From the NCBI GenBank assembly GCA_040954595.2, contig CM082588.2, forward strand, positions 12,526,157-12,590,156: a stretch of 64,000 nucleotides of DNA. Reading direction: 5' to 3'. Source of the DNA: Balanoglossus misakiensis. Its lineage: Eukaryota > Animalia > Hemichordata. A program made the position numbers and the translations under genes. Below are positions 1-64,000 of the stretch, piece by piece. The notes under the pieces are model-generated. The model worked only from the letters and a program-made list of their open reading frames with translations. It had not been told where the DNA came from and searched no databases. Each line of letters starts with the position of its first letter. Within the stretch, counting starts at the first letter, position 1.

Positions 1-620
1 CCAGATTGCTTTGCAATTTGGTAGGCATGTTCGTAGGGGTAACCTAAATAATATGTTGTAAAAAAATGTGATATTTGCATAAATGTGTTATCGGGGAAAC
101 TTTTGCAATTTTTGTCAAAAATTGTTTTCTCTGAAACAGCTTGTCCTATTGCATTGAACTTAGGCAGCATGTTCCTTGTAGTGATAGAAGTAAGATATTG
201 TACAATTTTGGTGATATTTGCATATTTGGTTTTTGCCATTTTTGAACAAATATTTTCTGTGAAACTGCTTGTTGGATTGCTTTGAAATTAGATTTTTCTC
301 TGATTGCTTTGAAATTTAGGATATAATTTCATAACACATACCTGTATATGTGCAACTTTTATTCAATTCTGAGATCACAAAGATTAAATATTTAGCGAGT
401 TTTTTTGGTAAGTTTCTTTGTTTTTGGTTAGCAAATCTTCTCCTAAACAAATTGTCCAGTTGTTTTTAAAGTTACTATTTACAAGGAGTTGTTACCTCAA
501 ACAAAGACATGTTTACATAACTTAAATAGGCCAGCTGTTACAGATACCACCAGCTATCAAATTTTAATTCCCAGTGGCAGGTCAGTGTGTGTCTGTTCCA
601 GAGCTGACTGAAAGAAGTTG
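1..620. mobile_element. Helentron/HINE-like non-autonomous element, distal part (copy A)
   Basis: Paralog of 19427-20050; internal degenerate repeats of gattgctttgaaatt type; end point approximate. Confidence 0.4.
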
Positions 621-1382
621 CTTCGCATATGTGTTTGTACAGACAATTTTTGGTCAATTTTTTTTCTAGCACCACTTGTAAGACTGCCATGACACATGAC
701 AATTTATTGGGCATGTTCCTTGTTAATGTTTTTACATTCCATATTTCTATATGGTCAGATCATATCTGCTTGCAAATGTCACCTGTAATTTTTATTCTGG
801 TGTGTCACTGTTTCCGCATAATCCTCAAATGTCATCAGATCTCCGAATGTGATGAAAACAGTGTGTCTTGAGTGTTTTTTTAAATGACCTTTTGGGTTAA
901 AAGTGGCAAAAATGGCAATTTTGTCTTGAAAGGGGTCAATAAGACTGACTTTTTTGGAATCAGCACCATTTTTTACATTGAATGGACTAGTCTGCTCAAA
1001 CTTTCCTTACCAAAAATTCTGTTTAATCTTCTGAAACATGTATACTAGTATACATGTAGCTGCCTGATAGTTTGCCCTGTGTGTGTAATTGCTGAGTGAC
1101 ATAACACATTCTGTGATTGGTGCAGTCACGTAACCACCAATCAGATCGCTTGTTATAAGGAGAACTGCACGACCTTTAACCGCATTAGCATACCTGATTT
1201 TAGGACTCGATATTACCTCTGAGGACGCAATATTTAAGTTGAAGTTTTTTTCTTTTATCATATTAGAGCAAGAAGACTTGTTTTTTATGTAAAGGAAATA
1301 GACCCTAATATACAGAGTGCATTTTGAAACGATAGGCAGGTCCGGCCCATAGCCTAATTCTTCATTTTTCTGTCATGCGTAG

Positions 1383-1499
1383 GAATTGATCAGTGCTAAC
1401 AACCCATGTCAAAATGGCAGCACTTGCCAACCCTAACCTCGTGTGTGGCATTGACGTGCACCTGCCAAGGATCCTATACTGGGGAGCGCTGTGAAAATT
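1383..1499 (+). pseudogene. 8-Cys EGF-like exon (disrupted: frameshifts and TAA)
   Basis: ag|GAATTGATCAGTGC...GAAAATT|gtcagt; reconstructs to IDQC-NNPCQNGSTCQ-LTSCVALTCTCQGSYTGERCEN. Confidence 0.85.
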
Positions 1500-1959
1500 G
1501 TCAGTCAGTTTCTTTTGTCAAATTAATCAATATGTGTGGGACTGCTATACATGTATATAAAACAGAATACTGCGATGGAAAATTCTATAACTTAATGTTT
1601 CAGTGGATATATGACTTAAAGTTAGCAGGATGCAGTAAATTCAACAGAAAGTGTAATTTCTCTTGTGTGAGCTCTGTGCGACTGTGCCAATGAAAATCTC
1701 ACCACAAACAAAAATGACAGGTATACACTGTATATTAGCAGCTTTGTCTCTGTAATAGCCATAGTGTTTTGAAGTTGAAAACTTGCAAAGTGTGCAGTTT
1801 TATTCACACTACAAAGGAAACATTGTTGAAACGGATTATCTGTGTACATTGTCAAACTGTACACTTGTCGTGAGATTTATTCTCAATTATATTATATCAT
1901 GCTACAGTCCACAATTCTGATTGGACGAGAGTTCAATTCAGCGATGCTAAAATACTCAA

Positions 1960-3185
1960 TAATGCACTGCTGGCAGTGGTAAAAACGGGCTTTCTGTTTG
2001 CCACCTGGGTTTGTTCTTTAGGTTGTTGTATGTGTTTACACTCATCATGTTTATTGTAGAACCAGGGTCGATCAGTGAGGCAACTGCTGTTTGTTCTATC
2101 TGCACTGTTACTCGAGGCCTCCTGCCATTTGATTGTTGTACAGTGAGACAGTATTCATCTCCCGAGCTGTCTTCCACTTTATGCACAGCTTTGACAGTTT
2201 CATCCTTGTCTACCCTATTTGCCTTGCCTTTTGATCGGCAGCATTTGGCAAAATGGTTATGTTTGCCACACTTCCTGCATGACTTGCCTTTAGCTGGACA
2301 TACTGAGTCATGTGGATAGGTGCCACCACAATAATAACAAGTGGACGGTCCTTTCGCTGGCTGCTGATGAGCTCTCTTTTGTTTATTTGGTTTCGGGCGT
2401 TGATGGCGCTGTTTTCTGACCGCATTCACAGATGCCGTATCTGCACCATATTTTGGGTTTTCTCCTCAATCCCACTAGCCTGAACCTCTGATACCTCAAA
2501 TGAACGGGCTGTACTCAGTAGATTCTCTAGTGTCGTCTCCTCCCGAAGAGCACGACGTCTGAGACGGGCTGATGTGAATCCTCGTATGATTTGTGATTTG
2601 ACCTCTTGATCCTTATTGGTGAAGTCACATATGTTTCTGCTAGGCGTTGCAAACAAGTGTGATAGGCATCAATCGATTCGCCGTTGTTTTGTATGGTGTC
2701 TCTGAAGATGAATCGTTCGTATTCAATGTTCCGTTTGGGTGAGAAGTACGACGTAAGCTTTAATTTGGCTGTTTCACAGCTCGTTCCTGTATCTGGTAGA
2801 GTATCAAAGAAGTCGGAAACTTCCTCACCTGCCCAGTGCAATAGCAGTGCACGTTGTCGCTTGTCATCTGTAATGTTGAATGCGACAAATGCGTTTTCTA
2901 CTCTAGCCATGTACTTTTTCCATCTCGTACTGGTGGTTGTCGGATCTGAATGAATAGGAAAACTCGGCATTGACGGCTAGCTGATTCTCCATGTTCTCCG
3001 TCCTCGTCGCCAAATATAGAATCGTGGGTGGGCAATAATGACAACACGAGACACCAAGTCCGGCATGTAAGAGTGAGAGTGCTTAGCCTCGTTCACGCAC
3101 TTTATTCATAATGACCCGAATGTTGCATTACGTCATTTTACAGAATGTATAAAGTATAGATGCTCACCAGTGTTTGGACACTACA
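1960..3185 (-). mobile_element. Ty3/Gypsy LTR retrotransposon remnant: 5' LTR, PBS, frameshifted gag, start of protease
   Basis: Gag-like ORFs 2527-2970, 2426-2656, 1956-2429 with tandem knuckles CYYCGGTYPHDSVC and CRKCGKHNHFAKCC; protease-like LIDPGSTIN; PBS TGGCGACGAGG (rc of 3002-3012); ~170-bp LTR 3015-3185 starting TGTAG with AATAAA (rc of 3101-3106). Confidence 0.9.
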
Positions 3186-3386
3186 GTATACATGTGACTG
3201 CAGTGTCTTTCCAATCATGAATTTGCAAGGTGTCCTTCAGAGAAATTCTTCTGATTCTCTTTTCTGATTTGCTTTGCATATATAACTTAATGATCTCATT
3301 TGTTGGAATTCCCTGTCTCAAATTTTTGATGATCAGTCTCTGCCCAATTGCTCATCGTCCAAACTTTCTTGTGTATTGAAAACCAG

Positions 3387-3510
3387 GAATCAACCAATGC
3401 GATCCCAATCCGTGCTTGAACAGTGGTTTCTGCCAGATGACATCTGGATCATGTCAACTGTACACATGTTTCTGTCAGAATTGTTTTCACTGGTGACCTT
3501 TGTGAACAAA
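3387..3510 (+). pseudogene. 8-Cys EGF-like exon (+1 frameshift, 124 bp)
   Basis: ag|GAATCAACC...GAACAAA|gtaag; INQCDPNPCLNSGFCQMTSGSCQLYTCFCQNCF/TGDLCEQ. Confidence 0.9.
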
Positions 3511-3839
3511 GTAAGTTTTGATTTATTGTCTTGGGTTAATAATTTATACAGTTCAAAGTATCACCATTTCTTTCAATGTGTAGATTTTTTTGTTTTTCTC
3601 TACAAGTGTAATCAAGATCTGCATGAAAATTTGTGTCGCTGTCTCCAAACCCAGCTAGTCCATACAACCAACAGTATGAATCACCACCTCATGCTGGGCG
3701 TAGCCATAGGCTATACATGCCTGCCGGTATCGAAGGCCATTATGAGTATTGGTACCAGACCCCTCTTGAGAATGAATCATGGTTCCACCCTTATGGTAAA
3801 AAGTAAGATTACTCCATGCTAATAAATGACAATATTAGA

Positions 3840-4250
3840 ATGAAAGTACATTCTAAGTGACTTGTCTGGAGCATCGGGCCACTTAATCCCGAAAAATTGC
3901 AATCGGCCTGATTTTCAGTTAACCAATCTAAAGCCCAACTTTTCGTGTATTTAGTTGGGTTTCTAAAACTAACAAATTTATTGACAATATTTATAGCATG
4001 ATGAACACTACTCTCATCAAATAAAATAATGTTGTGTCGTCCACAACTGGTGTAATTTTTATGTGTTTGGAATCGTAGACACCATTTATCTTTTAGTCAA
4101 CTCTAAATCTAATATAACAGTCGCGAAAATTGCTATGACAAACAAAAAATGAAGTGCTGACAGGGGACACCCTTGTCAGATCCCTTTGGATGGATAACAT
4201 TTAGAGAAGACATTGCCATTTTTCAAACATCTAGTATGTGATTATACATA
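3840..4250 (-). mobile_element. Degenerate non-LTR retrotransposon RT fragment (L1/Tx1-like)
   Basis: Reverse strand encodes GI*QGCPLSA (GIRQGCPLS motif) and IKITPVVDDTTLF (YADD region); paralog at about 23260-23670. Confidence 0.7.
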
Positions 4251-4257
4251 GTTTTAA

Positions 4258-4542
4258 CCCTAACGCTGCCAAGTCAGTTTGATATCCAGGGTGCCTAGAA
4301 TCCTGGCTCCCAGGCCTGTTAGGCTGCCAAGGGCAAGTTACGCAGTAGGGCCTATACAAGACCCTCAAACCAAACCAGAGCAAACCAGTACGATTTAGTA
4401 CATTTAAGGGGGCTTAGACTGCCAAGTGTGTTATGAGAGCCATGGCAAGACAGTCAAAATACTTTTAGGAAGAAAAAATGGCAAATACATATTTTAAGGG
4501 ACTTGACACTCTAAACAGGTATGACACCTAGTAGCATTAGGG
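4258..4542. mobile_element. piggyBac-type MITE
   Basis: ttaa|CCCTAACGCTGC ... GTAGCATTAGGG|ttaa: TTAA flanks, CCC/GGG termini, 10/12 TIR match; paralog 23680-23971. Confidence 0.7.
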
Positions 4543-4559
4543 TTAAAATATAACTGCAA

Positions 4560-5195
4560 GCCAAAATGGTCATCTGAGGTCACCCGAAATTTGGGCAAAA
4601 TTGTTTGACCCCATACTGGTCCAGGTCCATCAGAAACCAAACCTGTCGCCTGGAATTAGGTATGCACATAATTAATGAGTTAAGCAGTTGTACAGGTGAC
4701 CTCAAAATTCGGCTTTTCATTTTAGTCCCATCCCTCGAAATGCTAAGGCTGTACCTGCTCTGGAGGCCGAGATATGAGAAAGTAGATCACCTGAGGTCAC
4801 CCAAAATTTTATGGAAAAAATTGGATCCCACACTTGTCCATGTCCAACAGAAACAAAACCTCTAGCCCTATTGGTAAGCCTAGAATTAGGTATGCACATA
4901 ATTAATTAGGTCAAAGGTCAAGGGGTAACAAGTACATGTGTATGCTTCATCCCACCAAATATGAAGTCTGTCGGTCTAATAGTTACGTACTTATGAGCAT
5001 TTATGTTATATATAGTTCAAAGGTCACCAAGGTCACGTGACATTGCGGCGAAATGATTTGGTCCAATAGTTGTACCTGTCCACCAAAAATCAGCTCCCTA
5101 GGTGTATTAGTTAGCGTAGAAGTAGATATGTGTTTTTCAAGGTGGGTCAAAGGTCAAGGGGTCACCCGAAATTTGGCTTCTCATTTCGGCCCCTT
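4560..5195. mobile_element. Interspersed repeat with internal tandem units (Helentron/HINE-like)
   Basis: Recurring gaggtcacccgaaattt and ggtcaaaggtcaaggg motifs; related inverted fragment at about 43660-43910; paralog about 23990-24635. Confidence 0.4.
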
Positions 5196-6321
5196 GGTCA
5201 GTCCCTGTCACACTCCATAAATGGAGACATGTTCTGCGCAACCGCAGTACGTGTAACCTCTTGAACTCAGATGTGCACATGCGTACAGCAGTCCCTGTTC
5301 ACACCATAAATGGAGACGTGTTCTGCGCAACCACAGCTGGACCTGTGAAAGATCAAATCCGATCGACCTATTTAGTTTCCGTATATTATATTGACCAATG
5401 CAGACTAAATCTAATAGAATTACTACATGTAGTATATCGTGTATAATACACACGTTTGGCAATATTGCAGTTTGAGTGTTAGATGCAGACGTGTATACCC
5501 GATCTAAATTTCCGGCCTACACATGTACATGTATCACTGTTCACGTGTACATACACCTTAACTGCGTTCTGAAAATGACATGGTATTTTCAAAATGTTAC
5601 CCCAGATTACCCCATCATGTGAGAGCCATGAAACTCACACCCATTGTCCAGCAGTAGTTAGTTGACTATCCTATTCACTCAAAACAAAAAGAACGGGTGT
5701 GAAAAAGTCACTAAAACAGCATTGATACAGAGGTGTATAACACTGTCCATGATTTCAAGAGAAAAACATGAACGCAGCCCAGGCAGATCGGTCACTGTAT
5801 GTGGCGATATCTTTCTAAGTATTTCACTCAACTTGTACAGACGATGCCATGCTGTCTTCTGGAATGTGCTGGTAACGTCACACATCAAAACATATTGATG
5901 AAGCCCTTCCCTGCGGCTCGGGCATCATGAATATTATTAAGGTCAAAGATCACCATCCCTTGTGCAGGCAAAAGATCATGATATTGCCCTTGCTAACATG
6001 TGTTATTATTTAAATACGATGTTGTCATAGCTTTACTATGCAGGTATAGTAAAGCCTATGCCTTGGTCCAGACCCCCCATGGTCAATGAAAAAATATGAA
6101 ATATAATGATCAAAAATCTTCTTCTCAAAATCGGCATACCCTAATTTGAAAATTTCGCCCTTATATGGTCATCAGGTCACTTGACTAATTTAACATTCAC
6201 GGACGTACTGCACCAGATCTCATTGGCCTGCATCATTGTGCCAAATTTGAGAATTGTAGGTTCAGCCGTTTTCAAGATCCTAGTGGCCGATGAAAGTGCC
6301 AAAGAAGAAAAAAATGCCAAC

Positions 6322-6461
6322 AATACCAATAGGGTCAATAGGGGCTTGGGCCCCTAAAAACCCCAGTAATAACAATAGGGGCCCCGCCCATAGGGGCTTG
6401 GGCCCCTAAAAACGCGAGTAATACCAATAGGGGCCCCGCCCATAGGGGCTTGGGCCCCTAA
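6322..6461. repeat. GC-rich ~45-bp minisatellite (3 units; 2 units in copy B at about 25768-25861)
   Basis: aataccaatagggggccccgcccataggggcttgggcccctaa-type unit repeated. Confidence 0.85.
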
Positions 6462-6939
6462 TAAGTTAGTTGTAAAGTTATTACTGAGCTTGAATTTCAC
6501 TAGCGACTAAAACTAAACAAAAACAAATCAAAGTATCACAAGCTTTATTTTGGTTTGATGTAGGATGTAATATGCTTATAGCACACTGCCAAATTAATGT
6601 CAACCAATAAGACCGGTAGGATATGATCGAAAACCACACGTATTAATGTGTAAAAGGCCGAACTTCCCAATAAATTTGGGTAGCCGACTACAGAGTCGAA
6701 CCGATGCATGAACTGAAGTATCAAGACACATGGACTATTATTGATTGTTTCAGCAATTTGACTTAAGTTTATAATTTCCTATGGCAGTTTTTGCCGACAA
6801 GAATCAATGCCTGACCAAACAAAATGGACATTTTCACATGATCGTTACTGAGGTCACAAGTTAGCCAAGCCCTCATACACGCGCTATTCGGACGTATCGG
6901 TGATCTGTTTATGTGTTTAGCTAAGGTGGTAAACTGTTC

Positions 6940-7747
6940 ATCAATCAATCAATCAATCAAAATGACTTATAGAGCACCAAACTCCACTGCAATAGTGTTC
7001 AATAGCGCTTTACAATGTAAAGTTATGTTAATAGGCTCTGTTAAACAGATAAGTCTTGATGTGTTTCTTGAAACTGTCAAGTCTAGGTGACTATTGGGAC
7101 ACTCTTCCAAATGAGTGGGGCGATATACGGTACATGAAGTAGAAATTTGTCATTTGAACGAAGAAGTCTTGTTGAAGTTTTCAGATGGATTAAGTCAGAG
7201 ATGTAAGCTGGTGCTGTGTTGTTTAATGCCTTATATGTCATAAGCAAGATCTTGTATTGGATTCTATAGTGTACAGGCAACCAATGTAAATCCATGAGAA
7301 CACGAGTAATATGATCCGTTTTACGGGTATGAGAAACGATCCTGGCTGCAGAATTCAGGGCATGCTGTAGCATGCATGATGATGGTAAACCACAGAGTAG
7401 TGCATTACAGTAGTCCAGTTTTGATGTGATTAGAGCATGAACCAGCATCTGGCAAACTTCCTTAGTGAGGTAACGGCGAATGTGGCTGATTTGACGCAGA
7501 TGGAAGAAAATTGACTTGCAAATTGCATTAATGTGCTTATTGAAAGTGTAATTGTCGTCGAATGTCACACCTATATTCCGTGCAGAATTCACAATTTGAA
7601 CACAACATGATCCAATGCTCATGTGGTTTATGGGACGAGGCGAGCGGTTGAACTGAGACCTTATCAGGAGTACCTCGGTTTTGCCACCATTGAGTTGAAG
7701 TTTATTATGTGTCATCCAGGTTTTTATTTCGTGAACTGCCCTTTCCA
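6940..7747 (-). mobile_element. L2/CR1-group LINE 3' fragment with (TTGA)n tail
   Basis: ORF 7083-7715 with [19 protein letters not shown] and LHWLPV..RIQYKIL; atcaatcaatcaa tail at 6940-6960. Confidence 0.9.
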
Positions 7748-8157
7748 GTTAAATATCGCAACTAGCCATAATGTTTGACTGGGAGGAGCACCTATACTAA
7801 TGCGAGAACCAGGGATTGAAAGTTGCACCTGTGTTTTGATCCCTTAGTTACCCTTATAAGTACATTTGTAGTTTAATAACCATAGTTCTATTGCAAACCA
7901 TTCTTTCCGTAGTTTTTTTTTTCAAATATTGTAATCTGAATTTATTTTGGTGTTTAACAGGTGTGATTATCTGTATTGACGGCCATTTTGAAAAATATTG
8001 GTTGCCATGGAAACTCTTCAACAGATATTTAGTGACTCGCTATCTGAATTTGTTCAGTACACATTAACACACATCTGAGCCAAGTTTGGTATTTTTATCA
8101 CAAAATACACAATCGATATGAAAATTTGGGTTTTGGTGCTCCACTACATAAGTAACA

Positions 8158-8531
8158 TTAAGGATGTACATTCAGTAAAATTGAAAGCATTGTCATTTTT
8201 TTTAATTGTTGATTTTTTTATTCTCCTTTGTATGTATAATGAAAATCCGTAATAAAATATAGGGGTCACCGGGCTTGTTTTTGAAATACAGAGCCATGAG
8301 TTTGGTCGATAATAGAAGAAATCTGCTGACTCAGCATTTTTCACCAATGGTTTGTCTATGGGCAAAATTCTTAACGCAATTTATCTCAAAAAGAGCGCGG
8401 TGACCCCTATATTTTATTTGACCAATGAATTTATATTTGCTGGACTGAGCTATGTGTAAAATTTCGTGAAAATGACAATAGTAGAAGTTTGTTTTCTGGC
8501 GATTATCAATGTAATCCTATGGGAAAAAGAC
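8158..8531. mobile_element. Possible Kolobok-type DNA transposon fragment (absent in copy B)
   Basis: ttaa-GG start; internal inverted pair aaaatataggggtcaccg / cggtgacccctatatttt. Confidence 0.4.
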
Positions 8532-9967
8532 CGGGCGTGCAGTGTTTCTAGTTTATGTTCTGCGCGTACATCCTTGATAAAGTTTGCTGGCTAGAGGGCT
8601 CCTTAACCTCCCTAATATTTGACGTCTTCACTCCTACAGGACTGCGCAGCTGGAAGTTATAGTTCAGCATGTTCTGAAGCATGCACGCTGTGTCCAAGGG
8701 TTTCATGTGTGGAACAGCCAGCCTCTCATCACCAACACAATGTGGACAGGGATATTTTGCCAACAATGGAAGTATAGACTGTATGCCTTGTCCTGCCCCG
8801 GGTATAAGTGCCAATATGATGGTATGTCGGAGCCAGAGGTGTGTGAAGATGTATACTACACTAATATAGAGGGTGAGTCAGCACTTAAAATTTGGGCATT
8901 ACTGTGTAATCTTTCACTTAAGGCGGACGATCATCTTATGTGCATGTGCGTAATTCTGTGCGTACAAACATTACGTCCAGTCCAAATATTCTGCCAATTT
9001 TACATCCAATGCATTCAAATAGTGGACTGCTTCGCTTTCATCCAGTTTTCATGTGCATCGTATAAGTAGACTTTTGTTTTGTCCCGTCTTTTCACCGAAT
9101 TTGCTCTTTTCCAAATATCCGACACAGACTATGATCGTCACGATCTTGTCTGTTGTTAGAACAGCACACTGTCATATGGCATTGACTGTATACAGTTTCT
9201 GTTACCAATATCTCTGGTTTGGCATTTTCCTGTCCTCAATCATTTGCCAGGGATTTTTGTCTCCCCAACCCGCGTGAGAATCCCACGTCTTTGAAGGTAT
9301 GACTGTGACTATAAGATTCTATAAATCTCTGTTTATTTTCAGCACAAACATCATGTGCTGATTGGCCAACTGGTAACCAATGTCCAAATGGTAACACTGT
9401 GATTTTATGCTCGGCTGGTTATTACAGTTCGGCCTTGGACAAAGGATGTCTCGCTGTACCTCTTGCATAAAAGGTAAACTTCTACCCACCCACCTTTATT
9501 TCCAACATCAAACATTAGGTCAGGTAATTTACTAACTGAAAAATAGGATGGGAACATTTTCCATTTCTGTATTTAAAATTTACTGATATAATATATGAAT
9601 GAAAAAATGACAAATTTTCCAAATTTGAATAGACCTCTATTTATGAAAATAATTAAAATTTGCGCCAAATTTTTACAGTGGTATTTAAAGGTTAACTTGG
9701 TGTGTTAATTCTTTGTTTGATTTACAGATCAGCCGGTGCTGAACAGTGTACTATTTGTGAGCAAGGGTACGCCTGCACAGATCCCAGTGCATCGCAATTC
9801 AAGTGTACCAAGGGTTACGTGTCATTGGCTAGTGCAACAAACTGTACCAGATGTACAAATGGTAAGATTGTGGTACTTGTTCAGTTTGCTGTGTGATGAA
9901 ACTGAGGGGTATGTCTGTATGCATGTATGTGTTTACAACAGATTTTCAAGTCAGTGCGACTGGGGTT

Positions 9968-9968
9968 A

Positions 9969-10007
<39 letters not shown>

Positions 10008-10008
10008 G
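9968..10008. repeat. (TG)n/(TGTA)n microsatellite
   Basis: Direct reading; shorter allele at about 30747-30778. Confidence 0.9.
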
Positions 10009-10886
10009 TTTACAACAGATTATCAACTCGGTGCGAGATCTTGCGAGACCCGGTTAGCCATGTGAGATCTCGCAGAGTCTTATGATATTCAGAAAATGGT
10101 TGATTAGAAATGACGTTTAATGTCCTCCAAAGAATTTTCTACATGCCTGTATACTTGTCTCAGAATTATGAAGTGAATCATCTCAAGTAATTTGTTATTT
10201 TAAATGACACTGTATCACAAATACTTCACTAAAAACCTCATTTTCTTTGATCAGATGAAATAAGTGAGGAGCCTGCACGCACATCCCATCTTCTGTGCCC
10301 TGCTGGACAATCGTGTTCAGATCCAATGTAAGATCCGCTTGACTGTGGCAATGGTGAATATGCTATGGAAGGCGACGGCACATGCACGCCTTGTCCAGCA
10401 GGATCCAAGTGTCCAACCATGTCACCCGTAGTGGATTGTTCAACAGTTACTGGTAAGTTGGGCTGCAAATCACTCTTGTGACTTCCCTGTGTTATAGCAT
10501 GACATACACAGAAAATTAAACTGTTATGCTCATTGGAGTTGATATTGTGATGCACTTTGAGAAACACAATGATTCCACTGAAGAGGTATTGTACAGTAAC
10601 ACCTGTGATTACGGACATCTCTCTAATAAGGGATCGTTGGACCAAACCAATCGTTCTTTGAATTTTTTTTGTGATAGGTTCATACTCGCTAGGTTCGGCC
10701 ACGTCCTTCTGGTTATGAATGCACAACTACAAGTGTCACACAGTGCGCTACAGGGCAGTAAAGTGTTGAAGGAGGTAAGTCTTGAAATCTCTTTTCTTCT
10801 GGTCTCGATTTGAACATGGTTCCACAAGTTGTTTTCATCACTTGTAGTTTTACATATTTTTTGAGTTCAACAGCTATGCAATACAT

Positions 10887-11893
10887 GGTGTCCTGAGAAG
10901 TCGACCAGTATGAGAAGTCGGTATCGGCCAGTACGAGAAGTCGGCCTGTGGGAGAGAACCCTGGTACTTTGTGTTATATATAACTGTTTCACTACGAAAT
11001 GTTTCCTTGATGTACAGGAGCTGAGATATTTGTACAAATAGCCGATGAATTTTAAAACTGTCTGTTCACTTTGCATGTACGTCACCGGGGTACGTCAACA
11101 TCAGTCACCTGCACTTCTTGCGCTGCGCCAGTAGTCAGTTCCTCGTTACGTTTGTTTGTTTGGTGTTGTCTCAAAGTATGCATATACACATACATCTTCT
11201 ATGTATTTTAGTAGGCTTTGAAACAACTCCCTGTAAAGGGACAAAGTCTCTCTCTCGCTGCCCTTTTTCCATTAATAATATTTGATACAAGACACCATTT
11301 ATTTATTCTAAATGTGGATATATAGTGAATCAACGTTCAACCACACACAACTTCAATCCAACTTGTAGACACGAGAGTGAAAAACTTGCCAAAATGAATA
11401 ATCGTTGTTTACCATTTATTCATTTTGGCGGGATTTTTACACTCATATCCTACAAACGGGATGGAATTTGTCTGTAGTTGAATGTGGATTCTCAATATAT
11501 CCACATGTAGAATAATGTGAACGGTGTCTTGTATCAAACATAATTAATGGAAAAAGGTTCGCGCGAGAGAGACTTTGTCCCTTTAATCAGAAATGTCACA
11601 GGAATTTGGCGAACAACCTAAGCTCCTTACGCGGATACGGGGCTGGGGAGCCGGTACGGATGCCAGACGCCATTATTTGAAATGACGCCATTGTGTTGTC
11701 AAGAATTTGGGAAATCCGTCCAAATGAAAATATTTAGTGCAATTATATTTTATTAAGTGTTGTTATAAGTAATCTGGGTCATCACTGCACTATTCGGGTA
11801 CAAGTTCAACAACTGGCCGACTTCTCGTACTGGCCGACTTCTCATACGCGCGTACTGGCCGACTTCTAATCTGGCCGACTTCTCATGTATTCC
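10887..11893. mobile_element. Non-autonomous DNA transposon with repeat-containing TIRs and 7-bp TSD
   Basis: Left tandem gagaagtcggcc units, right tandem ggccgacttctc units; GG...CC termini; flanks aatacat/tatacat (copy B tatacat/tattcat at 31666-32323). Confidence 0.75.
11237..11582. mobile_element. Fully palindromic Kolobok/T2-type MITE nested in the previous element (copy A only)
   Basis: gtaa|AGGGACAAAGTCTCTCTC ... GAGAGAGACTTTGTCCCT|ttaa; arms pair to a centre near 11408; copy B has a single TTAA (caactccct ttaa tcag, about 32030). Confidence 0.85.
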
Positions 11894-13107
11894 TATACAT
11901 TAGTGAAAATTGGGGAAACTGGTGTTTTTCAGACAACTTATGAAGTCCCTTTCGCAATATTAACTCTAAAACAGCGGGTGATATTCCTTTTAAAATTTAA
12001 CCAAATAAGCATACTTGAACTCTGTCATATCGGCAAAACACTCACTACACAAGCTGCTGTTATTCTACAGACATGACATGTGCTGATTGCGGCGTAGGTA
12101 ACTACTGTCCAGATGGGTCAGACAGCCCCATTCCTTGTCCATCAAGTTATTATGCTGACACAGCCACAGAAGTATCCTGTACCCCTTGCGATCCAGGCTG
12201 TCAGTGTGCAGCAACATCACCCACTTGCCTGCACATCAAGAACCTACTCTCTGGGACCATCAACAACATGTACTCCCCTTCTACCAGGTTTGTAGTCGTC
12301 TTAGTCGTAAAAACATATTTAAGGTGTTGCGCACCTCGAAATAAAGGGTCGTCTGATCATGTTTAAATTAATACTGATGATACTATGACTTCTAAACATT
12401 TAATCTATGGAATAAAAATTGGGGGTCAACCATCTAGAGTTTTGAAAAAGCGCCCTTTATCTAGCACCTCTTTCAGATTTTGCCAGGCTCGTAGATTTTT
12501 GTAAAATGGCCTCAAAAATAAGAATTTTGGGAGGTTTGTCATATTTTTTCACCATTGTAGAATCTAAATGTTCTGAATTATTTTATTTTTAGCAATTTTG
12601 AGATTGATTCATGTTCAGTATGATAATCGCATGTCAATACAACTGTTACATTAAAGGAAAAGTTCAAATCCGCCTAAAACCACATTGCATTGGTACCTAG
12701 TTAAGTTGTCCTCACTTCTGATGCAAAATTTTGATGTGCAATGCACGTGTCTGTGAAATTGACGAATAAAAAAATTGTATACCAGTGCAAAATTAAAAAC
12801 TCCCTGTGCAGCCATCTTGGCAACTGCATGCTGGGAAAAGTACTCGGATGATGACGAAAAAGTTTCGGGGTTCCGTGTAGTGCTACCCCGGAATACAATG
12901 TTGGGTGCAGACTACAACTATGGAAAAGAGATGCAGAATGTCATGTGATATAGTAGTGAAAACAAATACACGTTGGTTCACGTATTTCAGCTCTCAGCAA
13001 TCAGGGTGCATTGAAAGGCCTTGATTGGTGTGATATTCACAATTGATTATTATAAAAACTTACAGTTGTATACTGTTTTATTTTGTAAATATTGTGTACA
13101 TTTGCAG

Positions 13108-16100
13108 CAATGGATCCGTGCGAACACAAACCTTAACCCATGCCGCAATGCTGGTACTTGCCAAGCAATCCAGGGATCTTGTACAGGCGTCACATGTCAA
13201 TGTGCTGGCTGCTACCTGGGCTTCACATGTGAAACACGTGAGTACAGTACTTTGTCATTTATTAAAAAATCTAAGTGCTGAGGTACATTGTAGTAATAAT
13301 AGCAGGTGTAGTCATTATCATCATCATCATCATCATCATCTTTAAGTCAGTCATATGATCGGTAATAAAAACAGTAAAATCACCAGTATAAAAACATAAC
13401 AGAGAAATAATGAACGTGTACTGGTGTTACCATAGGTAAGTGTTGTATAAAATTTTGAATTCCTGTCTTCCAGTTCCTAATCCATGCTTCACTAGTCCTT
13501 GTCTCAATGGAGGTACCTGCCAACAACAGGCAAATTCTTGTACTGCCACCATTGGCATGTGCACAGAGTGTTACTAGGGAACCAGGTGTGAGACAAGTAA
13601 GTTTGAATCTATAGCAGTTAATAATGATAATTATCATTTTTTTTATTATGATTTAAACTTCACTGATGTTGTACAAACACAAAAATAGAAATAATAATAA
13701 TAATAATAATAATAATAATTTATTTGTATAGCGTCAGTATCCACAAAAAATGTGATCAATGATGCTTAAAGCAAAAGTACAATACAACAAATGGCTAAAA
13801 AACAGATTTAAAAAGTAAAGTTTTAACATTTGATTTAAAAACAGATAAGTCTGGTGCCTGGCGAATGGTGAGTGGAAGATTATTCCAAAGAATTGGAGCA
13901 GCAACAGTAAAAGCACGATCACCATAACTCTTGGTGCGTGATCGAACAGGGCAGAGTTTGAACTGATCAGCTGACCTTAAATTGCGACACGGAACATATA
14001 GATTAGTCATGCTAGAAAGATAGATTGGACCAAGTTTATGAATGGATTTAAAAATGAGAACTAACATCTTAAAAACAATACGCTCTGTAACAGGTAGCCA
14101 GTGCAACTGATACAAAATTGGAGTGATATGACAGGTGATTTTTGAACGAGTAACAATCAGAAAGGGATAGCAGCTTAGCTCTATTCCGTTTCCAAAGTGT
14201 TTGTTCTTTTAAACTACCTGTGCATTTTTTTTATTTATTCTGATTATGCTAATATGCTAATTTGTTGGTTTGTCACATCACAATTTTTGTAGGAAACTCA
14301 CCCCTGGGAATTTTTTTCAGTCACTTACATACATTCATAATCACATGACATTGATGATCATGGAAAATTTGACCCTTTTCCTTGTAGGACTCAACCAGTG
14401 TCCACCAAATCCGTGCCATCTGTCAACCGGCTCGAAATTCCTGCTTTGATCTCACCTGCATATGTACTGGTTGCTACAAAGGTGATAGGTGTGAGATATG
14501 TAAGTATACAGCGCAGTCTCTTTTACCTTTTGTCTCTGATGCATTCAAATACCGCATGTTTCCTGAGCATAGGTGTAGCCATCACCACAGCAGAGCTTGG
14601 AGAGTTCTTGACATCGAATGCAAGATTACACTCTTCCCAATCAAAATCACTTTCGTAGCGCATAATGTCTTGATTGTCTTAGTTCAAGAAACATTATGCG
14701 CGACTGGCCAATTTTACTGCCTTTTGTCAACGCACATCCACTATGGAAATTCTCACTCCAGGCCAGATAGTGTAAATTTGCATATGAGTCTACAGGTATG
14801 CTTGAAGTCAAGTCAAGCATTTGCAAGGAACCCTCCTCCAGTACACAGGTCTTTGATTTCATGAAGGGAAGCCCTTGCCTCACAGTCACTGCCACATGAT
14901 CTATGGAGGTGTGAACAACTTGATACCAGCCTAATATAAGTTGTAGGCACAATCACTCCACACACCCTTGCCATAATTCTGCAAGGTTTTTGCCATATCT
15001 GTACTGTAGAATGAGTAGCAAGGAATAAAATGGCGTCCTTTCTTAATTTCCAGTGCAAAACCCCTGTGATCCCAACCATGTATGAATGGTGGATTTTGCC
15101 AGCAAACATCGTGCAATTTCTATTCATGCCAGTGTGTGAACTCTTACACAGGTGACATCTGTCAAACCATAGACCCTAGAGAAAGAAGGACGAGCAACTG
15201 CGGCAAAGATCAAAGGGTTTGGGGATTATCTGTATGATGATGTTCTTTTGCATATAATTAACACCCAGGACAGTTGGACAATGACTTCCTTACTTCGGCA
15301 CGTGTCGACCCCACCAGTGATGCGAAAACTTGCCACCAAACTGGCACTCCTGCATTTCAGCAGCCACTGCGTTTTTTTCTAAAATTCTAAAAGTATTACG
15401 ATGTCTGTGCTAATTATTATGGTTTGGTGTTCGTCTGTCGGTTGAACGGTCATTTCTAGTGCCACAAGCTTCATTTAAAAATTGTAAACAAATCATCCAT
15501 GTTTTTTGCATGTCCGACTGGGCACTCATATTTCTTGGTAACGCTAACACTTTTCTTAATAATTTTATGTTTGTGTGAAGCATTGAAATAAAAAGTGTGG
15601 TTTAGGGGCATTTTATTTCGCAGCGCGTGAACAATAAAACAGATTTCACGAAAACAATTTGTAAACAAACTGGGTGGATTTTCATGTGTGCGCTATGGCC
15701 GCCAGGCAACCCTCGGTACGGTTAGCTCACAGCCTTGTGAAATACCCGGACTGTTAGACAAAAGATGCTTGTTTTGGACGCTGTCAGACTCAGAGGTGCC
15801 AAATTCCTGTTTAACTTGTCCAGATGTGTTCCATAAATGATCGCTGCGTTCAACCACGTTGCACTTTTCTCGTCTTCTGCGAGATGTTCTAAGGTGTTTG
15901 TGACAACTTCACGCAAAACGCGAGACTTTGCGTTAGTTTATACACAGTTTATTTGCAAATTGGATTATTGGGATTTACCTGGAAATAATGTATGCAAAAG
16001 AACATCATTTCAAGAAAAAACTGGAGTTGCGCGTCCTTCTTTCTCTAGTGTCCATGGTCAAACAAGTGAGTATATACTTTCAAGACACCCTGCAAACAAA

Positions 16101-18976
16101 CAAGCAATCTTCATTCCGTAGATCTTTAAGCATATTTATGCATTGTAAATTTTGATGTGAAACTTCAAATTTTATTGGTCTTGTTGCCAAACTTCTGAAG
16201 AAATGAGGATATTGTTTTGAAGGGTATTTTATCAGTAGATAACAAATACCATGGCCCTCCATGCAAATACCCACATGGTAAATTAAAACTGTTGCAGGTG
16301 TATTTGATTTCCACATATGGATTACATGTGGGATAATATTGGGTGCTGGCAGTTTCAGTAAATGAACTGCTCTATTGCTGAGATAACAATAGGTTGCACT
16401 TTTTATTGCAGTCCAAGATCCATGCCAGCGAAACAGCTGTCTCAACGGGGCTGTATGTAATGCAGTGGCCAACTCCTGCACGGCATATACCTGTGCCTGT
16501 ACTGGTTGCTATGAGGGTAACCGTTGTGAAATATGTAAGTTTCTGACGTACCGTAAATGACAATCTTTTGGGCACTTTCTCTTCATAGCAATTGAATTGT
16601 GTGGTAACTTCTCATTTCTAAAATTTCCCCAAGAGAAAAGAAAGGAAAAGAAAACAGAAATTTCATTTGTATGTCCGTGCAATTTAGGATAGGCACGAAC
16701 TTGTGAGGAAGTGTACGAAGCTGGATGTTTTCATCACTCAAATATACAAGAGTTGCCTCTTGAAGACTAGTGTCTGTAGAGATAATTGTGCATGTGAGGT
16801 AATCTCTCCTAAGGTGGTGCACACATCTGAGTATTAAGTAAAAGAGACGTCCTTAATTATCCTTACTATTTGGCTTGAAAAATCAATCTTACTAGGTGTT
16901 CTGATTAGAGAGGTGTCCATGAGGTGACTACACCTGTTACTGCCAGTAGTGTTGGACTGGGGCCATCTGTGCCGTAGGTGTGTCGAATTACTGTTTTATG
17001 ACACAGCGTGGTATATAAACCCTCATTTTTGGTATTCTCAATGTGATAGATGGACCCATACACCAATAAATGGGGTGGAAACATTACTAAGTTTCATCCT
17101 TTCAAAATTTGCTGATGTAGGGTCAAAATTGAGTGTGAGGTGCACGTTAAAAAGGAAAGCCTTCTGTATCATGTTGATGGCACATTTTTTAATTGTTCAA
17201 GATTCTTACAGAAAAATCCTAGCAATAGCATCATTATGTTATTTTAAATGTACAGGTTTGAAACAAGGAATGAAGACATTGCTCACATATTTAAACGAAA
17301 TGAACATCACAAGTACATGTACAAGTTTTTGACAAGCAGGTAATTGATACTTTCATTTTTGTTTTGGCAGCCATTGATCAGTTATACTCTATGCCTTGTG
17401 AAAATGGTGGCACATGCGTTGCGCGAGACGGCTGTTTCCTGTTTGACTGTATGTGTACCGAATGCTTCACTGGTGCCACATGTACAATGCGTAAGTACAA
17501 ACCAATATTATTTTATTCAATGCAAAACACTTGTTATGTATTATATAATATAAGTACGGTACACATATTAAAGCCCTGGTAACTCAAACTTTGGGCTAGC
17601 TTAATGTTATCACTATTTTTGTTTTCGGTTGCAACTGTGGTTTCTTGTCACACTCTAAAGGATTTCACAGCATTTGGTTTTTCAAAACAGCCCTTTGGTT
17701 GTTGTCATGTATACATGTACATGACAGTGGAGTGTAGTTTGTAGATTCTGTAATTTTGACAATATCTTGACTGCACATCCCACAGCTGTCAACCAGTGTC
17801 AACCCATCCAGTGTCGGAATGGTGGAAACTGTGTGCTGACGCCCAATTGGTGTACTGAATTCACATGCTCCTGTACAAGCTGTTACTCCAGCGATTTATG
17901 TCAGACATGTGAGTGATTTTAAATTTCAGATGAAGAGGAACATAATAACATAACACATAATCGGCTTGCAGTTGGTTTCTTCCAACCTGTATCAAACAGT
18001 GAATAACGACACAATTTTGGGGAAATTTATTAAGAATGTGTGTGCCATAAAAGGGGATTGTGTATTTGACCAAACAACAACCTGCACCGTATGGTACACT
18101 AAGACACTATTACACCTGTGTCAAAATTTCATTACTTTTCTTTTGTTGAACATGGAAGAAATTTGTCACAGTGATGTTCTGTTGACCAACTGAGATTTTT
18201 ACCACTCAACCCTGACTGCACAAATCTGTTTAAAGTATATGTAGTAAATATTAACTGTACACAATTTATATCACTTTCTCTTCTGTGCACAGATTTGAAT
18301 CCGTGTCAGCCCAACCCTTGTCTAAACAGTGGATTCTGCCAGCAAGTGTCCTGCACCGAGTTCAGATGCCAGAGTCCGCGCTGTTTCATCGGAACCACGT
18401 GCGCTGAACGTAAGCAAACCAGTGTCAGATTTCCCGCACAAAGTAGAAATCGCTGGGCTTTGTCATTGATATTGTCTCAATAAAGTTGCCTGTGATTGTG
18501 CAGCTAACCAAGAGACTTATATGCACTACCGTAGCCATGATGAATATTTTCATTGACTCAAATGCTCATCAGTGTGTTGCTATTTTTCCAACCGTAAATT
18601 GAAACATCAGAAAGTTATGACATCAACTACCCCCACCCCCACCCCACCCCACCCCCAACTAGTAAATATTATAAGATGCTGTAATTATGATAAAGATGGT
18701 AGCACCAAGCTTGGATCAAGTGGTCTTCATTATCCTTCACACATGAACATGATCACACGGATGTGCAATCTTCTGACAGTCTGCTACAGATTTCACTTCC
18801 CACTCAAGTGTGTAAGACCCTAATGTGATACTTTTCATTTCTCTCACCCTTAGCGATCAACCAGTGTCTTCTAAACCCATGTCTGAATAACGGAGTGTAT
18901 CAGCCACTTCAAGGCTCCTGCTCAATCTACACCTGCAACTGTCCAACCTGCTACACTGGGCAAACATGTGTTACAT
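13108..18976 (+). pseudogene. Array of ten 8-Cys EGF-like phase-1/1 exons
   Basis: Exons 13108-13237 (frameshift), 13474-13596 (TAG), 14388-14499 (11-bp deletion), 15054-~15170 (frameshift, no donor), 16412-16534 (open), ~16925-16977 (3' half, TAG), 17371-17490, 17786-17908 (open), 18293-18409, 18854-18976; most are 117-123 bp with ag/gt boundaries. Confidence 0.9.
13692..14158 (-). mobile_element. 5'-truncated L2/CR1-group LINE with (ATT)n tail, copy A only
   Basis: ORF 13795-14115 LHWLPVTERIVFK...YGDRAFTVAAPILWNNLP; AGAAA direct repeats at 13687-13691 and 14159-14163; single AGAAA in copy B (about 32565). Confidence 0.9.
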
Positions 18977-18988
18977 GTAAGTCACAAG

Positions 18989-20050
18989 TTTTTAGGTCCC
19001 ATTGGTATGTACCATGGTACCTTATGGGATTGGTTACGTCTGTATGTATGGATGGATGGATGGATGTTTGTTCAAATGAAGATGTCATTGCCAAAATATG
19101 CAAATTAGCTGGGAAAATGTGAAATTGGTCAAAACTCAAAAACTGGACAACCACTGGTCATATTGATTTGAAAATTGGTATGCATTAACCTTATATCAAC
19201 CTCATACAATCCTGTTTGTTTTGAGCTAATATTATCGATTTTTTATGCATTTTTTTGTATTTTTCCATGTTATTGGTAAAAAGTCTTTGAAATTTAGTAT
19301 GAAGCTTCCTAATGGTTGTCTAAGTAACCATAGTTTTATTCAAATTGTTGCAAAATTTGCATATCTATAATTTTGAGCAATAGTTGCCATTTTTGGTCAA
19401 AAAATGTTTTTCTTTAAAACCTCATGCCAGATTGCTTTGCAATTTGGTAGGCATATTCGTAGGGGTAACCTAAATAATATGTTGTAAAAAAATGTGATAT
19501 TTGCATAAATGTGTTATCGGGGAAACTTTTGCAATTTTTGTCAAAAATTGTTTTCTCTGAAACCGCTTGTCCTATTGCATTGAACTTTGGCAGCATGTTC
19601 CTTGTAGTGATTGAAGTAAGATATTGTACAATTTTGGTGATATTTGCATATTTGTGTTTTTGCCACATTTGAACAAATATTTTCTGTGAAACTGCTTGTT
19701 GGATTGCTTTGAAATTAGTTTTTTCTCTGATTGCTTTGAAATTTAGGATATAATTTCATAACACATACCTGTATATGTGCAACTTTTATTCAATTCTGAG
19801 ATCAGAAAGATTAAATATTTAGCGAGTTTTTTGGTAAGTTTCTTTGTTTTTGGTTAGCAAATCTTCTCCTAAACAAATTGTCCAGTTATTTCTAAAGTTA
19901 CTATTTACAAGGAGTTGTTACCTCAAACAAAGACATGTTTACATAACTTAAATAGGCCAGCTGTTACAGAGACCACCAGCTATCAAATTTTTATTACCAG
20001 TGGCAGGTCAGTGTGTGTCTGTTCCAGGACTGACTGAAAGAAGTTGCTTC
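18989..20050 (+). mobile_element. Helentron/HINE-like non-autonomous element
   Basis: Starts in a T-run; short hairpin ggtcccattggtatgtaccatggtacc; then (GTAT)/(GGAT)n microsatellite and degenerate internal repeats. Confidence 0.5.
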
Positions 20051-20805
20051 GCATGTGTGTTTGTACAGACAATTTTTGGTCAATTTTTTTTCTAGCACCA
20101 CTTGTAAGACTGCCAGGACACATGACAGTTTATTGGGCATGTTCCTTGTTAATGTTTTTACATTCCATATTTCTACATGGTCAGATCATATCTGCTTGCA
20201 AATGTCACCTGTAATTTTTATTCTGGTGTGTCACTGTTTCCGCATAATCCTCAAATGTCATCAGATATCCGAATGTGATGAAAACAGTGTGTTTTGAGTG
20301 TTTTTTAAATGACCTTTTGGGTTAAAAGTGGCAAAAATGGCAATTTTGTCTTGAAAGGGGTCAATAAGACTGACTTTTTTGGAATTAGCACCATATTTTA
20401 CATTGAATGGACTAGTCTAGGACTTTCCTTACCAAAAATTCTGTTTAATCTTCTGTAACATGTATACTAGAATACATGTAGCTGCCTGATAGTTTGCCCT
20501 GTGTGTGTAATTGCTGAGTGACATAACGCATTATGTGATTGGTGCAGTCACGTAACCACCAATCAGAGCGCTTGTTGTAAGGAGAACTGCACGACCTTTA
20601 ACCGCATTAGCATACCTGATTTTTAGGGCTCGATATTACCTCTGAGGACGCAATATTTAAGTTGAAGTTTTTTTCTTTTATCATATTAGAGCAAGAAGAC
20701 TTGTTTTTTATGTAAAAGAAATAGACCCTAATATACAGAGTGCATTTTGAAACGATAGGCAGGTCCGGCCCATAGCCTAATTCTTCATTTTTCTGTCATG
20801 CGTAG

Positions 20806-22932
20806 GAATTGATCAGTGCTAACAACCCATGTCAAAATGGCAGCACTTGCCAACCCTAACCTCGTGTGTGGCATTGACGTGCACCTGCCAAGGATGCTAT
20901 ACTGGGGAGCGCTGTGAAAATTGTCAGTCAGTTTCTTTTCTCAAATTAATCAATATGTGTGGGACTGCTATACATGTATATAAAACAGAATACTGTGATG
21001 GAAAATTCTATAACTTAATGTTTCAGTGGATATATGACTTAAAGTTAGCAGGATGCAGTGAATTCAACAGAAAGTGTAATTTCCTCTTGTGTGAGCTCTG
21101 TGCGACTGTGCCAATGAAAATCTCACCACAAACAAAAATGACAGGTATACACTGTATATTAGCAGCTTTGTCTCTGTAATAGCCATAGTGTTTTGAAGTT
21201 GAAAACTTGCAAAGTGTGCAGTTTTATTCACACTACAAAGGAAACATTGTTGAAACGGATTATCTGTGTACATTGTCAAACTGTACACTTGTCGTGAGAT
21301 TTATTCTCAATTATATTATATCATGCTACCGTCCTCAATTCTGATTGGACGAGAGCTAAATCCAGCGATGCTAAAATACTCAATAATGCACTGCTGGCAG
21401 TGCTAAAACGGGCTTTCTGTTTGCCACCTGGGTTTGTTCTTTAGGTTGTTGTATGTGTTTACACTCAGCATGTTTATTGTAGAACCAGGGTCGATCAGTG
21501 AGGCAACTGCTGTTTGTTCTATTTGCACTGTTACTCGAGGCCTCCTGCCATTTGATTGTTGTGCAGTGAAGCAGTATTCATCTCCCGAGCTGTCTTCCAC
21601 TTTATGCACAGCTTTGACAGTTTCATCCTTGTCTACCCTATTTGCCTTGCCTTTTGATCGGCAGCATTTGGCAAAATGGTTATGTTTGCCACACTTCCTG
21701 CATGACTTACCTTTAGCTGGACATACTGAGTCATGTGGATAGGTGCCACCACAATAATAACAAGTGGACGGTCCTTTCGCTGGCTGCTGATGAGCTCTCT
21801 TTTGTTTATTTGGTTTCGGGCGTTGGTGGCGCTGTTTTCTGACCGCATTCACAGATGCCGTATCTGCACCATTATTTTGGGTTTTCTCCTCAATCCCACT
21901 AGCCTGAACCTCTGATACCTCAAATGAATGGCTGTACTCAGTATATTCTCTAGTGTCGTCTCCTCCCGAAGAGCACGACGTCTGAGACGGGCTGATGTGA
22001 ATCCTCGTATGATTTGTGATTTGACCTCTTGATCCTTTTTGGTGAAGTCATATATGTTTCTGCTAGGCGTTGCAAACAAGTGTGATAGGCATCAATATAT
22101 TCGCCGTTGTTTTGTATGGTGTCTCTGAAGATGAATCGTTCGTATTCAATGTTCCGTTTGGGTGAGAAGTACGATGTAAGCTTTAATTTGGCTGTTTCAC
22201 AGCTCGTTCCTGTATCTGGTAGAGTATCAAAGAAGTCGGAAACTTCCTCACCTGCCCAGTGCAATAGCAGTGCACGTTGTGGCTTGTCATCTGTAATGTT
22301 GAATGCGACAAATGCGTTTTCTACTCTAGCCATGTACTTTTTCCATCTCGTACTGGTGGTTGTCGGGTCTGAATGAACAGGAAAACTCGGCATTGATGGC
22401 TAGCTGATTCTCCATGTTCTCCGTCCTCGTCGCCAAATATAGAATCGTGGGTGGGCAATAATGACAACACGAGACACCAAGTCCGGCATGTAAGAGTGAG
22501 AGTGCCTAGCCTCGTTCACGCACTTTATTCATAATGACCCGAATGTTGCATTACATCATTTTACAGAATGTATAAAGTATAGATGCTCACTAGTGTTTGG
22601 ACACTACAATATACATGTGACTGCAGTGTCTTTCCAATCATGAATTTGCAAGCTGTCCTTCGGAGAAAATCTTCTGATTCTCTTTTCTGATTTGCTTTGC
22701 ATATTTAACTTAATGATCTAATGTGTTGGAATTCCCTGTCTCAAATTTTTGATGATCAGTCTCTGCCCCATTGCTCATCGTCCCAACTTTCTTGTGTATT
22801 GAAAACCAGGAATCAACCAATGTGATCCCAATCTGTGCTTGAAGAGTTGTTTCTGCCAGATGACATCTGGATCATGTGAACTGTACACATGTTTCTGTCA
22901 GAATTGTTACACTGGTGACCTTTGTGAACAAA
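20806..22932 (+). pseudogene. Two 8-Cys EGF-like exons (20806-20922 disrupted; 22810-22932 open, 123 bp)
   Basis: Paralogs of the 1383 and 3387 exons; second reads INQCDPNLCLKSCFCQMTSGSCELYTCFCQNCYTGDLCEQ. Confidence 0.88.
21395..22608 (-). mobile_element. Ty3/Gypsy remnant, copy B
   Basis: Same gag/protease ORFs (21403-21852, 21950-22393); PBS at 22425-22435; LTR at 22438-22608. Confidence 0.9.
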
Positions 22933-25900
22933 GTAAGTTTTGATTTATTGTCTTGGGTTAATAATTTATACAGTTCAAAGTATCACCATTTCTTTCAATA
23001 TGTAGATTTTTTTGTTTTTCTCTACAAGTGTAATCAAGATCTGCATGAAAATTTGTGTCGCTGTCACCGAACCTAGCTAGTCCATACAACCAACAGTATG
23101 AATCACCACCTCATACTGGGCGTAGCCATAGGCTATACATGCCTGCCGGTATCGAAGGCCATTATGAGTATTGGTACCAGACCCCTCTTGAGAATGAATC
23201 ATGGTTCCACCCTTATGGTAAAAAGTAAGATTACTCCATGCTAATAAATGACAATATTAGAATGAAAGTACATTCCAAGTGACTTGTTGGGAGCATCGGG
23301 CCACTTAATCCCGAAAAATTGCAATCGGCCTGATTTTCAGTTAACCAATCTAAAGCCCAACTTTTCGTGTATTTAGTTGGGTTTCTAAAACTAACAAATT
23401 TGTTGACAATATTAATGGCATGATGAACACTACTCTCATCAAATAAAATAATGTTGTGTCGTCCAGAACTGGTGTAATTTTTATGTGTTTGGAATCGTAG
23501 ACACCATTTATCTTTTAGTCAACTCTAAGTCTAATATAACAGTCGCAAAAATTGCTATGACAAACAAAAACTGAAGTGCTGACAGGGGACACCCTTGTCA
23601 GATCCCTTTGGATGGATAACATTTAGAAAAGACATTGCCATTTTTCAAACATCTAGTATGTGATTATACATAGTTTTAACCCTAACGCTGCCAAGTCAGT
23701 TTGATATCCAGGGTGCCTAGAATCCTGGCTCCCAGGCCTGTTAGGCTGCCAAGGGCGTGTTACGCAGTAGGGCCTATACAAGACGTTCAAACCAAACCAG
23801 AGCAAACCAGTACGATTTAGTACATGTAAGGGGGGCTTAGACTGCCAAGTGTGTCTAAGTTATGAGAGCCATGGCAAGACAGTCAAAATACGTTTAGGGA
23901 GAAAAAATGGCAAATACATATTTTAAGGGACTTGACACTCTAAACAGGTATGACACCTAGTAGCATTAGGGTTAAAATATAGCTGCAAGCCACAATGGTC
24001 ATCTGAGGTCACCCGAAATTTGGGCAAAATTTTTTTACCCCATACTGGTCCAGGTCCATCAGAAACCAAACCTTCAGCCCTATTGGTTCGCCTGGAGTTA
24101 GGTATGCACATAATTAATGAGTTAAGCAGTTGTACAGGTGACCTCAAAATTCGGCTTTTCATTTTAGTCCCATCCCTTGAAATGCTAAGGCTGTACCTGC
24201 TCTGGAGGCCGAGATATGAGAAAGTAGATCACCTGAGGTCACCCAAAATTTTATGGAAAAATTGGACCCCACACTTGTCCATGTCCAACAGAAACAAAAC
24301 CTCTAGCCCTATTGGTAAGCCTAGAATTAGGTATGCACATAATTAATTAGGTCAAAGGTCAAGGGGTAACAAGTACATGTGTATGCTTCATCCCACCAAA
24401 TATGAAGTCTGTCGGTCTAATAGTTACGTACTTATGAGCATTTATGTTATATATAGTTCAAAGGTCACCAAGGTCATGTGACATTGCGGCGAAATGATTT
24501 GGTCCAATAGTTGTACCTGTCCACCAAAAATCAGCTCCCTAGGTGTATTAGTTAGCGTAGAAATAGATATGTGTTTTTCAAGGTGGGTCAAAGGTCAAGG
24601 GGTCACCCGAAATTTGGCTTCTCATTTCGGCCCCTTGGTCAGTCCCTGTTCACTCCATAAATGGAGACGTGTTCTGCGCAACCGCAGTACGTGTAACCTC
24701 GTGAACTCAGATGTGCACATGCGTACAGCAGTCCCTGTTCACTCCATAAATGGAGACGTGTTCTGCGCAACCACAGCTGGACCTGTGAAAGATCAAATCC
24801 GATCGACATATTTAGTTTCCGTATATTATACTGACCAATGCAGACTAAATCTAATAGAATTACTACATGTAGTATATCGTGTATAATACACACGTTTGGC
24901 AATATTGCAGTTTGTGTGTTAGATGCAGACGTGTATACCCGATCTAAATTTCCGACCTACACATGTACATGTATCACTGTTCACATGTACATACACCGTA
25001 ACTGCGTTCTGAAAATGACATGGTATTTTCAAAATGTTACCCCAGATTACCCCATCATGTGAGAGCCATGAAACTCACACCCATTGTCCAGCAGTAGTTA
25101 GTTGACTATCCTATTCACTCAAAACAAAAAGAATGGGTGTGAAAAAGTCACTAAAACAGCATTGATACAGAGGTGTATAACACTGTCCATGATTTCAAGA
25201 GAAAAACATGAACGCAGCCCAGGCAGATCGGTCACTGTATGTGGCGATATCTTTCTAAGTATTTCACTCAACTTGTACAGACGATGCCATGCTGTCTTCT
25301 GGAATGTGCTGGTAACGTCACACATCGAAACATATTGATGATGCCCTTCCCTGCGGCTCGGGCATCATGAATATTATTAAGGTCAAAGATCACCATCCCT
25401 TGTGCAGGCAAAAGATCATGACATTGCCCTCGCTAACATGTGTTATTATTTAAATACGATGTTGTCATAGCTTTACTATGCAGGTATAGTAAAGCATATG
25501 CCTTGGTCCAGACCCCCCCCCCCCATGGTCAATGAAAAAATATGAAATATAATGATCAAAAATCTTCTTCTCAAAATCGGCATACCCTAATTTGAAAATT
25601 TCGCCCTTATATGGTCATCAGGTCACTTGACTAATTTAACATTCACGGACGTACTGCACCAGATCTCATTGGCCTGCATCATTGTGCCAAATTTGAGAAT
25701 TGTAGGTTTAGCCATTTTCAAGATCATAGTGGCCGATGAAAGTGCCCAAGAAGAAGAAAAATGCCAGCAATACCAATAGGGGCCCCGCTCATAGGGGCTT
25801 GGGCCCCCAAAAACGCCAGTAATACCAATAGGGGCCCCGCCCATAGGGGCTTGGGCCCCTAATAAGTCAGTTGTAAAGTTATTACTGAGCTTGAATTTCA

Positions 25901-26346
25901 CTAGCGCCTAAAAGTAAACAAAAACTGATGGTCAAAGTATCACAAGCTTTATTTTGGTTTGATGTAGGATGTAATATGCTTATAGCACACTGCCAAATTA
26001 ATGTCAACCAATAAGACCGGTAGGATATGATCGAAAACCACACGTATTAATGTGTAAAAGGCCGAACTTCCCAATAAATTTGGGTAGCCGACTACAGAGG
26101 AGTCGAACCGATGCATGAACTGAAGTATCAAGACACATGGACTATTATTTATTGTTTCAGCAATTTGACTTAAATTTATAATTTCCTATGGCAGTTTTTG
26201 CCGACAAGAATCAATGCCCGACCAAACAAAATGGACATTTTCACATGATCGTTACTGAGGTCACAAGTTAGCCAAGCCCTCATACACGCGCTATTCGGAA
26301 GTATCGGTGATCTGTTTATGTGTTTAGCTAAGGTGGTAAACTGTTC

Positions 26347-28960
26347 ATCAATCAATCAGTCAATCAAAAGGACTTATAGAGCACCAAACTCCACTGCAAT
26401 AGTGTTCAATAGCGCTTTACAATGTAAAGTTACTGTTAATAGGCTCTGTTAAACAGATAAGTCTTGATGTGTTTCTTGAAACTGTCAAGGCTAGGTGACT
26501 GGCATACTTCTATTGGGACATTGTTCCAAATGAGTGGGGCGATATACGAAAAAGCACGATCGCCGTACGTTTTCTTCTTACTCCATGGTACATGAAGTAG
26601 AAATTTGTCATTTGAACGAAGAAGTCTTGTTGAAGTTTTCAGATGGATTAAGTCAGTGATGTAAGCTGGTGCTGTGTTGTTTAATGCCTTATATGTCATA
26701 AGCAAGATCTTGTATTGGATTCTATAGTGTACAGGCAGCCAATGTAAATCTATGAGAACAAGAGTAATATGATCCGTTTTACGGGTACGAGAAACGATCC
26801 TGGCTGCAGAATTCAGGGCATGCTGTAGCGGTTGAATGCATGATGATGGTAAACCACAGAGTAGTGCATTACAGTAGTCCAGTTTTGATGTGATTAGAGC
26901 ATGAACCAGCATCTGGCAAACTTCCTTAGTGAGGTAACGGCGAATGTGGCTGATTTGACGCAGATGGAAGAAAATTGACTTGCAAATTGCATTAATGTGC
27001 TTATTGAAAGTGTAATTGTCGTCGAATGTCACACCTATATTCCGTGCAGAATTCACAATTTGAACACAACATGATCCAATGCTCATGTGGTTTATGGGAC
27101 GAGGCGAGCGGTTGAACTGAGACCTTATCAGGAGTACCTCGGGTTTGCCACCATTGAGTTGAAGTTTATTATGTGTCATCCAGGTTTTTATTTCGTGAAC
27201 TGCCCTTTCCATCTTGTCGTTGTCGTTGTTGACTTTAGTAAGTGCTGTTTCGGTACTGTGATCCTTTCGGTACGCTGACTGCAGTGGTTCTTGTAGTGAG
27301 TTGGTAGTCAAATATGATGTCAGTTGTTGTGCTACAATCTTCCCGATTACTTTTGACAGGAAGGTTAGGTTTGAAACAGGTCTATAGTTCTTGAAAATGT
27401 TTTTGTCGAGCGAAGGTTTCTTGAGTACATTGGTGTGATGACTGCTATTTTAAGTTATTCAGGAACAGTTCCAGTTTTGAGTGACAAATTGATAATTGTG
27501 GCTATGATAGTGAGCAGATTACCAAGACATTGCTTAACAAGTGCTGTAGGGATGAGATCAAGTACACGTGTTTTAGATGGAGAGCCAGAGATAACTTTTC
27601 TGATTTCTTCGTCTTTAGCTGTGTGGAATTCAGGAAGTGTTGATGAGACTGCTGGGTGCAGAAATTGGTAATCTTTTGAAGTAGGGTTTACCATGTCAAG
27701 GCTGGAACGGATAGACGTGATTTTAGTGATGAAATATTTACTGAATGAATCTGCTAAGTCTATTTTCGCAGTATGGTCAGGTAGAGTCTTTTCTTGTTGC
27801 TTGCCAGCCATGGTTGATATGATTTGAAATAGTGACTTCTGGTTACCATACTTTTCCTCAATTAGATGTGAGAAGTATGACTTTTTGGCAGCTCTGATTA
27901 AGTGATTGACATTTCTGCACTCATGTTGATATATCTCACAATGAATCTCCAGCTTAGTTTTTCGCCACAGATGTTCAGCCTTCCGTCTATTCTTTTTTGC
28001 AATGTCGATTTCATGAGTATACCATTTGGTACCTGGACGTATGATCACTGTACGCTTTTGAAGTGGTGCGTGGGCTTGAAGAACTTCACTGACGTGTTGG
28101 TTATAAGCTGATATGGCTGAGGAGAGGTCATTTGGAGGCTAGGACATTTGATGTATTTTGTCGAGATCATGGCTGAAACTATCAATTGAAATGGCAGATA
28201 CGACGATAAGATATTTGACGTCTACTGTGTGTTGGTTTCGGAAGAGCAAGTTTTGCATTGACAGGATTGTGATCAGAGAGTTCCAAGCAGTCTACAGAGA
28301 CACTCTTGATGTTAGACGCAGAGTTAGATAAGATGAGATCAAGAGTATGACCCTTTCTGTGTGTTGGTTGTTGGACCCATTGTTTCAGATTACAGGCGCT
28401 GATGATTCCATTGAATTTCTGTGTTACTGGATTCTTATCATCTTCTAGGTGAATATTGAAATCTCCTACGATGAAGAGATTACTTGAGCAGGTGACATAC
28501 TTCTCAAGTGTTGTACTGAACTCTTCCATGAACTGTGGTGCGGTGAATTTATTCTTAACTGATGGTGGTGGACGGTAGACAAGAATTATTTTCATGGAAA
28601 GTTTCTGGTGAAGAATAGTTGCTTCCGCTGTCTCAAAAGATTTAACAGAGAGAATAGGCTTCCAAGCTGTTAATTTTAGTGCTAGCTTATGAATTTAAGC
28701 TAAGTCTTCACCGATCTTGCCAACCCCAGGTAGATGTTTGACAGCATAGCCTGGTGGTGTACATTCAGCCATTACGTGTTCGTCACCAGATTCCTTCAAC
28801 CATGTTTCAGTGAGTACAAGAATATCAATGTCTTTATCTGTGATGTAGTCTGCAATGTCTAATGATTTGCATCTAGCTGAGCGGACATTCCATGTAGAGA
28901 GTAGAAGTTCACACGTATTTTGGATAGGGTGGATCTTGAATACTGCATAGTTACTCTTCA
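26347..28960 (-). mobile_element. L2/CR1-group LINE, degraded ORF2 (APE endonuclease plus RT with central deletion)
   Basis: APE motifs LSTWNVRS, DILVLTETWL, IVGDFNIH, GHTLDLIL, SDHNPV; RT start YRPVSNL and [14 protein letters not shown] joined directly to [10 protein letters not shown]; (TTGA)n tail. Confidence 0.93.
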
Positions 28961-29418
28961 ATAGATATTTAGTGACTCGCTAACTGTTGCGATTCGTGTG
29001 TGTGTAATTTACGTACTTCAAGTTAAATATCGCAACTAGCCGTAATGTTTGACTAGGGGGAGCACCTATACTAATGCGAGAACCAGGGATTGAAAGTTGC
29101 ACCTGTATTTTGATCCCTTAGTTACCCTTATAAGTACATTTGTAGTCTAATAACCATAGCTCTATTGCAAACCATTCTTTCCGTAGTTTCTTGTTTCAAA
29201 TATTGTAATCTGAATTTATTTTGATGTTTAACAGGTGTGATTATCTGTATTTGCGGCCATTTTGAAAAAAATTGGTTGCCATGGAAACTCTTCAACAGAT
29301 ATTTAGTGACCGGACGCGCAGTGTTTCCGGTTTATGTTCTGCACGTACATCCTTGATGAAGTTTGCTGGCTAGATGGCTCCTAAACCTCCCTAATATTTG
29401 ACGTCTTCACTCCTACAG

Positions 29419-31554
29419 GACTGCGCAGCTGGAAGTTAAAGTTCAGCATGTTCTGAAGCATGCACGCTGTGTCCAGGGGTTTCATGTGTGGAACAGCCAG
29501 CCTCTCATCACCAACATAATGCGGACTGGGATATTTTGCCAACAATGGAAGTATACACTGTACGCCTTGTCCTGCCCCGGGTATAAGTGCCAATATGATG
29601 GTATGTCGGAGCCAGAGGTGTGTGAAGATGGATACTACACTAATATAGATGATGAGTCAGCACTTAAAGTTTGGGCATTACTGAGTAATCTTTCACTTAA
29701 GGCGGATGATCATCTTATGTGCATGTCCGTAATTCTGTGCGTACAAACATTACGTCCAGTCCAAATATTCTGCCAATTTTACATCCAATGCATTCAAATA
29801 GTGGACTGCTTCGCTTTTATCCAGTTTTCATGTGCATCGTATAAGTAGACTATTGTTTTGTCCCGTCTTTTCACCAAATTTGCTCTTTTCCAAATCTCCG
29901 ACACAGACTATGATCGTCAAGATCTTGTCTGTTGTTAGAACAGCACACTGCCGTATGGCATTGACTGTATACAGTTTCTGTTACCAATATCTCTGGTTTG
30001 GCATTTTCCTGTCCTCGAAATCAATCCAGAGATTTTTGTCTCCCCAACCCGCGTGAGAATCCCACGTCTTTGAAGGTATGACTGTGACTATAAGATTCTA
30101 TAAATCTCTGTTTATTTTCAGCACAAATATCATGTGCTGATTGCCCAGCTGGTAACCAATGTCCAAATGGTAACACTGTGATTTTATGCTCGGCTGGTTA
30201 TTACAGTTCGGCTTTGGACAAAGGATGTCTCGCTGTACCTCTTGCATAACAGGTAAACTTCTACCCACCCACCTTTATTTCCAACATCAAACATTAGGTC
30301 AGGTAATTTACTAACTGAAAAATAGGATGGGAACATTTTCTATTTCTGTATTTAAAATTTACTGATATAATATATGAATAAAAAAATGACAATTTTTCCA
30401 AATTTGAATAGACCTCTATTTATGAAAATAATTAAAATTTGCACCAAATTTTTACAGTGGTATTCAAAGGTTAACTTGGTGTGTAAATTCTCTGTTTTAT
30501 TTACAGATCAGCTGGTGCTGAACATTGTACTATTTGTGAGCAAGGGTACGCCTGCACAGATCAGTGTACATCGCAATTCAAGTGTACCAAGGGTTACGTG
30601 TCATTGGCTGGTGCAACAAACTGTACCATATGTACAAATGGTAAGATTGTGGTACTTGTTCAGTTTGCTGTGTGATGAAACTGAGGGGTATGTGTGTATG
30701 CATGTATGTGTTTACAACAGATTTTTAAGTCAGTGCGACTGGGGGTATGTGTGTGTGTGTGTGTATGTATGTATGTGTTTACAACAGATTATCAACTCAG
30801 TGCGAGATCTTGCGAGACCCGGTTAGCCATGTGAGATCTCGCAGAGTCTTATGATATTCAGAAAATGGTTGATTAGAAATGACGTTTAATGTCCTCCAAA
30901 GAATTTTCTACATGCCTGTATACTTGTCTCAGAATTATGAAGTGAATCATCTCAAGTAATTTGTTATTTTAAATGACACTGTATCACAAATGCATCACTA
31001 AAAACCTCATTTTCTTTAATCAGATGAAATAAGTGAGGAGCCTGCACGCACATCCTGTCTTCTGTGCCCTGCTGGACAATCGTGTTCAGATCCAATGTAA
31101 GATCCGCTCGACTGTGGCAATGGTGAATATGCTATGGAAGGCGACGGCACATGCACGCCTTGTCCAGCGGGATCCAAGTGTCCAACCATGTCACCCGTAG
31201 TGGATTGTTCAACAGTTACTGGTAAGTTGGGCTGCAAATCACTCTTGTGACTTCCCTGTGTTATAGCATGGCATACACAGAAAATTAAACTGTTATGCTC
31301 ATTGGAGTTGATATTGTGATGCACTTTGAAAAACACAATGATTCCACTGAAGAGGTATTGTACAGTAAAACCTGTGATTACGGACATCTCTCTAATAAGG
31401 GATCGTTGGACCAAACCATGGTGGTAAACATCGTTCTTTGATTTTTTTCTGTGATAGGTTCATACTCGCATGGTTCGGCCACGTCCTTCTGGTTATGAAT
31501 GCACAACTACAAGTGTCACACAGTGAGCTACAGGGCAGTAAAGTGCTGAAGGAG
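29419..31554 (+). pseudogene. Five Ephrin_rec_like/GCC2_GCC3-type exons (copy B)
   Basis: 29419-29651 (donor GT>AT), 30122-30252, 30507-30640, 31024-31221 (TAA), 31458-31554. Confidence 0.85.
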
Positions 31555-32377
31555 GTAAGTCTTGAAATCCCTTTTCTTCTTGTCTCGATTTGAACATGGT
31601 TCCACAAGTTGTTTACATCACTTGTAGTTTTACATATTTGTTGAGTTCAACAGCTAGCTATACATGGTGTCCTGAGAAGTCAACCAGTATGAGAAGTCGG
31701 TCTCGGTCAGTACGAGAAGTCGGCCTCTGGGAGAGAACCCTGGTACTTTGTGTTATATATAACTGTTACACTACGAAATGTTTCTTTGATGTACAGGAGC
31801 TGAGATATTTGTACAAATAGCCGATGAATTTTAAAACTGTCTGTTCACTTTTCATGTACGTCACCGGGGTACGTCAACATCAGTCACCTGCACTTCTTGA
31901 GCTGCGCCAGTAGTCTGTTCCTCGTCACGTTTGTTTGTTTGTTTGTTTGTTTGTTTGGTGTTGTCTCAGAAAGTATGAATATACACATACATCTTCTATG
32001 TATTTTAGTAGGCTTTGAAACAACTCCCTTTAATCAGAAATGTCACAGGAATTTGGCGAACAACCTAAGCTCCTTACGCGGATACGGGGCTGGGGAACCG
32101 GTACGGATGCCAGACGCCATTATTTGAAATAACGCCATTGTATTGTCAAGAATTTGGGAAATCCGTCCAAATGAAAATATTTAGTGCAATTATATTTTAT
32201 TAAGTGTTGTTATAAGTAATCTGGGTCATTACTGCACTATTCGGGTACAAGTTCAACAACTGGCCGACTTCTCATGCGCGCGTACTGGCCGACTTCTAAT
32301 CTGGCCGACTTCTCATGTATTCCTATTCATTAGTGAAAATTGGGGAAACTGGTGTTTTCAGACAACTTATGAAGTCC

Positions 32378-35300
32378 TTGTCTCAATGGAGGTACCTGCC
32401 AACAACAGGTAAATTCTTGTACTGCCACAATTTGCATGTGCACAGAGTGTTACTAGGGAACCAGGTGTGAGACAACTAAGTTTGAATCTGTAGCAGTTAA
32501 TAATGATAATTATCATTTTTTTATTATGATTTAAACTTCACTGATGTTGTACAAACACAAAAATAGAAAGGGATAGCAGCTTAGCTCTATTCCGTTTCGA
32601 AAGTTTTTGTTCTTTTAAACTACCTGTGCATTTTTTTTATTTATTCTGATTATGCTAATATGCTAATTTGTCGGTTTGTCACATCACAATTTTTGTAGGA
32701 AACTCACCCCTGGGAATTTTTTTCAGCCACTTACATACATTCATAATCACATGACATTGATGATCATGGAAAATTTGACCCTTTTCCTTGTAGGACTCAA
32801 CCAGTGTCAACCAAATCCGTGCCAGAATGGTGGCTTCTGTCAACCGGCTCGAAATTCCTGCTTTGATCTCACCTGCATATGTACTGGTTGCTACAAATGT
32901 GATAGGTGTGAGATATGTAAGTGTACAGCGCAGTCTCTTTTACCTTTTGTCTCTGATGCATTCAAATACTGCAAGTTTCCTGAGCATAGGTGTAGCCATC
33001 ACCACAGCAGAGCTTGGAGAGTTCTTGACATCGAATGCAAGATTACACTCTTCCCAATCAAAATCACTTTCGTGGCGCATAATGTCTTGATTGTCTTGGT
33101 TCAAGAAACATTATGTGCGACTGGCCAATTCTACTGCCTTTTGTCAACACACATCCACTATGGAAATTCTCACTCCAGGCCAGATAGTGTAAATTTACAT
33201 ATGAGTCTACAGGTGTGCTTGAAGTCAAGTCAAGCATTTGCAAGGAACCCTCCTCCAGTACACAGGTCTTTGATTTCATGAAGGGAAGCCCTTGCCTCAC
33301 AGTCACTGCCACATGATCTATGGAGGTGTGAACAACTTGATACCAGCCTAATATAAGTTGTAGGCACAATCACTCCACACACCCTTGCCATAATTCTGCA
33401 AGGTTTTTTGCCATATCTGTACTGTAGAATGAGTAGCAAGGAATAAAATGGCGTCCTTTCTTAATTTCCGGTGCAAAACCCCTGTGATCCCAACCCATGT
33501 ATGAATGGTGGATTTTGCCAGCAAACATCGTGCAATTTCTATTCATGCCAGTGTGTGAACTCTTACACAGGTGACATCTGTCAAACTATAGACCCTAGAG
33601 AAAGAAGGACGAGCAACTGAGGCAAAGATCAAAGGGTTTGGGGATTATCTGTATGATGATGTTTTTTTGCATATAATTAACACCCAGGACAGTTGGACAA
33701 TGACTTCCTTACTTCGGCACGTGTCGACCCCACCAGTGATGCGAAACTTGCCACCAAACTAGCACTCCTGCATTTCAGCAGCCACTGCGTTTTTTTCTAA
33801 AATTCTAAACGTATTACGATGTCTGTGCTAATTATTATGGTTTGGTGTTCGTCTGTCGGTTGAACGGTCATTTCTAGTGCCGCAAGCTTCATTTAAAAGT
33901 TGTAAACAAATCATCCATGTTTTTTGCATGTCCGACTGGGCACTCATATTTCTTGGTAACGCTGACACTTTTCGTAATAATTTTATGTTTGCGTGAATTA
34001 TTGAAATAAAAATTGTGGTTTAGGGGCATTTTATTTCGCAGTGCGTGAACAATAAAACAGATTTCACGAAAACAATTTGTAAACAAACTGGGTGGATTTT
34101 CATGTGTGCGCTATGGCCGCCAGGCAACCCTCGGTACGGTTAGCCTTGTGAAATACCCGGACTGTTAGACAAAAGATGCTTGTTTTGGACGCTGTCAGAC
34201 TCAGAGGTGCCAAATTCCTGTTTAACTTGTCCAGATGTGTTCCATAAATGATCGCTGCGTTCAACCACGTTGCAGTTTTCTCGTCTCCTGCGAGATGTTC
34301 TGAGGTGTTGTGATAACTTCACGCAAAACACGAGACTTTGCGTTAGTTTATACACAGTTTATTTGCAAATTGGATTATTGAGATTTATCTGGAAATAATG
34401 TATGCAAAAGAACATCATTTCAAGAAAAAACTGGAGTTGCGCTTCCTTCTTTCTCTAGGGTCCATGGTCAAACAAGTGAGTATATACTTTCAAGACACCC
34501 TGCAAACAAACAAGCAATCTTCATTTCGTATATCTTTTAAGCTTATTTATACATTGTAAATTTTGATGTGAAACTTCAAATTTTATTGGTCTTGTTGCCA
34601 AACTTCTGAAGAAATGAGGATATTGTTTTGAAGGGTATTTTATCAGTAGATAACAAATACCATGGCCCTCCATGCAAATACCCACATGGTAAATTAAAAC
34701 TGTTACAGATGTATTTGATTTCCACATATTGATTACATGTGGGATAATATTGGGTGCTGGCAGTTTCAGTAAATGAACTGCTCTTAAACGTTGGGCGTCA
34801 GGGCACCCTTGATTTTGCCTGTTCCAAGCTAGAATGGTCTGTCCATATGAATATTTGTTCAGCAAGTTACAACCAATCTTTTAAGTTTGGAATGAAAAAA
34901 TAGTGAAATGACTTGTGATGATAATATGCAATTGTTTGTTGATTTACATGCAACCTCCAGGACTCGATCAATGTTCTCCCAATCCGTGCATGAACAACGG
35001 TATCTGTGAGCCAATCAGTGGATCGTGCAGTGCGTTTACCTGTCGCTGTCAAGGCTGTTTCATTGGAATCACCTGTGACCAAGGTAAATTTATCAGACGA
35101 GGAACTGTTTTTCCCCCCTCATACCGGTATATTTGTCATAGCTGGCAGCTATGAAATAACCTGTATATTTAGGATGTAACAAACCAAATAGGCACTTTCA
35201 GGAATTGAGTCTTTTTTCAATTACCAAAGTCCTAAACTCCCAAAAGTATAATAAGTAATTCTTATTGTTCAGTTATACATTAAGGAGGCTTAGTTATAGA

Positions 35301-37395
35301 AGAACCCGATAGAACCACAGCTGTAGGAATTAAGGAAATGGTCATACCCTAAAAACTTATGTCACTACTATTTGTTTTTCATTCCATTGAAACAGAACAA
35401 ACTTCATGTAGGCCAATTCCATGCCTGAACAATGGGCAGTGTACTCGGCTGTCATGTACAACTTTTGCGGCTGTATATAATGCAGTGGCCAACTCCGCAT
35501 ATACATGTGCCTGTACTGGTTGCTATGAGGGTAACCGTTGTGAAATATGTAAGTTTCTGACGTACCCTAAAGACAATTTTTGGGCACTTTCTCTTCATGG
35601 CAATTGAATTGTGTGGTAACTTCTCATTTCTAAAATTTCCCCAAGAGAAAAGAAAGGAAAAGAAAACAAAAATTTCATTTGTATGTCCGTGCAATTTAGG
35701 ACAGGCACGAACTTGTGAGAAAGTGTACGAAGCTGGGTGTTTTTATCACTCAAATATACAAGAGTTGCCTCTTGAAGACTAGTGTCTGTAGAGATAATTG
35801 TGCATGTGAGGTAATCTCTCCTAAGGTGGTCCACACATCTGAGTATTAAGTAAAAGAGACGTCCTTAATTATCCTTACTATTTGGCTTGAAAAATCAATC
35901 TTACTAGGTGTTCTGATTAGAGAGGTGTCCATAAAGACAGGTTTTACTGTATTACCCAAAAATAGAGACATTGTCCCTTCATCATATACTTAATGCGTGT
36001 TCTGGGTATGGTTCCAGTATAATCAAAGGATTTTGTTGTGGTGCAGGAATCATCTTTAGTTGAGGTGTAGCCATCTGCATTTCATGTTTTTTAAACCATT
36101 TTTTTCTGATAGTCATTAACCCATGTGATCAGAATCCGTGTCAAAATGGAGGCTATTGTTCCCAAACACCAAATTCTTATACTGACTACACCTGTTACTG
36201 CCAGTAGTGTTGGACTGGGGCCATCTGTGCCGTAGGTGTGTCGAATTCAACTGTTTTATGACACAGCGTGGTATATAAACCCTCATTTTTGGTATTCTCA
36301 ATGTGATAGATGGACCCATACACCAATAAATGGGGTGGAAGCATTACAAAGTTTCATCCTTTCAAAATTTGCTGATGTAGGGTCAAAATTGAGTGTGAGG
36401 TGCACGTTAAAAAGGAAAGCCTTCTGTATCATGTTGATGGCACATTTTTTAATTTTTCAAGATTCTTACAGAAAAATCCTAGCAGCATTATGTTATTTTA
36501 AATGTACAGGTTTGAAACAAGGAATGAAGACATTGCTCACATATATAATTTAAACAAAATGAACATCACAAGTACATGTACAAGTTTTTGACAAGCAGGT
36601 CATTGATACTTTCATTTTTGTTTTGGCAGCCATTGATCAGTTATACTCTATGCCTTGTCAAAATGTGGTGGCACATGCGTTGCGTGAGACGGCTGTTTCC
36701 TGTTTGACTGTATGTGTACCGAATGCTTCACTGGTGCCACATGTACAATGCGTAAGTACAAACCAATATTATTTTATTCAATGCAAAACACTTGTTATGT
36801 ATTATATAATATAAATACGGTACACATATTAAAGCCCTGGTAACTCAAACTTTGGGCTAGCTTAATGTTATCACTATTTTTGTTTTCGGTTGCAACTGTG
36901 GTTTCTTGTCACACTCTAAAGGATTTGACAGCATTTGGTTTTTCAAAACAGCCCTTTGGTTGTTGTCAGGTATACATGTACATGACTGTGGAGTGTAGTT
37001 TGCAGATTCTGTAATTTTGACAATATCTTGACTGCACTGTTCCAGTGATTTTCTGTAGATTTTAACTCCTGCTTTTTCAAAATAATGTTCAGAAGTTCTC
37101 AACTTTCTCAACAACCCATACAGGAAACCGGCAATGGTGTGGATGTTCACATCCCATCTAATTTGAGGGGCCTTTATCAGTGAATTTGTGTGTCTGTGTG
37201 CTTCAGTGCTTTGAGCCTATAGTGATGTTTTCCTGCTCAATATTCTTTCTTTTTGTCTATACAGGAATCAACCAGACAACCAGTGTGTACCCTCTCCTTG
37301 CCTAAACAGTGGAATTTGCTCGCAAGTACCGGGTTCCTGTACACAGTTTACATGTTATTGTTTCAACTGCTATACTGGTGACACATGCACTGACC
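32378..37395 (+). pseudogene. Array of eight 8-Cys EGF-like exons (copy B plus one unique exon)
   Basis: ~32378-32476 (3' part), 32794-32916 (open), 33472-~33590 (acceptor lost), 34961-35083 (open), 35396-35548 (chimeric, open), 36113-36235 (TAG), 36630-36751 (+2 frameshift), 37265-37395 (8-bp duplication, donor GT>AT). Confidence 0.9.
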
Positions 37396-37504
37396 ATAAG
37401 CCTATAACCCCATTTTCTACGGTTTTCTGTAATATTTTAACATTTATTATTAGAGAGTGATGCAGAGAGAGAATGGGATGGAGAATGAGGGGGAGGAGAA
37501 GAGA

Positions 37505-40500
37505 GAGTTCAAGGGTCAAGAGTTAGAGTTCAAGGGTCTAAGGTCAAGGGTTAGAGTTAAAGAGTTGGAGATCGAGGGTCAAGGGTCAAGGGTAAGAGCT
37601 CAAGGGTCAAAGTTTGGAGTTCATGGGTCAAAGGTTCAATGGTTAGAGTCCAAGGTTCAAGGGGTCAAGGGTTAGAGTTCAAGAGTTGGAGATCGAGGGT
37701 CAAGGGTAAGAGCTCAAGGGTCAAGGGTTAAAGTTCATGGGTCAAAGGTTCAATGGTTAGAGTCCAACGTTCAAGGGGTCAAGGATCAAGGAATAGAGTT
37801 CAATGGTCAAAGGTCAAGGGTTAGAGTTCAAGAGTTGGAGATCGAGGGTAAAGGGGGTCAAGGGTATGAGCACAAGGATCAAGGGTTAGAGTTCAATGGT
37901 CAAGGGGTCAAGGGTCAAGGATTTGAGTTCAACGGTCAAGGGTTAGAGTTCACGAGCCAATGATTTGAGTTCAAGGGTCAAAAGTCAAGGGTACGAGTTC
38001 AAGAGTTGGAGATCGAGGGTCAATGGGGTCAAGGGTCAAGGGTAGGAGCACAAGGATCAAGGGTTAGAGTTCAAGGGGTCAAGGGTCAAGGATTTGAGTT
38101 CAACGGTCAAGGGTTAGAGTTCACGAGTCAAGGATTTGAGTTCAAGGGTCAAAGGTCAAGGGTTAGAGTTCAAGAGTTGGAGATCAAGGGTCAAAGGTCA
38201 AGGATTATAGTTGATGGGTCAACAGTTGGCGTTCAAGGGTTAGAGTTTAATGGTCAAGGGTTCTAGGGTCAAGGGTTTAAGGGTCAAGCAGTAAGGGTCA
38301 GTTGTCAAGTTTAGAGTTTAAGGGTCAAGAGTTTTGTTTCAAGAGTCAAGGGTTAGATTTCAAGGGTCAAAGGTCAAGGGTTAGAGATCAAATGTCAAGG
38401 GTAAGAGTTCAAGGGTCAAATGTTAGAGTTCAAGGGTTAGAGTTCAAGGGTCAAAGGTCAAGGGTTATAGATCAAGTGACGATGGTAAGAGTTCAAGGGT
38501 CAAATGTTAGAGTTCAAGGGTCTAGGGTTAGAGTTCAAGGGTCAAAGGTCAAGGGTTAGAGTTAAAGAGTTGGCGATCGAGGGTCAAGGGTTGGAGTTCA
38601 TGGGTCAGAGGTTCAATGGTTAGAGTCCAAGGTTCAAGGGGTCAAGGATTAGAGTTCAGGGGTCAAAGGTCAATGGTTAGAGTTCAAGAGTTGGAGATCG
38701 AGGGTCCAGGGTTAGAGTTCAATGGTCAAGGGGTCATGGGTCTAGAATTTGAGTTCAAGGGTCAAAGGTCAAGGGTTAGAGTTCACGAGCCAAGGATTTG
38801 AGTTCAAGGGTTAGAGTTCACGAGTCAAGGGTTAGAGTCAAGGGTCTAAGGTCAAGGGTTAGAGTTCAAGAGTTGAAGATCAAGGGTCTAAGGTCAATGA
38901 TTATAGTTGATGAGTCAACAGTTGACGTTCAAGGATTAGAGTTTAAGGGTCATGGGTTTAAGGGACAAGCATTAAGGGTCAGTTGTCAAGTTTAGGGTTT
39001 AAGGGTGAAGAGTTTTGTTTCAAGGGTCAAAGGTTAGATTTCAAAGGTCAAGGGTTAGAGATCAAATGTCAAGGGTAAGAGGTCAAGGGTAAGAGTTCAA
39101 GGATCAAGGGTAAGAGCTCATGTGTCAAGGGTTGGAGTTCATGGGTCCAAGGTTCAAGTGGTCAAGGATCAAGGGTTAGAGTTCAATGGTAAAGGATTAG
39201 AGGTCAAGGGTTAGAGTTTAAGAGTTGGAGATCGAGGGTTAAGGGGTCAAGGGTCAAAGGTCAAGGATTATAGTTGATGGGTCAACAGTTTGCGTTCAAG
39301 GATTAGAGTTTAATGGTCAAGGGTTCTAGGGTCATGGGTTTAAGGGTCAAGCATTAAGGGTCAGTTGTCAAGTTTAGGATTTAAGGGTCAAGAGTTTTGT
39401 TTCAAGGGTCAAGGGTTAGATTTCAAGGGTCAAAGGTCAATGGTTAGAAATCCAATGTCAAGGGTAAGAGTTCAAGGGTCAAAGGTCAAGGGTTAGAGTT
39501 AAAGAGATGGAGATCGAGGGTCAGGGGTTGGAGTTCATGGGTCGGAGGTTCAATGGTTAGAGTCCATGGTTCAAGGGGTCAAGGATTAGAGTTCACGGGT
39601 CAAAGGTCAAGGGTTAGAGTTCAAGAGTTGGAGATCGAGGCTCAAGGGTTTGAGTTCAATGGTCAAGGGGTCATGGGTCAAGAATTTGAGTTCAAGGGTC
39701 AAGGGTTAGAGTTCACGAGCCAAGGATTTGAGTTCAAGGGTTAGAGTTCACGAGTCAAGGGTTAGAGTTCAAGGGTCTAAGGTCAATGGTTAGAGTTCAA
39801 GAGTTGGAGATCAAGGGTCAAAGGTCTATGATTATAGTTGATGGGTCAACAGTTGACGTTCAAGGGTTAGAGTTTAAGGGTCAAGGGTTTAAGGGACAAG
39901 CATTAAGGGTCAGTTGTCAAGTTTAGGGTTTAAGGGTCAAGAGTTTTGTTTCAAGGGTCAAAGGTTAGATTTCAAAGGTCAAGGGCTAGAGATCAAATGT
40001 CAAGGGTAAGAGGTCAAGGGTAAGAGGTCAAGGGTAAGAGCTCATGGGTCAAGGGTTGGAGTTCATGGGTCCAAGGTTCTAGTGGTCAAGGATCGAGGGT
40101 TAGAGTTCAATGGTAAAGGATTAGAGGTCAAGGGTTAGAGTTTAAGAGTTGTAGATCGAGGGTCAAGGGTCAAAGGTCAAGGATTATAGTTGATGGGTCA
40201 ACATTTGGCGTTCAAGGGTTAGAGTTTAATGGTCAAGGGTTCTAGGGTCATGGGTTTAAGGGTCAAGCATTAAGGGTCAGTTGTCAAGTTTAGGGTGTAA
40301 GGGTCAAGAGTTTTGTTTCAAGGGTCAAGGGTTAGATTTCAAGGGTCAAAGGTCAATGGTTAGAGATCCAATGTCAAGGGTAAGAGTTCAAGGGTCATAT
40401 ATTAGAGTTCAAGGGTTGGAGTTCATGGGTCAGAGGTTCAATGGTTAGAGTCCAAGGTTCCAGGGGTGAAGGATTAGAGTTCAAGGGTCAATGGTTAGAG

Positions 40501-43470
40501 TTCAAGAGTTGGAGATCGAGGGTCAAGGGGGTCAAGGGTTAGTCCAAGGTTCAAGGGGTCAAGGATCAAGGGTTATAGTTCAATGGTCAAGGGGTCATGG
40601 GTCAAGAATTTGACTTCAAGGGTCAAAGGTCAAGGGTTAGAGATCAAATGTCAAGGGTAAGAGTTCAAGGGTCAAATGTTAGAGTTCAAGGGTTAGAGTT
40701 CAAGGGTCAAAGGTCAAGGGTTATAGATCAAGCGACGATGGTAAGAGTTCAAGGGTCAAATGTTAGAGTTCAAGGGTCTAGGGTTACAGTTCAAGGGTCA
40801 AAGGTCAAGGGTTAGAGTTAAAGAGTTGGCGATCGAGGGTCAAGGGTTGGAGTTCATGAGCCAATGATTTGAGTTCAAGGGTCAAAAGTCAAGGGTACGA
40901 GTTCAAGAGTTGGAGATCGAGGGTCAAGGGGGTCAAGGGTCAAGGGTAGGAGCACAAGGATCAAGGGTTAGAGTTCAAGGGGTCAAGGGTCAAGGATTTG
41001 AGTTCAACGGTCAAGGGTTAGAGTTCACGAGTCAAGGATTTGAGTTAAAGGGTTAGAGTTCAAGAGTTGGAGATCAAGGGTCAAAGGTCAAGGATTATAG
41101 TTGATGGGTCAACAGTTGGCGTTCAAGGGTTAGAGTTTAATGGTCAAGGGTTTAAGGGTCAAGCATTAAGGGTCAGTTGTTAAGTTTAGGGTTTAAGGGT
41201 CAAGAGTTTAATTTCAAGGGTCAAGGGTTAGATTTCAAGGGTCAAAGGTCAAGGGTTAGAGATCAAATGTCAAGGGTAAGAGTTCAAGGGTCAAATGTTA
41301 GAATTCAAGGGTTAGAGTTTAAGGGTCAAAGGTCAAGGGTTAGAGATCAAGAGTCAAGGGTAAGAGTTCAAGGGTCAAATGTTAGAGTTCAAGGGTCAAG
41401 GGTTAGAGTTCAATGGTCAAAGGTCAAGGGTTAGAGTTAAAGAGTTGGAGATCAAGGGGTCAAGGGTCAAGGGTAAGAGCTCAAGGGTTGAAGTTCATGG
41501 GTCAGAGGTTCATTGATTAGAGTCCAAGGTTCAAGGGGTCAAGGTTTAGAGTTCAAGGGTCAAGGGTTAGAGTTCAAGAGTTGGAGATCGAGGGTCAAGG
41601 GTTATAGTTCAATAGTCAAGGGGTCATGGGTCAAGAATTTGAGTTCAAGGGTCAAGGGTTAGAGTTCACGAGCCAAGGATTTGAGTTCAAGGGTTAGAGT
41701 TCACGAGTCAAGGGTTAGAGTTCAAGGGTCTAAAGTCAATGGTAAGAGTTCAAGAGTTGGAGATCAAGGTCAAAGGTCAATGATTATAGTTGATGGGTCA
41801 ACAGTTGACGTTCAAGGGTTAGAGTTTAAGGGTCAAGGGTTTAAGGGACAAGCATAAAGGGTCAGTTGTCAAGTTTAGGGTTTAAGGGTCAAGAGTTTTG
41901 TTTCAAGGGTCAAAGGTTAGATTTCAAAGGTCAAGGGCTAGAGATCAAATGTCAAGGGTAAGAGGTCAAGGGTAAGAGCTCATGGGTCAAGGGTTGGAGT
42001 TCATGGGTCCAAGGTTCAAGTGGTCAAGGATCGAGGGTTAGAGTTCAATGGTAAAGGATTAGAGGTCAAGGGTTAGAGTTTAAGGGTTAGGGTTAGGGTT
42101 AGGGTCAAAGGTCAAGGGTCAAAGGTCAAGGATTATAGTTGATGGGTCAACAGTTGGCGTTCAAGGGTTAGAGTTTAATGGTCAAGGGTTCTAGGGTCAT
42201 GGGTTTAAGGGTCAAGCATTAAGGGTCAGTTGTCAAGTTTAGGGTGTAAGGGTCAAGAGTTTTGTTTCAAGGGTCAAGGGTTAGATTTCAAGGGTCAAAG
42301 GTCAATGGTTAGAGATCCAATGTCAAGGGTAAGAGTTCAAGGGTCATATATTAGAGTTCAAGGGTTGGAGTTCATGGGTCAGAGGTTCAATGGTTAGAGT
42401 CCAAGGTTCCAGGGGTCAAGGATTAGAGTTCAAGGGTCAAAGGTTAGAGTTCAAGAGTTGGAGATCGAGGGTCAAGGGGGTCAAGGGTTAGAGTCCTAGG
42501 TTCAAGGGGTCAAGGATCAAGGGTTATAGTTCAATGGTCAAGGGGTCATGGGTCAAGAATTTGACTTCAAGGGTCAAAGGTCAAGGGTTAGAGATCAAAT
42601 GTCAAGGGTAAGAGTTCAAGGGTCAAATGTTAGAGTTCAAGGGTTAGAGTTCAAGGGTCAAAGGTCAAGGGTTATAGATCAAGCGACGATGGTAAGAGTT
42701 CAAGGGTCAAATGTTAGAGTTCAAGGGTCTAGGGTTAGAGTTCAAGGGTCAAAGGTCAAGGGTTAGAGTTAAAGAGTTGGCGATCGAGGGTCAAGGGTTG
42801 GAGTTCATGAGCCAATGATTTGAGTTCAAGGGTCAAAAGTCAAGGGTACGAGTTCAAAAGTTGGAGATCGAGGGTCAAGGGGGTCAAGGGTCAAGGGTAG
42901 GAGCACAAGGATCAAGGGTTAGAGTTCAAGGGGTCAAGGGTCAAGGATTTGAGTTCAACGGTCAAGGGTTAGAGTTCACGAGTCAAGGATTTGAGTTAAA
43001 GGGTTAGAGTTCAAGAGTTGGAGATCAAGGGTCAAAGGTCAAGGATTATAGTTGATGGGTCAACAGTTGGCGTTCAAGGGTTAGAGTTTAATGGTCAAGG
43101 GTTTAAGCGTCAAGCATTAAGGGTCAGTTGTTAAGTTTAGGGTTTAAGGGTCAAGAGTTTAATTTCAAGGGTCAAGGGTTAGATTTCAAGGGTCAAAGGT
43201 CAAGGGTTAGAGATCAAATGTCAAGGGTAAGAGTTCAAGGGTCAAGGGTAAGAGTTCAAGGGTCAAGGGTAAGAGCTCATGGATCAAAGGTTCAATGGTT
43301 AGAGTCCAAGGTTCAAGTGGTCAAGGGGTCAAAGGTCAAGGGTTAGAGTTCAAAGGTCAAGGGTTAGAGTTTACGAGTTGGAGATCGAGGGTCAAGGGGT
43401 TCAAGGGTTATAGTTCAGACAGCTGGTCAAAGGTCAAAGGTAAAGGGTTAGAGATCGAGAGTCAAGGGTC
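37505..43470 (+). repeat. Satellite I: G-rich 7-nt-period array (GGGTCAA/AGGTCAA/GGGTTAG/AGTTCAA) with higher-order units including a 1,951-bp duplication
   Basis: Direct reading; near-identical spurious ORFs at 40597/42548 and 41177/43128 are both offset by 1951. Confidence 0.95.
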
Positions 43471-44024
43471 TAATATTAAAAACATGCGATATGGAAATAA
43501 CATCGCTTTTGTATTATATAACCCTTGCCTGGGATAAACACCTGATAGAGCATTATGTTTCCTCTAATTCATAATGTACATATACAATTCCAGATCAGCG
43601 CTGCTTGCAGCTTTAACTATTCTCCAAAATTCGGCCAGATTTCGAAAACCGCATAACCTATGGGGCTGAAACTTGGTAGGGTGATAGGGAACAATGATTG
43701 CAGTGGCTCGTAAATATTTAATTAGTCACATGATAGGGCTAGAGGTCTGGTTTTGGTTGGAGGCCCACTATGGGGTCAAAGTTTTATGCCCCAATTTTGG
43801 GTGACCTTTGACTTACTTTCCCATATCTCAGCATCCAAAGCAGTTAGATCCCTGGCGTTTGGGGGGATTGAGCACATAATGGAGTCTTACACGAAACTTT
43901 GTGACCTTAGGGAAGCCTTTCACTTCGATGTACAATTTCTTCTTTCTTCAGTTCATTAAAATTGTTGCCCATTGAGCCGATTCACCTATTGTGTACGTGT
44001 GTTCATTTAATAAGAGGAATAGCA

Positions 44025-44320
44025 CTCAAATCAAATCAAATTGAAATAAATGAAATTAAATTAAATTAAATCGAAATCATATTAATGTGATAAAATTAAA
44101 TTAGAGTAAAATAAATTATATTAAATTGAATCAAATAAAAATCAAATTAAATCAAAACAAATTAAATAAAATAAATTATATTAAATAATCAAATTAAATT
44201 AAATCCATCTGTCATTCATCCATCATTTATACATCCATCTGTTACCATCCATCTTTGAACCATCCAAATATTCATCTATCACCCATCCCATCTATCATCC
44301 ATATATCATTCATCCACACT
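44025..44320. repeat. (AAATT/AAATC)n followed by degenerate (CATC)n simple repeats
   Basis: Direct reading. Confidence 0.85.
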
Positions 44321-47300
44321 CATCCCGAAACCTAATCCTTACTCGGACCCCATGACCCAATCCCCTTCGTACCTCAAAACCTCACCCCAAAGTCAATCCC
44401 AGAATTGTACTCTCAAAAATACCTTATTAGTCAAACAACAATCACCGATCCAACTCCAAACTTACACTTGTCAGCTATCACCTACCATCCCATCACTACT
44501 CCCACCCAACTTCACCTCAGCCTATTCCCACTCGCTCCCCCATCATCACCCTGGCCTCCTTCACCAAAACCACACCAGACCACATAATGCCTCCATCTTT
44601 TACTCCACACCTTACACCCACCACAAATCCTAGCCATCACCCAACCTATCATAGCCCAAACAACCCAAACCCAATCAAAATTGACCCTAGCCCCACTTAT
44701 CATCATCCAAGCCATCAATGCTCAACGACACCCAAATAACACTAACTTAAAGATTGGCATAAATCCAAACTCATACCACTGCCACCCCCCATATACAAAA
44801 CCAAGACTCTATTACGAACCAATACCTACCTTTTATAGCAAATACACGACCAAAGATTTGATCCCATCTATCATCCATATCCGAAAACTAATCCTTACTG
44901 GGGCCCCATCCTAATCCCATAACCCAATCCACTTCGTACCTCAAACATCACCCCGAAGTCAATACAAGAATTATACTATCAAAAAAATTCATATTATTCA
45001 AACACCAATCACCGATCAAACTCTAAAGTTAAACTAACTCTCACGACCTTGTCAGCTACCACCCACCACCCCGTCACCACTCCCAACCGACTTTACCCAA
45101 ACCTATTCCCACTCGCACTCCCATCACAACCCTGGCCTCCTTCCCCCAAACCGCACCATCTCTTACACCACACCATACACCAACCACAAATTTAAATCCT
45201 GGCAGTCACCCAACCTATTATGCCCAAACAATCCAAATCAAATCAAAATTGACCCTAGCCCAAGCCTACCATCAATACTCGACGGCCAACCAAATAACAC
45301 TTAACTTAAAGATTGGCATCCAAATCCAAACTCATACCACTGCCACTCCAACAATGCAACATCAGGACTCTTTTTTACGAACCAAAACCTAACATTTGTA
45401 GAAAATAGGCGACCAAAGATTTAATCCCTCCAAATATTCATCTATCACCCATCCCATCTATCAGCCATATATTATTCATCCACACTCATCCCGAAACCTA
45501 ATACTTACTGGAACCCCACCTTTAACCCATGACCCAATCCCCTTTGTACGTCGAACCTCATCCGAAGTCAATCCCAGTATTGTACTCTCAAAAAATACCT
45601 TATTACTCAAACGCCAATCATCGATCAAACTCTAAACTTCTATTACTCTCACGACCTTGTCAGCTATCACCCGCCACCGCAATACCACTCCCACCCAACT
45701 TTACCCGAACATATTCCCACTCGTATTCACCACCCTGGCCTCCTTCACAAAAACCTACCCAGACCACATAAAGCCTCCATCTCTTACACCTCACCTTATA
45801 CCCACCACAAATCCTAGCTATCACCCAACCTATCATAGCCCAAACAATCCAAACCCAATCAAAATTGACCCTAGCCGCACTTATCAAGCCATCAATGCTC
45901 AACGGCAACCCAAATAACGCTTAACTTAAAGATTGGCATAAATCCAAACTCATACCACTGCCACCCCAAATATACAACACAAAGACTCTATCACGAACCA
46001 ATACCTACCATTTATAGCAAATACACGACCAAAGATTTGATCCCATCTATCATCCATATATCATCCTTCCACACTCATCCCGAAACCTAATCCTTACTGG
46101 AACCCCAACCTTAAACCCATGACCCAATCCCCTTCGTACCTTAAACCTCACCCCGAAATCAATTCCAGAATTGTAATTTAAAAAAATACCTTATTACTCA
46201 AACACAAATCACCGATCCAATTAAATTAAACTAACTCTCACGACCTTGTCAGCTATCACCAACCAATCCAAACCAACTTTACCTGATCGTATTCCCACTG
46301 CCCCCCTCCCCCTCCCCCCAATCACCACCCTGGCCTCCTTCACCAAAACCGCACCAGACCCCACAATGCCTCTTTGTCTTACACCACACCTTACACCCGC
46401 CACAAATTTAAATCCTGTCAGTCAACCAACCTATCAAAACCCAAACAATCCAAACAAATCAAAATTGACCTAGCCCACCTATCATCACCCAAAGCCTACC
46501 ATCAATACTCGACGGCCAAATAAATAACACTTAACTTAAAGATTGACATCCAATTCCAAACTCTACCACTGCCTGATGTTGTATTGTTGGAACAATACAA
46601 CATCAGGACTCTATTACGAACCAAAATCTTCCATGTGTAGAAAATAGCCGCCCAAAGATTTGATTCCTTCATATATTGAACTATCACCCATACCATATAA
46701 CATTCAAACACAATCATATAACATTCAAATACACTCATCCCGAAACCTAATCCTTAATGGAACCCCACTTTAACCCATGCCCCAAGTCAATCCCAGTATT
46801 TTACTCTCAAAAAATACCTTATTACTCAAACACCAATCATCTAAACTTATATTACTCTCATGACCTTGTCAGCTATCCCTAACCCTAACCCCAACCCACC
46901 ACCCCAATACCACTCACATCCAACTTTACCCGAACATACTCCTTCTCGCACCCCCATCACAACCCTGGCCTCCTTCACCAAAACCGCACCAGACCCCCAT
47001 AATGCCTCCATCTCTTACGTGACCACACCTTAATCCCACCACAAATCCTAGCCATCACCCAACCTATCATAGCTAAAACAAACTAAACTCTATCATTCTT
47101 GCCCCACTTATCATCAACCAAGCCATCAATGCTCAACGGTGGTAACCCAAATAACACTTAACTTAAAGATTTGCATAACCAAACTCATACCACTGCCACC
47201 CTAAATATACAACACCAAGACTCTATTACGAAACAATACCTACCATTTGTAGCAAATAGACCACCAAAGATTTGATCCCATCTATCATCAATATATCATC

Positions 47301-49590
47301 ATTCCACACTCATCCCGAAACCTAATCCTTACTGGGACCCCACATTAACCGACCCAATCCACTTCTTACCTCAAACCTAACCCCGAAGTCAATCCCGGAA
47401 TTGTACTCTTACAAAATACGTTATTACTCAAACACCAATCACCGATCCAATTCCAAAGTTACACTAAGGCTCACGACCTTGTCAGCTATCACCACAGCCA
47501 CCCAACTTTACCCCAACCTATTCCCACGCACCCCTATCACCACCCCGACCTACATCCCCAAAACCGCAGTAGCCCCACCACAAATTTAAATCCTGGCATT
47601 CACCCAAACTATCACAACTCAAACGTCCCAAACCAAATCAAAATTGACCCTAGCCCTAATATTACCCAAGCCTACCCAATACCCGACGACCAACCAAATA
47701 ACACAACTTAAAGATTGGCATCCAAATCCAAACTCTACCACTGCCACTCCAACATGACAACATCAGGACTCTATTACGTACCAAAACCTTCCATGTGTAG
47801 GAAATAGCGACCAAAGATTTGATCCCTCCATATATTCATCTATCACCCATCCCATCTATCATCCATTCATCCACACTCATCTCGAAACCTAATCCTTACT
47901 GCGACCCCACCTTAAACCGATGACCCAATCCACTTCCTACCTCAAACATCACCCCGAAGTCAATCCAAGAATTATACTCCTAAAACATTTCCTATTACTC
48001 AAACACCAATCGCCGATCAAATTATTAAGTTATACTCACTCTCACGACCTTGTCAGCTATAACCCAGCACCTCGTCACCACTCTCACCCAACTTAAATCA
48101 AACCTATTCCCACTCGCAGCCCCATCACAACCCTGGCCTCCTTCACCGAAACCGCACCAGACCTCATATTGCCTCGATCTCTTACACCACACCTTACATC
48201 CACCACAAATTTAAATCCTGGCAGTCACCAAACCAATCATAACCCAAACAATCCAAACAAATCAAAATTGACCCTGGCCCTATCCCACCTAACATCACCC
48301 AAAGCCTACCAATACTCGACGGCCAACATTGGCATCCAAATCCAAACTCATACCACTGCCACTCCCACTATACAAAATCAGGACTCTATTACGAACCAAA
48401 ACCTACTATTTGTAGAAAATAGGCGACCAAAGATTTAATCCTCCAAATATTCATCTATCACCCATCCCATCTATCACCCATATATCAGTCATCAACACTC
48501 ATCCTAAAACATAATCCTTACTGGAACCCCACCTTAAATCCATGTCCCAATCCCCTTTGTACCTCAAACGTCTCCCCGAAGTCAATCCCAGAATTGTACT
48601 CTCAAAAATTGCCTTATTACTCAAACACCAATCATCGACCCAACTCTAAACTTAAACTTACTCACATGACCTTGTCTGTCATCACTGCATTACCACTCAC
48701 ACCCAACTTTACCCAAACATACTCCTACTATCACCCCAATCACCAGCCTGGCCTCCTTCACCAAAAACACAACAGACCCCATAATGCCTCTAACCCTAAT
48801 CTCTTACGTGACCACGACTTATACCCTCCACAAATCCTAGCCATCACCAAAACTATCCAAACACAATCAATATTGACCCTTACTTCACTTATCATCAACC
48901 AAGCCATCAATGCTCAACGTCAACGCAAATAACACTTAACTTAAACCAAACTCAAACCACTGCCACCCCAAATATAGAACACCAAGACTCTATTACGAAC
49001 CAATACCTACCATTTGTAGCAAATAAACGCCCAATAATTTGATCCCGTCTATCATCCATATATCATCATTCCACACTTATCCCGAAACCTAATCCTTATT
49101 GGGACCCAACTTAAACCGACGCAATCCACATCTTACCTCAAACCTCACCCCGAAGTCAATCCCAGAATTCTACTCTTAAAAAATACGTTATTACTCAAAC
49201 AACAATCACCGATCCAACTCCAAACTTACACTAAGGCTCGCGACCTTGTAAGCTATCACCACTACCACACAACTTTACCCCAACCTATTCCCACTCACCC
49301 CTATCACCACCCCGACCTCCATCCCCAAAACCGCACTAGCCCCACCAAAAATTTAAATCCTGTCAGTCACCCAACCTATCATAACAAAAACATCCCAAAC
49401 CAAATCAAAATTGACCCTAGCCCTAACATTGCCCAAGCCTAACATCAATACTCGAAGGCCACGCAAATAACTCTTAACGTAAAGGTTGGCATAAATACAA
49501 ACTCTAATACTAATACTCAAACAACATTTATTACGCTATTCCGAACCAAAACCTGCAATTTTTATATACGACCAAAGATCCTGACCATAG
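44260..49590 (+). repeat. Satellite II: C/A-rich ~560-660-bp units, about 9 diverged copies in alternating subtypes
   Basis: Anchor cccgaaacctaatccttact near 44324, 44881, 45490, 46079, 46739, 47314, 47882, 48502, 49081; subtypes marked by aagccatcaatgctcaacg versus aagcctaccatcaatactcgacgg. Confidence 0.93.
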
Positions 49591-49599
49591 AAGAATTCA

Positions 49600-51310
49600 C
49601 TTCTGTCAATAATACAAACTCCTACAAACTCTCTCTGGCTAATTCATAAAATGTATTTATTTAGGCTTCGAAATAATGGAAATCAAAATGAATCATCTTT
49701 TTGAAAATATTATTAAACACTCATTATTTGGGTACAAATATGATGATTGTTCTGTATTGCATGTATAAATTAAAAATGACTCATTTATCATTTCAAATTC
49801 AAAAACAACCATTTTTAGGCTTAAAACATTAACTTTGTTTTCGAAAATGTTATAAAACACCCCTTGTGGATATCAACATTTAACGACACCCACCCCGCTT
49901 GTGTGATATGAGAGTAAAAACTCGCCCAAGAGAGACTTTGTCACACATTGTAAACACTTCTAAATCATTCGAAATCTTTTCTTTAAATATTATAAAAAAA
50001 ACCACCATTACTTTGTGCACAAAAACTTTTCATACAATACCAAAACGATATTTGGTCCTAAACGCAAGTTTTTTATTATTAGATAATGATTTCAAACTCG
50101 AAATCACCCCGTACTTTTAGCTTAGAAATAATTTTCCTCTGAAAATATTATAAACTCCAAAAACTGTTTAAAAAGCAATTTCTATACAATAACAACCCTG
50201 TTTAAGGCTTTGAAAAACTGTTTAATCATTCTAAAACGTTTCTTTGAACATAATACAAAACCATCCTTTATTCGGGCCCAAAAACTGTTCAAAATGATAT
50301 TTTTTCATATAACAAGTTTTGAATAAAAATTAATAGATAGTGATTTCAAACTCAAACACATCCTTATTTAGGCTTATAAACATTCTAAATTTCTTTTAAA
50401 AATATTCTCTCGATTTAAGGCTTTTTTCTAAAACATTCGTTGAAAGTATTACTAAAACACAACATTTTGGCACAAAAAATTTTCAATACGACATTAAAAA
50501 CGATGTATGTTCCATGAAAACATAAAAACCAGGCATTGAAAATTGTATATAAAACGCAAAATTTTGGTACAAAAAATGTTAAATTCGATATGAAATCGAT
50601 TTTATAATAATATTGCGTATTTAGAAAATAATTTACTTAATCAGCAATTTTTTGAAAATACAAATAGATTTAAGGCTTAAAAACACTTTTTAATAATTCA
50701 ATATCTTTCTTTGAAAATATTATTAAGAAACACATTTCTTGGGCTCAAAAACACCAAGACTCTATTACGATATTAAAACGACGTTTGTTCCATATCACAT
50801 TTTTATAATAATCTCAGCAACATGGCCTGTTTGTTCCATATTGCATTTTTATTTGAAAAACGATTCAATAAGTATTTTAAATTGAAATGCACTTTAATTT
50901 TGGCATAAAAACAGATTAACAGATTATAATACACCCACCTTTGAAAATTGTATATAAAACGCAATATTTTGGTACGAAAATATTTCATACGGTATTAAAT
51001 CGATATTATTATTATTATTATTTATTCACATACTGTAGGCCACCGGCCCATAGGTATACATCATATAATAAAGTTACATCGCTGAAGACGCTGTTTACAT
51101 GTAGTTATTTACACAACATTTGCAGGTGTTGAACCTGGTATTGCATTATGACGTTTCCTTGTGGAAAACAATATAAACTTTGATAGATTCTGTATAATGG
51201 AAGCATTTTCAGATTGCAAAAGTTTGATATCGATATGAAATCGATATTATAAAAATATTGCGAATTTTGAATAAAATTTATTTAATAAGCGATTTTAATA
51301 TTTTGGGCAC
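49600..51310 (-). repeat. Satellite III, left arm (inverted relative to 51320-57840)
   Basis: 50340-50420 gatttcaaactcaaacacatccttatttagg...ctctcgatttaaggc is the reverse complement of 53430-53512. Confidence 0.88.
51010..51237 (-). mobile_element. Short retroelement 3' end with (AAT)n tail inserted in Satellite III
   Basis: (att)n tail on + strand; reverse strand reads ...SIIQNLSKFILFSTRKRH...*; flanked by direct repeat aaatcgatattat (50997-51009, 51238-51250). Confidence 0.55.
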
Positions 51311-51319
51311 GAAAATTCC

Positions 51320-54300
51320 ATCCCAAAATATGGGTGTTTTAATATTAATTTTAAACATAGATATAGAATATAGAAAGTATTTAAAGCCAGAAATCAATAT
51401 TAAAATCGCTTCAAAGCCTTTAATAGGGAACATTTATATTGGAATTGCTTAATAATCATTTTCGTTCAAAATACGCAATGTGAATATAACATCAATTTTA
51501 TATCGTATTGAACATTTTTCGTGAAAAAAATGCGTTTTTTTATACGATTTTTTTTTATATTCCCATAGTGTTATTTCAACATAAATAAGTGTGGAATGCT
51601 CATTGAATCAAATTTATTATCAAAATGTGATATGGAAGAAACATCATTTTAATATCGTATTCAACAGATTTCGAGCCCAAACAATGGATGTTTTGATAAT
51701 ATTATCAAAGAAAGAGAAAGAATGATTAAAAAGTGTTTTTAAGCCTAAAATCCAAAAAAATTGCTTAATAATCATTTTCGTTCAAAATACGCAATATTAT
51801 TTTAAAAAGATTTCTTATCGTATTAAACATTTTTTCGTCCCAAAATATCGGTGTGTTTGAGTTTGAAATCTCTATTTATCAATTTTTATTAAAAATGTGC
51901 GATATGAAGTTCTTGAGCCCGGATAAAGGATGTTTATGTGTTATGTTCAAAGAAAGGTTTTAGAATGATTTAACAGTTGTCCAAAGGCTTAAATAGGGAT
52001 GTAAATATATAGGAATTGCTTATTAAATCATTTCCATTAAAAATACGCTATGTGAATATGACATTGATTTTAAAAGGTATTAAACATTTTTTGTGAAAAA
52101 CTAAAGCGTGTTATAGAAAAAAAATTCAAAAAGGTTTTTAATGGTCCCACATTGTTTTTTAGCCTGAATAAGTGGGTTTGAATTTAAAATGCTTATTGAA
52201 TCGTTTTTATTTAATACATGTGATATGAAACTGACAACGTTTTTATAGTCGTATTGAGCAGTTTTCTTGCCAAATAATGTTTTTTTGTAATACATTCAAA
52301 AGACACTTTAGAATGATTAGAAACCGGTTCAACGCGTCGCAAAATATTTATATTTGAATTGCTTGTTAAATCATTTTCATATTAAATTTTTTTAGCTGAT
52401 TTGATTTTTATTCCATACATATATGGAATCAAAACATCTATTTTATATCAGTTTTTGGAGTTTATAATATTTTCAGATGAAAATTATTCGTAAGCCTAAA
52501 AATATTGGGTGTTTTTGAGTTTGAAATCAGTATATAATAATTTTTATCAAGACGTGCGTTATGGACCAAATATCGTTTTAGTATTGTATTTGAAGTTTTG
52601 TCCACAAATTAATGGTGGTTTTGAATCATATTCAAAGAAATGATTTAGGATGATTTTAAAGTGTTCTGAAGCCTTTAATCTTGTTGCATTCATGTTGAAA
52701 TCGCTTGTTAAAACATTTTCATTTGAAATAAACAATGTGAATAAAAAACGATTAAATACCGAATTAATCACTTAAAGTGAAAGATAATGCGTTTTATATC
52801 AAATTTAAAAGACGGGTTTAATAATGATGTCAGGGTGTTTTTTATGACTAAATAAGTTTGTATTTAACTTTAAAATGCTTTACGGATCATTTTTATTTAA
52901 AACCTGAAATATGGAACAAGCATTGTTTTAGTATAGTATTAAATAGTTTTCATTCCTAAATAATTATTTTTTTATTATATACACAAAGAAAGGTTTAAGA
53001 ATTATATATTACTGTTTTAGAGCTATATGCGTGTATTGATTTATCGATTGTTTATTTAATCATATTTTTTCAAAATATACAATGTGAATAAAATATCGTT
53101 TTAAGCCTAAAATCGATTTGAATTCCAAAAAATCGCTTACTAAATAAATTATTTTCAAAATACGCAATGTTATTATCACATCGATTTTATATCATATTTA
53201 ACATTTTTTCGTCCCAAAATATCGCTTTTAATAAGTGAGGTTTTATAATGATCCAACAGTGTTTTCAAGCCGTAAATAGTTTTTTGAAACGTTAATTGTC
53301 TTTTTTAATATATAAAAGCAATATGGAACATACATCGTTTTTTATGTCGTATTGATTAGTTTTAGTGCCAAAATATTGTGTTTTAGTAATACTTTCAATG
53401 AAAATTTTAGAATGATTAAAAAGTGTTTAAAAGCCTTAAATCGAGAGAAAAATTTTAAAAGGAATTTAAAATGTTTATAATCCTAAATAAGGGTGTGTTT
53501 GAGTTTGAAATCTCTATCTATTAATTTTTATTAAAAATGTGCGAGATGAAGTTCTTGGTCCCGAATATAGGATGGTTTTGTGTTATGTTCAAAGAAAGGT
53601 TTAAGAATGATTTATCAGTTTTCCAAAGGCTTAAATATGGGTGTAAATATATAGAAAATGCTTGTTAAATCATTTCCGTTAAAAATACGCTATATGAATA
53701 TGACATTGATTTTAAAAGGTATTAAACATTTTTTGTGAAATAGATGTTGTTATGTGTTATAGAAAAAAATTTCGAAAGGTTTTTAAAGATCCCACATTGT
53801 TTTTTAGCCTAAATAAGTGGATTTGAATTTAAAATGCTTATTGAATCGTTTTTATTTAATACATGCGATATGAAACTAACAACGTTTTTGTGTCGTATTG
53901 AGCAGTTTTCTTGCCAAATAATGTTTTTTGTAATACATTCAAAAGAGACTTTAGAATGATTAGAAACCGGTTCAACGCCTCGCAAAACATTTATATTGGA
54001 ATTGCTTGTTAAATCATTTTTTTTAGCTTATTTGATATTTATTCAATACATATATAAATTAACACATCTATTTTATATCAGTTTTTGGAGTTTGAAATCA
54101 GTATCTAATAATTTTTATTTAAATGTGCGTTAGGGACCAAACATCGTTTTAGTATTGTATTTAGAGTTTTTGTCCACAAATTAATGGTGGTTTTGTATCA
54201 TATTCAAAGAAATGATTTAGGATGATTTTAAAGTGTTCTGAAGCCTTTAATCTTGTTGCATTCATGTTGAAATCGCTTGTTAAAACATTTTCATTTGAAA

Positions 54301-57300
54301 TTAAAAATGTGAATAAAAAACGATTTAATACCGAATTAATCACTTAAAGTGAAAAATAATGCGTTTTATATCAAATTTCAAAGACGGGTTTAATAATGAT
54401 GTCAGGGTGTTTTTTATGACTAAATAAGTTTGTATTTAACTTTAAAATACATTACGGATCATTTTTCATTTAAAACCTGAATTATGGAACAAGCATTGTT
54501 TTAGTATAGCATTAAAGAGTTTTCATTCCCAAATAATTAGTTTTTTTTTATAATATACACAAAGAAAGATTTAAGAATTATATATTACTGTTTTAGAGCT
54601 ATATGCGTGTATTGATGTATCGATTGTTTATTTAATCATATTTTTTTCAAAATACACAATGTGAATACAATATCTTTTTAAGCATAAAATCGATTTGAAT
54701 TCCAAAAAAATCGCTTACTAAATAAATTATTTTCAAAATACGCAATATTATTATCACATCGATTTTATATCATATTAACAATTTTAAAGTGAGGTTTTTA
54801 AATGATCCAAAAGTGTTTTCATGCCTTAAATAGTTTTTTGAAATGTTTATTGTCTTTTTTAATATAAAAAAGCAATATGGAAAATACATCGTTTTTTATG
54901 TCGTATTGAAAAGTTTTTCTGCCAAAATATTGTGTTTTAGTAATACTTTCAATGAAAGTTTTAGAATGATTAAAAAGTATTTAAAAGCCTTAAATAGAGA
55001 GAAAAATTTTAAAAGGAATTTAGAATGTTTATAATCCTAAATAAGGGTGTGTTTGAGTTTGAAACCTCTATCTATTAATTTTTATTAAAAATGTGCGAGA
55101 TGAAGTTCTTGGTCCTGAATATAGGATGGTTTTGTGTTATGTTCAAAGAAAGGTTTTAGAATGATTTAACCTTTTTTTCAAAGGCTTAAATATGGGTGTA
55201 AATATATAGAAATTGCTTTTTAAATCATTTCCGTTAAAAATACGCTATATGAATATGACATTGATTTTAAAAGGTATTAAACATTTTTTGTGAAAAACTA
55301 AAGCGTGTTATAGAAAAAAAATTCAAAAAGGTTTTTAATGGTCCCACATTGTTTTTTAGCCTAAATAAGTGGATTTGAATTTAAAATGCTTATTGAATCG
55401 TTTTTATTTAATACATGCGATATGAAACTAACAACGTTTTTGTGTCGTATTGAGCAGTTTTCTTGCCAAATAATGTTTTTTGTAATACATTCAAAAGAGA
55501 CTTTAGAATGATTAGAAACCGGTTCAACGCCTCGCAAAACATTTATATTGGAATTGCTTGTTAAATCATTTTTTTTAGCTTATTTGATATTTATTCAATA
55601 CATATATAAATTAACACATCTATTTTATATCAGTTTTTGGAGTTTGAAATCAGTATCTAATAATTTTTATTTAAATGTGCGTTATGGACCAAACATCGTT
55701 TTAGTATTGTATTTAAAGTTTTTGTCCACAAATTAATGGTGGTTTTGTATCATATTCAAAGAAATGATTTAGGATGATTTTAAAGTGTTCTGAAGCCTTT
55801 AATCTTGTTGCATTCATGTTGAAATCGCTTGTTAAAACATTTTCATTTGAAATTAAAAATGTGAATAAAAAACGATTTAATACCGAATTAATCACTTAAA
55901 GTGAAAAATAATGCGTTTTATATCAAATTTCAAAGACGGGTTTAATAATGATGTCAGGGTGTTTTTTATGAGTAAATAAGTTTGTATTTAACTTTAAAAT
56001 ACATTACGGATCATTTTTCATTTAAAACCTGAATTATGGAACAAGCATTGTTTTAGTATAGTATTAAAGAGTTTTCATTCCCAAATAATTAGTTTTTTTT
56101 TATAATATACACAAAGAAAGATTTAAGAATTATATATTACTGTTTTAGAGCTATATGCGTGTATTGATGTATCGATTGTTTATTTAATCATATTTTTTTC
56201 AAAATACACAATGTGAATACAATATCTTTTTAAGCATAAAATCGATTTGAATTCCAAAAAAATCGCTTACTAAATAAATTATTTTCAAAATACGCAATAT
56301 TATTATCACATCGATTTTATATCATATTAACAATTTTAAAGTGAGGTTTTAAAATGATCCAAAAGTGTTTTCATGCCTTAAATAGTTTTTTGAAATGTTT
56401 ATTGTCTTTTTTAATATAAAAAAGCAATATGGAAAATACATCGTTTTTTATGTCGTATTGAAAAGTTTTTCTGCCAAAATATTGTGTTTTAGTAATACTT
56501 TCAATGAAAGTTTTAGAATGATTAAAAAGTATTTAAAAGCCTTAAATAGAGAGAAAAATTTTAAAAGGAATTTAGAATGTTTATAATCCTAAATAAGGGT
56601 GTGTTTGAGTTTGAAACCTCTATCTATTAATTTTTATTAAAAATGTGCGAGATGAAGTTCTTGGTCCTGAATATAGGATGGTTTTGTGTTATGTTCAAAG
56701 AAAGGTTTTAGAATGATTTAACCTTTTTTTCAAAGGCTTAAATATGGGTGTAAATATATAGAAATTGCTTTTTAAATCATTTCCGTTAAAAATACGCTAT
56801 ATGAATATGACATTGATTTTAAAAGGTATTAAGCATTTTTTGTGAAAAACTTAAGCGTGTTATAGAAAAAAAATTCAAAAGGTTTTTAAAAGATCCCACA
56901 TTGTTTTTTAGCCTAAATGAGTGGTTTTGAATTTAAAATCTTATTGAATCGTTTTTATTTAATACATGCGATATGAAACTAACAACGTTTTTGTGTCGTA
57001 GTGAGCAGTTTTCTTGCCAAATAATGTTTTTTTGTAATACATTCAAAAGAGACTTTAGAATAATTAGAAACCGGTTTAATGCCTCGGAAAACATTTATAT
57101 TGGAATTGCTTGTAAAATCATTTTTTTAGCTTATTTGATATTTATTCAATACATATATAAATCAAAACATCTATTTTATATCAGTTTTTGGAGTTTGAAA
57201 TCAGTATATAATAATTTTTATTAAAACGTGCGTTATGGACCAAACATCGTTTTAGTATTGTCCACAAATTAATGGTAGTTTTGTATCATATTCAAAGAAA

Positions 57301-57840
57301 TGATTTAGAATGATTTTTAAGTGTTCTCAAGCCTTTAATCATGTTGCATTCATGTTGAAATCGCTTGTTTAAACATTTTCATTTGAAATAAACAATGTGA
57401 TTAAAAAACGATTTTATACCGAATCAAACCCTTCAAGTGAAAAATAATGCGTTTTATATCAAATTTTAAAAACGGGTTTAATAAAGATCTCAGGATGTTT
57501 TTTATGACTAAATAAGTTTGTATTTAACTTTAAAATGCTTTACGGATCATTTTCATTTAAAACCTGAAATATAGAACAAGCATTGTTATAGTATATTATT
57601 AAAGTTTTTTATTATTAGTTTTTTTTTATAATATATACAAAGAAAGGTTAAAGAATTATAAGTTACTGTTTTGGAGCTTTAAATATGCGTGTATTGATGT
57701 ATCGGTGGTTTATTTAATCACATTTTTTCAAAATAAACAATGTGAATAAAACATCTTTTTATACCTTATTAAATAGTTTTTTTCATCAAAATGAGGGGTG
57801 TTTTATAGTATTTTCGACAAAAAAATTGATTTCAATGTTT
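51320..57840 (+). repeat. Satellite III: AT-rich ~1.55-kb tandem repeat, about 4 units, with degenerate internal subrepeats
   Basis: Identical spurious ORFs at 54161/55713 and 54843/56395 (offset 1552); related ORF at 52559; motif ttcaaagaaa..tttagaatgatt recurs within each unit. Confidence 0.95.
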
Positions 57841-57959
57841 TAAGCCTATTCATGTTGATTTCCTTTGTTTTGAAGCATAAATAAATACATTTTATTAATT
57901 AGCTGGCAGAGGGAATTTGTAGGAGTTTGTATTATTGACAGAAGTGAGTTCTTCCATGG

Positions 57960-58800
57960 TCATTATCTTTGGTCGCGTTTAAAAATTGTAGGTTTTGGTT
58001 CGTAATAGCGTTTTGGTGTTGTTTAGTTCGGTATGCGTTTCGATTTAGGCCAATCTTTACGTTAAGATTTTTTGGGTGGTCTTCGAGTATTGGGTAATGA
58101 TAGGGCTAGGGTCAATTTTGACTTGGTTTGGGATGTTTGAGTTATGATAGGTTGGGTGACTGCCAGGATTTAAATTTGTGGTGGGTCTTGTGCGGTTTTG
58201 GGGATGGAGATCGGGGTGGTGATAGGGAGGCATGGGAATATGTTGGGGTAAAGTTGGCTGGTAGTGGTGATAGCTGACAAGGTAGTGAGCCTTAGTTGAA
58301 ATTGAGAGTTGGATCTGTGATTGGTGTTTGAGTTATAACGTATTTTTTAAGAGTATAATTCTGGGATTTACTTCGGATTGAGGTTTGAGGTAAGAAGTGG
58401 ATTGGTTCGGTTAAGGTGGGGTCCCAGTAAGGATTAGGTTTCGGGATGAGTTTGGAAGGATGATATATTGGATCAAATCTTTGGTCACCTATTTTCTACA
58501 CATGGAAGGTTTTGGTTTGTAATAGAGTCCTGATGTTGTATTGTTAGTGTGGCAGAGTTTGGATTTGGATGCCAATCTTTAAGTTAAGTGTTATTTCGTT
58601 GGCCGTCGGGTATTGATGTTTGGCTTGGGTGATGATAGGTGAGCTAGGGCTATTTTGATTTGGTTTGGATTGTTTGGGTTATAATAGGTTGGGTGACTGC
58701 CAGAATTTAAATTTGTGGGTGGTGTAAGGTGTGGTGTAAGAGATGGAGGCATTATGGGTTCTTGTTCGGTTTTGGTGAAGGATGCCAGGGTGGTGATGGG
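57960..58800 (-). repeat. Satellite II, inverted (about 1.5 units)
   Basis: cagtaaggattaggtttcgggatgag (about 58425) and gatagctgacaaggt are reverse complements of Sat-II anchors. Confidence 0.92.
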
Positions 58801-58808
58801 GGGGGGGG

Positions 58809-60660
58809 CTTCAACTCTAATCCTTGACCCATGACCCTTGATCCTTGATCTCCAACTCTTGAACTCTAATCCTTAACACTTGACCTTTGACCCATCAACC
58901 CTTGACCCCTTAACTCAAACTTTTTAACCTTTGAACTCCTACCCTTGACCTTTGACTGTTGAACTACAACCTTTGACCCTTGAACTCTATCACTTGACCA
59001 TTAAACTCTAATACTTGGCTACTGACTATTGGTCCCTTGACCTTTGAACCTTGACCTCTGACCCTTGAACCTTAAACCTTTGACCTTTGAACTCTAACCC
59101 TTGACACTTGAACCCTTGACCATTAAACTTTAACGCTTGAAAACAGACCGTTGACCCTTGATCTTCAACTGTTGAACCCTAACCCTTGACCTTTGAACCT
59201 TCAACTCTAACCCTTGACCCTTGACCTCTTGACCTTAACTCCAACTTCTGACTTTTGAACTCTAACTCTTGACCTTTGACCCTTGACCTTTGACCCTTGA
59301 AATGTAACCTTTGACCCTTGATCCTTGATCTCCATCTCTTGAACTCTGACCCTTGACTCTTGACCTCTTGACCTTAACTCCAACTTTTGACTTTTGAACT
59401 CTGACCCTTGACCTTTGACCCTTGACCTTCGACCCTTGAAATCTAACCTTTGACCCTTGACACTTTGACCGCTTGATCCTAGATCTCCAACCCTTGAACT
59501 CTAACCCTTGACCTTTGAACTTTCAAAACTACCCCCTGACCCTTGATCTCTTAAACTTAACTCCAACTTTTTACTTTTGAACACTAACCTTGACCTTTGA
59601 CCCTTGAACTATAACCTTTGACCCTTGAACTATATCACTTAAACTCTAATACTTGGCCACTGACTCTTGGTCCCTTGACCCTTGACCCTTGCAACTTTGA
59701 CCCTTGAAATCTAATCTTTGACCCCTTGAACCTTGATCTCCAACTCTTGAACTCTAATCCTTGACCTTTGAACCTTCAACTCTAACCCTTGACCCTTGAC
59801 CTCTTGACCTTAACTCCAACTTTTGACTTTTGAACTCTAACCCTTGACCTTTGACCCTTGACCCTTGACCTTTGACCCATGAAATCTATCCTTTGACCCT
59901 CCAACTCTTGAACTCTAACCCATGACCTTTGAACCTTCAACTCTAACCCTTGACTCTTGACCTCTTGACCTTAATTCCAACTTTTGACTTTTGAACTCGA
60001 ACCCTTGACCTTTGAGCCTTGACCCCTTGAACCTTGATCTCCAACTCTTGAACTCTAACCCTTGACCTTTGAACATTCAACTCTAACCCAAGACCCTTGA
60101 CCTCTTGACCTTAACTCCAACTTTTGACTTTTGAACTCTAACCCTTGACCTTTGACCCTTTAAATGTAACCTTTGACCTTTGACCCCTTGATCCTTGATC
60201 TCCAACTCTTGAACTCTAACCCTTGACCTTTGACCCTTGAACTATATCACTTAAACTCTAATACTTGGCCACTGACTCTTGGTCTCTTGACCCTTGACCC
60301 TTGCAACTTTGACCCTTGAAATCTAACATTTGACCCTTGACCCTTTGACGCCATGATCCTTGATCTCCAACTCTTGAACTCTAATCCTTGACCTTTGAAC
60401 CTTCAACTCTAACCCTTGACCCTTGACCTAAACTCCAACTTTTGGCTTTTGACCTTTGACCCTTGAAATCTAACCTTTGACCCTTGACCCTTTGACCCCT
60501 TGATCCTTGATCTCCAATTCTTGAACTCTAACCCTTGACTCTTGACCTCTTTACCTTAACTCCAACTTTTGACTTTTGAACTCTAACCCTTGACCTTTGA
60601 CCCTTGAAATCTAACCTTGACCCTTGACATTTTGACCGCTTGATCCTAGATCTCCAACTC
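58809..60660 (-). repeat. Satellite I, inverted (C-rich on + strand)
   Basis: ttgacccttgaactctaacccttgacctttgaccc is the reverse complement of the Sat-I core. Confidence 0.95.
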
Positions 60661-60914
60661 TTAGGGGTTAGGGGTTAGGGGTTAGGGGTTAGGGGTTAGG
60701 GTTAGGGGTTAGGGGTTAGGGGTTAGGGTTAGGGTTAGGGTTAGGGTTAGGGTTAGGGTTAGGGTTAGGGTTGGGGTTAGGGTTAGGGTTGGGGTTGGGG
60801 TTGGGGTTGGGGTTGGGGTTGGGGTTGGGGTTGGGGTTAGGGTTGGGGTTGGGGTTAGGGTTGGGGTTGGGGTTAGGGTTGGGGTTGGGGTTAGGGTTGG
60901 GGTTAGGGTTGGGG
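60661..60914 (+). repeat. Proximal telomere variant-repeat zone (TTAGGGG then TTGGGG mixed with TTAGGG)
   Basis: Eight TTAGGGG and one TTAGGG in 60661-60722; TTGGGG-rich in 60771-60914. Confidence 0.9.
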
Positions 60915-63726
60915 TTAGGGTTAGGGTTAGGGTTAGGGTTAGGGTTAGGGTTAGGGTTAGGGTTAGGGTTAGGGTTAGGGTTAGGGTTAGGGTTAGGGTT
61001 AGGGTTAGGGTTAGGGTTAGGGTTAGGGTTAGGGTTAGGGTTAGGGTTAGGGTTAGGGTTAGGGTTAGGGTTAGGGTTAGGGTTAGGGTTAGGGTTAGGG
61101 TTAGGGTTAGGGTTAGGGTTAGGGTTAGGGTTAGGGTTAGGGTTAGGGTTAGGGTTAGGGTTAGGGTTAGGGTTAGGGTTAGGGTTAGGGTTAGGGTTAG
61201 GGTTAGGGTTAGGGTTAGGGTTAGGGTTAGGGTTAGGGTTAGGGTTAGGGTTAGGGTTAGGGTTAGGGTTAGGGTTAGGGTTAGGGTTAGGGTTAGGGTT
61301 AGGGTTAGGGTTAGGGTTAGGGTTAGGGTTAGGGTTAGGGTTAGGGTTAGGGTTAGGGTTAGGGTTAGGGTTAGGGTTAGGGTTAGGGTTAGGGTTAGGG
61401 TTAGGGTTAGGGTTAGGGTTAGGGTTAGGGTTAGGGTTAGGGTTAGGGTTAGGGTTAGGGTTAGGGTTAGGGTTAGGGTTAGGGTTAGGGTTAGGGTTAG
61501 GGTTAGGGTTAGGGTTAGGGTTAGGGTTAGGGTTAGGGTTAGGGTTAGGGTTAGGGTTAGGGTTAGGGTTAGGGTTAGGGTTAGGGTTAGGGTTAGGGTT
61601 AGGGTTAGGGTTAGGGTTAGGGTTAGGGTTAGGGTTAGGGTTAGGGTTAGGGTTAGGGTTAGGGTTAGGGTTAGGGTTAGGGTTAGGGTTAGGGTTAGGG
61701 TTAGGGTTAGGGTTAGGGTTAGGGTTAGGGTTAGGGTTAGGGTTAGGGTTAGGGTTAGGGTTAGGGTTAGGGTTAGGGTTAGGGTTAGGGTTAGGGTTAG
61801 GGTTAGGGTTAGGGTTAGGGTTAGGGTTAGGGTTAGGGTTAGGGTTAGGGTTAGGGTTAGGGTTAGGGTTAGGGTTAGGGTTAGGGTTAGGGTTAGGGTT
61901 AGGGTTAGGGTTAGGGTTAGGGTTAGGGTTAGGGTTAGGGTTAGGGTTAGGGTTAGGGTTAGGGTTAGGGTTAGGGTTAGGGTTAGGGTTAGGGTTAGGG
62001 TTAGGGTTAGGGTTAGGGTTAGGGTTAGGGTTAGGGTTAGGGTTAGGGTTAGGGTTAGGGTTAGGGTTAGGGTTAGGGTTAGGGTTAGGGTTAGGGTTAG
62101 GGTTAGGGTTAGGGTTAGGGTTAGGGTTAGGGTTAGGGTTAGGGTTAGGGTTAGGGTTAGGGTTAGGGTTAGGGTTAGGGTTAGGGTTAGGGTTAGGGTT
62201 AGGGTTAGGGTTAGGGTTAGGGTTAGGGTTAGGGTTAGGGTTAGGGTTAGGGTTAGGGTTAGGGTTAGGGTTAGGGTTAGGGTTAGGGTTAGGGTTAGGG
62301 TTAGGGTTAGGGTTAGGGTTAGGGTTAGGGTTAGGGTTAGGGTTAGGGTTAGGGTTAGGGTTAGGGTTAGGGTTAGGGTTAGGGTTAGGGTTAGGGTTAG
62401 GGTTAGGGTTAGGGTTAGGGTTAGGGTTAGGGTTAGGGTTAGGGTTAGGGTTAGGGTTAGGGTTAGGGTTAGGGTTAGGGTTAGGGTTAGGGTTAGGGTT
62501 AGGGTTAGGGTTAGGGTTAGGGTTAGGGTTAGGGTTAGGGTTAGGGTTAGGGTTAGGGTTAGGGTTAGGGTTAGGGTTAGGGTTAGGGTTAGGGTTAGGG
62601 TTAGGGTTAGGGTTAGGGTTAGGGTTAGGGTTAGGGTTAGGGTTAGGGTTAGGGTTAGGGTTAGGGTTAGGGTTAGGGTTAGGGTTAGGGTTAGGGTTAG
62701 GGTTAGGGTTAGGGTTAGGGTTAGGGTTAGGGTTAGGGTTAGGGTTAGGGTTAGGGTTAGGGTTAGGGTTAGGGTTAGGGTTAGGGTTAGGGTTAGGGTT
62801 AGGGTTAGGGTTAGGGTTAGGGTTAGGGTTAGGGTTAGGGTTAGGGTTAGGGTTAGGGTTAGGGTTAGGGTTAGGGTTAGGGTTAGGGTTAGGGTTAGGG
62901 TTAGGGTTAGGGTTAGGGTTAGGGTTAGGGTTAGGGTTAGGGTTAGGGTTAGGGTTAGGGTTAGGGTTAGGGTTAGGGTTAGGGTTAGGGTTAGGGTTAG
63001 GGTTAGGGTTAGGGTTAGGGTTAGGGTTAGGGTTAGGGTTAGGGTTAGGGTTAGGGTTAGGGTTAGGGTTAGGGTTAGGGTTAGGGTTAGGGTTAGGGTT
63101 AGGGTTAGGGTTAGGGTTAGGGTTAGGGTTAGGGTTAGGGTTAGGGTTAGGGTTAGGTTAGGGTTAGGGTTAGGGTTAGGGTTAGGGTTAGGGTTAGGGT
63201 TAGGGTTAGGGTTAGGGTTAGGGTTAGGGTTAGGGTTAGGGTAGGTTAGGGTTAGGGTTAGGGTTAGGGTTAGGGTTAGGGTTAGGGTTAGGGTTAGGGT
63301 TAGGGTTAGGGTTAGGGTTAGGGTTAGGGTTAGGGTTAGGGTTAGGGTTAGGGTTAGGGTTAGGGTTAGGGTTAGGGTTAGGGTTAGGGTTAGGGTTAGG
63401 GTTAGGGTTAGGGTTAGGGTGTTAGGGTTAGGGTTAGGGTTAGGTTAGGGTTAGGGTTAGGGTTAGGGTTAGGGTTAGGGTTAGGGTTAGGGTTAGGGTT
63501 AGGGTTAGGGTTAGGGTTAGGGTTAGGGTTAGGGTTAGGGTTAGGGTTAGGGTTAGGGTTAGGGTTAGGGTTAGGTTAGGGTTAGGGTTAGGGTTAGGGT
63601 TAGGGTTAGGGTTAGGGTTAGGGTTAGGGTTAGGGTTAGGGTTAGGGTTAGGGTTAGGGTTAGGGTTAGGGTTAGGGTTAGGGTTAGGGTTAGGGTTAGG
63701 GTTAGGGGTTAGGTTAGTTAGGGTTT

Positions 63727-63764
<38 letters not shown>

Positions 63765-64000
63765 GGTTAGGGTTAGGGTTATGGTTAGGGTTAGGGTTAG
63801 GGTTAGGGTTAGGGTTAGGGTTAGGGTTAGGGTTAGGTTAGGGTTAGGGTTAGGGTTAGGGTTAGGGTTAGGGTTAGGTTAGGGTTAGGGTTAGGGTTAG
63901 GGTTAGGGTTAGGGTTAGGGTTAGGGTTAGGGTTAGGGGTAGGGTTAGGGGTAGGTTAGGGTTAGGGGTTAGGGTTAGGGTTAGGGTTAGGGTTAGGGTT
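60915..64000 (+). repeat. Telomere (TTAGGG)n
   Basis: About 3.1 kb of near-perfect TTAGGG running to the window end; G-strand 5'->3' toward the end. Confidence 0.99.

What the first reader, a model, noticed from the sequence alone, without database searches (positions are those of the whole stretch)
37505..60660. The whole subtelomere is a ~23-kb nested mirror of three satellites: I>II>III | III<II<I, capped by the telomere
Seen: the order Sat-I, Sat-II, Sat-III is repeated in reverse order and reverse complement. The unique II/III junction (49570-49690, ...gaagaattcacttctgtcaataatacaaactcctacaaa...) reappears inverted at 57845-57975, so the arms are homologous rather than coincidentally similar. 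Copy numbers are asymmetric (Sat-I 6.0 vs 1.85 kb; Sat-II about 9 vs 1.5 units; Sat-III about 1 vs 4 units) and the arms are visibly diverged. Inference: either an old fold-back/breakage-fusion-bridge product later healed by telomerase, or a giant non-coding foldback-like module with satellite-built inverted arms that spreads among chromosome ends.
Basis: partly seen in the sequence, partly recalled or inferred. Interest (0 to 1): 0.82.

Follow-up and report, generated by a model that had tools for sequence, protein, structure and literature searches.

The report
Old fold-back scar at chromosome end
The last 23 kb before this animal chromosome's telomere is a real mirror image of three repeat blocks, most likely the old scar of a broken end that folded back on itself and was later re-capped, a known kind of repair rather than a new mobile element.

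Summary
The mirror is real. Sat-I, II and III recur in reverse order and strand, and the II/III junction aligns inverted (91%). The strands flip at 51298-51331 on a 10-nt inverted repeat with a 14-nt loop. Contigs of two public runs, probably the source sample, bridge the flip in a second version that lacks a 241-nt insertion, so misassembly is unlikely.

The arms are colinear almost to the flip and differ by 12.5% in four mirrored blocks. Contig depths suggest that the I-II-III cassette is a multi-copy family while the centre and right-arm junction are rare; no single-copy baseline was measured. The outer layer is not a true mirror: the I/II joins differ, Sat-I arms share 2.4% of 31-mers, and the ends do not match.

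Best reading (0.55): an old hairpin or U-type fold-back in one cassette copy, then a break in Sat-I, telomere capping and separate array turnover. Rivals: joining of two diverged ends (0.22), a spreading dyad module (0.10), a foldback transposon (0.07). Close precedents: human fold-back inverted duplications and Tribolium macro-dyad satellites. This scan noted similar satellite fold-backs in other genomes.

The parts
37505..43470 (+). Sat-I, left arm: G-rich array of 7-nt variants with longer internal duplications
42084..42104 (+). 3.5 pure telomere repeats replacing a motif that two homologous Sat-I positions (39194, 40118) keep; likely a break-repair scar
43471..44269 (.). Left-only spacer: 39-nt Sat-III fragment in right-arm orientation (43474-43512), a dispersed-repeat fragment with relatives in the flank, then AT-rich and CATC-type microsatellites
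44270..49579 (+). Sat-II, left arm: 9 units of 537-623 nt, 76-90% alike, two subtypes
46877..46892 (-). Telomere-repeat insertion found only in Sat-II unit 5, oriented opposite to the tract in Sat-I
49580..49693 (+). II/III junction, left version; near-identical to a high-depth read contig
49696..51297 (-). Sat-III, left arm: degenerate, inverted relative to the right array, interrupted by two insertions
50993..51233 (.). 241-nt insertion with a simple-repeat tail and a 17-nt flanking duplication (1 mismatch); absent from a read contig that joins 50992 to 51234
51298..51331 (.). Flip point: perfect 10-nt inverted repeat (51298-51307 / 51322-51331) with a 14-nt loop and no foreign DNA
   Evidence: bridged by contigs
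51332..51400 (+). 69 nt present on the right side only, flanked by a 5-nt direct repeat; likely an asymmetric deletion on the left side of the centre
   Evidence: read from the sequence; stem
51323..57761 (+). Sat-III, right arm: degenerate centre-side part, then a 1.55-kb unit in three full and two partial copies (92-99% alike over shared parts)
52441..52511 (+). Marker segment found once in each arm (left 50105-50173, 87%) and in no other Sat-III unit of the window
57848..57964 (-). II/III junction, right version; low-depth exact read contigs
57965..58808 (-). Sat-II, right arm: 1.5 units; the junction-side unit groups with left unit 9
58809..60662 (-). Sat-I, right arm, joined directly to Sat-II and cut inside a recurring motif
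60661..64000 (+). Telomere: variant repeats at the base (8 seven-mers, 17 TTGGGG) then 373 uninterrupted TTAGGG; 2-nt overlap with the cut Sat-I motif

Best explanation
The block is a head-to-head pair of one satellite cassette (I-II-III) capped by a telomere, and it most likely arose long ago when a copy of that cassette broke inside Sat-III, folded back on itself and was replicated into a mirror. Shown: the mirror order, colinearity up to the flip, the tiny loop, 12.5% arm divergence, two versions of the centre, and the cut inside a Sat-I motif at the telomere. Inferred: (1) the cassette is a family with several to about twenty copies; (2) a hairpin-capped break or sister-chromatid (U-type) fusion made a near-perfect palindrome; (3) a 69-nt one-sided deletion and point changes stabilised it; (4) either the dicentric broke in the second Sat-I and telomerase capped it, or an acentric folded fragment that kept its telomere was captured on a broken arm; these two routes give the same end product and I cannot separate them; (5) the arrays then grew, shrank and exchanged with other family members, which explains unequal copy numbers and different I/II joins. 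No function is needed.
For: Both arms end on the same Sat-III motif: 10-nt inverted repeat, 14-nt loop; random head-to-head joins of two Sat-III copies give this in 547 of 20,000 trials. The left centre-side piece aligns best to the right centre-side piece (score 246, 83.7%; next 202, 78.7%). Marker 52441-52511 occurs once per arm. The last right Sat-II unit is sister to left unit 9 (support 88/90) and shares 6 private columns with it, at most 3 with any other unit. Four mirrored blocks differ evenly (61/508, 10/112, 32/218, 30/226; chi-square p = 0.48). Centre and right-junction contigs have similar low depth (X1 120, 128, 138; X2 76-118), the left-type junction 2,184 in X1. A third, diverged contig (depth 78 and 90) appears from its joints to run through the centre-side sequence without flipping and to keep the 69-nt segment (tables 5 and 8; inferred from joints, its letters were not seen). 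Human fold-back products end in new telomeres with 1-4 nt overlap (PMC3907307, passages); small one-sided central deletions stabilise palindromes in mice (PMC8701086, passages).
Against: The I/II joins differ; a contig of depth 1,596 in X1 carries the right-type direct join with 38 other letters, so that join is shared with other copies, not with the left arm. The second Sat-II units of the two arms are of different subtypes. Only 2.4% of right Sat-I 31-mers occur in left Sat-I. Over the whole left Sat-III, windows of the right array score higher (740) than the mirrored position (584), and block 50167-50515 is closer to distal units (88-89%) than to its mirror (84%). The third copy is about as close to the right arm (26 differences and 19 gap letters over 183 nt) as the arms are to each other, so the arms are not shown to be each other's closest relatives. 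A young, long palindrome with a 14-nt loop would be very unstable (PMC10164571, introduction). Human spacers are 766-70,466 nt, far longer than here.
Confidence: 0.55

Rival explanations
1. Two already diverged copies of the cassette from different chromosome ends were joined head to head (end fusion or inverted capture), so the arm divergence is older than the join.
For: Different I/II joins and second Sat-II subtypes; left junction and right I/II join each match separate high-depth versions; a third copy of the centre-side region exists; diverged arms would be stable at once.
Against: Both arms stop at the same motif, expected in 2.7% of random joins; summed depth over the centre-side bins is low even at 80% likeness (X1 140-471, X2 142-273, leaving out the bin 51079-51219 inside the insertion), so this region is not a common cassette end.
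Confidence: 0.22
2. The mirror is one copy of a spreading macro-dyad module, as in Tribolium centromeres, copied between chromosome ends with its centre.
For: Same anatomy as T. freemani inversion points: no foreign DNA and loops of 9-27 nt (PMC12581902, passages); two versions of the centre exist; no single-copy baseline was measured, so depth 80-120 could be a few loci.
Against: Centre depth is about 18-fold below the left-type junction in X1 (120 versus 2,184); Tribolium centres are 95-99.9% alike on several chromosomes, which would give high depth.
Confidence: 0.1
3. A giant non-autonomous foldback (Mutator-type) transposon with three-domain inverted arms, cut at its right end and capped by a telomere.
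For: Foldback elements such as Tetris have multi-domain arms with variable tandem-repeat numbers and no coding capacity (PMC4079207, passages); no ATG-started ORF of 120 aa or more lies in 37500-60660.
Against: Outer ends do not match (rank 62 of 176 windows); arms are 13.8 and 9.3 kb against up to 1.7 kb in Tetris; no middle domain; left and right junction versions differ about 16-fold in depth in X1, where copies of one element would carry both.
Confidence: 0.07
4. Assembly or sequencing artefact (fold-back read or misjoin).
For: No listed contig spans either laid stretch whole; the telomere join and the left flank join were not tested; the window's exact letters at the flip and at 58808 are not among the listed bridges.
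Against: Arms differ by 12.5%, which a read artefact cannot create; contigs of two runs bridge the flip (51234-51472, 51247-51472); exact contigs bridge the right III/junction boundary (57796-57932).
Confidence: 0.03

Closest known systems
Fold-back inverted duplications with terminal deletion (Hermetz et al. 2014, PMC3907307; passages read)
   Same: Head-to-head duplication at a chromosome end, short inverted sequence at the centre, telomere joined to the end of the inverted arm with a few bases of overlap.
   Different: Human cases are new, megabase-sized and have a 766-70,466-nt single-copy spacer; here the loop is 14 nt (closer to the U-type exchange that the paper contrasts), arms are satellites 12.5% apart and the centre exists in two versions.
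Macro-dyad satellite arrays TfSat01/TfSat03 of Tribolium freemani (PMC12581902; passages read)
   Same: Satellite arrays that flip strand without foreign DNA, small loops, unequal arm lengths, one satellite's dyad lying between arrays of another.
   Different: Those centres are conserved and present in more than a thousand centromeric copies; this centre is low-depth and next to a telomere, with three layers.
Foldback transposons, e.g. Tetris of Drosophila virilis (PMC4079207; passages read)
   Same: Non-coding, multi-domain inverted arms with variable tandem-repeat counts.
   Different: No matching ends, no middle domain, target duplication not testable, arms five to eight times longer.
Ordered multi-satellite subtelomeres of Chlamydomonas reinhardtii (Sultan, Subtile, Suber; PMC8287924; passages read)
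   Same: A fixed order of repeat blocks shared by many ends; telomere healing inside an array is proposed to trim it.
   Different: The word 'inverted' does not occur in that paper's main text; whether this cassette lies at other ends here is untested.
10-kb palindrome next to the C. elegans XL telomere (mentioned in bioRxiv 10.1101/2022.09.04.506531; passage read)
   Same: A natural multi-kilobase mirror directly beside a telomere in an animal.
   Different: I saw only one sentence on it; its make-up and origin were not compared.

Membership tests
Fold-back inverted duplication with terminal healing | Head-to-head colinear copies | tested here: met
   II-junction-III layers colinear to the flip; Sat-I layer by family only
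Fold-back inverted duplication with terminal healing | Short inverted sequence at the centre | tested here: met
   10-nt inverted repeat, 14-nt loop
Fold-back inverted duplication with terminal healing | Single-copy spacer of about 0.8-70 kb (human fold-back class) | tested here: not met
   Loop 14 nt, at most 93 nt between longer matches; fits the spacer-less U-type or hairpin variant
Fold-back inverted duplication with terminal healing | Telomere joined to the cut inverted arm | tested here: met
   Motif that continues normally at 5 other places in the right Sat-I is cut at 60662 with a 2-nt overlap; join not checked in reads
Fold-back inverted duplication with terminal healing | Arms are each other's closest relatives | tested here: inconclusive
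   Even divergence, but a third copy is equally close and other copies could not be read
Foldback / Mutator-type transposon | Matching terminal sequences | tested here: not met
   Terminal window ranks 62 of 176; the right end may be cut
Foldback / Mutator-type transposon | 8-10-nt target site duplication | not testable with these tools
   Right flank is the telomere; no genome held
Foldback / Mutator-type transposon | Dispersed copies carrying both arms | tested here: inconclusive
   Depths of the two junction versions differ about 16-fold in X1; depth is no copy number
Foldback / Mutator-type transposon | Transposase gene or middle domain | tested here: not met
   No ORF of 120 aa or more from ATG; no middle domain
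Tribolium-type macro-dyad module | Flip without foreign DNA, small loop | tested here: met
Tribolium-type macro-dyad module | Conserved centre in many copies on several chromosomes | tested here: inconclusive
   Low centre depth argues against it, two versions exist, no baseline
Non-autonomous Helentron with internal satellites | Terminal hairpin and subterminal inverted repeats | tested here: inconclusive
   No significant hairpin at 4 of 4 joins folded (z -1.15 to 0.35); true cassette ends unknown

The most novel reading that the evidence does not exclude
The I-II-III cassette is a natural telomere-rescue template in a wild animal germ line: Sat-I carries 71 perfect one-base-spaced direct repeats of the A/GGGTCA half-site in 7.8 kb, which would recruit COUP-TF/TR4-type receptors as variant repeats do at human ALT telomeres, drawing broken ends to the cassette; the mirror and the two embedded telomere tracts of opposite orientation would record repeated break, capture, fold-back and healing cycles.
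Probability: 0.08. Interest if true: 0.75.

Novelty: new member of a known kind. Interest (0 to 1): 0.3.

Why it matters
As a repair scar it is a well-preserved natural record of how a long palindrome with almost no spacer can persist in an animal germ line, with a one-sided central deletion, 12.5% arm divergence and an insertion that differs between versions. It shows that fold-back and telomere healing, mostly studied in patients, tumours and mutants, likely also rebuild chromosome ends in wild invertebrates. It does not define a new system. It would matter much more if the cassette proved to be a receptor-bound rescue template for broken ends.

Tried and rejected
No genome is held, so other chromosome ends could not be mapped. 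Rfam: 0 matches in 37000-61000. No ATG-started ORF of 120 aa or more in the block. No RNA holder listed; no evidence either way on expression. Organism B runs X3/X4 (share 0.07): 21 pieces each, listed ones at depth 2-5, some identical to the window, 92-96% running on unlike; read as carry-over or chance, not as presence in a second species. X5 laid only 5 pieces, on Sat-I. G-quadruplex patterns are not enriched in Sat-I (8 versus shuffled mean 9.4). Half-site direct repeats exceed shuffles (45 and 26 versus maximum 3 and 1), but any 7-nt tandem array of this unit gives that, so it is not evidence of binding. Whole-arm global alignment did not favour the mirrored position. Hairpins at four joins were not significant; the centre folds with z -2.84, 3 of 200 shuffles as good, which only restates the inverted repeat. 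Pfam found no family for 2 of 2 short cysteine-rich exons, so 'EGF-like' rests on the cysteine pattern and recall. Whether Sat-I descends from telomere repeats was not settled: one of its 7-mers equals the variant at the telomere base, but the same half-sites cluster in dispersed repeats of the flank. Look-ups of earlier findings by Sat-II/junction and Sat-III sequence gave nothing. No paper on acorn-worm subtelomeric satellites appeared in the listings. PMC7691514 held none of five search terms; only the start of its abstract was seen. PMC8381367 (passages) gave general context only.
Full report
Observation. A self comparison of the window shows three repeat blocks in the order I, II, III and then III, II, I on the other strand, followed by telomere repeats. 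The II/III junction aligns inverted at 102 of 112 columns, far above 1,000 shuffles. The block has no ATG-started ORF of 120 aa or more and no Rfam match. The flank holds short cysteine-rich exons, several broken, in a 19.4-kb-period duplication. Earlier AI notes call this genome a likely acorn worm; I did not test that.

The centre. Strand assignment switches between 51246 and 51321. There a perfect 10-nt inverted repeat closes a 14-nt loop. A second perfect match of 16 nt (51287-51302 / 51396-51411) lies just outside; the right side has 69 extra bases flanked by a 5-nt direct repeat (read; stem). Both arms therefore end on the same Sat-III motif. Random head-to-head joins of two Sat-III copies gave such a centre in 547 of 20,000 trials. 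The left centre-side piece matches the right centre-side piece best, and a 71-nt marker occurs once in each arm and in no other unit. Against this, the left Sat-III as a whole fits distal units better than its mirrored position.

Age and turnover. Four mirrored blocks differ at 133 of 1,064 columns (12.5%), evenly (p = 0.48). The right junction-side Sat-II unit groups with left unit 9, but the next units are of different subtypes. Sat-I has turned over separately: 58% of left 31-mers repeat within the left arm, but 2.4% of right 31-mers occur there. The I/II joins differ: direct on the right, a 0.8-kb spacer on the left. So the true mirror is II-junction-III; the Sat-I layer is related by family.

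Reads. Five runs were listed; three are one sample that may be the source of the assembly, so they test assembly but are not independent populations. I laid 4.2 kb and 1.8 kb of the 23.2 kb; all are contigs, tables are cut to the best rows, and the tool warns that depth is no copy number. Contigs of X1 and X2 bridge the flip, in a version with a 10-nt indel and a changed base at 51316; the X1 contig also lacks the 241-nt insertion. So the join exists in reads, in a version other than the window's. Exact contigs bridge the right III/junction boundary. Depths: centre 120 (X1), 82-118 (X2); right junction 128-138 (X1), 76-109 (X2); left-type junction 2,184 (X1); a right-type direct I/II join with 38 other letters 1,596 (X1 only); further junction versions at 224 and 325 (X2). 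X1 is likely a Hi-C library (ligation-type loose ends) and biased; the left junction has restriction sites that the right lacks, but so does the low-depth centre. In X2 summed depth at the left junction is only 628-1,028 against 142-273 at the centre. I infer a cassette family of several to about twenty copies and a mirror at one or a few loci.

The ends. At 60662 a motif that continues normally at five other places of the right Sat-I is cut and runs into telomere repeats with a 2-nt overlap. The telomere base has 8 seven-mer and 17 TTGGGG variants, which by general knowledge suggests a long-standing telomere. The left end abuts a GA-rich tract about 110 nt after a cysteine-rich exon without a normal donor site, as if the block had been joined to a broken gene (inference). 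The two outer ends do not match.

Mechanism. The best account is an old hairpin or U-type fold-back inside Sat-III of one cassette copy, stabilised by a one-sided central deletion and divergence, then capped inside Sat-I, with later exchange between each arm and other family members (0.55). Fold-back with telomere healing is described in PMC3907307 (passages), though with much longer spacers; stabilising central deletions in PMC8701086 (passages); the dependence of instability on spacer and divergence in PMC10164571 (abstract and introduction). Joining of two diverged ends (0.22) explains the unlike I/II joins and the stability better, but not the shared end point. A foldback transposon like Tetris (PMC4079207, passages) fails on ends and middle domain (0.07). 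Misassembly is unlikely (0.03).

Novelty. Nested satellite dyads, fold-back ends and a palindrome beside an animal telomere are all in print, so this is a new member of a known kind. Nine literature searches listed no account of this satellite set. The boldest open reading is a receptor-bound rescue template: Sat-I has 45 + 26 one-base-spaced direct repeats of A/GGGTCA, the half-site that COUP-TFII and TR4 bind at ALT telomeres (PMC6785246, passages; the preference for one-base spacing is recalled). Nothing here tests binding, and a 7-nt array yields such sites by construction. No supplements were read.

Noticed in passing
window 1-17776 and 19427-37037: Tandem segmental duplication (about 93-97%) of a region with EGF-like exons, several with stops or frameshifts; the second copy carries an extra retroelement at about 27200-29000 and ends about 470 nt before Sat-I.
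   Followed up: partly
window 26436-28979 (- strand): Broken LINE with reverse-transcriptase match (RVT_1, E 1.4e-06, just under the curated cut-off) and endonuclease-like pieces.
   Followed up: partly
window 1956-2976 and 21403-22399 (- strand): Broken gag/protease-like retroelement fragment with a zinc-knuckle-like motif in both duplicate copies (label recalled).
   Followed up: no
window 42084-42104 and 46877-46892: Two short pure telomere tracts inside Sat-I and Sat-II, in opposite orientations, each absent from homologous units; likely telomerase-touched repair scars.
   Followed up: partly
window 50993-51233: Insertion that differs between versions of the centre: present in the window, absent from an X1 contig; its body has depth 566 in X1.
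   Followed up: partly
window 49865-49950: Fragment of a very abundant dispersed repeat inside left Sat-III (bin depth 116,885 in X1, loose ends in 20-23 contigs).
   Followed up: no
window 60661-60914: Telomere base made of seven-mer and TTGGGG variant repeats; the seven-mer equals one of the Sat-I units.
   Followed up: partly
window 43474-43512: 39-nt Sat-III fragment directly after left Sat-I, in the opposite orientation to left Sat-III: a second small inversion join.
   Followed up: no
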